Source of the DNA: Gemmatimonadota bacterium
GTDB lineage: Bacteria > Gemmatimonadota > Gemmatimonadetes > Gemmatimonadales > GWC2-71-9
Length of the DNA: 64,000 nt
Direction of reading: 5' to 3'
Assembly: GCA_041486305.1 (NCBI GenBank)
Contig: JBGPLG010000001.1
Coordinates: 84,429 to 148,428, forward strand
This document shows, in pieces, positions 1 through 64,000 of the stretch. Each line of letters starts with the position of its first letter. Position 1 is the stretch's first letter. Below the pieces are notes generated by a model. It worked only from the letters and a program-made list of their open reading frames with translations, ran no database searches and had not been told where the DNA came from. Made by a program: the position numbers and the translations under genes.

Positions 1-500
1 GAGCCCAGAATGTGGCCGGCATCGGTGTACTCGAACGCCAGATTCTTGCGCAGGTAGTGGATCCGCTTGTAGGGCAGGGTCTGGATCAGGTCCTGCACCG
101 CGATGGCATCCCCCAGGGTATACAGCGGCTCACTCTCGGGTCCTTTCCTGCCGCGCCGGGCCAGGAAGTCGGCGTCCTTTTCCTGAATCTTGGCGGCATC
201 GGGGAGCATGACGGCGCAGAGGTCGCGGGTGGCGGGCGTGGCGTAGATCGGTCCGTGATAGCCGTGGCGGACCAGCAGCGGGAGCCGCCCGATATGATCG
301 ATATGGGCGTGGCTCACGACGATGGCGTCGATCCGTCGGGGATCGAAAGGCAGGTTGGCGTTGAGCGAGGCGGCCTCGGCGCGATGGCCCTGGAAGAGGC
401 CCGCGTCGAGGAGCACCCGGGCCCCGGCGGCCTCGAGCAGGTGCATCGAGCCGGTGACCTGACCCGCGGCGCCCCAGAATGTGAGTTTCGGTCCGCTCAT
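1..500 (-). CDS. MBL-fold metallo-hydrolase (beta-CASP / RNA-metabolising type), 3' end cut by window edge
   Basis: Absent from the ORF track because it runs off the window. The reverse complement from ATG at 500 reads MSGPKLTFWGAAGQVTGSMHLLEAAGARVLLDAGLFQG. The HxHxDH zinc motif IVVSHAHIDHI is encoded at about nt 291-323. Confidence 0.8.
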   Translation of the reverse strand, partial: MSGPKLTFWGAAGQVTGSMHLLEAAGARVLLDAGLFQGHRAEAASLNANLPFDPRRIDAIVVSHAHIDHIGRLPLLVRHGYHGPIYATPATRDLCAVMLPDAAKIQEKDADFLARRGRKGPESEPLYTLGDAIAVQDLIQTLPYKRIHYLRKNLAFEYTDAGHILG

Positions 501-510
501 GCGCGCCCCC

Positions 511-1155
511 TCACCTGGTTCCAAAGATCCTGTCGCCCGCATCTCCCAGTCCGGGGAGGATGTAGCCGTGGTCGTTGAGCTCCCGATCGAGCGCCGCCGC
601 GAACACCGGGACGGTAGGGTGGGCGGCCAGCATCGCCTTGACCCCCTCGGGCGCCGCTACGAGGCAGAGAAACCGGAGACGGTTGACACCGGCGGCCTTG
701 AGCTTGCTCACCGCCGCCACCGCCGAACCCCCGGTCGCGAGCATGGGGTCGAGCACGAAGAAGTCGCGGTCGGTTTCCGCGGCCGGGACCTTGTAGTAGT
801 AGCTCACCGGCAGGAGCGTCTCGTGGTCACGGTAGAGCCCGATGTGGCCAACCCGGGCCGAGGGCACCAGCTGGGTAATTCCCTCCACCATGCCGAGGCC
901 GGCGCGAAGGATGGGTACCAGGGTCAGCTTCTTGCCGGCGACCCGCCGGGCCTTCATCCGCTCCAGAGGAGTCTCGATCAGCACCTCCTCGGTCTCGAGG
1001 TCTCGGGTGACCTCGTAGGTCATCAGCATTGCGATCTCACTGACCAATTGCTTGAAGTCCTTGACCGGCGTGGACTTGTCGCGAAGGATGGACAGTTTGT
1101 GCTGGATCAGCGGGTGCTCGAGAACGGTGAGATTGGGGTGGGCGGGATGGGACAT
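511..1155 (-). CDS. upp: uracil phosphoribosyltransferase
   Basis: 214 aa. Has [13 protein letters not shown], the PILRAGLGM flexible loop, the [15 protein letters not shown]-binding motif and a C-terminal [16 protein letters not shown], all typical of Upp. Confidence 0.95.
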
Positions 1156-1282
1156 GGCGAAAAGATGCGGGGATCAGTCTCTCCCGGCTAGTATGTCCCC
1201 TTGATCGAAAACCAGTAGGCTGGCTGACGGAAGGGGCGGGGATATATTAGGCATCAGCCCCCTGCCTCCCAAGGTCATTGCA

Positions 1283-2263
1283 ATGCGTAGCCTCTTCCTG
1301 GCGGCCGGTATCGCCGCCGCCGCCCTGCCCGCCTCAGCACAGCAGAACCCGTTCAAGGTCCAGAAGGCCGGGATCAAGAACGCCCAGGTTTCCTATACCA
1401 TGTCGGGCGACATGAGTGGTACCGCCTCCGTCGCGTTCGACGGGGAGCGCATGGCACGCCGTAGCACCACCACGACCAAGATGATGGGGAAGACCACCTC
1501 GGCCGACACCTGGACCCTCACCACCCCGGACTCGGTGTACAACGGGGACCTCATCAAGAAGAAGGGGACGGTCGCGCCGAACCTGGTGCCGTACATGGCC
1601 AAGGCGTACGAGGACTTGGACGGGGACTCCAAGAAGCGGCTGCACCAGAACATGGAAGACATGGCGGCGGTGATGTCGAAGGCGTTCGGCCTGGCCGGCA
1701 TCAACAGCGGGGAAAAGATCGGGAGCAAGACCTACGCGGGGCAGGAGTGCGAGGAGAGGAAATTCGGCGGCTTCGAGATCTGCACCATGAACAAGGCGCC
1801 GATCATGCTGCATACCAAGGCCTCGATCGTCTGCCTCAACTACGAAGAGACCGCCAGCGAGGTGAAGCTCGGCGCGACATCCCCGGACGCGTTCGCGGCG
1901 CCGGCGGGCGTGGTGTTCACGGCGGACGAGCACCTCACCAAGCCGGATTCCATGGCGCTGGGCTACGTCAACTACCTGGCCAGCCAGCAGCTGGCCGACT
2001 CGCTGGCCAAGGCGAAGGCGCAGATGGCTGGCGCCGGCGGCCCTGGCATGCCCCAGATGACTCCGGAGCAGCAGGCGTCGATGCAGAAGGCCTGCGAAAC
2101 CATGAAGAACCTGGACGTCGGGAAGATGATGGCCGACGCCTCCAATCAAATGCTCAAGGGCATGGCCGACGCCGCCAAGCGGGCGGCGGTGGATGCGGCC
2201 AAGAACGCCGCGGAGAACAAGGTCAAGGGAATCTTCAAGAAGCCGAAGATCCCGACCAGTTGA
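1283..2263 (+). CDS. secreted hypothetical protein, Met/Lys-rich
   Basis: Sec-type signal MRSLFLAAGIAAAALPASAQQ. I count 22 Met in 326 aa by hand, clustered in the C-terminal MPQMTPEQQASMQKACETMKNLDVGKMMADASNQMLKGM. No family recognised. Confidence 0.6.
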   Translation: MRSLFLAAGIAAAALPASAQQNPFKVQKAGIKNAQVSYTMSGDMSGTASVAFDGERMARRSTTTTKMMGKTTSADTWTLTTPDSVYNGDLIKKKGTVAPNLVPYMAKAYEDLDGDSKKRLHQNMEDMAAVMSKAFGLAGINSGEKIGSKTYAGQECEERKFGGFEICTMNKAPIMLHTKASIVCLNYEETASEVKLGATSPDAFAAPAGVVFTADEHLTKPDSMALGYVNYLASQQLADSLAKAKAQMAGAGGPGMPQMTPEQQASMQKACETMKNLDVGKMMADASNQMLKGMADAAKRAAVDAAKNAAENKVKGIFKKPKIPTS

Positions 2264-2280
2264 CGAAGCGCATGATTTGC

Positions 2281-2309
2281 TTGAGGTTAGGGCCCTGGCC
2301 CGTTATATT
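2281..2309 (+). promoter_or_regulatory. candidate sigma70-type promoter for tRNA-Phe
   Basis: TTGAGG (2281-2286), 17-nt spacer, TATATT (2304-2309), ending 12 nt before the tRNA 5' end. Confidence 0.35.
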
Positions 2310-2321
2310 TTCGCCGCTTCG

Positions 2322-2394
<73 letters not shown>

Positions 2395-2441
2395 CTCGCG
2401 CCACATGGCCGTCCGATCGGGGCGGCCGTCGTCGTTCGGGG

Positions 2442-3056
2442 CTAGGCCACCCCCGGGATCCATCGGTAGCGCACCTCCCGCATGTATCGCTCGTACTCCG
2501 GATCGATCCGCAGGAAACTCTCCTCCATCAGCGTCTTGCTCACGAACAGCCCGAGGAACACGAGGCTCAAGGCCAGGTTCGGCCACGAGAAGCCCTCGAG
2601 GATCACGCACACCTCGGCGAGGAACAGCGCCGAGTAAATCGGGTGCCGGACCAGACGGTAGGGGCCGGTCAGGACCAGGCGTCGCTGAGCCGGCACGAAC
2701 CCGATGTTGCGACCCAGGCTGAGCCGCGCATACACATCCGCGATGACGCTCACCACCGACAGGCTGTCGGTCACCAGCGCGGGCACCAGGGGATGCCCGC
2801 CGCCGGTGAAGCTGGCGGTCAGGAATCCGTAGTAGCTGGCGACCAACGCGACGACCCAGAACAGGGGGTTGGTCGTCACGCGGACCGGGGGGAGCCGGAT
2901 CAGCATGGTGACGATGAGCAGTGACAGCTGCACCAGGATCGCGACCCGCGGAACGCTCAGGTGCCCCGCCCTGATGTCGAACCAGAGCACGTACCCGAAG
3001 GGCAGTGTCGCCAGCACGGCGATGGTGCGGTCGACCCAGGGCCGGGTGAGGAACAT
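2442..3056 (-). CDS. isoprenylcysteine carboxyl methyltransferase (ICMT/PEMT-like) family membrane methyltransferase
   Basis: Multi-TM protein with LVLTGPYRLVRHPIYSALF, the family LVTxGxYxxxRHPxY motif. Start moved to ATG 3056 (MFLTRPW) because the upstream part of ORF 2442-3134 looks non-coding. Confidence 0.75.
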   Translation of the reverse strand: MFLTRPWVDRTIAVLATLPFGYVLWFDIRAGHLSVPRVAILVQLSLLIVTMLIRLPPVRVTTNPLFWVVALVASYYGFLTASFTGGGHPLVPALVTDSLSVVSVIADVYARLSLGRNIGFVPAQRRLVLTGPYRLVRHPIYSALFLAEVCVILEGFSWPNLALSLVFLGLFVSKTLMEESFLRIDPEYERYMREVRYRWIPGVA

Positions 3057-3131
3057 GGCCGTAAGGTAGGGGAAACCGGGCCCGGTGCCGCACCGACACG
3101 ACCGGGTTGACGGGACAACCGGCCGGCGGTA

Positions 3132-3154
3132 CATATGTTGTTATACAATATATG
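3132..3154. promoter_or_regulatory. imperfect 10-3-10 inverted repeat, candidate PadR operator overlapping the padR start codon
   Basis: CATATGTTGT-TAT-ACAATATATG, arms match 9/10. It sits in an AT-rich patch within GC-rich DNA and includes the ATG at 3152. Confidence 0.4.
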
Positions 3155-3496
3155 GAGCAGCCGGTGCTCGATCGGGAATGGAAGAAGGGCAGCGCGGATC
3201 TCCTGGTGCTCTCCCTGGTGGAACACGAGCCCCGCCACGGCTATGACCTCTGCAAGCTGATCGAGACCCGCTCCCGGGGCGTGCTGACTTTCCACGTCGC
3301 ATCGCTGTACCCGCTGCTCTACCGCCTGGAGAAACGGGGCTGGATCGAGGGCCGCTGGGTGGAAAAGGCGGGCCAGCGGCGGCGGCGCTACTACCGGCTC
3401 ACCCCGGTCGGCCGGAAGGTCCTCGCCGCACAGCGGCGGAGCTGGAGCGCCTTCGCCGCCGCCATCAGCCGGATCGCGGGGGTCCAGAATGCCTGA
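3152..3496 (+). CDS. PadR family transcriptional regulator
   Basis: Winged-HTH signature [27 protein letters not shown]...[18 protein letters not shown]...[12 protein letters not shown]. Start set at MEQPVL because the codons upstream (YVVIQY) are AT-rich and atypical for this DNA. Confidence 0.88.
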
Positions 3497-6173
3497 CTGG
3501 AGCGGCGAGATCCGTCGGCGGCTGGCGCCGCTCTCCCTGGAGCCCACCCGCGAAGCCGACATCGTGGAGGAGCTGTCGCAGCATCTGGACGACCGGTACC
3601 GGGAGCTGCTGGCCCGGGGCCTCGCGGCGGACGCCGCCACGCGCGCCGCGCTCGCGGAGCTCAGCGACGAGGAGCTCACCGGCGCCCTCCGCGGCATCGA
3701 ACGGCCCGCTCCGGCTCCGGCGCCCGCGCCCGGCGCTCCGCGCACCCGCCGGTGGAGCGGCCAGTTCCTGCAGGACCTCCGCTTCGGCGTTCGCATGCTG
3801 CGGACCCGCCCCGGCTTCACGGCTGTCGCCATGCTCACCCTGGCGCTGGGCATCGGTGCCAACACGGCGATCTTCAGCACCGTCAACGGCGTGCTGCTCA
3901 AGCCGCTGCCCTATCCCGAGTCGCAGAATCTGGTGACGTTCTGGGGCACCGCGCCGGAAAAGCGGCTTCCGGTGGTCAACTACCCGGACGCCATGTTCGT
4001 CTTCTTCCACCAACACACCCGGGTGCTCGAATCGGTGGCCGCTTACTCCGGTGGCGGGGTCAGCCTGTCCGGGGAAGGCGACCCTGAGCGGGTTCCGGCG
4101 ACGGCGGTCTCGACCGACTTCTTCTCCGTCATGAGGCAGGTTCCCGTGGCGGGGCGGGGGTTCGTGGCGGACGAAGGAACCAGCGGCAAGAGCAACGTCG
4201 TCGTGGTGAGCCACGCGCTCTGGCGGCGGCGCTTCGGGGGCGATCGCAACCTGGTCGGCAAGTCCATCCTGCTCGGCGGGCAGCCTACAGTGGTGGTCGG
4301 GATCATGGCGCCGGGTTTCGATTTCCCGGAGCGTTCCGAGCTCTGGGTCCCGCTGGTGCTCGACCCGGAAAGCGTGAACAACTGGTACCTCTCGACGGTC
4401 GGACGTCTCAAGCCCGGTCGGACGGTGGAGGACGCCCACCGGGAAGTGGCGGCCATGAGCGACGAGTTCATGCTGAGTCGCCCGGCGAGGTTTCCGGACG
4501 CCAAGCCCGGCGGGGGGAGGGCGGTGGTCCAGCCGGTGCTCCAGAGCCTGGTGGGAGATGCGCGCACTCCGCTTCTCGTACTTCTCGGCGCCGTCGGGTT
4601 GGTTCTGCTCATCGCCTCGGCCAATATCGGGAACCTGCTTCTGGCGCGGGCGCTCGCCCGCAACCGTGAAATGGCCCTGCGTTGCTGTCTGGGGGCCAGC
4701 ACCGGGCGGATTGCCGCCCAGCTGCTGACCGAAAGCCTGGTGCTCGCGGTGCTGGGGGGCGCAGTGGGCCTGCTGCTGGGAGCCCTCGGCGTCGGCCTGA
4801 TCCGGGGCCTTCAGGTCGGACCGGTGCCTCGGCTCGCCGAGGTCCGGCTCGATCCACTCGCCCAGCTCTTCGCGCTCGGTATCACCCTCACCGCGGGCCT
4901 GTTCTTCGGGATGGCGCCGGCGATCCGCGCCTCCCGGGTGAACCCGCTCGTGGGGCTCCAGGGCGGCGCCCGCGGCGGCAGGTCCGGGGGCGCACGACGG
5001 CTGAGCCACGGATTCGTGGTCGCGCAATTCGCCCTGTCGCTGATTCTCCTGATCGGCGCCGGGCTGCTGCTGCGGAGCTTTCGGCGGACGCTCGAGGTCG
5101 ATCCCGGCTTTCGGCCCGAGAACGTCGTGACGGCCCGGGTCCAGCTCCCCTGGCCCAAGTACCGGAGTGACACGGTGGTCCGCGTGTTCCAGACCCGGCT
5201 GCTCGAGTCGGTGCGCACGCTCCCGGGCGTGCGGGAGGTGGGGCTGGCGAGCCGGGTGCCGTTCAGCCCGGGCAATCCCCAACAGAACCTGTACGTCGAG
5301 GACCATCCGGCTCGGTCGGGCGAGGCGATCCCGGTCGTCAATTCGCGAGTGGTCTCCCCCGGGTACTTCGAGGCGATCGGAACGCCGATCCTCCGGGGCC
5401 GCGGGTTTTTGCCGAGCGACAACACCAACGCGCCCCAGGTCGTCGTGGTGGATGAAACCCTGGCGCAGCAGTACTGGCCCGGCGCCGATCCTCTCGGCAA
5501 GCGGATCAGAGTCAGCACCGACAGCGGCACGCCGTGGCTTGCCATCGTCGGTGTGGTGCCAAACGTGAAGCACGCGAGCTTGCGCGAGCGACCCAACTTC
5601 GAGCTCTACCGGCCGTTCACCCAGAATCCCACCTGGTCCTCCTACGTCGTCATGCGCTCCCGAAGCGCGTCTGAGGGACTGGTCCCGGAGCTCCGGCGTC
5701 GGGTGGCCGAGCTGGATCCGACGCTGCCGGTCTCCGAAGTCCAGACGATGGAAGGGGCGATGGCCGAATCGCTGAGCCTCGCCCGGCTCACCAATCTGCT
5801 GCTCACCGGGTTTGCGGGCCTCGCCCTGCTGTTGGCGGTCATCGGCATCTACGGTGTGATGTCGCTCGATGTGAACGGGCGGCTGAGCGAGTTCGGCGTA
5901 CGGCTCGCGCTCGGCGCGGCGCCGCGGGATGTGCTTCGGCTAGTGATGCGACGAGGGCTGTTGCTGGCGCTGCTCGGACTCGGGATCGGCCTGGCCGGTG
6001 CGGTATGGCTGACCCGGTTCCTCGGCGCGCTGCTTTTCGAAGTAAGCCCGGTGGACCCGCTCATCTTCCTGACGGTGGCCGGAGCGCTGACGGCGGCGGC
6101 GGTTTTCGCGTGCTACTTGCCGGCCCGCCGCGCCACCCGGGCCGATCCCATCACGGTGCTGCGGCGCGAATAG
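3489..6173 (+). CDS. ADOP-type duplicated MacB/FtsX permease with N-terminal prefix domain (copy 1)
   Basis: 894 aa. About 95-aa charged helical prefix, then [37 protein letters not shown] (TM1). Two FtsX 4-TM blocks and the C-terminal [17 protein letters not shown] tail. Overlaps the padR stop by 8 nt. Confidence 0.92.
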
Positions 6174-6185
6174 CCGGCTCCGGGC

Positions 6186-8678
6186 TCATTCCGCGCGCAA
6201 TGTGATCAGCGGGTCCACCCGGGTGGCGCGCCGCGCGGGCACGATCAACGCCAGCAGGGCAACGGTACCCAGCAGGAGCAGCAGGACCCCATACACCCTC
6301 GGGTCGGTCGGCTTGACGCCGTAGAGCAGCGATTCCAGCAGCCGGCTCAGCGCCAGCGCGCCGAGCACTCCCGCCGCGAGCCCGGCGCCCGCCACGGCCA
6401 GCCCTTCGCGGACCACCATCCACGCAATCATGCCGGGCCCGCCCCCGATGGCGATGCGGATGCCGATCTCCCGGCTCCGTTCACTGACCGAGTGCGCAAT
6501 CACCCCGTAGATCCCCAGCGCAGCGAGTCCGAGCGCCAGGATCGCGAAGGCCGACAGCAGGCCGGCGTTAAACCGGGCCCGGGCCCAGGTTGCGGCGAGC
6601 GCGTCGGACATGGTCCGCACGTCGAAGATCGGCAGGCCGGGCTCCGCGGCGTTCACGGCCGCGCGGACCTCCGCCACGACCGAGAGCGGATCGCGCTCGG
6701 TCCGCGCCATGACGGTTCGAAAGGCGTAGGTGAACTGGAGGTACGGCGTGTAGAAGCTGGCCTGGCCCGCCGCGCTCTCGATCGATCCATACGGCACGTC
6801 GCCCACCACCCCGACGATCACAGCGCTCGAATCGGGACTCGAGAAAGTACTTCCTCCCCCGAACCAGACCCGCCGACCGACCGGGTCCTCGCCGGGCCAG
6901 AACTTCTGCGCCGCGGTGCGGTTGATGATGGTGACGTGCGGCGCGCCGGCGCGATCGGCCGGCGTGAAGGCCCGGCCGCGCAGCACCGGAATTCCGAGGG
7001 TCCGGAAATGGTCGGGGCCGACATAGTGACGGGTGATCGGCGGCGCCCGGCCGGGCTCCGGCGGCGGCCGGCCCGCGATGTAGAGCGTGCTGTTGGCGTA
7101 GCGGTCGTCGAACGGAGTGCCGGCGTCGACCGAAGCCGACACGACGCCGGGCACCACGGAGACCCGCTGCAGCAGCCGCTCGAGGAGTGCCGGCGCCCGC
7201 TCCGACGGATAGCGCGTGTCGGCCGGCTGGATCCGGAAGGTCAGGAGCCCGGCCGGCTGGAAGCCGTGGTCGACCGCGACCGTCCGCCGGAAACTCTCCA
7301 CCATCAAGCCGGCGCCAATACACAACATGAGCGCCAGCGCCATTTCTCCCACGATGATGAGCCCGCGAAGCTGGGGACGGCGCAGCGAGAGAGACCGCCC
7401 TGCGGAGCTCCCGCCTCCCCGCAACTCCGCGGCCAGGTCGGACCGGGTGGCGCGCAGCGCCGGCAACAGGCCAAACAGCACGGTGGTTCCGAGCGCCAGG
7501 AACAGCGCCATGCCCAGCACGGTGGGGTCCAGCCGCGCCGTGGCGAATTCTCCCAGTGCGCCGTACCCTCCGCGCGCCCCGATGGTGCGCTCCGGTACGG
7601 CCAGCCATCGCAGGATCAAGGCGGCGAGCAGCACTCCACCCAGGCCGCCGGCGCCGGCCAGCAGCACGCTTTCGGTGAGGAGCTGCCGGACCAGCCGCGG
7701 CCGGCCGACCCCGAGCGCGAGCCGGACGGCGATCTCGCGCCGCCGGGCCACCGCGCGTCCGAGTTGGAGGCTGGCCAGGTTGGCCGAGGCGACCAGCAGG
7801 AGGAAAATCGCGGCTCCGAACAGGACCAGTACCGCGCGGCGATTCACCGGATCGATGCGCGCCGCATCGAGCGGAACGGCGGTAGCGGCGAACGTCGCCG
7901 GAACGTCGGTCTCGCTGGGGAGCTCGGCCTGGATCCTGGCGCCAAGGACGGCCAGCTCGGCCCGTGCCGCGGCCGGCGTGACACCGTCGCGCAGCCGGCC
8001 AATGACGCTGAGGAAGTTCTGGTTGGTGGTGAGGTGCTCCCGATAGCTGAGCACCGGCGCCATGGCCTCGGGGGTCCAGAGCTCGGCCTTGCCGGAGAGC
8101 CCCCGGAACCCCGGGGGCATAACGCCCACGATGGTGAGCGGCTCGGCTTCCAGGGTGAGGGTCCGTCCGATCGCGGCGCGGTCACCCGCGAAACGGCGCT
8201 GCCAAAGCGCATAGCCGAGCAGGACGGCCGGATGCGCCCCGGGGATGGAATCCTCTTCGGGCAGAAAAGTCCGGCCGACCAGTGCCGGTACCCCCAGAAT
8301 CCCGAAATACCCGGCCGAGACCTGCTCGCTGGACAGGCGCTCCGGCTCGGCCCCGTCGGTCAGGTTGATGCTGGCCGGGCCGAAGGTCGACACGTCCGTG
8401 AACGAACGCTGTTCCCGGTGCAGCATTCGATAGCGCGGGAAGGACCAGCGCTCGCGCCCCGCGAGGGCCCCGTTCTCGGTTCGGGTGATATAGGGCAGCA
8501 TCAGGCGATCGGCCCGCTCAAACGGGACCGGACGGAACAGCGCGCCGTAGACCACGCTGTATACCGCGGTGGTGGCGCCAATGGCGAGCGTGAGCGTACC
8601 GACCGCGATCGCGGCGAAGAGGCGGCTCCGCACCAGGGCGCGGAGCGCGAAGCGAAGGTCGTGCAGCAGGCTGTCCAT
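6186..8678 (-). CDS. ADOP-type duplicated MacB/FtsX permease, prefix-less (copy 2)
   Basis: Start set at ATG 8678 (MDSLLHDLRFALRALVRSRLFAAIAVGTLTLAIGATTAVYS), which aligns with TM1 of the other copies. AGGAAG lies 5 nt upstream. C-terminal tail PARRATRVDPLITLRAE. The longer ORF to 9179 is Arg/Gly/Pro-rich and overlaps the sigma gene. Confidence 0.88.
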   Translation of the reverse strand: MDSLLHDLRFALRALVRSRLFAAIAVGTLTLAIGATTAVYSVVYGALFRPVPFERADRLMLPYITRTENGALAGRERWSFPRYRMLHREQRSFTDVSTFGPASINLTDGAEPERLSSEQVSAGYFGILGVPALVGRTFLPEEDSIPGAHPAVLLGYALWQRRFAGDRAAIGRTLTLEAEPLTIVGVMPPGFRGLSGKAELWTPEAMAPVLSYREHLTTNQNFLSVIGRLRDGVTPAAARAELAVLGARIQAELPSETDVPATFAATAVPLDAARIDPVNRRAVLVLFGAAIFLLLVASANLASLQLGRAVARRREIAVRLALGVGRPRLVRQLLTESVLLAGAGGLGGVLLAALILRWLAVPERTIGARGGYGALGEFATARLDPTVLGMALFLALGTTVLFGLLPALRATRSDLAAELRGGGSSAGRSLSLRRPQLRGLIIVGEMALALMLCIGAGLMVESFRRTVAVDHGFQPAGLLTFRIQPADTRYPSERAPALLERLLQRVSVVPGVVSASVDAGTPFDDRYANSTLYIAGRPPPEPGRAPPITRHYVGPDHFRTLGIPVLRGRAFTPADRAGAPHVTIINRTAAQKFWPGEDPVGRRVWFGGGSTFSSPDSSAVIVGVVGDVPYGSIESAAGQASFYTPYLQFTYAFRTVMARTERDPLSVVAEVRAAVNAAEPGLPIFDVRTMSDALAATWARARFNAGLLSAFAILALGLAALGIYGVIAHSVSERSREIGIRIAIGGGPGMIAWMVVREGLAVAGAGLAAGVLGALALSRLLESLLYGVKPTDPRVYGVLLLLLGTVALLALIVPARRATRVDPLITLRAE

Positions 8679-8734
8679 GTGTACTTCCTGGGATGCCGGC
8701 CGGACCCCGTGGGTTTGGGCGGTCCGGGTTCGCG

Positions 8735-9979
8735 CTAGCGAGTCAGTTCCCGGATGCGGCGCTCCAGAAAATGGCGCTCCGGCTCCAATTTCGTCAGGGT
8801 GAGCGCACGCCGGTACGAGGCGATCGCCTCGGCGACCATTCCCAGGCGGCGGCAGAGGTCGGCGCGGGCCGAATGGGCCAGGTGGTAGTCGGCCAGCGCT
8901 CCCCGGAGGAGAATCGCGTCGATGAGCTCGAGCCCGGCCGCTGGACCGTCCCGCATCGCCACGGCCGCGGCGCGATTGAGCTCGACCACCGGCGTGGGAT
9001 CCGCGCGAAGCAGGACGTCGTAGAGGCCCACGATCTGCCGCCAGTCGGTCGCGCCGGCGTCGGCGGCCTCGGCGTGCACCGCCGCGATGGCGGCCTGGAG
9101 CGTATAGGGGCCGAAGCGACGTGAGCCCAGGGCCCGCTCGACCAGGGCGCATCCTTCGGCGATCTGACCGCGATCCCACCGGCTGCGATCCTGATCGGCC
9201 AGCAGGACGAGCCCGGCGGAGGCGGACACCCGGGTCTCGCGGCGGGAGTCGTGCAGCAGCATCAGAGCGAGCAGTCCCAGGACCTCGGGTTCGGGCAGAA
9301 GATCGGCCAGGAGCCGCCCCAGCCGAATGGCCTCGGCAGAGAGATCGTGCCGGGTGAGGGAGGCGCCCGACGACGCGGTGTACCCCTCGTTGAACACCAG
9401 ATAGACGACGTGGAGCACGGCGTCGAGCCGCTCGGGCAGATCGGCCCGCGACGGCACCTGATAAGGAATACCGGCGTCCCGGATCTTGGCCTTGGCGCGC
9501 ACGATCCGCTGGGCCAGCGCGGGGGCCGAGATCAGGAACGCGCGGGCGATCTCTTCGGTCTCCAGTCCGCAGACCTCGCGCAGCGTCAGGGCGATCCGGG
9601 CGTCGGGGGGCAGGGCGGGGTGGCAGCAGGTGAAGACGAGGCGGAGCCGGTCGTCGTCGACGGCGTCGTCGTCCGGATCCGGCACGGGCGAGGCCTCCGC
9701 GTCCAGCCGCTCGGCGATCGAGGAGAGCGACGCGTCGAACCGGGCCCTCCGTCGCAGCTGGTCGATGGCCTTGAACCGTCCGGCCGAAACCAGCCAGGCC
9801 CGCGGGTTATCGGGAACGCCGGTCTCGGGCCAGCGGCTCAGGGCGGCGGCGAAGGCTTCCTGCAGCGCCTCCTCGGCGAGGTCGAAATCACCGAGGAGGC
9901 GGATGAGGGTGGCGAGGACCCGACGGGACTCGGACCGGTAAATGGAGTCCACCATGCTCCGGACCTCGTCAGCCGGCAT
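8735..9979 (-). CDS. ECF-type RNA polymerase sigma factor with long C-terminal extension (ECF42-like)
   Basis: 414 aa. Has RVLATLIRLLGDFDLAEEALQEAF, the sigma-4 region LTLREVCGLETEEIARAF and a roughly 200-aa helical/TPR-like C-terminal extension. Preceded by a YciI/DGPF gene, the hallmark context of the ECF42 group (from memory). Confidence 0.85.
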   Translation of the reverse strand: MPADEVRSMVDSIYRSESRRVLATLIRLLGDFDLAEEALQEAFAAALSRWPETGVPDNPRAWLVSAGRFKAIDQLRRRARFDASLSSIAERLDAEASPVPDPDDDAVDDDRLRLVFTCCHPALPPDARIALTLREVCGLETEEIARAFLISAPALAQRIVRAKAKIRDAGIPYQVPSRADLPERLDAVLHVVYLVFNEGYTASSGASLTRHDLSAEAIRLGRLLADLLPEPEVLGLLALMLLHDSRRETRVSASAGLVLLADQDRSRWDRGQIAEGCALVERALGSRRFGPYTLQAAIAAVHAEAADAGATDWRQIVGLYDVLLRADPTPVVELNRAAAVAMRDGPAAGLELIDAILLRGALADYHLAHSARADLCRRLGMVAEAIASYRRALTLTKLEPERHFLERRIRELTR

Positions 9980-10325
9980 TGTACTCCATGATGGGCCGGA
10001 CTTCGATGGAGCCGACCCGCACCGAGGGAATCCGGGCCGCCACCTGGATGGCGTCGTTCAGATCCTTGGCCGTGATGAGGTAGAAACCGCCCAGCTGTTC
10101 CTTGGTTTCGGCGAAGGGCCCGTCGGTGGTGGAGACCTTGCCCTGCCGCGACCGGATGGTGGTGGCCGTCTGGGTGGGCTGCAGGGGCTCGCCGCCGAGG
10201 TAGTGGCCGGTCTTCTTGATGTCGTTGGTGAAGGCGCGGTACTCCCCCATGACCGCGTCCGACTCTGCCTTCGGCATCTTTTCCCAGAGAGTCTCGTCCG
10301 AGTAGATCAGGCACAGGTATTTCAT
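9969..10325 (-). CDS. YciI-family (DGPF domain) protein
   Basis: 118 aa. Starts MKYLCLIY and contains the signature TTDGPFAETKEQLGGFYLI. Overlaps the sigma gene start by 11 nt. Confidence 0.9.
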   Translation of the reverse strand: MKYLCLIYSDETLWEKMPKAESDAVMGEYRAFTNDIKKTGHYLGGEPLQPTQTATTIRSRQGKVSTTDGPFAETKEQLGGFYLITAKDLNDAIQVAARIPSVRVGSIEVRPIMEYNAG

Positions 10326-10363
10326 GGCTGGCTCCGGTTGGTGTGGACCGTGTGGACGCCAGA

Positions 10364-10392
10364 TAGTCGTCCGGCACGGCGCCGAATCGACA
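10364..10392 (-). promoter_or_regulatory. candidate ECF42-type autoregulated promoter
   Basis: The minus strand reads TGTCGA - 17 nt - CGACTA, ending 38 nt upstream of the yciI ATG. It matches the TGTCGA/CGAC-type motif I recall for ECF42. Confidence 0.4.
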
Positions 10393-10483
10393 ATCGGATG
10401 ATCCCGGGCCAGGAAGGACGCCGGGCGGGGCCAAGTCCGGGCTCCCCGTTCGACCGCCTATGGGGGGTCGCTATTATACCGAT

Positions 10484-10522
10484 CCCCACGGGGCCGGAGG
10501 GTGGTCGCCCGGCCCCGTGGGG
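10484..10522. promoter_or_regulatory. perfect 14-bp GC-rich inverted repeat in the RND operon leader / divergent control region
   Basis: CCCCACGGGGCCGG - 11 nt - CCGGCCCCGTGGGG. It lies directly downstream of the only AT-rich patch in the region (CTATTATACC, 10471-10480) and 50 nt upstream of the MFP start. Confidence 0.4.
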
Positions 10523-10571
10523 CGGAATCGGGTCCCGAATCGTCACCGTTCAGCTTTTCCCGGATGGCCGG

Positions 10572-11741
10572 ATGCCTAACTTACGCCAGCGCGCCGCGGG
10601 TGCGGCACTCCTCTCAGCGGCGGCCGTTGCATCGCCTGCCTGCAAACAGCAATCGGCGCCGTTCGCGCCGCCTCCGCCGGAGGTGGCGGTAGTCGAGGTG
10701 GTCCCCCGGACGCTGGACCAGGTCTACGAGTTCTCCGGCAGCGTCGAGGCGTCCCGGAGCGTACAGGTGCGCTCCCAGGTGGCGGGTGTGGTGAAGGCCC
10801 GCCCCTTCCACGAGGGCCAGGCCGTCAAGGCAGGCGACGTCCTCTATCAGATCGACCAGACCGCGTTCGAAGCCGACTGGCGCGCCGCCCGGGCGCGGCT
10901 CACTGAAGCGGAGGCGCGGGCGGCCAACGCCAGACAGACCCTCACCCGGTTTGCCGCGCTGTTATCGGACAGCGCGGTGTCCCGCCAGGACTACGACAAC
11001 GCCTCGGCGCAGGCCAAGCAGGCCGATGCGGCGGTCGAGGAGGCTCGCGGCATCGCGGACCGGGCCAAGAAGAATCTCGACGACACGATGGTGCGTGCCG
11101 AGCTGTCGGGCCGGGTCGGCAGGGCGCTGCTCGAGGTCGGCGCCCGGGTCCGGGGCACCGACGACATCCTCACGTACATCGACGTCCTGGACCCGATCTA
11201 CGTAGTCTTCCGGCCCTCGGCACAGCAAATCCTGTCGTGGCGGCGGGACCCCCGCGCCACCCGCATGCTGGCTCCGGGGGGCAGGCTCACCTTCCAGGCG
11301 ATCCTACCGGACGGCGCGCCGGCGCCGAGCCGGGGGCGGCTCGACTTCATCGACCCGGTGGTGGACCCGTCCACCGGGACCCAGCAATTCCGGGCCGAGT
11401 TTCCCAACCGGGAGCGGCTGCTGCTGCCGGGGCAGTTCGTCCGGGTCCGCCTGCTCGGCCTGGTCCGGGACAGCGCGATCGTGGTGCCGCAGCGCGCGGT
11501 GCTGCTCCAGATGGGCCGCCAGACGGTGTATGTCGTCGCGGCGGGTGACACCGTGCGGGTCCGGGACGTGGTGGCCAGCGACTGGGCCGGCGACCAATGG
11601 CTGATCGAGGAGGGCCTGGCTCCCGGTGACCGGGTCATCGTGGACGGGGTGCAGAAGGTGGGCCCGGGCGCCAAGGTGAAACCGGTCCGGGCGGACAGCG
11701 CGACGGCGGGGAAAGCCGCCGGCGGAGGCGCCCGCCCGTGA
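10572..11741 (+). CDS. efflux RND transporter periplasmic adaptor (membrane fusion protein)
   Basis: Signal/lipobox-like N-terminus MPNLRQRAAGAALLSAAAVASPAC. HlyD/AcrA-type lipoyl and hairpin pattern (QVAGVVKARPFHEGQAVKAGDVLYQIDQTAFEADW). The stop overlaps the RND start. Confidence 0.9.
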   Translation: MPNLRQRAAGAALLSAAAVASPACKQQSAPFAPPPPEVAVVEVVPRTLDQVYEFSGSVEASRSVQVRSQVAGVVKARPFHEGQAVKAGDVLYQIDQTAFEADWRAARARLTEAEARAANARQTLTRFAALLSDSAVSRQDYDNASAQAKQADAAVEEARGIADRAKKNLDDTMVRAELSGRVGRALLEVGARVRGTDDILTYIDVLDPIYVVFRPSAQQILSWRRDPRATRMLAPGGRLTFQAILPDGAPAPSRGRLDFIDPVVDPSTGTQQFRAEFPNRERLLLPGQFVRVRLLGLVRDSAIVVPQRAVLLQMGRQTVYVVAAGDTVRVRDVVASDWAGDQWLIEEGLAPGDRVIVDGVQKVGPGAKVKPVRADSATAGKAAGGGARP

Positions 11742-14700
11742 GCGGCGCGGCGCCGGCTCCGGTCAGGTATTTCTTCATTCGGCGGCCGGTCCTGGCCGCC
11801 GTGATCTCGATCATCATCACGCTGCTGGGCGGCTTCGCCCTGCTGCGGCTGCCGATCAACCGGTTTCCCCAGATCACGCCGCCCGCGGTGCAGGTCACCG
11901 CGGTCTATCCGGGCGCCAACGCCGAGGACGTGGCCCAGGCGGTGGCGGCGCCGATCGAGCAGCAGCTCTCCGGGCTCGACGGCCTGCTGTACTACCAGTC
12001 GGCCAACTCGAGCACCGGCGTGATGTCGCTCTCGGTCTATTTCGACATCTCCCGGGACCAGGACATCGCGGCGGTCGAGGTCCAGAACGCCATCAAGTTG
12101 GCCGAGCCGCAGCTGCCCGAGGAGGTGCGCCGGAACGGCATCGTGGTCCAGAAGACCAACACCAATATTCTCATGTTGGTTGCGCTGGTGTCCGACGACC
12201 CCCGGTACGACGCGCTGTACCTCAACAACTACGCCAAGCTCTACGTGGAGGATGAGCTCAAGCGGATTCCCGGTGTGGGGAACGCCCAGATCTTCGGCGG
12301 CGCGGACTTCGCCATGCTGCTCTCGCTCGATCCGGAGAAGATGGCCCAGCTCGGCATCACGGTGGACGACGTGTCGCGGGCGGTGCGGGAGCAGAACGTC
12401 ACCAATCCGGCGGGCCGGATCGGCCGGGAGCCGGCCCCGAAGGGCACCGAGCTCACGCTACCGGTCACCACCAGCGGCCGGCTCAGCCAGCCGGCGCAGT
12501 TCGGGGCCATCATCGTCCGGTCCCGGCCGGACGGCTCGGTGGTGCGGGTCAGCGATATCGCGCACGTGCATCTGGGCGCCCAGAGCTACGATGCCGGCGG
12601 CCGGCTCAACGGGCGGCCGACGGCGTTCTTCCTGGTCTTCGCCCGTCCCGGCGCCAACCAGCTCCAGGTGCGGGACGCCGTCGAGCAGCGCATCCGGGAA
12701 CTGCAGAAGGGGTTTCCCGCCGGCATCCAGTACCGGATTCCTTTCGACACGACGCCCTTCATCACTACCTCGATGGAGGAGGTGGTGAAGACGCTGATCG
12801 AAGCGATGATCCTGGTGACCCTGGTGGTGTTCCTGTTCCTGGAGAGCTGGCGGGCCACGCTGATTCCGGTGCTCGCGGTGCCGGTGAGCATCATCGGAAC
12901 CTTCCTGGGACTGCAGATGCTGGGCTTCACCATCAACACCCTCACCCTCTTCGGCCTGGTGCTGGCGATCGGCATCGTGGTGGACGACGCGATCGTGGTG
13001 ATCGAGAACGTCGAGCGCATCATGGAGGAGGAGCACCTGCCGCCCCGCCTTGCCGCGGACAAGGCGATCCGCCAGGTGAGCGGCGCGCTGGTGGCGATCG
13101 TGCTCTCGCTCTGCGCGGTGTTCGTGCCGGTGGCGTTCCTCAGCGGGATCACCGGGGCCATGTACAAGGAGTTCGCCCTCACCATCGTGATCGCCATCGT
13201 GATCTCCGGCATCGTGGCGCTGACCCTGACGCCGGCCCTGTGCGCCACACTGCTGCGGCACTCCCCGGCCGACACCACGAACAAGTTCTTCCTGGCGTTC
13301 AACCGCGGCTTCGACCGGGTCCGGTCCCGCTATCTGGGCGCCGCCGGCCGGATCGTGGAGCGGCCCCGGGCCTGGATCGCGGTGTTCGTGGTGATGGTGG
13401 CGCTGACCCTGCTGCTCTTCCGGAAGGTGCCCGGCGCCTTCATCCCGCCGGAGGACAAGGGTTTCTTCGTGCTGGCGGTCCAGCTCCCCGACGCGGCCTC
13501 GCGCCAGCGCACCGAGGACGTGGTGACCCAGGTGGAGAAGATCGTGCTGGCGGATTCATCGGTGATGTCCACCGTGAGCCTGGTGGGGCTCGACCTGCTC
13601 ACCTTTTCGCAGCAGACCAACAGCGCCACCATGTTCGTGCGGCTCAAGCCGTGGAGCCAGCGCACCGCAAAGGGCCAGGGCCTCGACGCGATCCTGGGCC
13701 GGGTGAACGGCCGGCTCTTCGGGATCAAGGAGGCGTTTTCATTCGGATTCAATTTTCCCGAGATCCCGGGGCTGGGCCGGACCAGCGGGCTCGAGATGAA
13801 CCTCCAGGCCCGGGCCGGCGGAGAGTACCGGGACTTCGCGCGGATCGCCCAAAGCTTCGTGCGGGACGCCAACGCGCTGCCCGAGGTGCAGGGCGCCGTC
13901 ACCCAGATCCGCGCCGATGTGCCGCAGGTCTACGTGACGATCGACAAGGACGCGGCCTACGCGCGCGGTGTCGGCCCGGGGCAGATCTTCAGCACCCTGC
14001 AGGCGATGCTCTCCAGCCTCTATATCAACGACTTCAACCTGGCCGGGCGGACCTTCCGGGTGCAGGCGGAGGCGGAGTCCGAATTCCGCCAGAAGCCCGA
14101 GGACATCGGCCGGTTCTACGTCCGGAGCTCGCACGGCGACATGGTGCCCCTCGCCGCCCTGATCACCACCGAGATGCGGGGCGGCCCCAGTCTCATCGCC
14201 CGGTTCAACGGATTCCCCTCGGCGCTGGTGACGGCCCAGCCCAAACCGGGCAAGAGCTCCGGCCAGCTGATCGCCGCGGTGGAACGGCTGGTGGCGGACA
14301 AGTACGCCTCGCAGGGCATCGGCTACGGCTACAGCGGGCAGACCTTTCAGGAACGGATCTCGGCGGGCAGCAGCTCGCTGGTGATCGTGCTGGGGCTGGT
14401 CATGGTCTTCCTGGTGCTGGCGGCGCAGTACGAGAGCTTCGCGATCCCCTTCGCCGTGCTGCTGGGCGTGCCGTTCGGCGTGTTCGGCGCGCTGCTTGGG
14501 GCCTGGCTGCGCGGGATGGCGAACGACGTCTACTTCCAGGTCGGCATGATCGCCGTGATCGGCCTCGCGGCCAAGAACGCGATTCTGATCGTGGAATTCG
14601 CCAACGAGCTCCTGGCCCGGGGCTCCTCGGTTCGGGATGCCGCCCGGGAAGCCGCGCGGCAGCGGCTCCGGCCGATCCTGATGACCTCGTTCGCCTTCAT

Positions 14701-14905
14701 TCTGGGGGTGTCGCCGCTGGTGGTGGCGGGCGGCGCCGGCGCGGCGAGCCGGCACTCGATCGGCACCGGCGTGTTCGCGGGAATGCTGGTCGCGACCCTG
14801 GTCGGCATCTTCTTCATCCCGCTCTTCTTTTCGGTGATCGCGGGACTCACCCGCCGGGGGCGAACCGCGGCGCCACCCGCGGCCGGCGCCGCGGTGGAGG
14901 GCTGA
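11738..14905 (+). CDS. RND multidrug efflux permease (AcrB/HAE1-like)
   Basis: 1055 aa, 12-TM architecture with two large periplasmic loops. N-terminal FFIRRPVLAAVISIIITLLG and the conserved TLFGLVLAIGIVVDDAIVVIENVER motif. Confidence 0.95.
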   Translation: MSGAAPAPVRYFFIRRPVLAAVISIIITLLGGFALLRLPINRFPQITPPAVQVTAVYPGANAEDVAQAVAAPIEQQLSGLDGLLYYQSANSSTGVMSLSVYFDISRDQDIAAVEVQNAIKLAEPQLPEEVRRNGIVVQKTNTNILMLVALVSDDPRYDALYLNNYAKLYVEDELKRIPGVGNAQIFGGADFAMLLSLDPEKMAQLGITVDDVSRAVREQNVTNPAGRIGREPAPKGTELTLPVTTSGRLSQPAQFGAIIVRSRPDGSVVRVSDIAHVHLGAQSYDAGGRLNGRPTAFFLVFARPGANQLQVRDAVEQRIRELQKGFPAGIQYRIPFDTTPFITTSMEEVVKTLIEAMILVTLVVFLFLESWRATLIPVLAVPVSIIGTFLGLQMLGFTINTLTLFGLVLAIGIVVDDAIVVIENVERIMEEEHLPPRLAADKAIRQVSGALVAIVLSLCAVFVPVAFLSGITGAMYKEFALTIVIAIVISGIVALTLTPALCATLLRHSPADTTNKFFLAFNRGFDRVRSRYLGAAGRIVERPRAWIAVFVVMVALTLLLFRKVPGAFIPPEDKGFFVLAVQLPDAASRQRTEDVVTQVEKIVLADSSVMSTVSLVGLDLLTFSQQTNSATMFVRLKPWSQRTAKGQGLDAILGRVNGRLFGIKEAFSFGFNFPEIPGLGRTSGLEMNLQARAGGEYRDFARIAQSFVRDANALPEVQGAVTQIRADVPQVYVTIDKDAAYARGVGPGQIFSTLQAMLSSLYINDFNLAGRTFRVQAEAESEFRQKPEDIGRFYVRSSHGDMVPLAALITTEMRGGPSLIARFNGFPSALVTAQPKPGKSSGQLIAAVERLVADKYASQGIGYGYSGQTFQERISAGSSSLVIVLGLVMVFLVLAAQYESFAIPFAVLLGVPFGVFGALLGAWLRGMANDVYFQVGMIAVIGLAAKNAILIVEFANELLARGSSVRDAAREAARQRLRPILMTSFAFILGVSPLVVAGGAGAASRHSIGTGVFAGMLVATLVGIFFIPLFFSVIAGLTRRGRTAAPPAAGAAVEG

Positions 14906-14906
14906 C

Positions 14907-16388
14907 ATGCGCGCCGTTCCGGCGCTCCTCGCGCTCCTCGCGGCGGCCGGCTGCGCCGTGGGGCCGTCCACCGGGGTGCACCGGCCGGCGCCGGCGTCGG
15001 TGCGGCCGGCCGACAGCCTGACCGCACCCGGCTCCCGGGCCTTCCTGGATTCGCTGGCGGCGGTACGCGCGACCGACCGCCGCGACTCCACCCCCGCGCT
15101 CTGGGTCTCCCGGCGGCTGGCGCTCGACTCGCTGGGCGACCGCCCGTGGCTGGCGGTACTCGACGACTCGGTCCTGATGTCGATGGTCGAAGCCGCGATG
15201 TCCGACAACCAGGACCTGAAGGTGGCGGTGGCGCGGGTCAAGGAATACCGGGCGCTGCTGGGCGCCGCCCGCGGCGACCTCTTCCCCCAGGTCAATGCCG
15301 GCGGGTTGCGCAGCACCAACCAGAGCGTGTTCGGGGCATTCCCGGCCCAGAACTTCGAGGTGGTGCGGCTGACCGCCGACCTGGCGTGGGAGCTGGATTT
15401 CTGGGGCAAACTCCGGCGGCAGACCCAGGCGGCGGGGTTCGATCTCGGAGCGCAGGAAGCGGCGGAGCGCGCCGCGGTGGTGACCCTGGTGAGCGATGTG
15501 GTGACCGGCTACCTCGAGCTCCGGGAGCTCGACCAGGAAGTCGCGATCTCGGAACAGACGCTCGAGGCCCGGCGGGCCTCGCTGGCCCTGGCGCGGCGCC
15601 GGTTCACCGAGGGGGTCATCTCCGAGCTCGACGTGCGGCAGTTCGAGTCCGAGGCCGCGGCGCCGGCGGTCCGGGTGGCGGACTTCGCCCGCCAGCGCGC
15701 CGAGAAGGAGCACCAGCTTTCAGTCCTGCTGGGTCGGGCCCCGGGGCCGCTGCCGCGCGGCAGGCCGCTGGCGGAAATCGTGCAGGCGGTCATGGTGCCC
15801 GACTCGATTCCCGGGGAGCTCCTGCTGCGCAGGCCCGACGTCCGGCAGGCGGAGCGCGAGCTGCAGGCCGCCACGTCCCGGATCGGCGTGGCGATGGGAA
15901 ACCGCCTGCCGAGGATCGCGATCACCGGTCAGTACGGGCGGCAGCGGAGCGATTTTCATGATTTGTTCGGCAAGTCCGGCGAGGTGTACTTCGCGCAGCT
16001 GGGCATCACGCTGCCGCTGTTCACCGGCGGGAAGCTGCTCAACCAGCAGCGCGCCGCGAGCGCCCGGGCCGAGCAGGCCCGAGCCCGTTACGAGGCGGCG
16101 GTGCTCAACGCGCTTCGCGAGGCCGATGACGCCCTGGTCGGCCTCCGGCTCACCAAGGACCAGCTGGTGGCGCAGAACACCCAGGTGCTGGCGCTGAGCC
16201 GGGCCTTCGAGCTGGCCCGGCGCCGCTATGAAAACGGGGTGTCCAGCTACCTCGAGGTGCTGGATTCCCAGCGGGGGCTCTTCCAGGCCCAGCTCACCCT
16301 GGCTCAGACCGAGCGGCAATACCTCGGCGCGACGGTGCGGCTGTACAAGGCGCTGGGAGGAGGGTGGGGACCAACGCCGAGGCCCTGA
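14907..16388 (+). CDS. efflux outer-membrane factor lipoprotein (NodT/TolC family)
   Basis: Lipobox LLAAAGC. Two repeats of the OMF helical pattern. Starts 1 nt after the RND stop. Confidence 0.9.
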   Translation: MRAVPALLALLAAAGCAVGPSTGVHRPAPASVRPADSLTAPGSRAFLDSLAAVRATDRRDSTPALWVSRRLALDSLGDRPWLAVLDDSVLMSMVEAAMSDNQDLKVAVARVKEYRALLGAARGDLFPQVNAGGLRSTNQSVFGAFPAQNFEVVRLTADLAWELDFWGKLRRQTQAAGFDLGAQEAAERAAVVTLVSDVVTGYLELRELDQEVAISEQTLEARRASLALARRRFTEGVISELDVRQFESEAAAPAVRVADFARQRAEKEHQLSVLLGRAPGPLPRGRPLAEIVQAVMVPDSIPGELLLRRPDVRQAERELQAATSRIGVAMGNRLPRIAITGQYGRQRSDFHDLFGKSGEVYFAQLGITLPLFTGGKLLNQQRAASARAEQARARYEAAVLNALREADDALVGLRLTKDQLVAQNTQVLALSRAFELARRRYENGVSSYLEVLDSQRGLFQAQLTLAQTERQYLGATVRLYKALGGGWGPTPRP

Positions 16389-16461
16389 TCGCCCGCTCCT
16401 CGATTTCTTCGAGGATTGGTTCCTCCACGGCCTGGACGTCCGTGGTGGCGGCCGCAGGATC

Positions 16462-18360
16462 CTAGCCCGACGCGACGGTTTCCAGCTCCTCCCATCGCCG
16501 GGTCAGCTCGTCCAGCTCGGACCCGAGTGACGTGAGGCGCGCCTTCGCGGCGGCGGCGGCCGCTCCGTCCCGGAGCAGCACCGGGTCCGTGAGCGATTCA
16601 TAGAGCCGGGCCCGCTCCCGCTCCAGCGCGTCGATCCGCCCCGGCAGCTCGGCCAGCTCAGCGGCCTCCTTCATCGTCAGCCGGCGCTTCCTGGCCGGCC
16701 GCGCGGACTCCTGCGGTGGGGCCTTCCGGGCGGGACCCCCCGGCCCGGTCTTCTCCGCGGGATCCGGACCCCGCTGCCGCAACCAGTCGGAGTATCCGCC
16801 GACATATTCGCCCACGACCCCGCCGCCCTCCAGCACGAGGGTGCTGGTCACCACATTGTCGAGGAAGGTCCGGTCGTGGCTCACCACCAGGAGCGTGCCC
16901 GAGAAGCCGAGCAGCAGCTCTTCCAGCAGGTCGAGGGTCTCGATGTCGAGATCGTTGGTCGGTTCGTCGAGCACCAGCAGGTTGAATGAGCGGGTGAAGA
17001 GCCGCGCGAGCAGCAGCCGGTTGCGTTCGCCCCCGGAGAGCGCCTTGACCGGTGTGCGGGCCCGTTCCGCGGGGAAGAGGAATTCCTGCAGGTAGCCCAG
17101 CACATGCTTCCGCACCGGTCCGATCTCGACGACCTCGGCGCCATCGGCGACGCTCTCGAAAACGGTGCGCTCCGGATCGAGCTGCTCGCGGAGCTGATCG
17201 AAATACGCGATTTCGAGGCCGGTCCCCGGCGTTATCGTTCCGGTGTCCGGCGGAAGCTCTCCGATCAGCAGGCGGAGCAGCGTGGTCTTGCCGGAGCCGT
17301 TCGGCCCGATGATCCCCACGCGGTCCCCCCGCATGATCGTGGTGGTGAAGTTCCGCACCAGCACGCGGTCCCCGTGGGCGAAGCCCAGGTCCCGCGCCTT
17401 CACGACCAGCTTGCCGGAGCGCTCCGCCTCTTCCGCCTTGAGCCGGACGGTCCCGGCCCGCTCCCGGCGCATCCCTCGCTCGCGCCGGAGCGCCTCGAGG
17501 GCTCGGACCCGTCCCTCGTTTCGAGTGCGCCGGGCCTTGATACCGGTCCGGATCCAGATCTCCTCCCGGGCCAGTTTCTTGTCGAATTCCGCCCGCTCGC
17601 GTCCTTCCGCGGCGAGCGCCGCCTCCTTCCGCACCAGGTAGGTCTCGTAGGTGGGTCCCCAGTCCGCCAGGCGACCCCGGTCGAGCTCCACGATCCGGGT
17701 CGCCACCCGGCGGAGGAAGGCGCGGTCGTGGGTCACGAACAGCAGGGTGGAGGCGCGGTCGACCAGAAATTCCTCCAGCCAGGCGACCGCGTCGATGTCG
17801 AGATGGTTGGTGGGCTCGTCCAGCAGCAGGACATCGGGCTTCTGGACCAGCGCGCGCGCCAGGAGGACCTGCCGCTTGCCACCGCCCGAGGCGAGGGAAA
17901 ACGGCGCGTCGGCGTCGAGGCCCAGATGGGAGAGCACCGTCTCCACCCGGGTCTGCATCTGCCAGGCGCCGGCGGCATCGAGCGCGTGGTGAAGCCGGTC
18001 GAGCTCGCGCAGCGCGCCGTCGCTGGCGCGGGTGGCGACGTCGTGCCCGGCCTGGTGGTACCGGGTGAGGAGCAGGCCGGCGGGCCCCAGGCCGGCGGCG
18101 ACCACGTCGTAGGTGGAGCCGATGAGGTCGGGAGGCACGGCCTGCTCGAGACGCGCAACGGTGATGCCGGTCTGGCGCACGATGACGCCGCTATCGGGCG
18201 CGATGGTGCCGTCCAACAGCTTCATGACCGTGCTCTTGCCGGCGCCGTTGCGTCCCAGGAGGCAGACTCGCTCGCCTCGCTCCATGGAAAAGCCGGCCCG
18301 GTCGAGCACCGGCGGGCCCCCGAAGGCGAGGGTGAGGTCCTGCATGCCCAGGAGGGCCAT
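16462..18360 (-). CDS. ABC-F family ATPase (Uup-like), soluble
   Basis: Two NBDs with Walker A GRNGAGKST and GPNGSGKTT, signature LSGGERNRL, no TM segments, charged coiled-coil C-terminal tail. Confidence 0.92.
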   Translation of the reverse strand: MALLGMQDLTLAFGGPPVLDRAGFSMERGERVCLLGRNGAGKSTVMKLLDGTIAPDSGVIVRQTGITVARLEQAVPPDLIGSTYDVVAAGLGPAGLLLTRYHQAGHDVATRASDGALRELDRLHHALDAAGAWQMQTRVETVLSHLGLDADAPFSLASGGGKRQVLLARALVQKPDVLLLDEPTNHLDIDAVAWLEEFLVDRASTLLFVTHDRAFLRRVATRIVELDRGRLADWGPTYETYLVRKEAALAAEGRERAEFDKKLAREEIWIRTGIKARRTRNEGRVRALEALRRERGMRRERAGTVRLKAEEAERSGKLVVKARDLGFAHGDRVLVRNFTTTIMRGDRVGIIGPNGSGKTTLLRLLIGELPPDTGTITPGTGLEIAYFDQLREQLDPERTVFESVADGAEVVEIGPVRKHVLGYLQEFLFPAERARTPVKALSGGERNRLLLARLFTRSFNLLVLDEPTNDLDIETLDLLEELLLGFSGTLLVVSHDRTFLDNVVTSTLVLEGGGVVGEYVGGYSDWLRQRGPDPAEKTGPGGPARKAPPQESARPARKRRLTMKEAAELAELPGRIDALERERARLYESLTDPVLLRDGAAAAAAKARLTSLGSELDELTRRWEELETVASG

Positions 18361-18457
18361 GCTGATCCCGGTCAGAGGGAGGCGAAAGTTATCAGCGCGA
18401 GGCGCCGGGCACTCCCTCGGGCGTGACTAACAGAGCCGCGCGCGGTAGCTTCTCACC

Positions 18458-19900
18458 GTGACCATCCCCAACTACATCAACGGCGGCTGGACCAGGGCGT
18501 CGGGGGCCGACTCGCTCCCGGTCGTCGATCCCGCCAGCGGGGAGATGCTGGGCCGGGTTCCGCTCTCGTCGCGGGACGATGTCGCGGACGCGGTCGCCGC
18601 GGCGGCGCGGGCCTTTCCCGGCTGGCGCGCGGTGCCGGTGGTGGACCGGATCGCGGTGCTGTTCCGGCTCAAGACTCTGCTCGAGGAGCACCTGCCGGAG
18701 CTCGCCGAGCTGATGACCCGGGAACACGGCAAGACCAGGGACGAGTCGGCCGGCGAGATCAAGCGCGGGATCGAGAGTGTGGTGCACGCCTGCGCGATCC
18801 CGACACTCATGATGGGCGAGACGCTGGAGAATATCGCCGCCGGCGTCGACTGCGAGACCGTCCGGCAGCCGCTCGGCGTCTTCGCCGTGGTGACGCCCTA
18901 CAATTTTCCGGTGATGATCCCCCTCTGGTTCTGGCCCTTCGCGGTAGCCACCGGGAATACGGTGGTGCTCAAGCCGAGCGAGCGGGATCCGCTCACCCAC
19001 CAACGGGTCGTGGACCTGGCGTCCCTCGCGGGGCTGCCTGCGGGCGTGCTCAACGTGGTTCATGGCGACCGGGGAGCGGTCGCCGCGCTGCTCGAGCATC
19101 CCGACATCCAGGGCGTCTCGTTCGTCGGCTCCAGCGCGGTGGCGCGGAGCCTCTATGCCGCCGCCGCCGCGTCGGGCAAGCGGGTCCAGGCGCTGGGTGG
19201 CGCCAAGAACCACATGATCGTGCTCCCCGATGCGGATTTCGACGCCACCGCGAAGGCGGTGGTGTCCTCCGCGTACGGCGCGGCGGGCCAGCGCTGCCTC
19301 GCGGGGAGCGTCGTGGTGGGCGTGGGCGACGCCTATCGACCGATGCGGGATTCGATCCTGGAAGGCGCCGGGGAACTCAGGCTGGGCCACGGCCTGGAGT
19401 CCGGCGTCACCATGGGGCCGGTGATCTCCGCGGCGCACCGGGAGCGGGTCGCGGGCTATGTCGCCACCGGGGAGCGGGAAGGGGCGAAGCTTCTGCTCGA
19501 CGGGCGGAGTGCCCGCGTGGCCGGCCATCCCGCCGGCCACTGGTTCGGGCCCACGGTCTTCGAGGGCGTACTGCCGGAGATGTCGATCGGCCGCGAGGAG
19601 ATCTTCGGGCCGGTGGCTGGGCTCACCCGGGCCGACTCGCTCGAGGCCGCCATCGCTCTGGTGCACCGGAACCCGTACGGCAACGCCATCTCGCTCTTCA
19701 CCCGGAGCGGCGCCGCGGCGCGCGAATTCCGCTACCGGGCCGGCATCAGCATGATCGGGGTGAACATCGGCGTCGTGGCCCCGATGGCGTTCTTCCCGTT
19801 TGGCGGCTCGCGCGGGTCCTTCTACGGAGACCTGAAGGCCCAGGGCAAGGATGCGATCGAGTTCTACACCGACCAGCGGGTGGTGATCTCGAAGTGGTGA
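18458..19900 (+). CDS. mmsA: CoA-acylating methylmalonate/malonate-semialdehyde dehydrogenase
   Basis: Aldehyde dehydrogenase fold. Has NYINGGW, VVLKPSERDP, catalytic-Cys context AAGQRCLAGS, and no glutamate-type general-base block, as in MMSDH-type enzymes. GTG start. Confidence 0.82.
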   Translation: MTIPNYINGGWTRASGADSLPVVDPASGEMLGRVPLSSRDDVADAVAAAARAFPGWRAVPVVDRIAVLFRLKTLLEEHLPELAELMTREHGKTRDESAGEIKRGIESVVHACAIPTLMMGETLENIAAGVDCETVRQPLGVFAVVTPYNFPVMIPLWFWPFAVATGNTVVLKPSERDPLTHQRVVDLASLAGLPAGVLNVVHGDRGAVAALLEHPDIQGVSFVGSSAVARSLYAAAAASGKRVQALGGAKNHMIVLPDADFDATAKAVVSSAYGAAGQRCLAGSVVVGVGDAYRPMRDSILEGAGELRLGHGLESGVTMGPVISAAHRERVAGYVATGEREGAKLLLDGRSARVAGHPAGHWFGPTVFEGVLPEMSIGREEIFGPVAGLTRADSLEAAIALVHRNPYGNAISLFTRSGAAAREFRYRAGISMIGVNIGVVAPMAFFPFGGSRGSFYGDLKAQGKDAIEFYTDQRVVISKW

Positions 19901-19957
19901 GTACCGTGGGGACGGTGAGGACAGACGGACGGTTGAACGAACCACAGCGGAGGCCCT

Positions 19958-21262
19958 ATGACGACCGACATCGATCTCGCGAACGCCGTGAAATCCGGCT
20001 GGAAGGATTTCATCATCCCCGCCGCTCCGCCCTATTACAAGGATCCGCTGGTCATGGTCGAGGGCAGCGGCTCGACGGTGACCGACGCGGAGGGCCGGGA
20101 ATACCTCGACTTCTTCTGCGGCATCCTCACCACGGGAATCGGGCATTGTCACCCCGAGGTGGTGGAGCGGGTGCGGGAGCAGGTGGGGCGGCTGGGGCAC
20201 ACCTCGACGCTGTATCTCACCGAGCCGCAGGTGAACGCGGCGCGGCGGCTGGCCGGGATCGCGCCGGGCGCGCTCCGCAAGAGCTTCTTCACCAACAGCG
20301 GCACCGAGGCGGTGGAGACCGCAATCATGCTGGCGCGGATGTACACCGGGCGGGACGAGGTCGTCTGCCTCCGCTACGGTTACTCGGGCCGCTCGGTGCT
20401 CGCCACCAACATGACGGCGGTCAGCGGGTGGAACCCGCTGGGCGCGTCGGTGCCCTGGGTGAAGCACGCGCTGTCTCCCTACTGCTACCGCTGCGCCTTC
20501 GGGCCTCCCCACGACCGGTGCGCCGAGCGCTACGCCCAGGACGTGGAGGAGGCGATTCTCACCACCACCAGCGGCAAGCCGGCGGCGTTCTTCGCGGAGA
20601 CCATCCAGGGGGTCGGCGGGTACATTGTGCCGCCGCCGGGCTATTTCAAACTGGTGGCCGCGATCATCCGGAAACACGGCGGACTGTTCATCTCCGACGA
20701 GGTCCAGGCCGGCTTCGGCCGGACCGGCGACAAGTGGTTCGGCATCGAGCACTGGGGTGTCGAGCCGGACATCATGGTGATGGCCAAGGCGGTGGCCAGC
20801 GGATTCCCGGTCGGCGCGACCATCACCACCGACGAGATCGCCTCGGCCTGGAAGGGCAAGACCATTTCGACCTTCGGCGGCAATCCCATCTCCATGGCGG
20901 CCATGGACGCCACCCTCGAGGTAATGGAGCGCGAGCGGGTGCCGGCCCGGAGCGCCGAGCGGGGACGTCAGCTCCGGGCCGGGCTCGACCGGCTGTTCGC
21001 CCGGCACGAGTGGATCGGCGAGGTGCGCGGGATGGGCCTGATGCAGGCCCTGGAGCTGGTGGAGAACCGGGAAACCAAGGAGCCCAGCCCCCGGAAGGCA
21101 GCGGCGCTGCTCCAGGCGGCCAAACAAGAGGGGCTGCTCATCGGGACCGGAGGGATGTACGGCCACGTGATCCGCATGGCCCCCCAGATGCTGATGAGCG
21201 AGGCGGAAATCGCCGACGGCCTCGAGCGGCTGGCCCGGGCCTGCGGGGCGATCGGCGCGTGA
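19958..21262 (+). CDS. class-III PLP aminotransferase (AGXT2 / beta-alanine- or 3-aminoisobutyrate-pyruvate type)
   Basis: Has GILTTGIGHCHPEVV, SDEVQAGFGRTG and the Schiff-base lysine region VMAKAVASGFP. Confidence 0.88.
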   Translation: MTTDIDLANAVKSGWKDFIIPAAPPYYKDPLVMVEGSGSTVTDAEGREYLDFFCGILTTGIGHCHPEVVERVREQVGRLGHTSTLYLTEPQVNAARRLAGIAPGALRKSFFTNSGTEAVETAIMLARMYTGRDEVVCLRYGYSGRSVLATNMTAVSGWNPLGASVPWVKHALSPYCYRCAFGPPHDRCAERYAQDVEEAILTTTSGKPAAFFAETIQGVGGYIVPPPGYFKLVAAIIRKHGGLFISDEVQAGFGRTGDKWFGIEHWGVEPDIMVMAKAVASGFPVGATITTDEIASAWKGKTISTFGGNPISMAAMDATLEVMERERVPARSAERGRQLRAGLDRLFARHEWIGEVRGMGLMQALELVENRETKEPSPRKAAALLQAAKQEGLLIGTGGMYGHVIRMAPQMLMSEAEIADGLERLARACGAIGA

Positions 21263-21768
21263 CCGATCGGCTCACGATCACCGTCACCGTCAACGGGGCC
21301 CGCCACGAGCGCGCCGTCGAGTCCCGCTTGCTGCTCTCCGACTTTCTGCGCCACGACCTCGGCCTCACCGGTACCCATGTCGGGTGCGAGCACGGGGTCT
21401 GCGGCGCCTGCACCGTGCTGCTCGATGGCGAGGCGGTGCGGTCCTGCCTGGTGTTCGCGGTCCAGACCGACGGCCACGCCGTCGAAACGGTGGAGAGCTT
21501 GGCCACGGATGGTGTGCTCGATCCCCTGCAGACCGCCTTCCATGACGCGCACGGCCTGCAATGCGGTTTCTGCACCCCCGGCATCCTGATGACCCTGGTG
21601 CCGTGGCTCCGGCACCATCCCGCTCCGAATGAAGTCGACATCCGCGAGGCGATCTCCGGCAACCTCTGCCGCTGCACCGGCTATGCCAACATCGTGAAGG
21701 CGGTGGAACTCGCGGTCTCTCGGTTGGCGGACGGGCGGACCGGCGGACCGGCGGGAGCTCGATCGTGA
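21259..21768 (+). CDS. (2Fe-2S)-binding small subunit of XDH/CoxS-family molybdenum hydroxylase
   Basis: Internal GTG start in the frame of ORF 19894-21768. Cys clusters CEHGVCGACTV and CGFCTPG...CRCTGY. GTGA overlap with the aminotransferase stop. Confidence 0.88.
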   Translation: MTDRLTITVTVNGARHERAVESRLLLSDFLRHDLGLTGTHVGCEHGVCGACTVLLDGEAVRSCLVFAVQTDGHAVETVESLATDGVLDPLQTAFHDAHGLQCGFCTPGILMTLVPWLRHHPAPNEVDIREAISGNLCRCTGYANIVKAVELAVSRLADGRTGGPAGARS

Positions 21769-24116
21769 AGCCGGGCCGCTACATGGGGCAGAGTGTTCCC
21801 CGTCTCGAGGACGCCAAGCTGCTCACCGGCCGGGCCCTCTTCGTCGACGACGTCCAGCTTCCCGGCATGCTCCACGCGGCGTTTCTCCGGAGCGACGACG
21901 CCCACGGGATCCTCAGGAGCATCGATGCGAGCGCGGCGCGCGAGCGCGCCGGTGTGGTGGCGGTGTATACGGCGCAGGATCTGGGCGACTACTGGCGCCC
22001 CGGCCCCCTGCTGGTGCCGCCGCCGCCGATCACGGGCCTGGTATTCAATGCGGCCACCCAGGTGCCCCTGGCGCGGGACAAGGTGCGCCACGGCGGCGAG
22101 GCGCTCGCGATGGTGGTGGCTGAGAGCCGCTACATCGCCGAGGACGCGCTGGAGGACATCGTCGTCGAGCTCGAGCCCCTCGCCGCGGTCACCGACCTCG
22201 AGGCGGCCCTCCGGCCCGGCGCCTCACTGGTCCACGAGCAGTTCGGCACCAACCTCGCTGCGCACGTCCATCAGTCCAAGGGAGACTATGCCGGCGCGCG
22301 CGCGGCGGCCGCCCTGGTGGTAGCGCGCCGGTTCCGCTACGACCGCGGGGCCTCCGCGGCCATCGAGAACCGGGGCATCGTGGCCGAGTGGGACGCCCGG
22401 GCCGAGCAGCTGACCGTCTGGGACACCACCCAGGCCCCGATCCCGATCCGGAACGGACTCGCGGCGATGCTGGGTCTGGGCGAATCCCAGGTCCGGGTCA
22501 TCGCGCCGTTCATCGGGGGCGGATTCGGACCCAAGATCATGATGTTTTACCCCGAAGAAGTGCTGTTGCCCTGGGCCGCGATGCGGCTGGGCCGGCCGCT
22601 GAAATGGATCGAGGACCGCCGGGAGAATTTCTACGCCACCACTCAGGAGCGGCTTCAGATCCACGATGCCGAGCTGGCGGTTGCGCAGGACGGCCGCATC
22701 CTGGGCGTGAAGGACACCTTCCTGCACGACACCGGGGCCTACGATCCCTACGGCCTGACAGTCCCGATCAACAGCCAGTGCACCCTGCTCGGCCCCTACG
22801 TGGTTCCCAACTACGACAGCGAGTTCACCGCGGTCTTCACCAACACGCCGATCGTCACCCCGGTCCGCGGCGCCGGACGGCAACACGGCGTGTTCGTCAT
22901 GGAGCGGCTGCTGGATTTTGCGGCCCGGGAGCTGGGCATCGACCGAGTGGAGATCCGGCGCCGCAACCTCATCCCGCCGGACGCCTTCCCCTACGATCAC
23001 GAGATCCTGTTCCAGGACTTCCGTCCGCTGGTCTACGACAGCGGGAACTATCCCGCCGCGCTCCACAAGGCGGTGGAGATGATCGGGTACGAGGCGTTCA
23101 TCCGCAGCGAGCAGCCCCGGCTCCGGCGCGCGGGCCGCCGGGCCGGCATCGGGGTGGTGTCCTACATCGAGGGAACCGGCATCGGGCCCTACGAAGGCGC
23201 CCGGGTGACGGTGGAGCCCAGCGGCCTGGTGCGGGTCGCCACCGGGGTCGGCACCCAGGGCCAGGGGCACTTCACCACCTTCGCGCAACTGGTGGCCGAG
23301 CAGCTCGGCGTGGAAGTGGACCGGGTACGGGTGGTGACGGGAGATACCCGCGAGTTCCACTGGGGCACCGGCACCTTTGCGAGCCGGGGCGCGGTGGTCG
23401 CGGGCAATGCCTGCCACGCCGCGGCGCTCAAGGTCCGCGACAAGATCATCGCGCTGGCGGCGCGGCTGCTGGAGGCGGAGCCCGGGCAGGTCGTGGTCGA
23501 GGGCGGAAGCGCCTGCGTCCGTGGGGCTCCCGACCGGAGCTTCACGCTCGGCGAGCTGGCCCGGCGGGCCAATCCGCTGCGCGGCGCCGTGACGCCGGGC
23601 ACCGAGCCCGGGCTGGAGGCCACCGCCTACTTCGGCCCCGACCGCGGCAACGCCGCCAGCGGGGTGCATGCGATGATCGTCGAGGTGGACCCCGACACCG
23701 CCGCGGTGGAGATCAAGCGCTACGTGGTGGTGCACGACTGCGGCGTGGTGATCAACCCCGTCGTGGTCGAGGCCCAGGTGCAGGGCGGCGTGGCCCACGG
23801 GATCGGAAACGCCTTCTACGAACAGCTGATCTTCGACGACAACGGCCAGCTGATGAATGCCTCGTTCATGGACTACCTCCTGCCCACCGCGCTGGACGTG
23901 CCCACCGTGGAGATGGCCCACCTCGAGACCCCCTCGCCCCTCAACCCGCTCGGTACCAAGGGCGTCGGAGAAGCCGGTGCGATTCCCACCGGCGCGCTGT
24001 TCGCCCAGGCGGTCGAGGACGCCCTCTCCGGCACCGGGGTCGAGATCACCGAGATCCCACTCAGCCCCAACCGGCTGTTCGAGCTGATCACGCAGGCCAA
24101 GGGAGCCGCGGCATGA
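21765..24116 (+). CDS. molybdopterin-binding large subunit of XDH/aldehyde-oxidase/CoxL family
   Basis: 783 aa with a/b-hammerhead N-terminus, PVRGAGRQHG and C-terminal GTKGVGEAG motifs. GTGA overlap with the small subunit. Confidence 0.9.
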   Translation: MKPGRYMGQSVPRLEDAKLLTGRALFVDDVQLPGMLHAAFLRSDDAHGILRSIDASAARERAGVVAVYTAQDLGDYWRPGPLLVPPPPITGLVFNAATQVPLARDKVRHGGEALAMVVAESRYIAEDALEDIVVELEPLAAVTDLEAALRPGASLVHEQFGTNLAAHVHQSKGDYAGARAAAALVVARRFRYDRGASAAIENRGIVAEWDARAEQLTVWDTTQAPIPIRNGLAAMLGLGESQVRVIAPFIGGGFGPKIMMFYPEEVLLPWAAMRLGRPLKWIEDRRENFYATTQERLQIHDAELAVAQDGRILGVKDTFLHDTGAYDPYGLTVPINSQCTLLGPYVVPNYDSEFTAVFTNTPIVTPVRGAGRQHGVFVMERLLDFAARELGIDRVEIRRRNLIPPDAFPYDHEILFQDFRPLVYDSGNYPAALHKAVEMIGYEAFIRSEQPRLRRAGRRAGIGVVSYIEGTGIGPYEGARVTVEPSGLVRVATGVGTQGQGHFTTFAQLVAEQLGVEVDRVRVVTGDTREFHWGTGTFASRGAVVAGNACHAAALKVRDKIIALAARLLEAEPGQVVVEGGSACVRGAPDRSFTLGELARRANPLRGAVTPGTEPGLEATAYFGPDRGNAASGVHAMIVEVDPDTAAVEIKRYVVVHDCGVVINPVVVEAQVQGGVAHGIGNAFYEQLIFDDNGQLMNASFMDYLLPTALDVPTVEMAHLETPSPLNPLGTKGVGEAGAIPTGALFAQAVEDALSGTGVEITEIPLSPNRLFELITQAKGAAA

Positions 24117-24574
24117 TCGTCGAAGGCACCTACACCTTTCCCGGCCCGCGCGAGGTGGTCTTTCGGCTGCTGCTGGATCCCGACGTTCTCGCCAAGACGA
24201 TGCCAGGCGCCACCAGTATTGCGCGGGTGAACGAGGACCGCTACGAGGGAAAGATGGGCGTCGGCATCGGCCCGATCACGGCGGCGGAATTCGACGTTGT
24301 CATCACGATGACCGAGAAGGTGGTTCCCGAGAGCTATCAGATGCAGATCGACGGGCGCGGCCGCTTCGGCTTCACCCGGGGGAAGGCGTCAGTCCGGCTG
24401 ACCGCCGACGGCGAGTCCACCGTCATGCACTACGAGGCCGACATGATGGTGGGCGGCAAGATCGCGGCGGTGGGCCAGCGGCTGCTCGATTCGGTGAGCC
24501 GCATGATGCTGAAGCAGGGGCTCGAGGCGATGAGCGCCGAGCTGGACCGCCGGCTGGGCAAGGAACCGGCGTGA
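24113..24574 (+). CDS. CoxG-like SRPBCC protein
   Basis: 153 aa. Starts MIVEGTYTFPGPREVVFRLLLDPDVLAKTMPG, typical of the CoxG family. ATGA overlap upstream and GTGA overlap downstream. Confidence 0.8.
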   Translation: MIVEGTYTFPGPREVVFRLLLDPDVLAKTMPGATSIARVNEDRYEGKMGVGIGPITAAEFDVVITMTEKVVPESYQMQIDGRGRFGFTRGKASVRLTADGESTVMHYEADMMVGGKIAAVGQRLLDSVSRMMLKQGLEAMSAELDRRLGKEPA

Positions 24575-25461
24575 AGCCACCGGCCTTCGAGTACTTCCGT
24601 CCCGCCTCGGTCTTGGAGGCGCTCGATCTCCTGGCCGCACGGCCCGGGGCCAAGCCGTTGGCGGGCGGACAGAGCCTGATCCCCGCCATGAACTTCCGGC
24701 TCGCGGCGCCGGAGGCCCTGGTCGATCTCAACGGGATCGCCGCGCTATCCGGCATCACCCGGCTCCCGGACGGCGGCCTCCGGCTGGGCGCCATGACCCG
24801 GCACCATGCCGTCGAGACCAGCCCCCTGGTGGCGGCGCATGCGCCGCTACTCGCCGAGACGATGCCGTTCGTCGCCCATCCCCAGATCCGCAATCGCGGC
24901 ACCGTGGGCGGCAGCCTGGCCCACGCCGACCCGGCGGCCGAGCTGCCGGCGGTGATGCTGGCGCTCGAAGCCGTTCTCGTGCTCACCAGCCGGACCGGAG
25001 AGCGGCGGCTTCCGGCCGCCGGGTTCTTCACGGGGCTCTTCGCGACCGCGCTCGCGCCAGGGGAGCTGCTCACGGCCATCGAGCTTCCCGCGCGGGCGGC
25101 CGCCACCGGCTCCGCGTTCATCGAGCAGGCGCGCCGCCACGGTGACTACGCTCTGGTCGGCGTAGCGGCCACCGTCACGTTGGCCGGCTCCGGCGAGTGC
25201 GATGCCGCGCGGGTGACCCTCTTCAGCGTCGGGGAGGGGCCGGTGCTCGCGGAGCGCGTGGCGGTGGCGCTGGAAGGGCTGCGCCCCGATGCGGGCGTGG
25301 TCGAGGCCGCGGCCCACGCGGTACAGGGAGACATCGATCCGCCATCCGATATCCACGCCGGCGCCGCCTACCGCCGCCAGCTTGCGCGAGTGCTCACCGG
25401 CCGGGCGCTCGAGCGCGCCTTCCAGCGGGCCCGCGCGCACCAGTCCAACCCGGAGCAGTGA
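24571..25461 (+). CDS. FAD-binding medium subunit (CoxM/XdhB-like)
   Basis: 296 aa. Has FEYFRPASVLEALDLL and the LAGGQSLIP motif of the PCMH-type FAD domain. Confidence 0.88.
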   Translation: MKPPAFEYFRPASVLEALDLLAARPGAKPLAGGQSLIPAMNFRLAAPEALVDLNGIAALSGITRLPDGGLRLGAMTRHHAVETSPLVAAHAPLLAETMPFVAHPQIRNRGTVGGSLAHADPAAELPAVMLALEAVLVLTSRTGERRLPAAGFFTGLFATALAPGELLTAIELPARAAATGSAFIEQARRHGDYALVGVAATVTLAGSGECDAARVTLFSVGEGPVLAERVAVALEGLRPDAGVVEAAAHAVQGDIDPPSDIHAGAAYRRQLARVLTGRALERAFQRARAHQSNPEQ

Positions 25462-26264
25462 TGCGAACCTACGACCTGTCCCAGCCGCTGAACCAGGAGG
25501 TTTCCTTCTGGCCCTACTATCCGCCGTTCGAGGTGAAGTACATCAAGCGCAAGGCGGAACACGGGGTGAACGCGCAGTACATCCAGACCTCGAACCACAT
25601 GGGCACCCACCTCGATGCGCCGCGCCACTTCGTGACCAACGGCCGGACCATCGACGAGATTCCCATGGAGTGGCTCTGCGGTCCGGGCGTGGTGGTGGAC
25701 CTGCGCGACGAGATGGGCGACCTGGCGCTCTACACCCCGCAGATGATCGAGAAGCGGGTCAAGGTCAAGCCGGGCGACATGCTGATCCTGCACACCGGCT
25801 TTCACGTCCACTCGCAATTCGGCGCCGAGGCGGACGAGGAGCGCTACATCCACCTGCACCCCGGGGCGCATCCCGACATGGTGCCATGGCTGCTCAAGAA
25901 GGGGATTCACATCTGGGGCGTGGACTGCATTTCCACCGACCACCCGATGAACCTTCCCATCGGCCGGTTCCTGGGCAAGGGCATGCACGACCATTGGGCC
26001 CGGGTCCGGGCCAAGGCCGAAGAGAAGTTCGGCGGCAGGAAGGCGGTGGACAAGCTGTTCCCCGACTCGGCCTACCAGCTGACCCATAACGCGCTGTTTC
26101 CGAAGGACTGCATGCACATCGAGAACCTGGGCGGGGAGATCGACGCGCCGGAGCTCCAGAACAAGCGCATGATCCTGGGCTGCTTCCCGTGGAAGTTCCG
26201 CGGCGGCGAAGCGGCCTTCTGCCGGGCGGTGGCATGGCAGGGCGAGTGGCCGAAGAATCCATGA
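25461..26264 (+). CDS. cyclase-family metal hydrolase (kynurenine/aryl-formamidase-like)
   Basis: Internal ATG in the frame of ORF 25197-26264. HMGTHLDAPRH matches the HxGTHxDxPxH motif of the putative-cyclase family. The start overlaps the previous stop (TGATG). Confidence 0.82.
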   Translation: MRTYDLSQPLNQEVSFWPYYPPFEVKYIKRKAEHGVNAQYIQTSNHMGTHLDAPRHFVTNGRTIDEIPMEWLCGPGVVVDLRDEMGDLALYTPQMIEKRVKVKPGDMLILHTGFHVHSQFGAEADEERYIHLHPGAHPDMVPWLLKKGIHIWGVDCISTDHPMNLPIGRFLGKGMHDHWARVRAKAEEKFGGRKAVDKLFPDSAYQLTHNALFPKDCMHIENLGGEIDAPELQNKRMILGCFPWKFRGGEAAFCRAVAWQGEWPKNP

Positions 26265-26286
26265 CCACCGGGGGCCCCCGGCCCTG

Positions 26287-27696
26287 ATGCCCGATCTCAC
26301 CGCCGTCGACATAGCGGGTAGGGTCGCGAGCAGGGAACTGAGCCCCGTGGCGGTCGTCGAAGCCGCGCTCGCGCGCGTGGCCGCGCTCAATCCCCGCCTC
26401 AACGCCATCGTCACGCTCAACCCGCGCGCCCTCGACGACGCCCGCGCCCTGGAGCGGCGTATTGCGCGGGGCGAGGTCGTGGGCGCCCTGGCGGGCGTGC
26501 CGGTCGGCATCAAGGATGTGACCCAGGTGGCGGGCCTCCGCACCACCTTCGGCGCTCCGCTCTACGCCGACCACGTTCCCGAGCGCGACGCCCTGGTGGT
26601 CGAGCGGCTCCGCGCCGCCGACGCCATCATCCTCGGCAAGACCAACACCCCCGAGTTCGCCGCCGGCGGTAACACCTGGAACGACGTGTTCGGTCGGACC
26701 CGGAATCCCTGGAACCTCCAGAAGAGCGCCGGCGGCTCGACCGGGGGCGGCGCGGTCGGCCTCGCGACCGGCATGATCGCACTCGCCGAAGGCACCGACC
26801 TGGGCGGATCGCTCCGGATTCCGGCGTCGTTCTGCGGCGTCGTTGGTCTCCGGCCATCGCCCGGGCTGGTGCCGACGGTCCCCACCGATTTCGTCTGGGA
26901 CACGCTCCAGGTGAGCGGCCCCATGGCGCGCACCGCGCTCGATCTGGCGCTGATGCTCCAGGCCATCGCCGGGCCCAGCGCCCTGTCCCCGCTGCGGCAG
27001 CCGATCCGGCATCGCGATTTCGTGGCCGCGGTACGCAACGGGCCGCTCCCCGGGCTCCGGGTCGCCTACTGTGCGGACATTGCCGGGATCGGCATTGATC
27101 CCGCGGTCGAGGCCGTCTGCCGTCGCGCCGCAAACCGGCTGGCGGGGCAGGGCGCGCAGCTGGACGTGATCGACCTCGATTTGAGCGCGGGACGCGACGC
27201 GTTTCTCGCGCTCCGGGGTCACTGGTTCGCCTCCTGGATGTCGGAGCGGCTCGACCGGCTGGACCAATTCGGGGTCAACGTCCGGAACAACACCCGGGCC
27301 GGCATCGAAGCGGTGGGAAAGGACCTCGGGCAGGCGGAGATGGTGCGGGGCCGGATCTGGCACCGATTCCACGAGCTCTTCGGGCGCTACGATCACCTCC
27401 TGACGCCCACCATGGCGGTGGCGCCGTTTCCGGTCGAGCAGAACTATCCCGAGACCGTCGCCGGGAAGAAGATGCGGACATACGTCGACTGGCTCGCGCC
27501 TACCTTCGTCCTGAGTCTCACCGGGCTGCCGGTGGCCTCGGTGCCCTGCGGGCTGGATCCCGACGGCATGCCGGTGGGCCTGCAGGTGGTGGGGCCGCCG
27601 GAGGGAGAGGAGGCCGTGCTCGCGCTGGCGCAGGTGCTGCAGGACCTCCACCCGATCGGCGGTCCGGCGATGGCCGGAAGCACTATTCCGTCTTGA
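26287..27696 (+). CDS. amidase-signature family amidase
   Basis: 469 aa. Has GVPVGIKD and the Gly/Ser-rich signature GGSTGGGAVGLATG. Confidence 0.9.
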   Translation: MPDLTAVDIAGRVASRELSPVAVVEAALARVAALNPRLNAIVTLNPRALDDARALERRIARGEVVGALAGVPVGIKDVTQVAGLRTTFGAPLYADHVPERDALVVERLRAADAIILGKTNTPEFAAGGNTWNDVFGRTRNPWNLQKSAGGSTGGGAVGLATGMIALAEGTDLGGSLRIPASFCGVVGLRPSPGLVPTVPTDFVWDTLQVSGPMARTALDLALMLQAIAGPSALSPLRQPIRHRDFVAAVRNGPLPGLRVAYCADIAGIGIDPAVEAVCRRAANRLAGQGAQLDVIDLDLSAGRDAFLALRGHWFASWMSERLDRLDQFGVNVRNNTRAGIEAVGKDLGQAEMVRGRIWHRFHELFGRYDHLLTPTMAVAPFPVEQNYPETVAGKKMRTYVDWLAPTFVLSLTGLPVASVPCGLDPDGMPVGLQVVGPPEGEEAVLALAQVLQDLHPIGGPAMAGSTIPS

Positions 27697-30409
27697 GGGC
27701 CCGGAGCGGATCGACCTGGGTGGCCCTCCGGGCCGGCAGGTAACACGCAACGAGGGCCACCCCGGCCAGAATGAGCGGGACGGCCGTGAACGTAGCCGCG
27801 TCGGTCGCCCCGATTTCGAAGAGCATGTAGGCCATCAGGCGCGTGACGCCGAGGGCCGCGGCCACCCCGAGCGCGATCCCCCCCGCGGCGAGCGCCATCC
27901 CTTCGCCGAGCACCAGCCCGATCACGTCGGGGGCCCGCGCCCCCAGCGCGATGCGCACCCCGATTTCCTGGGTCCGCTGCGCCACGGCATAGTGGAGCAG
28001 GCCGTACAGCCCCACGGCCGCGAGAGCCAGCGCGAAGGCGGCGAATCCGGCCAGCAGCCAGGTCTGGAACCGCCGCGCCGTGCTCAGCGCGCCCAGCGCG
28101 CGGTCGGCGGTGCCGACGCTCAGGATCATCAGGGTCCGGTCCACCGACCGGATCTCCTGCCGGACCGCTGGCGCCAGCGCGAGCGGATTCCCGTCGGTCC
28201 GCAACACCAGGTCGGTCGATCCGCCCAGGTTCGAGCCGAAGTACTCGGGAATGACCCCCTTCTCCAGTCCCTGCCGGTGCATGTCACCCACCACGCCGAC
28301 GATTTCGTACCAGTACACCTTGGGCGGCGCTCCGAGGTAGAACCGCCGGCCGATCGGGTCCCGGTCGGGAAAGAACCGCTGCACGAAGGCCTGGTTCACG
28401 ACCGCGGCCTCCGCCGGCCCCGCGTAATCGACTGCTTCGGATGTGACGAGCAGGTGAACCGCAGCGACCGCGTCCCCCTGGGAATGCAGACGACCCCTCC
28501 GCAGGGGAACCCGCATTGTGGAGAAGAAGCCCGGATCGACCGAACTCGACGCCAGTTGTCCGGTGCCGCCGCCGCCGGGGCCACCCGCGCCGCCCTCGAC
28601 GGTGATGGACTGGTCGGGGTTGTCTCGTCGGAGCAGGCTGCTCACCGCCCCGACATCGCGGACTCCGTGTACGCCCGCAAGGCGCTCGGTAAGCGTGGCC
28701 AGGGCAGCCAGCCTCCGTCCATACACGGTTTCTGCGGGCCCTCGAACTGCAGCGGCCGCTACCCGCACCAGCAGCACATGGTCGGGATCGAAACCCGGAT
28801 CGACCGCTTGCAGGCGCACGGCGCTCCGGATCAGGAGGCCCGCGCCGATGAGCAGGACCACCGCGAGCGCGCACTCGGCCACGACGAGCAGGCTCCGGAT
28901 CCGGCGGGTGCCGGACGCGCCCGGGCCGCCGGTCTTGAGCGCGTCGTTCGGGTTGCTGCGGGACAGTGTCCACGCCGGCACGATGCCGAAGAGAATGCCC
29001 GCGAGAATCGACACGCCCGCCATGAATGCCAGCACCGTCCCGTCCACCCGCATCCCGTCGATCCGGGCGATCCCAGGCGGTGCCGCCGCCGCGAGCACCC
29101 GCACCACCGCCGCCGCGAGGGCCAGGCCCGCCGCGCCGCCGATCCCCGCGAGAGTCAGGCTTTCGGTGAGCAACTGCCGCAATAGGCGCAGCCGGCCGGC
29201 GCCGAGGGACACCCGCACTGCCAATTCGCGGCCCCGGGCGGCCCCGCGCGCGAGCTGCAGGCTGGCGAGGTTCACGCAGGCGATCAGCAGCACCAGGCCG
29301 ACCGCCCCCAGCAGCACCCACAGTGCGCGCTGCAGGTTCTTTCCGGTGACCTGGTCCAGCAGCGGGACCACGGTCACGCCGAACCCGGGAAAATCCGGGT
29401 CCGGGCTGGGATAGGCCTGGGCCAGCCGCCGGCCGATGGCATCCATGTCGACCTGCGCGGCGGAGAAGCTGGCGCCCGGAGCGAGCCGTCCTACCACCCG
29501 CCAGTTGTTGAAGAAGCGGTCTCCACTCTCGCGCTGGAGCCGCCAGTAGGAGGTGACCGGCTCCCAGAGCTGGGTGCCGGGACCGGGGAAGAAGAACTCC
29601 GGCGGCATGACGCCGATGACCCGGACGCTGCGCGGCCCGCCTTTCGACGCGGTACCGTCGCCATCCAGGGAGAGGAACTTGCCTACGACGTCCCGGCGGC
29701 CGCCGAACCGGCGCTGCCAGAGTCCATAGCTCAGCACGACTACTGGCTCGCGCCGCTGCTGGTCCTCGGCGGTGATGCCGCGTCCCAGCAGCGGCTCGGC
29801 GCCGAGGAGAGGGAACAGCCGCGTTGATACGAAGCTGCTGGTGGTCCGCTCGGGCTCGTCTCCCCCCAGCAGGGTGACCGTATTGTCGAAGCTGAATACC
29901 GCCAGCTCGGCGAAGGTCCGGGTCTGGGCCTGCCAGTCCCGAACGGTAGGAAACGAGGTTTCCACCTCGTGGAGCCCGCGCCGGACGTCGTCGGTCCAGA
30001 GGACGGCGAGACGATCGGCGTCCCGGAACGGGAGCGGGCGCAGGATCACGGCGTTGACGCTGCTGAAGATCGCGGTCGTCGCGCCGATGCCGAGGGCCAG
30101 GGTGAGCAGGGCCACCAGCGTAAAGCCCGGGTTCTTCCGCAGCGAGCGCGCCGCATAGCGGAAATCGCTCCCGACCGACTCGAGGTTCGCTTCCCACCCG
30201 CCGCTCCGGGCCTCCTCCTTCACCGCGGCGACGCTTCCGAGCTCCAGCCGGGCCGCCCGCGCGGCCGATTCCGGCGTCATGCCACCGCGAATCCGCTCCC
30301 GGGTGGCCTGCGCGAGGTAGTCCTGCACCTCGTCGTCCAGCTCCGCCTCGACCGCGCGGCGCCGAAACAGGCCGCGCAGTCCATCCCGGATGGATCGCAG
30401 CAGCGCCAT
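27683..30409 (-). CDS. ADOP-type duplicated MacB/FtsX permease with prefix domain (copy 3)
   Basis: Start at ATG 30409 (MALLRSIRDGLRGLFRRRAVEAELDDEVQDYL). Prefix motif GGMTPESAARAARLELGS, TM1 [36 protein letters not shown], tail PARRATQVDPLRALKTE. Confidence 0.9.
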   Translation of the reverse strand: MALLRSIRDGLRGLFRRRAVEAELDDEVQDYLAQATRERIRGGMTPESAARAARLELGSVAAVKEEARSGGWEANLESVGSDFRYAARSLRKNPGFTLVALLTLALGIGATTAIFSSVNAVILRPLPFRDADRLAVLWTDDVRRGLHEVETSFPTVRDWQAQTRTFAELAVFSFDNTVTLLGGDEPERTTSSFVSTRLFPLLGAEPLLGRGITAEDQQRREPVVVLSYGLWQRRFGGRRDVVGKFLSLDGDGTASKGGPRSVRVIGVMPPEFFFPGPGTQLWEPVTSYWRLQRESGDRFFNNWRVVGRLAPGASFSAAQVDMDAIGRRLAQAYPSPDPDFPGFGVTVVPLLDQVTGKNLQRALWVLLGAVGLVLLIACVNLASLQLARGAARGRELAVRVSLGAGRLRLLRQLLTESLTLAGIGGAAGLALAAAVVRVLAAAAPPGIARIDGMRVDGTVLAFMAGVSILAGILFGIVPAWTLSRSNPNDALKTGGPGASGTRRIRSLLVVAECALAVVLLIGAGLLIRSAVRLQAVDPGFDPDHVLLVRVAAAAVRGPAETVYGRRLAALATLTERLAGVHGVRDVGAVSSLLRRDNPDQSITVEGGAGGPGGGGTGQLASSSVDPGFFSTMRVPLRRGRLHSQGDAVAAVHLLVTSEAVDYAGPAEAAVVNQAFVQRFFPDRDPIGRRFYLGAPPKVYWYEIVGVVGDMHRQGLEKGVIPEYFGSNLGGSTDLVLRTDGNPLALAPAVRQEIRSVDRTLMILSVGTADRALGALSTARRFQTWLLAGFAAFALALAAVGLYGLLHYAVAQRTQEIGVRIALGARAPDVIGLVLGEGMALAAGGIALGVAAALGVTRLMAYMLFEIGATDAATFTAVPLILAGVALVACYLPARRATQVDPLRALKTE

Positions 30410-30414
30410 GACGC

Positions 30415-30744
30415 TCACGCCTCGAGCAGCCGGGCGATGGCGGCCGTCCGGCGGGCCCAGTTCCGCGTTTCGGCCGCGAGCTGCTTCTGCCCCTTCGCGG
30501 TGAGCGCGTAGTACTTGGCGGTGCGGTTGTTCTCGGTGGCCCGCCACTCCGCTTTCAGCACCCCGGAGCGCTCCAGCCGCCGGAACGCCAGGAGCAGGGA
30601 GCCGGGGTTGACCTTGAAGACGCCCCGGCTGATCTGCTCGATGCGCCGCCCGATGCCGAACCCGTGCATCGGCTCCAGGGACAGCGACTTGAGGATCAGC
30701 AGATCCAGGGTGCCCTGAATGACGTCGGTCGACTCGCCCGGCAT
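30415..30744 (-). CDS. PadR family transcriptional regulator (acidobacterial-type)
   Basis: MPGESTDVIQGTLDLLILKSLSLEPMHGFGIGRRIE...NRTAKYYALTAKG. ATG 30744 preferred over the TTG at 30786. Confidence 0.88.
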   Translation of the reverse strand: MPGESTDVIQGTLDLLILKSLSLEPMHGFGIGRRIEQISRGVFKVNPGSLLLAFRRLERSGVLKAEWRATENNRTAKYYALTAKGQKQLAAETRNWARRTAAIARLLEA

Positions 30745-30857
30745 GAGGCCTCCGTCCGCGGAATGCGGCCTCCACTTGGATGCCAAGGGGAGGACGGGCC
30801 TACGCTAAGGCCTCTCCTCATGGTTGTCAAGAGGAGGAGGAACGAGACCGCCGCCGA

Positions 30858-32375
30858 TCAGGGGCTTGGTGCAGCGAACAGCTTCACGACCTCCGGTTTC
30901 ACCACCTTGCCCATCGCGTTGCGGGGCAGCGCCGGTACCGCGCGCAGCGCCCGCGGCACCTTGTAGGGCGCCAGCCGCTCCTTCGACCAGGCCTGCAGGC
31001 TGCTCAGGGTGAGCTTACGGCCCGGGACCAGCTCCACGGCGGCCGAGACCCGCTCGCCCCAGTCGTCGTCCGGGATTCCTACTACGGCGCACTCCGCGAT
31101 GGCCGGGTGGGCGCGCAGCGTCTCCTCGATCTCCAGCGCCGATACCTTGAACCCGCCGGTCTTGATGATGTCCACGCTGCTCCGGCCCAGGATCCGGTAG
31201 GACTCGTCCTCCACGACCGCGGTATCGCCGGTCCGGAACCAGCCATCGCGGAAGGCGGCCGCCGTGGCTTCGGGGCGCTGCCAGTATTCCAGGAAGATGT
31301 TGGGTCCCCGGACTTCGACTTCGCCCGGCGTGCCGGCGGGCACCGGCCTGCCCTGCTCGTCCACGACTCGCACCTCCACACCGGGCAGCGGCGTACCCAC
31401 GAATCCGGGGCGGCGTTCACCGGCGAGCGGGTTCGAGAGCGCCATGCCGAGCTCGGTCATGCCGTATCGCTCGAGCAGGGTGTGGCCGCTGATCTCCCGC
31501 CACCGGGTAAGGGTCTGCACCGGCAGGGCGGCCGAGCCGGAGACCATGAGCCGGAGCTTTCCGCTCGCAGCCGACATCCGGGCCCGTCGCTTGGGCGCTG
31601 CCGCCTCCCACGCCGCGATCAACTTGCGGTAGATCGTCGGCACCGCCATGAACACCGTCAGCTGGCCCGATTCGATCCGCCGCCAGGTTTCTTCGGCATC
31701 GAATCGCGGAAGCATCTCGCAGACCGCGCCGGACCAGAGCGAGCATCCCACCACATTGACGATGCCGTGGACATGGTGGAGCGGCAGCACCAGGAGGATC
31801 CGGTCCTGCTCGCTCCAGCCCCAGGCTTCGACCAGCGCCGTGATCTGGGCCCGTAGGTTGGCGTGCGAGCACACCACGCCCTTCGGCTTGCCGGTGGTGC
31901 CGCTGGTGTACACCATCATCGCGCGCCGGTCCTCCGCGACGCTCGGCAGATGGGCCGACCGGCCGGCCAGGGCCTCGGTCGCGGTCAGAAAACGGGCACC
32001 CGCGGCCGTCGCGAGCGGCTCGAGCATCGCCGCCGACGCGGCGTCGCCCACGACGATGGAGGCGCCGGAGTCGGTGATCACGTATTCGAGCTCGGCGGGA
32101 GGGTGGGAGGTGGCCAGCGGGACGGCGATCCCGCCCGCCCGCCACGCGCCCCATTGCACCGCAACGTGATCGAAGCCGGGCGCAATCAGGAAGGCGACCC
32201 GGGCCTCCTGGAGATCGGACGCGCCGTCCAGGAAGCAGGCCGCCGCTCGGGCCGAGGCGTCGGAGAGCTGAGCATAGGTGAACTCACCCTCGCGGTCGAC
32301 GATCGCCGGCCGGTACGGATCCGCGTCGGCGCGTTGGATCAGGGGGAGGGGAGGGGCCACGGACATGGGACCCAA
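30858..32375 (-). CDS. AMP-dependent acyl-CoA synthetase/ligase (MatB-like size and motifs)
   Basis: 505 aa. Has the AMP-binding motif MVYTSGTTGKPKGVV, GWFRTGD and a C-terminal catalytic Lys region NAMGKVVK. Confidence 0.88.
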   Translation of the reverse strand: MGPMSVAPPLPLIQRADADPYRPAIVDREGEFTYAQLSDASARAAACFLDGASDLQEARVAFLIAPGFDHVAVQWGAWRAGGIAVPLATSHPPAELEYVITDSGASIVVGDAASAAMLEPLATAAGARFLTATEALAGRSAHLPSVAEDRRAMMVYTSGTTGKPKGVVCSHANLRAQITALVEAWGWSEQDRILLVLPLHHVHGIVNVVGCSLWSGAVCEMLPRFDAEETWRRIESGQLTVFMAVPTIYRKLIAAWEAAAPKRRARMSAASGKLRLMVSGSAALPVQTLTRWREISGHTLLERYGMTELGMALSNPLAGERRPGFVGTPLPGVEVRVVDEQGRPVPAGTPGEVEVRGPNIFLEYWQRPEATAAAFRDGWFRTGDTAVVEDESYRILGRSSVDIIKTGGFKVSALEIEETLRAHPAIAECAVVGIPDDDWGERVSAAVELVPGRKLTLSSLQAWSKERLAPYKVPRALRAVPALPRNAMGKVVKPEVVKLFAAPSP

Positions 32376-32415
32376 GAAACCGGCTTGGGGCCCCGCAGGG
32401 CAAGAGCACCGCCGG

Positions 32416-32859
32416 CTATGCCGACCCGCCCAACGCCTTGATCCGGTCCAGCACGGCCAGGAAGTGCTGCGGCTCGGCCAGCTTGTGGCCCCAGCCCCGG
32501 CCCATCATGGTCCGGAGCAGGAAGCCGGCGACCCCGCTGAAACCGGAATGGACCAGTACGAGGCGGGTGCCCGAGTGTTCCGGAATCAGGGTCCACTCGA
32601 CCGTGGTCGGCGCCCGCTTCTTCGGCCCACCTACCCAGGAATAGGCCAGACGCCGGGGCGGGTCCGCCTCGAGCACCTCACAACGCACGATTCCATCGAA
32701 CCCCGGTGCCGGTTTGGTGCGGAAGGTGAACCGATGGCCGATCCGGGGCGCGATGTCGTTTTCCATGAGCCACGAGGCCAGCAGCGCCGGCTCGGTGAGC
32801 GCGCGCCAGACCCGCTCGGGCGGATGGGGATAGAACACCTCACGCCGAATGCTCTTCAC
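32416..32859 (-). CDS. SRPBCC (AHSA1/START-like) domain protein
   Basis: GTG 32859 start (VKSIRREVFYPHPPERVWRALTEPALLASW). This is the classic partner of ArsR regulators. Overlaps arsR by 20 nt. Confidence 0.78.
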   Translation of the reverse strand: MKSIRREVFYPHPPERVWRALTEPALLASWLMENDIAPRIGHRFTFRTKPAPGFDGIVRCEVLEADPPRRLAYSWVGGPKKRAPTTVEWTLIPEHSGTRLVLVHSGFSGVAGFLLRTMMGRGWGHKLAEPQHFLAVLDRIKALGGSA

Positions 32860-33214
32860 GCGCTCTTTCCCGTTCGAGGGTGGCCTCCAGCCGCCGCAGG
32901 CGCTCATCCCAGAACCGCTCGTAGCGCCGGATCCATTCGTAGGCCCGCCGCATTTCCCGGCCCTCCAGACGATAGCGCCGCTCCCGGCCGGCCCGGTCCT
33001 CGCGCACCAGCCCCGCCGACCGCAGCACCCGCAGGTGCTGCGAGATGGCGGGTCGGGAGACCTGAAACCACGCGGCCAGCTCGTGCACCGCGCGGTCTCC
33101 CCCCTGGAGCAGCTCGACGAGCCGGAGCCGGCTCGGGTCTCCCAGGGCGGCAAAGAGCCGGGCCTGGCGGGCGGCGGACGGCGGGACCGGCGGGCGGCGG
33201 GTAGGGCGCGGCAT
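32840..33214 (-). CDS. ArsR/SmtB family transcriptional regulator
   Basis: Winged HTH: LFAALGDPSRLRLVELLQGGDRAVHELAAWFQVSRPAISQHLRVLRSAGLV. Confidence 0.9.
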   Translation of the reverse strand: MPRPTRRPPVPPSAARQARLFAALGDPSRLRLVELLQGGDRAVHELAAWFQVSRPAISQHLRVLRSAGLVREDRAGRERRYRLEGREMRRAYEWIRRYERFWDERLRRLEATLERERAREEHSA

Positions 33215-33261
33215 GGCACAAATATAGGTAAGAAAGTACTAACGTGTCAACGATCAATGTC

Positions 33262-33307
33262 TCAATATATATTGACGATATGGTGGCGAAGCAATATACA
33301 TATATGT
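33262..33307. promoter_or_regulatory. two perfect AT palindromes in the arsR / VOC divergent region (candidate ArsR operator and promoters)
   Basis: TCAATATATATTGA (33262-33275) and ACATATATGT (33298-33307), centres 34 bp apart. They sit inside an AT-rich island of about 110 nt. Confidence 0.5.
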
Positions 33308-33360
33308 AATGGTTTACTTACCTGTATCAAACTCCGATATCCCCGAGAGGAGATTCGCCC

Positions 33361-33852
33361 ATGCCCCGCACCATCCTGCTGCCCGGCCTCGCCTTGATTA
33401 TGCTCGCCGCCCCGCCGCGGCTCCCCGCGCAGACCGGCGCGCCCGACCTCAGGCTCCGCAGCGTCACGGTCATCGTGCGGGACTACGACGAGGCCAGGAA
33501 GTGGTACACCGAAAAGCTGGGCTTCGAGGTCGAGATCGACCGGACCTTCGCTCCGGGACAACGCTTTCTCCGGGTGCATCCGCCGGGACAACCCGGGCTC
33601 GGCATCGTGCTGGAAACGCCGGGCGACGGCGCCGACCCCGCGATGCCGCGCGCCTACCAGGACCGGATCGGCAAGGAGGTGTCGTGGGTGTTTGAATCGG
33701 AGGATGTCGCCAAAACCTACGAGCTGCTCAAGGGGCGGGGCGTGGAATTCACCCAGGCGCCGAAGCAGAGGCCCTGGGGCACCGAGGCGCTGTTCCGGGA
33801 TCTCTATGGCAACGCGTTCGTGATCATCGGGCCGAGCCGCAAGAGCCCCTAG
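33361..33852 (+). CDS. VOC (glyoxalase/bleomycin-resistance/dioxygenase) family protein with signal peptide
   Basis: Signal MPRTILLPGLALIMLAAPPRLPAQ, then a VOC beta-alpha-beta-beta-beta pattern (VTVIVRDYDEARKWYTEKLGF...FRDLYGNAFVI). Confidence 0.82.
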   Translation: MPRTILLPGLALIMLAAPPRLPAQTGAPDLRLRSVTVIVRDYDEARKWYTEKLGFEVEIDRTFAPGQRFLRVHPPGQPGLGIVLETPGDGADPAMPRAYQDRIGKEVSWVFESEDVAKTYELLKGRGVEFTQAPKQRPWGTEALFRDLYGNAFVIIGPSRKSP

Positions 33853-34927
33853 CGCCGCAGGCCAGCGCGAGCCGGGCGAAGGCCAGGGCCTCCGCCTCCC
33901 CGAAGCCGGCTTCGGTGTTCGACAGGATGGCCACCGCGACGCCCTGGTCGGGATACACCAGGATAAAGGCGCGGCCGCCGGTGGAGGCGCCGCCGTGGTG
34001 GACGTAGCGCCGGCCCAGCGAGTCCGTCGCGATGCGCCAGCCCAGCCCCACCGGAACAGGCATTCCGGCGCTGGTGTGCTGCTGGGTCAGGAGGAGGGCA
34101 CGGACCGAATCGGGGAGATAGCCGGGAGCGAAGACGCCGAGCCCGAAGCGGGCCAGCTCCTCCGCGGAGGAGATCACGCCGCCGGCGGGCCACCGGTCGC
34201 TCAGGTCCACCAGGTGGGACGGCTGATATTTCCCGTCGCTGTCTCTGGTATAGGGCCGGGCCTGGTCCCCGGCCGGTCCACCGCCGGGCTCGAGGCCGGT
34301 GCGGATGAGCTCGAGTGGCCGCGCCACTTCCTGCTCCAGCAGCTCGCCATAGCTCTTTCCCGACGCGGCTTCCAGGACCGCCCCCAACAAGTTGTACCCG
34401 TACGTGGAGTAGAAGTAGCGGGTGCCGGGCGGAGTGAGCAGGGTATCCCCGAGAAAGATTCCCAGGCTCGCGGGCACCGACGGATAGTGGGTCTGGTTTT
34501 CGAACTCGCCGGGTCCGTAGTGGCGAACTCCGGCGAGATGCCCGGCCAGCAGACGAGCGGTCAGGGTTCGGTACGGCCCCGGCAGTCTGGGCAGGTACCG
34601 GGAGATCGGTGCGTCGAGATCGAGGCGGCCGGCGGCTACCAAACGGGCCGCGATCGACGCGGTGAACACCTTCGAGACGCTGCCGACCCGGAAAACGGTC
34701 GAGCGCTCGATCCGGCGTCCGGTTTCGAGATCGGCCCGGCCGATCTGCCATCTCCACAACTGCCCGTCCGCAAGCGCCACGGCGATCGAGACGCCGGGAA
34801 GATCGAGTTTTTCGTAGAGCGCCTGGGCGAGCGAGTCCGATCGCTCCGCGACGACCGGGCTGGGCGGTGCGGGTGAGGGGCCGCACGCCGCGACGGCCAG
34901 CGCGAAGGCGAGTACCCGGCGCGTCAT
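33824..34927 (-). CDS. serine hydrolase (beta-lactamase/PBP4-like family) lipoprotein
   Basis: Start ATG 34927 (MTRRVLAFALAVAACGPS, lipobox VAAC). SxxK motif in FRVGSVSKVFTAS. The ATG overlaps the TGA of the upstream permease (ATGA). Confidence 0.85.
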   Translation of the reverse strand: MTRRVLAFALAVAACGPSPAPPSPVVAERSDSLAQALYEKLDLPGVSIAVALADGQLWRWQIGRADLETGRRIERSTVFRVGSVSKVFTASIAARLVAAGRLDLDAPISRYLPRLPGPYRTLTARLLAGHLAGVRHYGPGEFENQTHYPSVPASLGIFLGDTLLTPPGTRYFYSTYGYNLLGAVLEAASGKSYGELLEQEVARPLELIRTGLEPGGGPAGDQARPYTRDSDGKYQPSHLVDLSDRWPAGGVISSAEELARFGLGVFAPGYLPDSVRALLLTQQHTSAGMPVPVGLGWRIATDSLGRRYVHHGGASTGGRAFILVYPDQGVAVAILSNTEAGFGEAEALAFARLALACGARGSCGSAR

Positions 34928-37584
34928 TCTCCCCGCAGCACGATCGCCGGGTCGGCCCGAGTGGCCCGGCGGGCCGGGATCCAGCAGGCCGCGAACGCGA
35001 CCCCCAGGAACAGCGCGGCGGAAAGCCCCAGGACCGCGGGGTCGGCCGGGGTGACCTGGTACAGGAGTTTCGACAGGCTGCGCGCGATGAGCCACCCCGC
35101 GCCGAGCCCGCATCCGGCACCCAAGACGGCATCGCGCATACCGGAGCGGACCACTTCCGCGACCACCTGGGTATCACTGGCGCCGAGGGCCCGGCGCAGA
35201 CCCATTTCCCGGGTCCGCTGGGCCACGATATGCGAGATCACGCCGTAGACGCCGAGTCCCGCCAGCGCGGCCGCGAGCAACGCGAACAGGCCCATGACCC
35301 AGGCCCGGAACCGCTGCGGGGTGGAGGCGTGCCGCACCACCGCCTCCATGGTCTGCACCTGGCTCACCGGCAGGTCGGGATCCATCGCGTTGATGATCCG
35401 GCGCACCTCCGTCACCAGCGACAGCGGGCTCACGCTGGTGCGGAGCACCATGGTCAGGTAGCCCTCGGGAACCATCTCGGTGTTGCCGTAGATGATGGCG
35501 CGCGGCTCCTGGTCGAGGCCCCGCTCGCGCACGTCGCCCGCCACCCCGATGACATACCCCTGGGGGCGGTCGTCGTCCGGGCCCGGCTGCGCCGCCACCC
35601 GGATGAACCGGCCCAGGAACTTCCCGTCGGGCCAGAACTTCTTCGCCGCCGCGGCGCTGATGACGACGACCGGTCGGCCGCCCCGCCGGTCTTCCGCCGT
35701 GAACCCGCGGCCGGCGACGATCGGGATCCGCTGGGTGGCGAAGTAGTCGGCCGAGACCAGCCGGAGCTGGGCCGATTGGCTCACGCCGTCGGGCACCGGC
35801 ACGCTGTCGATGGTGAAGCTCGAGCTGTACCCGAACCCGTCGAGCGGCAGCCCGAAGACCAGGGAGGCGGACTCGACCCCGTTGATCGCGCCGAGCCGCC
35901 GCAACAGCTCCTGCTGGAACTGGACGATCGGCACGCTCTTGCCGTAGGTCTTGTCCGGGAGGGACACGCTCGCGGTAAGAGTCGACGAGGCATCAAACCC
36001 GGGATTCACCTGCTCCAGCCGCATTTTGCTCTTCACCAGCACCCCGGCCACCGCCAGGAGCGCCAGCGCCACCGCCGTCTCCACCGCCACCAGCCAGCGG
36101 TGCAACCCCCGCCGGGTGCCGACGCTCCGGCCACTGCCGCCGGCCAGCGCGGTGCGCAGATCGATCCGGGCGATCCGGCGCGCCGGCGCCAGGCTCACCA
36201 GCAGGGCAGCCAGCATGGTGACGCCCAGGGTGAAGAGCAGCGCCGGGGGATCGAGCCGGACCGTCTCGATCCGCGGCACGCCCTGGGGCGCGAAACGGCG
36301 GATCATTCCCGCACCGAATACCGCCACCGGAATCGCCGCCATCGCGCCGACCCCCACCAGCACCAGCACTTCGCTCGCGCCGTGCCAGAGCAGGCGCCCG
36401 CGCCCGGCGCCGAGCGCGCTCCGCAGCGCCACCTCGCCGCTCCGGCCGATGGCGCGCACCAGGACCAGGTTGGCGACGTTGGCGCAGGCGAGGATCAGCA
36501 GCAGGCCCACTCCGGTCATGAGAAGGATCAGCGTCGGGCGCGACTCCTCCACCACATCCTCGTGAAGCGATCGGAGATCCACGGTCCAGTTGGCGCTCGA
36601 CCTGGGGAACACCCGCGCGATGCGTGCCGCCAGCGTGACCAGCTCGGTTTTGGTGCCGGCAAGGGTAGCTCCGGCGGCGAGGCGCCCGGCGACATCGAGG
36701 TAGTGGCCACCCCGCTGCGAGGCGACGTCCCGGGGCGTCTGAAACGGGATCCAGGCGGCGCCCTCCCCGACCGGGAATTCGAAGCCCTGGGGCATCACGC
36801 CGATGATCTCGTAGCTCTCGCCGTCCAGGATCCAGCGTTTCCCCAGCACCGCCGCATCGCGGCCGAACCGGCCGACCCAGGTCCCGTAGGAGAGGATCGC
36901 GACGTGGGTCGCGCCGTTCTCGAACTCAGGGTCGACAAAACCGCGGCCCAGTGTGGGGGCCACCCCGGTCACCGCCTGGAATCCGCGGGTGACCGAGATG
37001 ACGGACACCTGCTCCGCCGGACCCATGCCGGTCGCGGCGGATTGGGATTCGGTCCAGGCGACCATCGCCCGGAAGCCCTGGCTCTCCCGCGCCCAGTCGT
37101 AGAAGTCGGCCGGAGCGACCGGAAAGGTCGGCCATCCGTCCGTGGGATTGCTGGAGGAGATCTTGATCAGCTCCCCGGGATTCGGATACGCCAGCGGCTT
37201 GAGGACCACGCCGCGGAGAACCGAGAAGACGGTGGCGTTGAGCCCGATGCCGAGCGCCAGGACCAGCACGGCGGTGGCGGTGAATCCGGGCGCCCGAAGC
37301 AGCGCCCGGCTCGATTGCCGAATGCCCTGGCACGCGCCGGCCCACCATTCGCGCCGGCGCCGCTCCTTCCGCTCGGCGATATCGATGGCCCGGCATTCGG
37401 CGGCGTAGCGGGACAGGGGGCCGAAGCGCTGCTCGGCCTCCCGGCGGGCGTCCTCGGGTGACAGGCCGCTCCGGGCCAGTGCCTCGGCTTTCATCGCGAG
37501 ATGGGCCTCGAACTCCGCCGCGACGTCTTCCGCGGGCGGCGGCTCCCGGCCGATCAACCGGAACAGCGAACGAAACCTGGTCAT
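34924..37584 (-). CDS. ADOP-type duplicated MacB/FtsX permease with prefix domain (copy 4)
   Basis: 886 aa. Prefix motif SGLSPEDARREAEQRFGP, TM1 LLRAPGFTATAVLVLALGIGLNATVFS, tail [17 protein letters not shown]. Confidence 0.92.
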   Translation of the reverse strand: MTRFRSLFRLIGREPPPAEDVAAEFEAHLAMKAEALARSGLSPEDARREAEQRFGPLSRYAAECRAIDIAERKERRRREWWAGACQGIRQSSRALLRAPGFTATAVLVLALGIGLNATVFSVLRGVVLKPLAYPNPGELIKISSSNPTDGWPTFPVAPADFYDWARESQGFRAMVAWTESQSAATGMGPAEQVSVISVTRGFQAVTGVAPTLGRGFVDPEFENGATHVAILSYGTWVGRFGRDAAVLGKRWILDGESYEIIGVMPQGFEFPVGEGAAWIPFQTPRDVASQRGGHYLDVAGRLAAGATLAGTKTELVTLAARIARVFPRSSANWTVDLRSLHEDVVEESRPTLILLMTGVGLLLILACANVANLVLVRAIGRSGEVALRSALGAGRGRLLWHGASEVLVLVGVGAMAAIPVAVFGAGMIRRFAPQGVPRIETVRLDPPALLFTLGVTMLAALLVSLAPARRIARIDLRTALAGGSGRSVGTRRGLHRWLVAVETAVALALLAVAGVLVKSKMRLEQVNPGFDASSTLTASVSLPDKTYGKSVPIVQFQQELLRRLGAINGVESASLVFGLPLDGFGYSSSFTIDSVPVPDGVSQSAQLRLVSADYFATQRIPIVAGRGFTAEDRRGGRPVVVISAAAAKKFWPDGKFLGRFIRVAAQPGPDDDRPQGYVIGVAGDVRERGLDQEPRAIIYGNTEMVPEGYLTMVLRTSVSPLSLVTEVRRIINAMDPDLPVSQVQTMEAVVRHASTPQRFRAWVMGLFALLAAALAGLGVYGVISHIVAQRTREMGLRRALGASDTQVVAEVVRSGMRDAVLGAGCGLGAGWLIARSLSKLLYQVTPADPAVLGLSAALFLGVAFAACWIPARRATRADPAIVLRGE

Positions 37585-37593
37585 GATCCCTCC

Positions 37594-37929
37594 TTACCGT
37601 TCCGCGGGGCCGAGCACCCGCTCCACCGCGCTCACATAACGACTCCACAGGGACACTTCGGCCCGCAGCTGGACCCGGCCCTTGGAAGTCAGACGATAGA
37701 ACTTGGCCTTCCGGTTGTTCTCGGACAGCCCCCATTCCGACTCGACCCAGCCGCGCCGCTCCAGCCGGTGCAGGGCGGGGTAGAGCGCGCCTTCCTCGAT
37801 CAGGAACTCCTCGCCGGAGCGCTCCCGGATCCAGGTGGACACCGCATAGCCGTGACGGGAGCCCCAGGAGAGGGCCTTGAGCACCAGGAGATCGAGGGTG
37901 CCCTGCAGCAGGTCGAGTGACGGAGCCAT
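37594..37929 (-). CDS. PadR family transcriptional regulator (acidobacterial-type)
   Basis: MAPSLDLLQGTLDLLVLKALSWGSRHGYAVSTWI...NNRKAKFYRLTSKG. An alternative ATG lies at 37941. The longer ORF to 38310 was rejected. Confidence 0.88.
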   Translation of the reverse strand: MAPSLDLLQGTLDLLVLKALSWGSRHGYAVSTWIRERSGEEFLIEEGALYPALHRLERRGWVESEWGLSENNRKAKFYRLTSKGRVQLRAEVSLWSRYVSAVERVLGPAER

Positions 37930-37945
37930 GACCGTTCCCATAGTG

Positions 37946-37980
37946 ATCTTATGGGAAGAGTGCCACGCTTCCCATAAGAT
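37946..37980. promoter_or_regulatory. perfect 13-9-13 inverted repeat, candidate PadR operator
   Basis: ATCTTATGGGAAG - AGTGCCACG - CTTCCCATAAGAT, 17 nt upstream of the padR ATG. Extra half-site copies lie at 37934-37943 (inverted) and 37985-37992 (direct). Confidence 0.55.
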
Positions 37981-38053
37981 GTCAATGGGAAGCCGCGATG
38001 GCGGCGGGCGGGGCGCCGCGGTATCGTAGAGATCGTCCTTCTCCGGGTCCCCC

Positions 38054-39835
38054 ATGACCGATGATGTTTCCCGGCGCGACTGGCTCAAGGCCGCCGGTGC
38101 CGCGGGCGTGGCCGGCGCCTCCGGCCTGATTCCGCCGGGAACATCCTTGCCGCTCCAGGCCCCTGCGTCGCGGTCCACGATTCTTCCCCTGGTCTCCACC
38201 TCCGAGGTCTTCGTCCCCGGACGGGGACGCGGCTTCCAGCGGTTCAGTTTCGATTTTCCCGAGCCTTCGATCGAGTTTGCCGGGCTGCGATTCGGATTCC
38301 TGGTGTTCACCCGCGAGAACGTCTACGGGCTCGATCTGGACCAAATGGAAGCGGAGGGCGACGCCGACCGCCTTACCCTCGAGGCCAGGGGGATGGTGTG
38401 GGCGGGCGGTCAGCGGCGCGCGCCGGGCCGCCTGACGGTCCGGTTCCGCCGGAGCGGCGACACCGTCGAGTGGGACGCCGAGGCGGAAATGGACCAGCCC
38501 ATCAAGAGCGTCACCACGGTGATCCGGGGCTTGCCACGGGGGAAGATTTCCGCCGGGGGCGGCGCGCCGTTCGATCCGCGGGACGACGAGCTGCTCTTCG
38601 GTTATCCGTTCGGCGCCGGCGATCTCTTTGGTGGAAACACCGCGGGGGGCTTGGGCACTCCGTACATGGCGATCGTCGGAACCGACCAGGTCTGGTCGCT
38701 CGCCTCACTCGACGACAAGGTACGGGCCAAGCGGTTTTTCTTTCAGCCCGGGGAGAGCGGTTACCGGGTCGAGGCGGTCTTCGAGGTCGAGGGTTGGCTG
38801 GATCAGCGCCGCCTGAAGGTTCCCGCGTGGAGGCTCGCGCGGGGCACGTCGCTCGACGCGGCCACCGACGCCCACTACGCCCATCTGGAGCGGGCCTACA
38901 ACTTTCCCGCCTGGGAAACCCGGGCGGATGTCCCCGATTGGCTCCGCAAGACCGCGCTGGTGCTCTCGTTGCATGGGGCCCACTACACCGGCTTCGTGTT
39001 CAACGACTATGCCCGGATGCTGGAGATCCTCCGCTGGACCGCCACCCGGATCCCCGCCGACCGGGTCCTGGTCTTTCTGCCGGCGTGGGACGGGCGCTAC
39101 TACTGGAACTACCCCCTGTACCGGGCGGACCAGGGGATGGGGGGAGAGGCCGGACTCAAGCGACTGATTGCCGAAGGGCACGCGCTGGGCTTCAAGATCA
39201 TGCCCATGTTCGGGATGAACACCGCGAACAAGCGGCATCCCGAATTCGCGAAGTTCGCCGATGCCGCCACCCAGCGAATCGACGGCGACCAGTTCGACCT
39301 CGACTGGGTGGACTGGGACAACGACCGCCACCAGGAGGGCTGGGTGGCCTACATGAACCTGGGCGTCGACTCGTGGCGCCGCTGGCTCACCGAGCGGATT
39401 GCCGACGTCATCGAGCGCTACGGCGCCGATGCGTATTTCCTGGACATTTCCGGCGGGTGGATCAACAATCAGAAGGCCGACATGCACGCGGGAACCCGCC
39501 GGATGGTCGCGGATCTCCGGGCCCGGTATCCCCAGGTGCTGGCCTGCGGCGAGTTTCCCTACGACGCACTGATGGAATTTCTCCCGCTGTTTCACGTGTA
39601 CTCGAAGCCGGGCATGAAATACTCGCGATTCTTTTCCCACCTGAGTCATCCGGCGCCGGGCCGGGGCAGCAGCGGGGTGCACGAGTCGGGCTTCGGCCGG
39701 TTCAACCCGCAGACGCTCTCCATGTCGCAGGGCCCGATCCCGACCATCAGCGTGGTCGAAGACACCTTCACGAAATACCGCGACACCATGGCCGCCGCCA
39801 TTGCCAAGGCGAAAGAGCTGGGAGGCATTCCATGA
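38054..39835 (+). CDS. TAT-exported hypothetical protein (possible TIM-barrel glycosidase-like)
   Basis: Twin-arginine signal MTDDVSRRDWLKAAGAAGVAG. No family recognised. The C-terminal half has alternating strand/helix segments with acidic motifs (AYFLDISGGW, ACGEFPYD). ATGA overlap with the GH127 gene. Confidence 0.7.
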   Translation: MTDDVSRRDWLKAAGAAGVAGASGLIPPGTSLPLQAPASRSTILPLVSTSEVFVPGRGRGFQRFSFDFPEPSIEFAGLRFGFLVFTRENVYGLDLDQMEAEGDADRLTLEARGMVWAGGQRRAPGRLTVRFRRSGDTVEWDAEAEMDQPIKSVTTVIRGLPRGKISAGGGAPFDPRDDELLFGYPFGAGDLFGGNTAGGLGTPYMAIVGTDQVWSLASLDDKVRAKRFFFQPGESGYRVEAVFEVEGWLDQRRLKVPAWRLARGTSLDAATDAHYAHLERAYNFPAWETRADVPDWLRKTALVLSLHGAHYTGFVFNDYARMLEILRWTATRIPADRVLVFLPAWDGRYYWNYPLYRADQGMGGEAGLKRLIAEGHALGFKIMPMFGMNTANKRHPEFAKFADAATQRIDGDQFDLDWVDWDNDRHQEGWVAYMNLGVDSWRRWLTERIADVIERYGADAYFLDISGGWINNQKADMHAGTRRMVADLRARYPQVLACGEFPYDALMEFLPLFHVYSKPGMKYSRFFSHLSHPAPGRGSSGVHESGFGRFNPQTLSMSQGPIPTISVVEDTFTKYRDTMAAAIAKAKELGGIP

Positions 39836-41700
39836 ATCGGAGAGAATTCGTGGCGCTGTCCGCCGCCGCGGCACTGCCCTTGTCGCGCCGCTGGGCGCGC
39901 CCCGCCGCGCCGGTGGCCCCGACGGCCGTGCCGTTCGACCTGTCCCGGATCCGCCTGCTGCCGGGTCCGCTCTACGACGAGATGCAGATCAACCGCCGGT
40001 TCCTGCTGGCCCAGGACCCCGACCGGCTGCTCCATACCTTCCGCCTCAAGGCCGGGCTCCCCTCGACCGCCGAGCCGTTGGGCGGGTGGGAAGCACCGGC
40101 CAACGAGCTACGGGGTCATTACACCGGGCACTATCTCTCGGCGTGCGCCCTGATGGCGGCGCAGGGAGATGGAGAGCTCAAGGCCCGGGGCGAGAAGCTG
40201 GTGGCCGAGCTGGCCCGGTGCCAGCAGCCGAACGGGTACCTGAGCGCCTTTCCGGAAGAATTCTTCGACCGGCTCCGCGCCGACCAGCCGGTCTGGGCGC
40301 CGTTCTACACCTATCATAAGATCATGGCCGGCCTGCTGGACATGCATGTGCACGCGGGCAGCGCGCCGGCGCTCGACCTGGTCAAGGGCATGGCGCGCTG
40401 GACCACCCGATGGACCCAGCCGCTGGGCGACTACGAGATGGCGCGGGTGCTGGAGCGGGAGTACGGCGGGATGAACGAGGTGCTCTACAATCTGTCGGTG
40501 GTGGCGCAGGACCCCGGCCTTCGGGGCACCGCCCGGCGCTTCGACCATGAGCGAGTCTTCGGGCCACTGGCGCAGGGCATGGACCAGCTCAAGGGTCTCC
40601 ATGCCAACACGCTGATCCCCAAGATCATCGGCGCTGCCAGGCGCTACGAGCTGACGGCTGACCCGCGGTACCGACGGATCGCGGAGTACTTCTGGCGCGA
40701 GGTGACCACCGCGCGGGCATATGCCACCGGGGGCACCAGCAACGGCGAAGGGTGGCAGGCCGAGCCGAACGTCCTGTCGACCCAGTTGAGCGGGTACACG
40801 CAGGAGGACTGCGTCACCTACAACATGATGAAGCTGACTCGGCATGTCTTCGGCTGGACCGCCGATCCCGGCTGCGCCGACTACTACGAACGGGCGCTCT
40901 GGAACGGTATCGTCGGAAGCCAACACCCGTCGGACGGCAACAAGCTCTATTACGTCTCCCTGGGGTCGGGGCTCTGGAAGCTGTTCGGCACGCCGAGCCA
41001 GGACTACTGGTGCTGTACCGGCTCGATGAGCGAGGCCTTTTCCAAGCTGGGCGACAGCATCTACTTCCACGACGAGAGCGGGCTGTTCGTGAACCTGTTC
41101 GCGGCCTCGGAGCTGGATTGGCAGGAGCGGGGCGTGAAGGTGGTCCAGGAAACCCTGTTTCCCTCGGAAGAGGGCACCGCGCTCACCATTCGGACCCGGA
41201 AGCCCGCCGGGTTCACGCTCCGGGTCAGAGTGCCGTATTGGGCCACCGGATCGAACTCCGCCTCGCTCAACGGAAAGCTGCTCGAAGGCTTCGCCGGGCC
41301 GGGGGGCTACTATGTGCTGGACCGCACCTGGAAGGACGGCGACCGTCTTTCGCTCAGGCTCCCGATGAGCCTCCACGCGCACCCGATGCCCGACGACCCG
41401 TCGTTGCAGGCGTTCATGTACGGCCCGCTGGTCCTGGCCGGCCGCCTGGGCGCCGAAGGGCTGACGCCGGCCACGCTTCGAGCGGAGCCCACCAAGCCGC
41501 GCACCGTCCCCAACTACCCGCTGGAACCGATCGCCGCGCCCGCGTTCAAGGCCGCGGGAGACGACCTCTCCGCCTGGATCAAGCCGGGATCCGGTCCGGG
41601 CGAGTTCCAGACCACGGGCCAGGCCCGCGATGTGACCCTGATGCCGTTCAACCGGCTCTTCGACGAGCGCTACGCCGTGTATTGGAAGGTGACGCGCTAG
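39832..41700 (+). CDS. glycoside hydrolase family 127 (beta-L-arabinofuranosidase-like, DUF1680)
   Basis: Internal ATG in the frame of ORF 38398-41700 with a TAT-like signal MNRREFVALSAAAALP. GH127 hallmarks: HYTGHYLSA, ATGGTSNGEGW, the E-x-C pair in YTQEDCVTYN, and the CC pair in DYWCCTGS (Zn/nucleophile cysteines in HypBA1, from memory). Confidence 0.85.
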   Translation: MNRREFVALSAAAALPLSRRWARPAAPVAPTAVPFDLSRIRLLPGPLYDEMQINRRFLLAQDPDRLLHTFRLKAGLPSTAEPLGGWEAPANELRGHYTGHYLSACALMAAQGDGELKARGEKLVAELARCQQPNGYLSAFPEEFFDRLRADQPVWAPFYTYHKIMAGLLDMHVHAGSAPALDLVKGMARWTTRWTQPLGDYEMARVLEREYGGMNEVLYNLSVVAQDPGLRGTARRFDHERVFGPLAQGMDQLKGLHANTLIPKIIGAARRYELTADPRYRRIAEYFWREVTTARAYATGGTSNGEGWQAEPNVLSTQLSGYTQEDCVTYNMMKLTRHVFGWTADPGCADYYERALWNGIVGSQHPSDGNKLYYVSLGSGLWKLFGTPSQDYWCCTGSMSEAFSKLGDSIYFHDESGLFVNLFAASELDWQERGVKVVQETLFPSEEGTALTIRTRKPAGFTLRVRVPYWATGSNSASLNGKLLEGFAGPGGYYVLDRTWKDGDRLSLRLPMSLHAHPMPDDPSLQAFMYGPLVLAGRLGAEGLTPATLRAEPTKPRTVPNYPLEPIAAPAFKAAGDDLSAWIKPGSGPGEFQTTGQARDVTLMPFNRLFDERYAVYWKVTR

Positions 41701-41713
41701 CGTATTTTCCGGC

Positions 41714-43450
41714 ATGCGTTTCGTCACCGGCATCCTTCTCGGCTTACCGGCCGCCCTGTCCGCGCAGGGATCGTCCCGGCCTTCGACCCCCGCGTTCACC
41801 CGGACGTTGGCCGAGGCACGGGCGGAGTTTTCCGGCCCACGGGCGCTGGCCACCACCGCATTCATCGAGCAGTACTGGCGGGTGGCGGGGAACACCGGCT
41901 TCAACGCCAGCATCGCGAGGGTGGCCGCCATCCTCGACAGCGCGGGCTTCCTGCCGGAAGACCGGGGAACCGCCTCCTCCCGGCTCACCTACCGGATCGA
42001 GCACCGCCCGATGTCGCGGCCCACCTGGGAGCCGGTAGACGGCTCGCTTACGATCGTGGGTCAGGCAACGCCCGTCCTCCGCTATGCCACGAACCGTCAT
42101 ATGCTCGGCATGTACTCGGCCTCCACGCCCGCGGGCGGAGTCGAGGCCGAGCTGGTCGACGTCGGGAAGGGCACTCCCGCGGATTTTTCGGGAAAGGACG
42201 TGGCGGGGCGGATCGTGCTCGGGGACCTGTCGCTGCGAGCTCTCTGGACCGAAGCGGTCCTGAAGCGAGGCGCGCTGGGGGTGCTGGCCTATTCGATGCC
42301 TGCTTACACCCGGCCCGAGGTGAATCGAAGCTCGATTCAGTTCACCGGGATTCCGTACGACTCGGCACGCGCCGGGTGGGGCATCCCGCTGTCCTTCGGC
42401 GCGTGGGAGTCGCTCCGCGCCGCGCTGGCCGACGGTCCGGTCCGGGTCCGGGCGGAGCTCTCGACCCGGCTCTATCGATCCGAGGAGCTGACCCTGGTGG
42501 CCGAGGTGCGCGGGAGTCGCGCACCGTCGGAGCGGTTCGTCTTCAGCGCCCATGTCCAGGAGCCGGGCGCCAACGACAACGCCTCGGGAGTGGGCGCGCT
42601 CGCGGAGCTGGCGCGGGTCACCGCTGCGCTGGTGCGGTCGGGCCAACAGGATCCGGGGCGCACCATCACCTTCCTCTGGGGCGAGGAGATCGCCTCGACG
42701 GCGCGATTCCTCAAGGACGATTCGGTCCGAACTGCGGGCGTGCGTTGGGGATTGTCGCTTGATATGGTGGGCGAAGACGCGTCGAAGACCGGCGGCACCT
42801 TCCTCATCGAGAAGATGCCGGATCCCTCGGCGGTGTGGACCCGGGGCGAGGACCACCACACCGAGTGGGGCGGATCACCGATGACGGTGGCGCAGCTCAC
42901 TCCCCACTATTTCAACGACTTCGTCCGGAACCGCTGCCTCGACCAGGCAGCGGGGACCGGGTGGGTGGTGGGGACCAACCCGTTCGAGGGCGGGAGCGAC
43001 CACACCCCATTCCTGGCCGCGGGGAAGCCCGGGCTGCTGCTCTGGCACTTCACCGATCAGTTCTATCACACCGACGGCGACCGGATCGGCAACGTGAGCG
43101 CGGGCGAGATCCGGAACGTGGGGATCTGCGCGCTGACCACGGCCCTGGCGCTGGCTTCGGCGGACGCGGTAACCGCGAGCTTCGTCATCGACGAAACCCG
43201 GCGGGCCGCGCTCGAGCGGCTGGAGAAGGAAACCGCCCTGAGCATGGCGGCGGTCCGGCGGGAAAGCACCCGGGAGAAGGAGCTGCAGATTCTCCGCGCC
43301 TGGGTCGACTGGTACCGGGGCGCCCTGGACGCGATCAGGGAAGTGGAAATCGGAGGAGCCTCAGCCGGAACGATGGCACGGATCGACGCGGCGAAGCGGG
43401 ACGTGGAGCAGGGGTTCGAGAAGGCGAGAAGACAGATCTTCTCGGAGTGA
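41714..43450 (+). CDS. M28-family metallopeptidase with PA domain
   Basis: Signal MRFVTGILLGLPAALSAQG. PA-domain insert, then M28 zinc-ligand blocks SAHVQEPGANDNASG and EGGSDHTPF. Confidence 0.85.
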   Translation: MRFVTGILLGLPAALSAQGSSRPSTPAFTRTLAEARAEFSGPRALATTAFIEQYWRVAGNTGFNASIARVAAILDSAGFLPEDRGTASSRLTYRIEHRPMSRPTWEPVDGSLTIVGQATPVLRYATNRHMLGMYSASTPAGGVEAELVDVGKGTPADFSGKDVAGRIVLGDLSLRALWTEAVLKRGALGVLAYSMPAYTRPEVNRSSIQFTGIPYDSARAGWGIPLSFGAWESLRAALADGPVRVRAELSTRLYRSEELTLVAEVRGSRAPSERFVFSAHVQEPGANDNASGVGALAELARVTAALVRSGQQDPGRTITFLWGEEIASTARFLKDDSVRTAGVRWGLSLDMVGEDASKTGGTFLIEKMPDPSAVWTRGEDHHTEWGGSPMTVAQLTPHYFNDFVRNRCLDQAAGTGWVVGTNPFEGGSDHTPFLAAGKPGLLLWHFTDQFYHTDGDRIGNVSAGEIRNVGICALTTALALASADAVTASFVIDETRRAALERLEKETALSMAAVRRESTREKELQILRAWVDWYRGALDAIREVEIGGASAGTMARIDAAKRDVEQGFEKARRQIFSE

Positions 43451-43490
43451 GATCGCTTCGGTCCTGGGGGCCTCGCGAAGACTCCGACGC

Positions 43491-44675
43491 CTAGCGCAGT
43501 TCCCGCAACCGGGCCAGCTCGGCCGATTCGATCAGCCGTCCGCTCAGGACCACCGCGGACAGCGAGCGAAGGTTCCTGATGTCGGCGAGCGGGTCGGCGT
43601 CGAGCACCAGAAACATCGCCGGCGCCCCCACTTCGATGCGCCCGCTGCCGTGGTGCAGCACCGCCTCGGCAGCGGTGGTGGTGCCGGCCGCCAGGGCCTG
43701 GCGTGGCGTCATCCCGATCTCCACCAGCCGTTCCAGCTCGAGCAGCAGCACGTCGCCGTGCCGTTCCAGTACGTCGGAGCCGGCCAGGATCGGCACTCCC
43801 GCCTTCACGATCCGTCCCGCGAGCAGCTTCATCCGCGCATACGCCTCCCGCCGCCGCGCCGCGACCTCGGGGCTCGCCGTGGCAAAGGTCGCCTCATAGC
43901 CGACCAGGGTCGGATCGAAGAAGGTGTGGTTGCGCTTGAGAACGGCCCAGATGGAATCGCCATGGGGGCCCATGAGCCGGTCGGTGATCTGGAGGAACAG
44001 CTCGGGGGTCACCTTCAAGTCGGGCTGCTCGTTCTCGAAGATGGTCTGAATGTGCTCGATGGTACGCATGCCGCGATTCGACGCCTCGATCCAGGAGAGC
44101 GCCAGGGGAACATGTCCGCTCACCGTGAGGCCATTGCGGCGTGCCTCATCGATGACCGCGAGAAACGCCGGCCTTCCGATCGCGCGGTGCACCTTGATGA
44201 AGTCCACGCCCAGCGCCCGGAGCTCGCGCACGGCCGCGCGGGCCTCGGCCTCGGTGACGACCTTGCGGTGGAACGGGGCGGGCTGCTCGCCGTTGAGGGT
44301 GGGGCCGGCCATCACGATCTCGGGCCCGATCCGGTCGCCGGAACGGATCCGGCCCCGCAACGGAAACAGGGTGTCGGGAAACCCGCCCATGTCGCGTATA
44401 CCGAGCACGCCGTACCCGACGTACTGTTCCGGCGCATTCCCGACCGGGCCGGACGACGCCAGATGGGCGTGCATGTCCCAGAGCCCCGGGACCAGGAATT
44501 TTCCATGCGCATCGACGACCCGGGCGCCGGGAGGAACCCGGGGCGCCCGCCCGACGGCCGTCACGTGCCCGCGTTCCACCACCACGGTGCCCTGGGTGGC
44601 CGGGCTCTTCCCGGTGGGATCGATGATGGTGCCGTTGGCGATGACCAGCGCCTGCGCAAGCAGCGATCCTATCAA
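43491..44675 (-). CDS. amidohydrolase-superfamily metal hydrolase (Xaa-Pro dipeptidase / imidazolonepropionase-like)
   Basis: VIANGTIIDPTG...GKFLVPGLWDMHAHL (HxH metal motif). I prefer the TTG start at 44675: GGGAGG lies 4 nt upstream and it forms a TTGA overlap with the permease stop. The longest ORF starts at GTG 44735. Confidence 0.82.
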   Translation of the reverse strand: MIGSLLAQALVIANGTIIDPTGKSPATQGTVVVERGHVTAVGRAPRVPPGARVVDAHGKFLVPGLWDMHAHLASSGPVGNAPEQYVGYGVLGIRDMGGFPDTLFPLRGRIRSGDRIGPEIVMAGPTLNGEQPAPFHRKVVTEAEARAAVRELRALGVDFIKVHRAIGRPAFLAVIDEARRNGLTVSGHVPLALSWIEASNRGMRTIEHIQTIFENEQPDLKVTPELFLQITDRLMGPHGDSIWAVLKRNHTFFDPTLVGYEATFATASPEVAARRREAYARMKLLAGRIVKAGVPILAGSDVLERHGDVLLLELERLVEIGMTPRQALAAGTTTAAEAVLHHGSGRIEVGAPAMFLVLDADPLADIRNLRSLSAVVLSGRLIESAELARLRELR

Positions 44676-47299
44676 CCGTCCTCCCGGAGTGTCACCGCCG
44701 GGTCCACCCGCAGCGCGCGGCGGGTGGGAAGCCACGTCGCCAGCGCGGCGACGCCCACGAGGACTCCGGCTACGAGTACCAGGGTGACGGGGTCGCTGGG
44801 TGAAAGCCCGTAGAGGAGTTTACCCAGGAAGCGCGTGGTCGCAAGCGATGCCGCCAGGCCGACCGCGACGCCGAGGCCCACGAATCGAGACCCTTCGCCC
44901 ACGACCAGCCGTGCGATCCTGCCTCCGGTGGCGCCGAGGGCCCGGCGGAGCCCGATCTCGCGGGACCGCTGGCCGACGATGTAGGCCAGCACCCCGTAGA
45001 GTCCGATCGCCGAGAGGATCAGGGCGAGCACGGCGAGGAGGCTGAGCAGCAGCATCGGGTAGCGGCGGTCGGCGGTGGACTCCGCGAGGCGCGATTCGAG
45101 CGTCTCCACGGCGAGCACCGGGAGGGAGCGGTCTATCGCGGCGATTTCCCGGCGCACCAGCGGCGCGAGCGCCGCCGTCCCAGCGGAAACCCGGATCACG
45201 ACCGTCATGTCGGCCGGCGGCCCCTGCAGGAACGGATAGAACACCGTCGGCCGGGGATCCACGTCCAGGCCGTCGCGCCGCATGTCTCCCACGACGCCGA
45301 CGACCTCGAGGACCGTATCCGGCTCGGCCATATCGACGCGGATCCGCTGGCCGATCGGCGACGCGCCCTTGAGCACCTGCCGAGCGAAGGCCTTGCTGAT
45401 GAGGACCACGCGCGGGGCGCCCAGGCGATCGGCGGCGATGAACCCGCGACCCTGCACCAGCGGAGTCCGCATGGCGCGGAGGTATGACGCGTCGACGGTA
45501 TTCACTTCGGTGACCGCGGCCTGGCCCGCCGGTGGCTCGGGCTGTCCGACGATATGCACCGATGTCGCGGGCGCCAGGCCGCGCAGCGGAAGGAAGTTCA
45601 CCAGGCCCACGTCGTCCACGCTCCGAAGAGCGCCGATGCGCCGGGCCAGCTCCTCATAGAAGGCGGCCTTCTTTTCCGGCGGACCATACGCATCACCGGG
45701 GAGGCGGAGCTGGACCGTCAGGACGCTCCGGGGATCGAACCCCGGCTGCACCGAGAGCAGATTGGCGAGGGAGCGCACCGTCAGGCCCGCGCCGGTCAGC
45801 AGCATCAGGCTGAGCGCCACCTGGACCGACACCAGCGCACCGCGCAGGGTCCGGCCCCGGGGAGCCGAGCCGGCTTCGCCCCCCCTGCGGCTGAGCGGCT
45901 GGCGCAGCGAGCTCTCCCGGAGCGCCAGCGCGGGCGCCAGTCCGAACGCCAGGCCAGCCAATGCGGTGATCAGGAGGGCGAATCCCAGCACCCTGAAGTC
46001 AATGCTCACTTCCTGAAGCCGCGGAATCTGCCGCACCTGGGCATGTACCAGCGCGCGGACGCCCAGCGCCGCCGCCACGATGCCCAGCCCGCCACCCGCA
46101 GCCGCAAGCACCAGCCCTTCCACCACCATCTGCCGCAGGATCCTCCCGCGCGATGCGCCGAGGGCCGCCCGCACCGCGAGCTCGGTACGGCGCGCCAGCA
46201 CCTGACCCAGCTTGAGGTTGGCGACGTTGGCGCAGGCGATCAGCAGCACCGACGCGATGGCTCCGGCGAGCAGCAGGAGCACCGGACGCGCCCTGCCGGT
46301 GACCTGGTCCTGCAGCCCGATCACATCGGCGGTCCAGCCCGTGTTGAACTTCGGATACTCCCCCGCAAGCGAGACGGCGATGGCATGCATTTCCCGGTCG
46401 GCGGCGGCGGCGGTGACTCCTTCGCGAAGCCGGCCGATCACCATGGCGTAGCGGCCCCGGCGCACCTGCTGGCTGCTGGTGACCGCCCAGGGTTCCCAAT
46501 ACTCCTCGCCGCCCATCGGCCGGAAGCCGCGGGGCATGACGCCCACCACCCGGGCGGTCGCGTCCCGAAGCACCACGGTTCTGCCGATCACCGTGGGATC
46601 TCCGCCGAACCGGCGGAGCCAGAGCCCATGGCTCAGCACCAGCGCCACCGGCGCTCCCGGGAGCGTGTCTTCGGGCGCGAGCAGCCGTCCCAGCGCCGGG
46701 CGGACGCCAAGGGTGGGGAAGAAGTTGGTGGTGACGGCGCGCCCGTCGAGAATCTCCGGCGCGTCACCGCTGAGTGGGGCGCTGGCCCAGGTATACATCG
46801 CCAGGGACTCGAAGCTCCGGGCCCGGTCGCGCCAGTCCACGAAGTTGGCGGGCGCCACCAGATTCTCGCGGCGGTCGCGCGGGATGTTGTGCTCCCAGAC
46901 CTGGACCAGCCGGCCGGAATCGGCGTAGGGCAATGACTTGAGCAGCACCGCATCGAGCACGCTGAAGAGCGCGGTGGTGACGCCGATGCCGAGCATCAGG
47001 GTGAGGATGGCGGCGGCCGCGTACCCTGTGCGGCGCCGAAGGCCGCGCAAGGCGTACTTCACGTCCTGGGTGAAGTCGTCCCAGGCCGGCGGCGACCAGA
47101 CGGCGCGGGCGCTTTCCCGGGCCTGGGCCGTGTTCCCCACCTGGCGCCGCGCCGCGAAGCGGGCCGCTTCGGGGTCGGCGCCCTCGCGCCGCGCATCTTC
47201 GGCGGCCATCTCTTCGTGGAAACCGAGCTCGTCATTGAGATCCGCCTCGAAGCGGCCGCGACGGAGGAGGTGGAGGATGCGCCGGATGATGCTGCTCAT
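44672..47299 (-). CDS. ADOP-type duplicated MacB/FtsX permease with prefix domain (copy 5)
   Basis: Start at ATG 47299 (MSSIIRRILHLLRRGRFEADLNDELGFHEE). Prefix motif EGADPEAARFAARRQVGN, TM1 LRRRTGYAAAAILTLMLGIGVTTALFS, tail PTRRALRVDPAVTLREDG. Confidence 0.9.
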   Translation of the reverse strand: MSSIIRRILHLLRRGRFEADLNDELGFHEEMAAEDARREGADPEAARFAARRQVGNTAQARESARAVWSPPAWDDFTQDVKYALRGLRRRTGYAAAAILTLMLGIGVTTALFSVLDAVLLKSLPYADSGRLVQVWEHNIPRDRRENLVAPANFVDWRDRARSFESLAMYTWASAPLSGDAPEILDGRAVTTNFFPTLGVRPALGRLLAPEDTLPGAPVALVLSHGLWLRRFGGDPTVIGRTVVLRDATARVVGVMPRGFRPMGGEEYWEPWAVTSSQQVRRGRYAMVIGRLREGVTAAAADREMHAIAVSLAGEYPKFNTGWTADVIGLQDQVTGRARPVLLLLAGAIASVLLIACANVANLKLGQVLARRTELAVRAALGASRGRILRQMVVEGLVLAAAGGGLGIVAAALGVRALVHAQVRQIPRLQEVSIDFRVLGFALLITALAGLAFGLAPALALRESSLRQPLSRRGGEAGSAPRGRTLRGALVSVQVALSLMLLTGAGLTVRSLANLLSVQPGFDPRSVLTVQLRLPGDAYGPPEKKAAFYEELARRIGALRSVDDVGLVNFLPLRGLAPATSVHIVGQPEPPAGQAAVTEVNTVDASYLRAMRTPLVQGRGFIAADRLGAPRVVLISKAFARQVLKGASPIGQRIRVDMAEPDTVLEVVGVVGDMRRDGLDVDPRPTVFYPFLQGPPADMTVVIRVSAGTAALAPLVRREIAAIDRSLPVLAVETLESRLAESTADRRYPMLLLSLLAVLALILSAIGLYGVLAYIVGQRSREIGLRRALGATGGRIARLVVGEGSRFVGLGVAVGLAASLATTRFLGKLLYGLSPSDPVTLVLVAGVLVGVAALATWLPTRRALRVDPAVTLREDG

Positions 47300-47399
47300 G
47301 GGGGAGACGCGTTCTGACCGGAGATCCGGCTCAGAGCCCACGCGGCCGCGTCCCGGACCTTCGGACTCGGGTCGTGCGCCGCGCCTTCGATCGCCGCGA

Positions 47400-47744
47400 T
47401 CATGCCGGCCTCACCACGCTCCGGACCGCGGCCACCAGCTGGTCGAACGCCGAGACCTCATGGGCCAGCTGGCGACGGCCGGCCGGGGTGAGGGCGTAGT
47501 ACCGGGCTCGGCGTTTCGTGGGAGTGAGCCTCCACTCGGCGGTGACCCAGCCCTTGATCTTGAGGCGCTGGAGCGCGGGATAGAGCGAGCCTTCCTCCAC
47601 CCTGAGCGCGGCCCCGGAGAGCCGGCCGATATGCCCCGCGATGCCGTACCCGTGCATCGGCGTCACCGAGAGGGTCTTGAGGATCAGGAGATCGAGGGTT
47701 CCGGGGAGGAGCTCGACCCGGAGCGGATCGCGGGGGGCAGCCAT
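47400..47744 (-). CDS. PadR family transcriptional regulator (acidobacterial-type)
   Basis: MAAPRDPLRVELLPGTLDLLILKTLSVTPMHGYGIAGHI...KRRARYYALTPAGR. Confidence 0.9.
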   Translation of the reverse strand: MAAPRDPLRVELLPGTLDLLILKTLSVTPMHGYGIAGHIGRLSGAALRVEEGSLYPALQRLKIKGWVTAEWRLTPTKRRARYYALTPAGRRQLAHEVSAFDQLVAAVRSVVRPA

Positions 47745-47749
47745 AGCGC

Positions 47750-47778
47750 CTCAATACATAGTGAGTCTATGGATTGAG
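47750..47778. promoter_or_regulatory. 12-5-12 inverted repeat (11/12), candidate PadR operator
   Basis: CTCAATACATAG - TGAGT - CTATGGATTGAG, 6 nt upstream of the padR ATG. Extra CTATGG/CCATAG copies lie at 47741-47746 (over the start codon) and 47782-47787. Confidence 0.5.
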
Positions 47779-47837
47779 AATCTATGGTCAACCGAGCGCC
47801 CCGTCAAGCCGGGGGCCCACCGCCCTACATTTCGGCC

Positions 47838-48998
47838 ATGCCGGCCTCCGCCCACCGCTGCTTTGCCGTCACCCCGCCCGGGATCGAGGCCATCACCGCC
47901 TCCGAGCTGGTGGCGCTGGGCATCGCGCCGCTCAAGACCGAGCCGGGAGGCGTGGAATTCGAGGCGACTCCGGGCCAGCTCTACGCCGCCAACCTCGAGC
48001 TCCGGACGGCTACCCGGATCATCGTGCGGCTGGCCGAGTTTCCGGCCCGGGCCTTCTATGAGCTGGAACGGAAGGCCAAGCGGGTGCCCTGGGAGAAGAT
48101 CGTGGGGCGCGGCGCGCCGGTCCGGTTCCGGGTCACCTCCAGGAAATCCCGGCTCTACCATGCCGACGCCATCGCGCAGCGCTTGGGGGACGTCGTGGGC
48201 CTCGAACGGGGGGCCGTCGCAACGACGGGAAGCGGGGAGGGGGAAGCGGAGCGCGGCGACGATGCCGCGGAAGAGACCGAGACCGAGGCCCAGCTGTTCA
48301 TCGTCCGGGTCGCCCGCGATATCGTCACCATCAGTGCCGACAGCTCCGGCGCCCTCCTGCACCGGCGCGGGTACCGCCTGGCCGGCGCCAAGGCGCCACT
48401 CCGGGAGACTTTCGCCGCCGCGATGCTGCTGGGCGCCGGCTACGACGGCACGGCGGCGCTGGCCGACCCGTTCTGTGGCTCCGGCACCATTCCCATCGAG
48501 GCGGCATTGCTGGCGCGACGGATCGCGCCGGGGCGGCACCGGACTTTCGCCTTCGAGCGGTGGCCGGACTTCGATCCGGTGACGTGGGATGGGCTCAAGG
48601 CACGGGCCGTGGCGCGGGAGCTCCTCGCGGCTCCCGCCCCGATCGCAGGCAGCGACCGCGACGCCGGCGCCATCGGCGCTGCGGAAGCGAATGCGGCTCG
48701 CGCCGGGGTGGCGCGGGACATCGTGTTCCGGACCGAGGCGGTCTCGGCGATGAAACCGCCCGCGGCCGCCGGCCTGCTCGCCACCAATCCTCCCTATGGC
48801 ATCCGGGTGGGTCAGGGGATGGATCTCCGCGATCTCTACGCCCGGCTCGGCGCCCTGGTGCGGGACCGGTGGAGCGGGTGGGGCATCGCCATCCTGGTCG
48901 CCGGCCCGATGCCCGAACGGGAGATGGGTCTCCCCCTCGCGCCGCGGTGGGATTCGAACAACGGCGGGATTCCGATCCGCCTCCTCATTCGCAGCTGA
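47838..48998 (+). CDS. THUMP-domain class I SAM-dependent RNA methyltransferase (RlmL/RlmK-like)
   Basis: THUMP-like N-terminus (ANLELRTATRIIVRL), SAM motif I DPFCGSGTIPIEA and catalytic NPPYG. Start set at ATG 47838 (MPASAHRCFAV). Confidence 0.82.
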   Translation: MPASAHRCFAVTPPGIEAITASELVALGIAPLKTEPGGVEFEATPGQLYAANLELRTATRIIVRLAEFPARAFYELERKAKRVPWEKIVGRGAPVRFRVTSRKSRLYHADAIAQRLGDVVGLERGAVATTGSGEGEAERGDDAAEETETEAQLFIVRVARDIVTISADSSGALLHRRGYRLAGAKAPLRETFAAAMLLGAGYDGTAALADPFCGSGTIPIEAALLARRIAPGRHRTFAFERWPDFDPVTWDGLKARAVARELLAAPAPIAGSDRDAGAIGAAEANAARAGVARDIVFRTEAVSAMKPPAAAGLLATNPPYGIRVGQGMDLRDLYARLGALVRDRWSGWGIAILVAGPMPEREMGLPLAPRWDSNNGGIPIRLLIRS

Positions 48999-49004
48999 GT
49001 CGCC

Positions 49005-49907
49005 CTAACCGGCGTTCATCTCTCCCGCGATCCTCTCGAGCAGCGCCTTGGTCTTCGCCACGCCTTCCCGCTCGCCGAGCCGATCTCCCTCGAACTCGAT
49101 GCCCATCCAGGAATGGAATCCGGCGCGGGTGACGATCCGCATCATGCGTCGGTAGTCGATGGTGGTTTCCTCGCCCCGGTCGTCGAAGTCGTAGGTCTTG
49201 GCGCTCACCGCCTTCGCGTACGGCATCATCTCCTCGACCCCCTTGTAGCGGTCGTAGTCGGTGAAGTTCCCGAAATCGGGGAGGGTGCCGCAGCGGGGGT
49301 GGTTCACCAGCTTCATCACGCCGGCCAGCCAGTCACCATGGGACGACAGGTCTCCATGGTTTTCGACGATGACGTTGATCTCGCGCGAGGCGCCATATTC
49401 GGTGAGGCGGCGTAGCCCGTCGGCGCAGAGCTTCTGCTGTTCCGCGGGCTGGCCCTCGCTCTCGGCGTTGACCCGGATGGTGAAGCAGCCCAGGGTCCGG
49501 GCCGCGTCGACCCACTTCTTGTGGTTTTCCACCGCCTGGGTGCGGAGCGCCGAGTCGGGATCGCCGAGCCGACCCTCGACGTCGATCATGATGAGGTGCT
49601 GGAAGACGCCGTGATCCTTGGCGCGGCGATTCATCTCCGCGAGGTAGGCGGCGTCGGTGGCCTTGTCCTTGAAGAAGGTATTGACGTACTCGACCGCCCC
49701 GATGTCGAATTCGGTGCGGGCCACCCGGGCAAAATCGAGGTGGTCGAGCCGGCCTTCGTGCAGGGCCTTGTGGAACGACCACTGGGCCAGCGAAATCTTG
49801 AAGGGGGGATCGTCCTGGGCGTCCACGAACATGGGCAGCGCCATCGTCTGGGTGGCGGCGAGGGCCGCGCCGGCCAGGAAATCGCGGCGTGTCACGAGTA
49901 CTGGCAT
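49005..49907 (-). CDS. TAT-exported xylose-isomerase-like TIM-barrel protein (sugar phosphate isomerase/epimerase family)
   Basis: Twin-arginine signal [20 protein letters not shown]-endonuclease-2/TIM pattern: [28 protein letters not shown]. Confidence 0.85.
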
Positions 49908-49979
49908 GGACCGGCCCCCTCTCTCGTCGGCGCCCCAAGTCTACCCCGCCCGCCCGGCGGAGGATAGCTTCCCACACTC

Positions 49980-51125
49980 ATGCCGCCATCGCTCGGAATC
50001 GGCCTCATCGGCCAACAGTTCATGGGCCGGGCCCACAGCAACGCCTGGGGCCAGGTCGGCAAGTTCTTCGATCTTCCGGTGGTGCCCCGGCTGGTGGCGA
50101 TCAGCGCGCGAGACGCCGCCACGCTGGGACCCTTCGCGCTGCGCTGGGGCTTCGAGCGCTACACCACCGACTGGCGCCTCCTGGCCCACGATCCCGAGAT
50201 CCAACTGGTAGACGTGGCCACGCCCAACCACGTGCACGCCGAGCAGGCGGTCGCGATGCTCGAGGCGGGGAAACACGTGGCCTGCGAGAAGCCGCTGGCC
50301 GGCACCCTGGCCGACGCCCGCGCGATGCGCGATGCCGCAAAACGCTCCAGGGCCAAGACCTTTGTCTGGTTCAATTACCGTCGCTGCCCGGCGATCGGCC
50401 TCGCGTGGGGCCTGATTCGCGATGGTGCGCTCGGTACCATCCACCATGTGCGGGCGCACTATCTGCAGAGCTGGGGCGGCAAGGAGACGCCGCTCCTGTG
50501 GCGGTTCAAGAAGGGACCGGCCGGCTCCGGCGCGCACGGAGACCTCAACGCCCACAGCGTCGACCTGGCGCGGTTCCTCTCGGGACAGGAGGTCGTCTCG
50601 GTGGACGGCGCGGTGGCGCGGACCTTCATCGGCCGGAGGAAGATCCCCGGCTCCCGGAAGACCGGCCGGAGCACGGTGGACGACGCGACCCTCTTCCTGG
50701 CCACCATGTCCGGCGGCGCGGTGGCGAGCTTCGAATGCTCCCGGGTCGCCACCGGGCACCTGAACGACAACACCATCGAGCTCAACGGAGAGCGGGGCGG
50801 CATCCGGTTTTCCTTCGAGGACATGAACGTGCTCTGGAACTTCGACGCCACCCTCCCCAAGGGCACCCAGGGGTGGCGCCGGATCATGGCCAGCGCCGCC
50901 GGGGAGCACCCCTACGTGGCCAACTGGTGGCCTGAAGCCCACCTGCTCGGCTACGAGCACACCTTCGTGAACATGGCGGCCGATGTGCTTCGGGTGCTGG
51001 GGCGGCGACGGCCCGAGCTGCCGCTGCCCGACTTTGCCGACGCCTACGAAACCCAGCGAGTGCTCGAGGCGGCGATGCTCAGTGCGAAGGAGCGCTGCGC
51101 GGTGCCGATGCGGGAGGTGCGATGA
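49980..51125 (+). CDS. Gfo/Idh/MocA family oxidoreductase
   Basis: N-terminal Rossmann GIGLIGQQFMGRAHSNAW and the EKP motif in HVACEKPLA. 381 aa. Confidence 0.9.
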   Translation: MPPSLGIGLIGQQFMGRAHSNAWGQVGKFFDLPVVPRLVAISARDAATLGPFALRWGFERYTTDWRLLAHDPEIQLVDVATPNHVHAEQAVAMLEAGKHVACEKPLAGTLADARAMRDAAKRSRAKTFVWFNYRRCPAIGLAWGLIRDGALGTIHHVRAHYLQSWGGKETPLLWRFKKGPAGSGAHGDLNAHSVDLARFLSGQEVVSVDGAVARTFIGRRKIPGSRKTGRSTVDDATLFLATMSGGAVASFECSRVATGHLNDNTIELNGERGGIRFSFEDMNVLWNFDATLPKGTQGWRRIMASAAGEHPYVANWWPEAHLLGYEHTFVNMAADVLRVLGRRRPELPLPDFADAYETQRVLEAAMLSAKERCAVPMREVR

Positions 51126-51138
51126 AAGAGGCTAAGCG

Positions 51139-51170
51139 GCTACGACGCTACGACGCTACGACGCTACGAC
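51139..51170. repeat. 8-bp tandem repeat (GCTACGAC) x4 with degenerate flanking copies
   Basis: Four perfect head-to-tail copies at 51139-51170, with partial copies at 51131-51138 and 51171-51174. It fills the intergenic gap and abuts the AGGAG RBS of the next gene. Confidence 0.9.
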
Positions 51171-51181
51171 GCTAGGAGTTC

Positions 51182-52234
51182 ATGCGACCATTGACGTTGT
51201 TTACGGGGCAGTGGGCGGATCTCCCGCTCGAAACGCTCGCGGCCAAGGCCAAGGCCTGGGGCTATGACGGCCTCGAGCTGGCCTGCTGGGGCGACCACTT
51301 CCAGGTGCAGCTGGCCCTGACCGAGCGGGGCTACGTGCGAGACAAGTGGGCGCTGCTCAAGGACCACGGCCTGCTCTGCTTCGCGCTGAGTAACCACCTG
51401 GTGGGGCAGGCGGTCTGCGACCGGATCGACGCCCGCCACCGGGCCATCGTCCCCGAACCCGTCTGGGGCGACGGTGACCCGGAGGGGGTTCGTCGCCGGG
51501 CCGCCCAGGAGATGATCGACACCGGAAAGGCCGCCCGGAAGTTCTTCGATGCGGCGCCCGCGGCGGTGAAGAAGCACCTGGCCCGGACCGGCCGCACCGT
51601 GGTCAACGGGTTCACCGGGTCTTCCATCTGGAGCCGGATCTACTCCTTCCCGCCCAACCTTCCGGGAGAGATCGACGCCGGCTTTGCCGACTTCGCGGCG
51701 CGGTGGCGGCCGATCCTGAACGCGTTCGCCAAGGCCGGCGTGTACTTCGCGCTGGAGGTGCACCCCGCCGAGATCGCGTTCGACATCGCCTCGACCCGGC
51801 GGGCCCTCGCGGCAATCCGGAACCACAAACACTTCGGATTCAACTTCGATCCCTCGCACTTCGGTTACCAGAACGTGGATTATCTTGCCTTTCTGCGCGA
51901 GTTCGGCGCCAGGATCTTTCACACCCATGTGAAGGATGTTTGGTGGAGCCCGGTGCCGACCGAGGCGGGCACCTTCGGCGGGCATACCGAGTTCGGCGCC
52001 GCCGGGCGGGCCTGGGACTTCCGCACCCCCGGCCGGGGGCTCCTCGATTTCGACGCCGTGATCCGCGCGCTGGGGCGGGTCGGATACCAGGGCCCGCTAT
52101 CGGTCGAGTGGGAAGATCCCGAGATGGACCGGGAGCATGGGGCCGCGGAAGCGGCGGCGTTCGTCCGGAGACTTGATTTCCCCGCGGCAGGCCGGGCGTT
52201 CGACGCCGCATTTTCCGAAAAGCGCAAACGGTAA
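51182..52234 (+). CDS. sugar phosphate isomerase/epimerase (xylose-isomerase-like TIM barrel), cytoplasmic
   Basis: 350 aa. Has [22 protein letters not shown] and FNFDPSHF, typical of this family. AGGAG lies 4 nt upstream of the ATG. Confidence 0.88.
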
Positions 52235-52248
52235 TCCTGGAGGAGTTC

Positions 52249-54141
52249 ATGGCCCGACGCTTCGTGGTCGGTGCCGCGGCGGTCATTCTGCTGGCATCAG
52301 CATCGGCATTCAGTCCGGCGGCCCCGCCAGCCCCGATCCGGATCTCACCCAACGACAATCGCGTGCCGGCCGGCGCCATGCAGGGAGACACCCTGCGGCT
52401 GCGGCTGGTGGTGGGGCGGGCCGAGTGGTATCCCGAGGACTCGACCGGCCCCCACATCACAGTGGAAGCGTTCGGTGAAGAGGGCAAGGCGCCGAGCATC
52501 CCCGCGCCGCTGATCCGAGTGGGTGCCGGCACCCCGATTCACGCCACGATCCACAACGCGCTCTCGGATTCCACCATTCACGTGATCGGGCTGGCGACCC
52601 AGCCGATCCCGGCCTCCGATACCCTGCACCTGGCGCCGGGCGAATCGGCGGAAGTCACCTTTCCGGCCGGCGCGCCGGGCACCTATCTCTACCGCGCCGT
52701 GATCGGCAACGACCCGGACGGGCGTCCCTCCGAGCGGGAGACGGCCAATGGCGCCTTCGTCGTGGATCCTCCAGAAGGCTCGCCGCCGGACCGGATCTTC
52801 GTTATCAACATCGTGGCCTACGATATGGACTCGCTGCGAGTGCGCCAGGCGGTTGGATTCAATGGGCGCTCCTGGCCGTATACCGAGCGGCTGGCGCTGA
52901 CGGTGGGCGACACGGTGCACTGGCGGATCGTCAACGGCTCGACCCGGGGCCACCCGATACACCTGCACGGCTTCTACTTCAAGCTGAACGCCGCCGGGAA
53001 CGGATTGTCCAGCCGCGCCATTCCGGAATCCCAGCAACGGCTCAGCGTCACCGAGCAGTTTCCGCCTTGGAATACCAGGACGTACACCTGGTCGCCCGAC
53101 CGCCCGGGAAACTGGCTGCTGCACTGTCACCTGACGTTTCACGTGACGCCGGAGGTGCGGCTCGACCACGCCGAGGACACCGAGCACCAGGATCACTCCG
53201 GCAGCGCCGCCGAGCACATGGCTGGGCTGGTGCTCGGTATCCAGGTGGCGCCTCGCCCGGGGGAGAGGTACACCAGGACCGGGACACCGCGGCGGCTCGA
53301 CCTGTATGCGCACCAGGGGCCCGCGAGGGGCACGATGCCGATGACCTACAGCTATGTCCTGCAGCGCGGCCCGGCGCCGCCGGCCCGCGATTCGATCGAG
53401 ATTCCGAGCTCCATCATCGTGGTGACCCGGGGCCAGCCCACCGACATCGTGGTGCACAATCAGAGCCCCCAATCCACCGGCATCCACTGGCATGGCATCG
53501 AGCTGGAGAGCTGGTCGGATGGCGTGGTGGGATGGAGCAATCAGGGCAGCGCCATGGCGCCCCCGATCGTGCCGGGCGATTCGTTCCGCGCCCGGCTCAC
53601 GCTGCCGCGCGCCGGCACGTTCATGTATCACACCCATCTGAACGATGCGAAGCAGCTGACCGGCGGGGCGGCGGGGCCACTGCTGGTGCTGGAGCCGGGT
53701 GAGGTTTTCGACCCGGCCCGGGATCACGTCTACCTCGCCACCTGGAGCGGTCGCGGGCCGGGGATGGCCCCGCCTCCGCCTCCGCATCTGATCGTCAATG
53801 GGGACACCGCCGTGTCCGCCGCCGGGGAACTCGCGGCCGGGATCACCCACCGATTCCGCTTCATCAACATCGGAGCCGCCCTGAACGTCAGGTTTCAGCT
53901 CCGCCGAGACACGGTCCTGGTCCCATGGAAGGCGCTGGCCGAAGACGGCGCCGACCTTCCGATGGATCTTCGGGTCGTGAAGCCGGCCGACCAGGGGGTC
54001 GCGGTCGGGGAAACGTTCGACTTCGAGTTTACCCCGCCGGCGCCCGGAGTCTACGAGCTTACCGCGGGCTTCATCCCGCCAGCGGGCGCTCCGCCGCTCG
54101 GCGCCCGACAGCGCTGGAGGCAACGCCTGGTGGTGAGGTGA
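52249..54141 (+). CDS. multicopper oxidase domain protein (ligand order as in type-C two-domain MCOs)
   Basis: Signal MARRFVVGAAAVILLASASA. Full ligand set in the order HPIHLHG (H235/238/240), HCHLTFH (H292-C293-H294, H298), HWHG (H413/415), YHTH (H461/463). Confidence 0.85.
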   Translation: MARRFVVGAAAVILLASASAFSPAAPPAPIRISPNDNRVPAGAMQGDTLRLRLVVGRAEWYPEDSTGPHITVEAFGEEGKAPSIPAPLIRVGAGTPIHATIHNALSDSTIHVIGLATQPIPASDTLHLAPGESAEVTFPAGAPGTYLYRAVIGNDPDGRPSERETANGAFVVDPPEGSPPDRIFVINIVAYDMDSLRVRQAVGFNGRSWPYTERLALTVGDTVHWRIVNGSTRGHPIHLHGFYFKLNAAGNGLSSRAIPESQQRLSVTEQFPPWNTRTYTWSPDRPGNWLLHCHLTFHVTPEVRLDHAEDTEHQDHSGSAAEHMAGLVLGIQVAPRPGERYTRTGTPRRLDLYAHQGPARGTMPMTYSYVLQRGPAPPARDSIEIPSSIIVVTRGQPTDIVVHNQSPQSTGIHWHGIELESWSDGVVGWSNQGSAMAPPIVPGDSFRARLTLPRAGTFMYHTHLNDAKQLTGGAAGPLLVLEPGEVFDPARDHVYLATWSGRGPGMAPPPPPHLIVNGDTAVSAAGELAAGITHRFRFINIGAALNVRFQLRRDTVLVPWKALAEDGADLPMDLRVVKPADQGVAVGETFDFEFTPPAPGVYELTAGFIPPAGAPPLGARQRWRQRLVVR

Positions 54142-54162
54142 GCGGCAGCGCTGCGGCCGCGG

Positions 54163-55563
54163 CTACCTCGGCGGCTCCACCGGCACCGCGATCCGGCGCC
54201 ACTTCCCCTGCCGGAACCGGAGCACGCTCAGGGTGCAGCGGGTGGCGTGGCCGATGACGATGGCGAGCCAGACGTCGGAAGGCACCAGGGGCCGCAGCGA
54301 TTGCAGGATCGAGAGCAACCCGATGGGAATGAGAAACTGCGACACGATCGAGATATAGAGCGGACTCTTGGTGTCGCCGGTGCCCTGGAGCCCGCCGGTG
54401 TAGGTGAGCGCCACCGTGATGAAGAGGCCCGAGACGCTGAGGAACGCGAGCAGCTGGACCCCGATCGCGAGCACGCCGGGCTGATTCAAACCGAAGAAGC
54501 CGAACAGCGCGTGCGGGACGAGGAGAAAGAGGAGTCCGACGACTGTGGCAATGGCGACTCCGACTCGCGCGGCGGTCTGGACCGCGCGAATGCTGCGTTC
54601 GGGGTGACCGGCGCCCAGGTTCTGGCCGGCCAGCGCGGCCGTGGCCCCCATCAGCCCGACCGAGGTCCAGGTGACCAGCGAGAAGAGCTCGGTGTAGCCG
54701 ACCGCGTAGGCCGCTTGGGCCTCGGCGCTTTGCGCCACCGAGCCGAGGAAGCGGAGCAGCATCACGCCGGCCACGTTCATGGCGATGCCCTGCAGCCCGG
54801 TCGGGAGGCCGAACTTGAAGAGGGACTTGATGATTGCCCAGTCCGGCTTCCAGCTCTGGCCCCGGAAGTCGATGACCCAGCGGCCGCTGAAGAGCTTCAC
54901 CAGGGCGTAGAGACTCACCAGCGCGCCGGCGGTCACGGTCCCCATCGCGGCGCCCTTGGTGCCGAAGGCGGGGATCGGCCCCAGGCCGCGAATGAGGACC
55001 ACGTTGAGCCCGACATTGAGGGCGGTGAGCCCGATACCCAGCTTGAGCGGGGTCCGCGCGTCTCCCGCGGAGCGGAGCGCGCCGCCGAGCATGAAGAAGA
55101 GCATCATGCCCAGGCCGAACACGAACATGATCCGGAGGAAGGGCAGCGCCTGGGCCTGGACCGCCGGCGCCGCGTTCACCAGGCCGAGCAGGTGGGGCGC
55201 CAGGAAATAGCCGACCGGCGCCAGGAATCCCAGGCAGAGCGCCACGGCGGTGATGAAGGCCTGTACCGCGGTGCGGTTGACCGCCTCCTCGTTGTTGGCG
55301 CCGGTGTACCGGGCGATGAGCACGCCCATGCCGGTGAAGATCGAGGCGATGAACACCATGACGACGAGGAATATCTGGAAGGCCACCCCGATGCCGGCGT
55401 TGCCGGTAAAGCCGACCAGGTGGCCCACCAGCGCATGATCCACCACGCCCTGGAGGCCGCCGATCATGTTCTGGAGGACCGACGGCCACGCCAGCTTCCA
55501 GACGGCCGTACGGATGGGACCTTCGACGAGGGAGCGGTCGAACCGCGAGGTCTTGGTCGCCAT
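54163..55563 (-). CDS. MATE family efflux transporter
   Basis: 466 aa, 12 TM. N-terminus GPIRTAVWKLAWPSVLQNMIGGLQGVVDHALVGHL is typical of NorM/DinF-type MATE proteins. Confidence 0.92.
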   Translation of the reverse strand: MATKTSRFDRSLVEGPIRTAVWKLAWPSVLQNMIGGLQGVVDHALVGHLVGFTGNAGIGVAFQIFLVVMVFIASIFTGMGVLIARYTGANNEEAVNRTAVQAFITAVALCLGFLAPVGYFLAPHLLGLVNAAPAVQAQALPFLRIMFVFGLGMMLFFMLGGALRSAGDARTPLKLGIGLTALNVGLNVVLIRGLGPIPAFGTKGAAMGTVTAGALVSLYALVKLFSGRWVIDFRGQSWKPDWAIIKSLFKFGLPTGLQGIAMNVAGVMLLRFLGSVAQSAEAQAAYAVGYTELFSLVTWTSVGLMGATAALAGQNLGAGHPERSIRAVQTAARVGVAIATVVGLLFLLVPHALFGFFGLNQPGVLAIGVQLLAFLSVSGLFITVALTYTGGLQGTGDTKSPLYISIVSQFLIPIGLLSILQSLRPLVPSDVWLAIVIGHATRCTLSVLRFRQGKWRRIAVPVEPPR

Positions 55564-55583
55564 GGAGCGGGAAAGGTAATCTT

Positions 55584-55820
55584 ATGAGCTTTCGGCGCTT
55601 CACCGATTGTGACAAGCAGGACTGGGAAATCCGGCCGGTGTCCAGCAGCGTGTGGGAGTTGAGTCCCATGGGAGAGAATGTCGGACGGCCCCGGACCGTG
55701 GCGGCCCCGGGGTACGAGAAGGATCCCTGGGAGATGAGCCAGGAGGAGCTGCAACGGCTGCTGGACGCGAGCGCGGCTACCCAGGTACGGTCCCGGAAGA
55801 ATCCCTTCGGTGACGCGTGA
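55584..55820 (+). CDS. small hypothetical protein (78 aa)
   Basis: GC3-biased codons and plausible composition. Its stop overlaps the GTG of the downstream ATPase (GTGA). No family recognised. Confidence 0.55.
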   Translation: MSFRRFTDCDKQDWEIRPVSSSVWELSPMGENVGRPRTVAAPGYEKDPWEMSQEELQRLLDASAATQVRSRKNPFGDA

Positions 55821-56380
55821 AGATCGCCTTCATCGGCTCCCACGGCGTCGGCAAGACCACGCTCTGCTACGACCTCGCCTCCCGGCTCAAGCGCCAGGAC
55901 CGGGCCGTGGACCTGGTCAAGGAGGTGGCCCGCCGCTGCCCGCTCCCGATCAACCGGGAGACCACGCTCCCGGCCCAGGCCTGGATCCTCCACACCCAGA
56001 TCGCCGACGAGATCGCGGCCGCCGCGCAGAACGAGGTGGTGATCTGCGACCGCTCGGTGCTCGACAACTACGCCTACCTGGTTCATCAGGCCGGACGGCT
56101 TCCCGAGTACGATGCGCTGGTGAAGGAATGGGTGGGCACCTACGACCGGCTGTTCAAGGTGCCGATCATCGATGCCCCGACGTTCGACGGCCAGCGCGAC
56201 GTGAGCCGGACCTTTCAGCAGGACATCGACGGGGTCATTGACCGGCTGGTCCTGGAGCTCGGCGTGGTCTGCCATCGGCTGGATCCGGCGGCCCGGGATG
56301 CCTGGGTGGACACCGTGCTCACGTCGAGCGGTCTTCCGCTCCATCCGCCACAGATCGACCTCTTCCCCGCCCGCACCTAG
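55817..56380 (+). CDS. P-loop NTPase (AAA_28/NadR-kinase-like ATP-binding protein)
   Basis: Walker A in MKIAFIGSHGVGKTTL, Walker B-like VVICDRS. 187 aa, single domain. Confidence 0.75.
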   Translation: MKIAFIGSHGVGKTTLCYDLASRLKRQDRAVDLVKEVARRCPLPINRETTLPAQAWILHTQIADEIAAAAQNEVVICDRSVLDNYAYLVHQAGRLPEYDALVKEWVGTYDRLFKVPIIDAPTFDGQRDVSRTFQQDIDGVIDRLVLELGVVCHRLDPAARDAWVDTVLTSSGLPLHPPQIDLFPART

Positions 56381-56387
56381 AGACCCG

Positions 56388-57359
56388 ATGCTCCGGGCCA
56401 TCGGCGGTCTCCTGCTCGGATGCGCGCTGACCCAGTGCAGTCACCTGAGCCGCCGCGCCACGATCTACTACACGGCGGCCGCGATCCGGCTTTCCCCCAA
56501 CCCGGTGCGGTTCACGCTCACGCGGTCGTTCATCGAGGCCTACCGGGACCGGGTGACGATCGAGACCAGCTTCACGGTCGACGACGCGAGCGGCGGACCC
56601 TCGCCGAACCTCTTCGACGGTGACTTCCACTTCTCCGGGCGCGCCCCCGAGATCGGGCTCCGGTCGGTGGGAGAGATCGCGAACGCGGCCGAGGAGGACA
56701 GCGCGGTGGCGCTGATCAAGCGGTCGGCGAAGAGCCATCGCCCGCTCCGGCTCACCGGCGCGTGGCGGCTCTGGCCGGAGCATGCCCTGGGCGCACCCGA
56801 GCAACAGGGTCGGCCGGTGCCGCCACTCGAGAACCCCTATCCCGACCACGTGTTCGAGGTTCACCCGGTTACCAGGGTGGAGGGCATCGACCTGTCGGGC
56901 ACCCTGCACCCGGTCGAGGGCTATCGGGCGGGCGCCGCCAAGCGGACCTTCAACCTGTACCAGGACGCCAGGCTCACCCTGCGGGTGACTCCCACGACCG
57001 TCACCCTCGACACGCCTCCCGCGCTCTTCAACGACGTCCATTTCCTCATGGAGATCGGCGGGGCGAGGCAGGAGGTCGTGGAGGGCGGACGCTTCGTGAC
57101 CGCCTCGGCCCTCGACACCGACGGAAATCTCCTGGTCGAGGGGCTCCGGATGGTCTTCCTCGCGGGAACCCCGCCCGAGCTGGCGGTTCGCCGGGCCAGG
57201 CCCGGGACCCGGTTCCACGTCGTGGGGCTGCCCCGGGTGAGCTTCGCGGAGATCTCCCGCCGGGTCCGCGCGGCCGGAGCCAGCCGGCTTCCCATCGAGG
57301 GCCCGCTGCCCTACGAGCTGGTCATTGTCGCCGTGTACCCGACGGTTTCGGTGCCGTGA
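56388..57359 (+). CDS. hypothetical lipoprotein
   Basis: Internal ATG in the frame of ORF 56238-57359. Canonical lipobox MLRAIGGLLLGCAL. His-containing motifs DGDFHFSGR, WRLWPEH and HVFEVHPV. No family recognised. Confidence 0.65.
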   Translation: MLRAIGGLLLGCALTQCSHLSRRATIYYTAAAIRLSPNPVRFTLTRSFIEAYRDRVTIETSFTVDDASGGPSPNLFDGDFHFSGRAPEIGLRSVGEIANAAEEDSAVALIKRSAKSHRPLRLTGAWRLWPEHALGAPEQQGRPVPPLENPYPDHVFEVHPVTRVEGIDLSGTLHPVEGYRAGAAKRTFNLYQDARLTLRVTPTTVTLDTPPALFNDVHFLMEIGGARQEVVEGGRFVTASALDTDGNLLVEGLRMVFLAGTPPELAVRRARPGTRFHVVGLPRVSFAEISRRVRAAGASRLPIEGPLPYELVIVAVYPTVSVP

Positions 57360-57550
57360 TCGCCTGGAACGGCGCCCGCCGCGGGGATATCCTTCACCCC
57401 GGCAATCAGCGCGGAGGGCGACATTTGGAAGTCCCGTACCACCATGCTCCGCCGCGGCCCGCGCCGGCCGGGACCGACCGCATGCTGGCGACCGGCGTGC
57501 AGGTGATCCATTAGGCCCCCCCGGAGCGCCTTCGGCGCGGTGCCGCGCTG

Positions 57551-58642
57551 ATGTGGGATCTGCCGACCCCCGCGCTGATCCTCGATCTGGACGCGATGAC
57601 CCGCAACCTGGACAAGATGGCGGGCCATTGTCGCGCCGCGAACGTGCGGCTCCGGCCCCACGCCAAGACCCACAAGAGCCCGGTGATCGCGAAGGCGCAG
57701 CTGGTGCGCGGGGCGACGGGCATCTGCGTGGCCAAGCTCAGCGAAGCGGAGATGATGATCGGCGCGGGGATCACCGACATCCTGGTCACCACCGGGATCG
57801 TGGACCCGCTCCGGATCCGCCGGCTGGTGGCGCTGGCCGGCACCCACCCCACCCTCCGTGCGGTCACCGACCACGCGGCCAACGTGGACCTGCTCGCCTC
57901 GGCGGCCGCGACGGCGAAGGTCAGGCTCGGCGTGCTGATCGATCTCAACTGCGGCGCCAACCGGACCGGCGTGGCGATGGGCGCGGTGGCCGTGGCGCTG
58001 GCGGAGCACGTGACGCGGAAGCCATCGCTCCGGCTGGAGGGGTTCCAGGCCTTTGCATCGCACGTGGTGCACCGGCACGGCTATCACGAGCGGCGCCGGG
58101 CCGACCTGGAGGCGCTGGCGGGCGCGGTGGAAACCCGGAAACTGGCGGAGCGCGCCGGGCTCGACGTGCCGGTGCTCTCGGTCGGCGGCACCGGCACCTG
58201 GGACATCGATGTCGCGGTGGAGGGCGTGACCGAGGTCCAGTCCGGCTCCTACGTCTTCATGGATGCGATGTATCGCGCCATCGGCGGCAAGGGCGGGCCG
58301 GTCTTCGACGACTTCGAGCCGGCCCTGTTCGTGCTGACCACGGCGATCAGCCAGCCGGGCGTGGGCGAGATCACCGTGGATGCGGGTTACAAGGCGTCGG
58401 CGACCGACCACCAGCCGCCGGAGCCCTGGGGCGTGGGCCAGGTGACCTACCGCTGGGCCGGGGACGAACACGGGATTCTCACGCTGACGCGCCCCTCGCG
58501 CCCCATCAATATCGGGGACCGGATTCTCATGGTAGCGAGCCACTGCGATCCCACCGTGAATCTCTACGACTCCTACTGGGTCTGCAGCGGCGAGCGGGTG
58601 GTGGCGCAGTGGCCGGTGGCGGGGCGGGGCATGTCGCAGTGA
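57551..58642 (+). CDS. DSD1-family PLP enzyme (D-serine dehydratase / D-threonine aldolase-like, alanine-racemase N-terminal fold)
   Basis: LPTPALILDLDAMTRNL, the PLP-lysine motif RPHAKTHK, and a C-terminal HCDPTVNLYD. Confidence 0.85.
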   Translation: MWDLPTPALILDLDAMTRNLDKMAGHCRAANVRLRPHAKTHKSPVIAKAQLVRGATGICVAKLSEAEMMIGAGITDILVTTGIVDPLRIRRLVALAGTHPTLRAVTDHAANVDLLASAAATAKVRLGVLIDLNCGANRTGVAMGAVAVALAEHVTRKPSLRLEGFQAFASHVVHRHGYHERRRADLEALAGAVETRKLAERAGLDVPVLSVGGTGTWDIDVAVEGVTEVQSGSYVFMDAMYRAIGGKGGPVFDDFEPALFVLTTAISQPGVGEITVDAGYKASATDHQPPEPWGVGQVTYRWAGDEHGILTLTRPSRPINIGDRILMVASHCDPTVNLYDSYWVCSGERVVAQWPVAGRGMSQ

Positions 58643-59895
58643 GCGGCGCGCCGGGCGCGTCCTACGGGCCGGCGCTGCGGGTTCTGGCCGGGCTTGGGCT
58701 CGGCCTGGCGCTCGGGTTCGCGGCGTCGAGATCGGGATCTCCGGGGCTCCTGGCCCTGACCCGAGCCGTCGAGCCGCTGGGAACACTCTTCGTCAATGCC
58801 ATTCGCATGACCGTCGTGCCCCTGGTGGTCGCGATGCTGCTCACCGGCATCGTGTCCATCAGCGACGCGGGGATGCTGACGCGGCTGGGTCTCCGGAGCC
58901 TGGGGCTGGGGGTCGGGCTCACCGCCGTGGTGGCGGTCTTCGCCATGCTGGTCGCGGCGCCGGTGTTCTCCCGGATGCGAATCGATCCCGTCGTCGCCGA
59001 ATCGCTTCGCCAATCGGCCCTGAACGGCCCGGCGTTCCCGGCGGCCGCGCCGTCGGGTGTGGCCCAGTGGCTCGTCGATCTGGTTCCCGCGAATCCCGTC
59101 AAGGCCGCCGCGGACGGCGCCCTGCTGCCGCTGCTGGTGTTCACCATCCTGTTGGGGTTCGCGCTGACGAGGCTGTCCGTCGAGATCCGCGCGCCGGTGG
59201 TCGGGTTCTTCTCCGGGCTGGGCGAGGCGATGCTGGTGCTGGTGGGGTGGGTCATCCGGCTGGCCCCGCTGGGGGTGCTCGCCCTCGCCGCCCCGCTCGC
59301 CGCCCGGATGGGGTCGGGCGTCGCGGGAGCGCTGCTGTCCTACGTCGCGGTCTCGGCGCTGCTCACCCTCGCGGCGCTGGCCCTGATCGTCTATCCGGCC
59401 ACCATCCTGCTGGGGCGGGTTCCCCTCCGGGACCTGGTTCGCGCGCTGGCGCCGGCGCAGGCCCTGGCGTTCTCGTCCCGCTCGACCATGGCCACTCTCC
59501 CCGCGATGATCGAATCGGTCCGGCGGCTCGGGGTTCCCGGGCCGGTTGCGGCGTTCGTGGTGCCGCTGGCGGCGTCGCTGATTCGGGTGGGGTCGGGTGT
59601 GGGGCAGACCGTGGCGGTGCTGTTCGCGGCGCGGCTCTTCGGTGTGGCCCTCTCACCGTCCCAGCTGGTGACCGTCCTCCTCACGACGGTGGTGACAACA
59701 TTCACCGTCCCGGGTATTCCCGGCGGCAGCATCGTGGTGATGGTCCCCATCCTCGTCTCCGCGGGGGTACCCGCGGTGGCGACGGGCATCCTGCTGGGCG
59801 CGGACGTGATTCCCGACATGTTCCGCACCATGGCGAACGCAACCGGCGGGATCAGCGCGGGCGTGGTGGTGGGAAGGGCAGCCGAGAAAGCGTAG
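58639..59895 (+). CDS. dicarboxylate/amino acid:cation symporter (DAACS, GltP/SstT-like)
   Basis: GTG start in the frame of ORF 57325-59895, with a GTGA overlap on the DSD1 stop. Has LFVNAIRMTVVPLVV, AFSSRSTMATLP and DMFRTMANATG, typical of DAACS. Confidence 0.85.
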   Translation: MSGAPGASYGPALRVLAGLGLGLALGFAASRSGSPGLLALTRAVEPLGTLFVNAIRMTVVPLVVAMLLTGIVSISDAGMLTRLGLRSLGLGVGLTAVVAVFAMLVAAPVFSRMRIDPVVAESLRQSALNGPAFPAAAPSGVAQWLVDLVPANPVKAAADGALLPLLVFTILLGFALTRLSVEIRAPVVGFFSGLGEAMLVLVGWVIRLAPLGVLALAAPLAARMGSGVAGALLSYVAVSALLTLAALALIVYPATILLGRVPLRDLVRALAPAQALAFSSRSTMATLPAMIESVRRLGVPGPVAAFVVPLAASLIRVGSGVGQTVAVLFAARLFGVALSPSQLVTVLLTTVVTTFTVPGIPGGSIVVMVPILVSAGVPAVATGILLGADVIPDMFRTMANATGGISAGVVVGRAAEKA

Positions 59896-59909
59896 GGTAT
59901 ATTCTCCCG

Positions 59910-61499
59910 GTGCTCGCCATCCCCCCCGATCTCGCCGCAGCGCTCGCGGATCGCTACGAGCTTCGCGATCTCCTGGGCCGCGGGGGGATGGCCACGGTCT
60001 ACCTCGCGTTCGACCGGAAGCATCACCGCGTCGTCGCCCTGAAGGTGCTCCGGCCCGAGCTGGCCGCCACGCTCGGCGCCGACCGTTTTCTCAAGGAAAT
60101 CCAGATCGTCGCCCAGCTCACCCACCCGCACATTCTCCCGCTCCACGATTCGGGTGAGGCCGGCGCCTTTCTCTACTACGTGATGCCGTACATCACCGGG
60201 GGCTCGCTCCGGCAGCGGCTCATGGAGCAGGGACCTCTGGACTCGGCTCACGCCCTGGGTATCGCATCGCCGGTCGCCGACGCGCTGACCTACGCCCATG
60301 GCCAGGGGATCCTGCACCGCGACATCAAGCCCGAGAACATTCTCTTTTCCCAGGGCCATGCCATCGTCGCCGACTTCGGCATCGCCAAGGCGGTGAGCAC
60401 CGCCTCGGAGACCCAGCTCACCCGCACCGGCCTCTCTCTTGGCACCCCGGGTTACATGAGCCCGGAGCAGGCCGCAGGCGCGACCGACCTCGATGTCCGG
60501 ACCGACGTCTACAGCCTGGCCGCGGTGGTCTACGAGATGCTGGTGGGAGAGGTGCCGGGCCGCTGGCCCACCGAGGAGGCGGTGCGCTCGGGCCGATTCC
60601 TCGAGGCGCCCGCCTCCCATCGCTCCCGGCTCGCCGGCGCCGGCTCCGCCATCGAGGGTGCCCTGGTGCGCGGGCTGGCGATCAACCAGGCGCGGCGCAC
60701 CGCCTCTCCCCAGGCGCTCATGGGTGAGCTCACCGGGGCGGAGCCGCGGCGGAAGTTCCGCTCCGACGAAGCGGTCGAGATCGTCAAGCGCGCGGCGCTG
60801 CTCGAGGCCGGCAACCCGACCCAGACCGGCGCCATGACCATGGGGGGCGTCGAGGCGCTCGGCGCGGAGGTGGGGATTGCTCCCGAGCTGGTCCGCTCGG
60901 CGGCGCGGCGACTGGAATCACGGGCTACGGGACCGACACAACTCGTCCCGTCTGCGTCCTACAGCCAGGTGGCCGGCGGGCCCACCAAGATCTTCTACGA
61001 GCGGATCGTCGAGGGCGAGCTTCCCGACAGCGAGTTTCCCTATGTCGTCGAGGAGATTCAGCGGGTCATGGGCAATGCCGGACAGGTGAGCCAGCTGGGG
61101 CGCTCGTTCAGCTGGACCATCCGAAGCACCGGGGTGCGCCGCGACATGGAGGTCAGTGTGACGGTGCGGGCCGGTCGCACCCGCATCGCGGTGATGGAGA
61201 ATCTTTCCCAGACCGTCGGTGCCATCTTCGGCGGCATCGGCGGCGGCATGGGCGGCGGCGGGTTCGGCCTCCTGGGCGGCGTGGTGGCAGGCGCGCTCAA
61301 CGCGCCGCTCGCGCTGCTCGTCGCGGTGCCCGCCTGGCTGCTGCTCACCTACGGAACCGCCCGCACCATCTACGCCCGGGCCGCCCGGCGCCGGAACCAC
61401 GAGCTGGAGGCGCTGGCGGACCACCTGGCCTCGGTGATCGAAGAGGAAGTGAATCCCGGCCACCATCGGCTGAACGCCCCCACCCCGGAGCCCCGATGA
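59910..61499 (+). CDS. Ser/Thr protein kinase with unrecognised C-terminal domain and Gly-zipper membrane segment
   Basis: Hanks motifs GRGGMATVYLA, VALK, HRDIKPEN, DFG, GYMSPE. The C-terminal roughly 250 aa have no recognised fold and contain GAIFGGIGGGMGGGGFGLLGGVVAG followed by a TM helix. The GTG start is tentative. Confidence 0.85.
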   Translation: MLAIPPDLAAALADRYELRDLLGRGGMATVYLAFDRKHHRVVALKVLRPELAATLGADRFLKEIQIVAQLTHPHILPLHDSGEAGAFLYYVMPYITGGSLRQRLMEQGPLDSAHALGIASPVADALTYAHGQGILHRDIKPENILFSQGHAIVADFGIAKAVSTASETQLTRTGLSLGTPGYMSPEQAAGATDLDVRTDVYSLAAVVYEMLVGEVPGRWPTEEAVRSGRFLEAPASHRSRLAGAGSAIEGALVRGLAINQARRTASPQALMGELTGAEPRRKFRSDEAVEIVKRAALLEAGNPTQTGAMTMGGVEALGAEVGIAPELVRSAARRLESRATGPTQLVPSASYSQVAGGPTKIFYERIVEGELPDSEFPYVVEEIQRVMGNAGQVSQLGRSFSWTIRSTGVRRDMEVSVTVRAGRTRIAVMENLSQTVGAIFGGIGGGMGGGGFGLLGGVVAGALNAPLALLVAVPAWLLLTYGTARTIYARAARRRNHELEALADHLASVIEEEVNPGHHRLNAPTPEPR

Positions 61500-62767
61500 A
61501 AACGAACGTCGGCCGCCTCTCCTTCATGATGTTCCTGCAGTACGCGGTGTGGGGAGCCTGGCTCCCGCTCGCCGCGCGCTACCTCACCGCGTCGACTGCG
61601 GAAGGCGGCCTCGGGTTCACCGGAACGCAGATGGGAACCATCCTCGGGCTGGCCGGCTCGATCGGTGCGATCTGCTCCCCCTTCATCGCGGGTCAGCTGG
61701 CCGATCGCTATTTCAGCACCGAGCGCTTCCTGGCGGCGCTGCTCACCATCGGCGCCGTGATCAAGTGGCTCACGGCCAGCCAACATGGCTTCTCCGCCTG
61801 GCTGATCCTCTCGATTCTCTACAGCGTCGTGTACATGCCGACCCTGGCGCTGTCCAACTCCATGGCCTTTGCCAACCTGGACGACCGGGACCGGCAGTTC
61901 CCCAAGGTGCGGGTCTGGGGCACCATCGGCTGGATCGCGGCGAGCTGGATCTTTCCGATGATCTACCTGCAGAGCGGGCTTCATGTCCAGGCGATGCCTC
62001 CCTTCCTGGTAGGCCCCGAGCTGCCCAACGTCACCGCGCGCCTGGCCGACTCGCTCCGCTTCTCCGCGATCATCTCCGTCGGCTATGCGGTCTACTGCCT
62101 GTCGCTCCCGCACACGCCGCCAAGAAAGGACGCCATCGAAAAACTGGCATTCAAGAAGGCGTTCGCGCTGCTCAAGGAGCGCTCCTTTGCCGTGCTGGTG
62201 CTGGCCAGCCTTCCGATCAGCATCATCCACCAGGTCTACTTCCTCCAGACCCCGCCGTTCTTCTCGCACCTCGGCCTGGGCGACAGTCAGATCGGCCCCG
62301 CCATGACCATCGGGCAGTTCAGCGAGATCGCCGTCATGGCGGCCCTCGGCGCCTTGTTGACCCGGCTCGGATTCCGCAAGGTGATCACCATCGGCGCGCT
62401 GGCCTACTTCGTCCGCTACGCGATCTGGAGCTTTCCGGCCGTCTTCCCGGTGTCGGTCCTGGTCGGAAGCCAGTTCCTTCACGGCATCTGCTACGCCTGC
62501 TTCTTCGCGGGGGCGTTCATCTACACCGACCGGGTGGCGCCGGCCGACGTTCGCCACTCGGCCCAGACGGTCTTCGGAATCATCATCCTGGGCGGCGGAC
62601 CGGTGCTGGGCGGCCTGCTGTCGGGCTATCTGGCTGATAACTACGCCCAGTCCGGGGGCCAGCTGGACTACGGCGCCTTGTGGCGGGTGGTATCCCTGAT
62701 CGGCCTTGCCGCCGCCGTGTTCTTCTGGGCCTTCTTCCGGGAGCGCGCGTCTCCGGCCCCGGCGTAA
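61496..62767 (+). CDS. MFS transporter, nucleoside:H+ symporter-like (NupG/XapB family)
   Basis: 423 aa, 12 TM. N-terminus LSFMMFLQYAVWGAWLP is typical of the Nuc_H_symport family. ATGA overlap with the kinase stop. Confidence 0.8.
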   Translation: MKTNVGRLSFMMFLQYAVWGAWLPLAARYLTASTAEGGLGFTGTQMGTILGLAGSIGAICSPFIAGQLADRYFSTERFLAALLTIGAVIKWLTASQHGFSAWLILSILYSVVYMPTLALSNSMAFANLDDRDRQFPKVRVWGTIGWIAASWIFPMIYLQSGLHVQAMPPFLVGPELPNVTARLADSLRFSAIISVGYAVYCLSLPHTPPRKDAIEKLAFKKAFALLKERSFAVLVLASLPISIIHQVYFLQTPPFFSHLGLGDSQIGPAMTIGQFSEIAVMAALGALLTRLGFRKVITIGALAYFVRYAIWSFPAVFPVSVLVGSQFLHGICYACFFAGAFIYTDRVAPADVRHSAQTVFGIIILGGGPVLGGLLSGYLADNYAQSGGQLDYGALWRVVSLIGLAAAVFFWAFFRERASPAPA

Positions 62768-62856
62768 ACAAACCATCGGCCTCCGGCCGGCATCCCATTG
62801 TCGTGTCCACTCTCGCGCTTGCACTCGGCCGACCCGTCCCGGCGATTCCGGTCTCG

Positions 62857-63396
62857 ATGGATAACCGGCCCGTCGCGGCCATGAGCGACCTGGTCGGCAA
62901 GGCCCAGGCGGGCGACGAGGATGCCTTCGCCTCACTCTACCGCGCCCACGTCGGCCGGGTGCACGCGCTCTGCCTCCGGATGGCCGGGGACGCGCACGCG
63001 GCCGCCGACCTGACCCAGGACGTCTTCGTCCGGGCCTGGGAGGCGCTGCCCGGCTTCCGGGGCGACAGCGCGCTGGGAAGCTGGCTCCACCGACTCGCGG
63101 TGAACGTCTTCCTGGGAGACAAGCGCAGCAGCAACCGGCGGGAAAGACGGGTGTTGTTCGCCGCCGAGCCGGGGCTGCTGGAGCGGCCGCGGGAGGCCGG
63201 CACGCCGGGACTCGGCATGGACCTGGAGCGGGCCATCGCGGCGCTGCCGGAACGGGCCCGCCTGGTGTTCGTCCTGCATGACGTCGAGGGCTATCAGCAC
63301 GGGGAGATCGCCGAGATGGCGGGAATCGCCACGGGAACCTCGAAGGCGCAGCTGTTCCGCGCCCGGCGGCTGTTGCGGGAGTCGCTGGAGCGATGA
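62857..63396 (+). CDS. ECF-family RNA polymerase sigma factor
   Basis: Sigma-2 (DAFASLYRAHVGRVHALCLRM...DLTQDVFVRAW) and sigma-4 (LPERARLVFVLHDVEGYQHGEIAEMAGIATGTSKAQLFRAR). An alternative ATG lies at 62881. Confidence 0.88.
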   Translation: MDNRPVAAMSDLVGKAQAGDEDAFASLYRAHVGRVHALCLRMAGDAHAAADLTQDVFVRAWEALPGFRGDSALGSWLHRLAVNVFLGDKRSSNRRERRVLFAAEPGLLERPREAGTPGLGMDLERAIAALPERARLVFVLHDVEGYQHGEIAEMAGIATGTSKAQLFRARRLLRESLER

Positions 63397-64000
63397 ACTG
63401 CACCGAGCTGCGGGACCGCTTCGACGCCTACGTCGCGGGCACCCTGTCCGAGGCGGAGTCGGCGGCGCTCGAATCGCACCTGGACGGCTGCATCGCGTGC
63501 CACGAGGCGCTCGCCAACCGCGACCGGGCGCTGGGCCAGACCGGCGGGCTGCCGCGCTCGGTCGTCCCGCCTACCGACCTGTGGCCCGGGATCGAGAAGC
63601 AGCTCGCGTCACGGCGGCGCTTCCGGGGGCGGGTCGCTCTCCCGGGCTGGCTGCTCGCGGCGGCGGCGGCGCTCCTGATGGTGGCGTCTTCGGGCGGCAC
63701 CGTGCTGTTCCTGCGGAACTGGCCCGGGGACCGGCCGGCGATCCAGCCGTCCAGCCATCTGACCGCGCTCGAATCCCAGTACAGCGCCGCCAGCGCCGAG
63801 CTCACCGAGGCCCTCGAGAAGGCGCGATCGCGGCTTTCGCCCGAGACCGTCGCCACGATCGAGCGGAGCCTCCGCATCATCGACCAGGCACTGGCCGAGT
63901 CGCGCGCGGCGCTGGCCCGGGATCCCGGCAACCAGGCCCTCGAGCAGCTGGTGATGGCGGCCTGGCGCCAGAAGGTGGATCTGCTGCGGCGCGCCACCGC
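63393..64000 (+). CDS. anti-sigma factor (zf-HC2 type), 3' end cut by window edge
   Basis: ATGA overlap with the sigma gene. H-x3-C-x2-C motif in LESHLDGCIACHEAL. One TM segment (LPGWLLAAAAALLMVASSGGTVLF). Confidence 0.82.
   Translation, partial: MNCTELRDRFDAYVAGTLSEAESAALESHLDGCIACHEALANRDRALGQTGGLPRSVVPPTDLWPGIEKQLASRRRFRGRVALPGWLLAAAAALLMVASSGGTVLFLRNWPGDRPAIQPSSHLTALESQYSAASAELTEALEKARSRLSPETVATIERSLRIIDQALAESRAALARDPGNQALEQLVMAAWRQKVDLLRRAT

Follow-up and report, generated by a model that had tools for sequence, protein, structure and literature searches.

In a Gemmatimonadales genome, the genes for a PadR regulator, an ADOP permease and a secreted serine hydrolase form a tight co-directional unit. 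We read this locus as a PadR/HAAS-ADOP module that controls its own expression and carries a periplasmic hydrolase as a co-expressed, exchangeable component, and we put the probability of this reading at roughly 55%. PadR would repress its own operon at a palindrome. The two periplasmic domains of the permease, a fused pseudo-dimer of the MacB/LolCE/YbbP type, would sense or handle a compound of the periplasm or membrane, and the signal would pass through the permease's cytoplasmic HAAS-like prefix to PadR, so that the operon is de-repressed. The hydrolase would then be made with the permease, probably by coupled translation and in no fixed ratio, and would cleave, in the periplasm, a compound of the peptide, amide or ester type. 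A downstream acyl-CoA synthetase may activate the released acid.

ADOP permeases were named in 2009 and form a very large protein family of Acidobacteriota and Gemmatimonadota; in dominant soil phyla a genome carries dozens of them. We found no functional study of them in the literature searched, and to our knowledge no member of the HAAS-PadR/PadR-ADOP class has been experimentally tested. The locus is a tractable entry to ADOP function, as it combines one permease, a dedicated PadR and a conserved palindromic predicted operator. In addition, sister genomes in which the hydrolase was naturally lost or apparently replaced are available for comparison, and an acyl-CoA synthetase gene is linked. 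We regard it as a useful, not an extraordinary, handle on the role of ADOP permeases.

Layout of the unit

All three genes are on the minus strand and are arranged head to tail in the order padR, ADOP permease and PF00144 hydrolase. Positions refer to the window, the whole 64-kb stretch of DNA that was analysed.

37935..37991, no strand assigned: predicted padR promoter/operator, a 57-bp near-palindrome with four TTCCCAT/ATGGGAA-type half-sites
37594..37929, minus strand: padR, 111 aa, PadR-family winged-helix regulator of an acidobacterial-type paralogue family
34924..37584, minus strand: ADOP permease, 886 aa, duplicated FtsX/MacB-type, TIGR03434
37315..37584, minus strand: N-terminal HAAS-like cytoplasmic prefix of the permease, about residues 1-90, NF038403
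34924..34927, minus strand: ATGA stop/start overlap of permease and hydrolase, read directly from the sequence
33824..34927, minus strand: PF00144 serine hydrolase, 367 aa, LACTB-like, S12/PBP-beta-lactamase fold
34883-34927, minus strand: predicted lipoprotein signal peptide of the hydrolase, residues 1-15
33361..33852, plus strand: convergent glyoxalase/VOC-family gene, Pfam Glyoxalase E 1.2e-14, marking where the operon ends here
30858..32375, minus strand: acyl-CoA synthetase-like AMP-binding gene, Pfam AMP-binding E 2.6e-77

padR is located 10 nt upstream of the permease gene. The permease reading frame ends in LRGE-TGA at 34926-34924, within the hydrolase start at 34927-34925. The three-gene module with ATGA coupling that a first-pass annotation had described thus holds in order, strand and stop/start positions; its PadR at the 5' end is present as well, with a small correction to 37594..37929 on the minus strand and 111 aa. 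Because the convergent VOC gene overlaps the hydrolase by 29 nt at their 3' ends, the transcription unit must end after the hydrolase. A strict scan of the locus found no terminator after the hydrolase and a single terminator-like match inside the ADOP gene, a number within chance expectation, and under strict criteria no internal sigma-70 promoter was detected ahead of the hydrolase.

The whole window contains five ADOP paralogues, four PadR genes and four PadR-ADOP pairs, including this one. The host is a soil bacterium, and the trio is built on one of many pairs of a regulator and an orphan permease.

PadR, its predicted operator and the permease prefix

The regulator matches Pfam PadR (E 2.7e-20) and TIGR03433 (138.6 bits vs a cutoff of 101.8), and a PadR was found upstream of the ADOP orthologue in 12 of the 12 loci inspected. 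The perfect 13-bp inverted repeat already noted at the 5' end of the module was recovered, with arms at 37968-37980 and 37946-37958 and a 9-nt spacer. It is the core of the 57-bp near-palindrome, whose 28-nt arms (37935-37962 / 37964-37991) are 86% complementary and which is the longest inverted repeat anywhere in the window. TTGACA lies within this near-palindrome at 37980-37985; a strict scan gave no match to a consensus sigma-70 promoter at padR. Both the half-sites and TTGACA are kept in the orthologous promoters upstream of padR in L081-L088 and L170-L173.

The permease prefix matches NF038403 ('permease prefix domain 1') above its cutoff (E 9.6e-12), and three helices are predicted by AF2 at residues 18-38, 43-54 and 57-97. 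At the sequence level the HAAS assignment is weak: Pfam HAAS matches this prefix with E 0.011 and 3 of 10 ADOP prefixes with E 0.0024-0.078, all under the gathering score of 27 bits. A profile from 15 ADOP prefixes retrieved nothing meaningful from the PDB. In a survey of 94 ADOP N-termini, the prefix was present in 18/18 ADOPs with an upstream PadR, and PadR accompanied 0/67 prefix-less ADOPs (Fisher p = 5e-13). PadR is the invariant partner and travels with the N-terminal HAAS-like prefix of the permease, a partnership that the first-pass annotation had missed.

HAAS-PadR dyads, including HAAS fusions to FtsX-like TM/MacB_PCD proteins, have been described (PMC11237479). As in these dyads, a standalone PadR gene lies here directly upstream of a membrane protein with a short three-helix cytoplasmic N-terminus, although Pfam HAAS matches the prefix only weakly. 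Similarly, PadR and permease both exceed the curated cutoffs of the TIGR03433/TIGR03434 PadR-ADOP pairs of Acidobacteria, whereas the host belongs to the Gemmatimonadales and is not an acidobacterium. Unlike both kinds of system, the locus has a secreted hydrolase in predicted co-transcription.

Conservation of the trio within one clade

The padR-ADOP-hydrolase trio was present in eight inspected orthologous loci, comprising this one and L081-L085, L088 and L170. Identities across these loci were 64-85% for ADOP, 79-88% for PadR and 62-79% for the hydrolase, and the flanks upstream of padR differed. The hydrolase orthologues that were looked up (59-83% identity) lay directly behind an orthologous ADOP in 7/7 cases, including one frameshifted fusion, and none of them was found away from an ADOP. 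An ATGA or GTGA junction is kept in L081, L082, L085, L088, L170 and the remnant in L172 (see below); L083 and L084 have a 3-nt gap. The ADOP orthogroup itself is discrete, with ~57 clusters at 63-90% identity and the next at <=41%, and the source names are Gemmatimonadales. Taken together, the permease/hydrolase adjacency is conserved and confined to one Gemmatimonadales clade. Conservation in related genomes, on which the first-pass annotation had made its proposal depend, was therefore observed, with overlaps or gaps of <=3 nt in the 7/7 orthologue queries.

Conserved gene order could also arise with no functional link, if the hydrolase gene landed behind the permease in the clade ancestor and was kept by synteny in a catabolic neighbourhood (acyl-CoA synthetase, amidase, cyclase, Mo-hydroxylase). 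The limitation of the adjacency to one clade is compatible with this scenario, and the wider neighbourhood (AMP-binding, amidase, cyclase, DAO) is likewise conserved in these genomes. Against it, the outer flanks of the trio, before padR and behind the hydrolase, differ between loci while the junction stays tight at hydrolase identities down to ~60%, and no orthologue among those looked up has moved away from its ADOP. We consider a chance association quite unlikely; two further observations that bear on it, the frequency of 4-nt overlaps and the pattern of hydrolase loss, are given below.

Neighbours of other ADOP permeases

The first-pass annotation had proposed a survey for enrichment of serine hydrolases 3' of ADOP permeases. 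Same-strand genes 3' of other ADOPs were sampled from a metagenome profile search with the ADOP alignment, which yielded paralogues of 32-39% identity that served as an unbiased sample. This revealed no such enrichment: PF00144 was found in 0/65 of the sampled same-strand 3' neighbours, and the neighbour was another ADOP in 41/65. A 4-nt overlap was present in 9/65 (14%) of the sampled ADOP-to-next-gene pairs. This shows that the ATGA overlap is ordinary on its own, as a scenario without functional link would have it, and the fixed permease:hydrolase stoichiometry that had been proposed does not follow from it.

A search of genome contigs with the hydrolase alignment listed matches of 36-48% identity only; the true orthologues were found separately. 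Among the matches listed, 1/80 hydrolase homologues lay directly after an ADOP, the single case being L001 (Acidobacteriota), in which an ADOP is directly upstream of a 43%-identical hydrolase. Since seven ADOP matches in ~960 kb of flanks correspond to ~0.6 adjacencies expected by chance in 80 loci, the L001 adjacency is compatible with chance.

Hydrolase loss and apparent replacement

In the close relative L172, the hydrolase is reduced to a 28-codon remnant consisting of the signal peptide and the C-terminal tail, with the ATGA kept and ADOP intact. L172 is nested beside L081 in a neighbour-joining (NJ) tree of ADOP, with a bootstrap of 94%. The PF00144 hydrolase is further absent from L171, L173 and L174-177, and the ADOP orthologue is intact in L171-L174. 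The basal support of the tree is 4-18%, at which loss and original absence are not separable for L171/L174 and L173. As the hydrolase-less loci were chosen for the absence of a matching hydrolase contig, the ratio of 8 loci with to 4 without the hydrolase gives no unbiased estimate of how often it occurs. The hydrolase is dispensable to the ADOP orthogroup, and it has been lost while PadR-ADOP stays intact.

An alpha/beta-hydrolase lipoprotein was found only in the PF00144-less loci L171, L172 and L174, where it apparently replaces the PF00144 hydrolase in these sister genomes. A same-strand AMP-binding gene follows in 11/12 orthologous loci; in most relatives it is the next gene behind the hydrolase, or behind ADOP in loci that lack the hydrolase, and in the present genome it is displaced by ~1.45 kb. 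Among NCBIfam models, malonyl-CoA synthase and acyl-CoA synthetase fit its product best, each with a score under the cutoff. The three loci that have this downstream acyl-CoA synthetase gene and no PF00144 gene all have the alpha/beta-hydrolase lipoprotein. That most relatives have the acyl-CoA synthetase gene as a fourth cluster member had previously escaped notice.

Loss of the hydrolase without visible damage to PadR-ADOP would also fit a hydrolase kept by synteny, but the complementary distribution of the alpha/beta-hydrolase lipoprotein argues against that scenario. Because the hydrolase is lost or exchanged with PadR-ADOP intact, we infer that it is an accessory, exchangeable output of the PadR-ADOP core and not an obligatory structural subunit.

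A predicted LACTB-like hydrolase

The hydrolase matches PF00144 with E 5e-64. Its N-terminus, MTRRVLAFALAVAAC, fits the PS51257-type lipobox pattern, [LVI][ASTVI][GAS]C preceded by a positively charged n-region and a hydrophobic h-region. The active-site motifs are S83-V-S-K, Y173-S-T and H310-H-G, and S83, K86, Y173, H310, H311 and G312 are invariant in 24 hydrolase homologues. The lipobox and the SVSK motif that had been pointed out before are thus both in place, with SVSK at residue 83. A signal peptide is predicted in all hydrolase orthologues, which agrees with the proposed action outside the cytoplasm, although the lipobox Cys is restricted to the closest orthologues, with ordinary signal peptides in the rest.

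The best match of the hydrolase profile in the PDB (hmmsearch) was human LACTB (7v21_A, E 5.2e-65). Consistent with this, the AF2 model (pLDDT 89) gave LACTB as the top Foldseek match (7v21_C, E 4e-30, TM 0.80), followed by the bacterial S12 peptidases R61 DD-peptidase, alkaline D-peptidase and ClbP. LACTB (PDB 7V21, 7ULW), a mitochondrial serine beta-lactamase-like protease with the motifs SISK, YST and HTG (PMC2266909), has SxxK, YST and HxG in common with the hydrolase. The two differ in that their identity is only 26-28%, in that HHG replaces HTG here, and in that LACTB has a mitochondrial presequence and the hydrolase a bacterial signal peptide with a lipobox. By sequence and model, we assign the hydrolase as an extracytoplasmic, LACTB-like enzyme that is not a class C beta-lactamase.

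The first-pass annotation had also raised a sense-and-degrade resistance module, in which the hydrolase would be an inducible beta-lactamase. The PF00144 fold with SxxK and weak matches to AmpH and class C models are in line with this. However, the NCBIfam bla_class_C score is 83.6 bits vs a cutoff of 415, the second motif is YST as in LACTB and not YxN, and the nearest solved relatives (LACTB, alkaline D-peptidase, R61 DD-peptidase, ClbP) are peptidases. The beta-lactamase reading was rejected on the motif and the class C score, and beta-lactam resistance as the role of the module is highly improbable.

Permease structure and a possible complex with the hydrolase

The permease scores 790.3 bits against TIGR03434 (cutoff 622.3, model positions 3-803), and Pfam finds two MacB_PCD and two FtsX domains in one polypeptide. 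Seven membrane segments were detected by hydropathy, and the two FtsX repeats imply eight. The top Foldseek match of its AF2 model (pLDDT 83) was E. coli YbbP (9ge6_A, E 1.3e-22 over 893 columns, with a global TM-score of only ~0.4), followed by MacB, LolCDE and BceAB. Residues in the predicted coupling helices (382-390 and 791-799) do not vary among 32 ADOPs and point to docking of an ATPase at these helices. No ABC ATPase gene is fused to or adjoins the permease gene, whose neighbours are padR and the hydrolase gene, and no ABC_tran gene was found in or next to the operon here or in 11 other orthologous loci. The window encodes a single ABC ATPase, a Uup-like ABC-F protein (16462-18426) located 17 kb away. 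ABC ATPase genes do adjoin a few other ADOPs (L050, L139). Together with the conserved coupling helices, this raises the idea that the permease may be a true ATP-driven machine and not only a sensor.

The type VII ABC permease of YbbAP-TesA, which presents substrates to a bound periplasmic hydrolase, is an experimental precedent (PMC12646458) for a physical permease-hydrolase complex. In a complex of this or the FtsEX-hydrolase type, the ATPase would be encoded elsewhere, and a hydrophobic or peptidic compound drawn from the membrane or periplasm would be handed to the docked hydrolase, or the hydrolase would be allosterically switched on. Besides the YbbP match and the invariant coupling helices, the placement of every hydrolase orthologue looked up behind an orthologous ADOP speaks for it, as does the presence of another lipoprotein serine hydrolase in the cluster where the AMP-binding gene is present and PF00144 is missing. 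The junction, overlapping or <=3 nt in every hydrolase-bearing orthologue, is equally compatible with co-regulation. Arguing against a complex are the missing ATPase gene, the intact ADOP orthologue without hydrolase in L171-L174, the absence of a general ADOP-PF00144 linkage (0/65 sampled neighbours; 1/80 among the matches listed), the loss of the lipobox beyond the closest orthologues, the S12 fold of the hydrolase vs the GDSL fold of TesA, and the 8 membrane helices implied by the permease model vs 10 in YbbP. On balance we find such a complex rather doubtful. The earlier proposal of a MacB-like unit that presents substrate to the hydrolase accordingly stands in part: it has the YbbAP-TesA precedent and the YbbP match on its side, but the hydrolase is dispensable and not generally linked to ADOPs, and no ATPase gene accompanies the permease. 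If permease and hydrolase interact, the newly described transporter-hydrolase principle of YbbAP-TesA would also hold for a different fold of hydrolase and for ATPase-less permeases under PadR control; otherwise the locus would be one more PadR-ADOP pair with a cargo gene.

The two known systems show where the likeness ends. E. coli YbbAP-TesA (PDB 9GE6-9GE8) likewise has an internally duplicated single-polypeptide permease that carries two periplasmic domains of MacB type, and a periplasmic serine hydrolase gene is genetically linked in both. However, YbbP has 10 TM helices where the ADOP has two FtsX repeats and ~8 TM, and its cognate ATPase YbbA is encoded in the same operon, whereas no ATPase gene lies near the ADOP. 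TesA is a GDSL/SGNH esterase, the present hydrolase S12/LACTB-like, and tesA linkage is widespread, whereas PF00144 linkage occurs in one clade (8 loci with, 4 selected loci without). FtsEX with EnvC, PcsB, CwlO or RipC (PMC7668044, PMC10694151) resembles the locus in that it pairs an extracytoplasmic hydrolase with a membrane component of the FtsX type that has a periplasmic domain. FtsX, unlike the ADOP, lacks the duplication and acts together with FtsE. Coiled-coil activators or NlpC/P60, CHAP or amidase enzymes serve as its partners in place of PF00144 proteins, and PadR control is absent.

We also weighed a Lol-like role in which the ADOP would be dedicated to releasing the hydrolase as a lipoprotein. 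It was rejected as the leading idea, since the lipobox is not kept across the orthologues in which the two genes remain adjacent. A more speculative extension, which we hold to be improbable as a whole, is that ADOPs are self-regulating extractors: a YbbP-like pseudo-dimer, served by an ATPase in trans, would pass an envelope compound to an exchangeable docked serine hydrolase, and the HAAS-like prefix would report occupancy to PadR and so tune its own operon. The exchangeable hydrolase of such an extractor would be LACTB-like in this genome and an alpha/beta-fold lipoprotein in sister lineages.

Gene order and padR promoter of the trio

Three genes lie head to tail on the minus strand in the order padR, ADOP permease (TIGR03434, a duplicated FtsX/MacB-type permease) and PF00144 hydrolase. 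This PadR–permease–serine hydrolase module with its ATGA stop/start had been described in the first-pass annotation and is borne out by the sequence and by family scores.

Genes of the trio and the neighbouring convergent gene
37594-37929, minus strand: PadR regulator, 111 aa; TIGR03433, 138.6 bits (cutoff 101.8)
34924-37584, minus strand: ADOP permease, 886 aa; TIGR03434, 790 bits (cutoff 622); two Pfam MacB_PCD and two FtsX domains
33824-34927, minus strand: PF00144 hydrolase, 367 aa; E 5e-64
33361-33852, plus strand: glyoxalase-family gene, convergent with the hydrolase

The permease ends in GGA GAA TGA, and the hydrolase ATG shares TG-A with this stop (34924-34927), making coupled translation of the two likely. 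The fixed permease:hydrolase stoichiometry once read from the ATGA does not follow, since the overlap says nothing about a fixed ratio. The 3' ends of the hydrolase and the glyoxalase-family gene overlap by 29 nt (33824-33852), indicating that the transcription unit in the window genome ends after the hydrolase.

The perfect 13-bp inverted repeat reported at the 5' end is real (37968-37980 and 37946-37958). It lies at the centre of a 57-bp near-palindrome whose 28-nt arms are 86% complementary; no inverted repeat in the entire 64-kb window is longer. The padR promoters of all orthologues have in common TCCCATTGACA...TTA(G/T)GGGA...TTCCATAAGAT...TTATGGGAA. Palindromes at the other PadR genes of the window differ from that of the trio, which would fit one own operator per PadR.

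The hydrolase is LACTB-like

The hydrolase N-terminus, MTRRVLAFALAVAAC, satisfies the lipobox pattern, and the protein carries the motifs SVSK (residue 83), YST (173) and HHG (310); the lipobox and SVSK noted earlier thus hold. When a profile of 24 homologues was compared with solved structures, human LACTB was by far the best match (E 5e-65), followed by alkaline D-peptidase, R61 DD-peptidase, SurE and ClbP, and the AF2 model (pLDDT 89) ranked folds in the same order, with a TM of 0.80 to LACTB. YST is also the second motif of LACTB (PMC2266909), whereas class C enzymes have YxN, and the class C beta-lactamase model gave 84 bits where its cutoff is 415. Class C identity was rejected on these two grounds, and we regard a beta-lactam resistance module, in which such a hydrolase would act on the drug, as highly improbable. 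Given the profile and fold matches, the YST motif and the low class C score, the protein is most aptly described as a LACTB-like enzyme of the S12 type, a peptidase, amidase or esterase, that is exported to the periplasm.

Its closest orthologues end in a short tail containing two cysteines (e.g. ACGARGSCGSAR, ACRSGNLCGVPR; residues 355-367 of the window hydrolase, alignment columns 401-420) that is missing in more distant orthologues and may form a disulfide loop.

The permease–hydrolase adjacency is conserved inside one clade

Hydrolase orthologues form a discrete set (59-83% identity; next homologues at most 53%). Seven orthologue queries led to six distinct loci (P0003, P0013, P0017, P0021, P0023 and the frameshifted P0024), and starting from ADOP orthologues added a seventh hydrolase-bearing locus, L170. 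In all of these the hydrolase directly follows an orthologous ADOP (64-85% identity) and the ADOP an orthologous PadR (79-88%), while the genes upstream of padR vary among them. Most of the loci have ATGA or GTGA at the junction; in two, 3 nt separate the genes. In a long-read assembly (L088:2834-7707), PadR, ADOP and hydrolase–AMP-binding genes are broken or fused by frameshifts, and the P0024 'fusion protein' from it is probably an assembly artefact.

Beyond this set, the ADOP is gone at P0025, a hydrolase homologue at 51% identity, and among the listed homologues at 36-48% identity in species-representative genomes an ADOP lies directly upstream in 1/80 (L001), about the chance expectation from the ADOP density in those flanks. 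From the ADOP side, 124 metagenomic ADOP 3' ends yielded 65 same-strand neighbours within 150 nt. Another ADOP was the next gene in 41; the other 24 were mixed (TolC-like OEP, amidohydrolase, aspartyl protease-PDZ, alpha/beta hydrolase, S41 peptidase, MBL-fold protein, an ABC ATPase, histidine kinase and others), and PF00144 was found in 0/65. The adjacency is therefore real and conserved, but inside one clade only: the expected conservation in related genomes stands for all hydrolase orthologues looked up and fails outside them, and the survey showed no enrichment of PF00144-type serine hydrolases 3' of ADOPs. A 4-nt overlap with the next gene occurs in 9 of the 65 (14%), and as an operon feature the ATGA is nothing unusual. 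That the conserved gene order is pure synteny without function seems unlikely to us.

The gene that usually comes next after the hydrolase, or after the ADOP in loci lacking the hydrolase, is acyl-CoA synthetase-like (L082-L085, L170, L171, L174). It is displaced by inserted genes in the window (30858-32375, minus strand; glyoxalase and ArsR-AHSA1) and in L081 and L172 (amidohydrolase and PaaX). Divergent from padR, a 593-aa protein with a twin-arginine signal (38054-39835, plus strand) matches no confident Pfam family and is followed by a GH127-like gene; this pair flanks padR in L081 and L172 too.

Loss and apparent replacement of the hydrolase

About 57 clusters make up the ADOP orthogroup, with identities of 63-90% before a sharp fall to at most 41%; several carry the name Gemmatimonadales bacterium. 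ADOP orthologues on contigs matching no hydrolase contig were inspected. L170 proved to have the hydrolase, with the ATGA overlap; in L171 and L174-177 PadR-ADOP is followed directly by the acyl-CoA synthetase gene, the hydrolase being absent, and in L173 by a second ADOP. L172 (Gemmatimonadales MAG, GCA_036006105.1) has an ADOP with 83% identity to that of the trio and otherwise shares the synteny of L081. After a retained ATGA it carries a 28-codon ORF (L172:7655-7745), MIRASVILALAYLAGVACRSGHSCEVPG, a hydrolase remnant in which the C-terminal tail follows straight on from signal peptide and lipobox (L081 for comparison, ...LGLACRSGNLCGVPR). This is a clean internal deletion; its endpoints adjoin two 'AC' dipeptide-coding sites. 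In a neighbour-joining tree of ADOPs, which resolves L172 and leaves the other hydrolase-less lineages unplaced, L172 is sister to L081 (94% bootstrap) within the hydrolase-bearing group, indicating recent loss. The hydrolase is dispensable to the permease of the trio.

PadR was present in 12/12 inspected orthologous loci, and a same-strand AMP-binding gene lay downstream in 11/12. In the three loci with the AMP-binding gene but no PF00144, that gene is directly followed by an alpha/beta-hydrolase with its own lipobox (L171:9209-10081, L172:11678-12565, L174:8202-9077), and no such gene was found within the examined flanks of PF00144-bearing loci. This looks as if one secreted serine hydrolase may have been replaced by another, in small numbers, the three loci being two independent lineages.

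Permease prefix, PadR and proposed function

NCBIfam 'permease prefix domain 1' covers permease residues 8-65 (E 9.6e-12), which Pfam HAAS matches weakly (E 0.011) and in which three helices are predicted by AF2. The HAAS-PadR dyad has been defined as an alternative to two-component signalling, and HAAS fusions to FtsX-like TM domains with MacB/PCD domains have been listed (PMC11237479). In our own sample the prefix is present in 18/18 ADOPs with PadR directly upstream, and PadR stands at 0/67 prefix-less ADOPs (Fisher p = 5e-13); nine prefix-bearing ADOPs lack an adjoining PadR and are mostly later members of tandem arrays. In this sample the prefix-PadR link is absolute.

The reading we favour, at slightly better than even odds (about 0.55), is a PadR-repressed permease operon. 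PadR would repress at the palindrome; the permease would sense or handle a periplasmic or membrane compound and signal through its prefix to PadR; the hydrolase, co-expressed with the permease, would act on the same or a related compound; and the acyl-CoA synthetase may process a product.

The AF2 model of the permease (pLDDT 83) best matches YbbP of the E. coli YbbAP complex, then MacB, LolCDE and BceAB. In the 2:1:1 YbbAP-TesA complex, the permease has been proposed to pull out hydrophobic molecules and hand them over to TesA (PMC12646458). With this precedent, a physical complex of permease and hydrolase is the most interesting alternative to the PadR-repressed operon, although a considerably less probable one. 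In the model, short helices at 382-390 and 791-799 occupy the positions of type VII coupling helices, and many of the residues that do not vary among 32 ADOPs fall within them, hinting that an ATPase whose gene lies elsewhere may dock there. The 64-kb window holds no transporter ATPase, its sole ABC ATPase being a Uup-like ABC-F protein. An ABC ATPase gene adjoins two sampled ADOPs (MacB/FtsE-type, directly downstream; L050:1625-2287, L139:2627-3196), so 'orphan' does not hold for every member of the family.

Pairs of PadR and ADOP were known before, although uncharacterized, and the HAAS-PadR concept has been published; in the literature searched, two papers mention ADOPs in passing and no functional study was found. 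New here are the clade-specific, tightly coupled LACTB-like hydrolase behind an ADOP, its natural loss and apparent replacement by a different hydrolase, and the modelled likeness of the permease to that of the one known transporter-hydrolase complex. The locus is chiefly valuable as a starting point for experiments on ADOP function.

Other ADOP and PadR genes in the window

The trio locus is not unique, as tblastn found five ADOP paralogues and four PadR genes within the window.

Further ADOP/PadR regions
3185-8666
27683-30732
44672-47717

Four of the five ADOPs have PadR directly upstream and an N-terminal prefix of roughly 80 aa; the fifth (6186-8666, minus strand) has neither PadR nor N-terminal extension and starts directly at its DLRF motif. 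The second ADOP (44672-47341, minus strand) is followed by a same-strand amidohydrolase ORF (43491-44675; Amidohydro_1, E 4e-13) that lacks a signal peptide and whose TTG start overlaps the ADOP stop as TTGA. At L100, a signal-peptide amidohydrolase merely 26% identical to it follows an unrelated ADOP. The third ADOP (27683-30379) is convergent with an amidase, their 3' ends overlapping by 14 nt (27683-27696); with the 29 nt of hydrolase and glyoxalase, the window has two such convergent pairs. A conserved catabolic block (21633-27696, plus strand) comprises a CODH/xanthine-dehydrogenase-family Mo subunit, a FAD-binding subunit, a cyclase (PF04199) and an amidase, and also adjoins orthologous loci, e.g. 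L082, L084 and L088.
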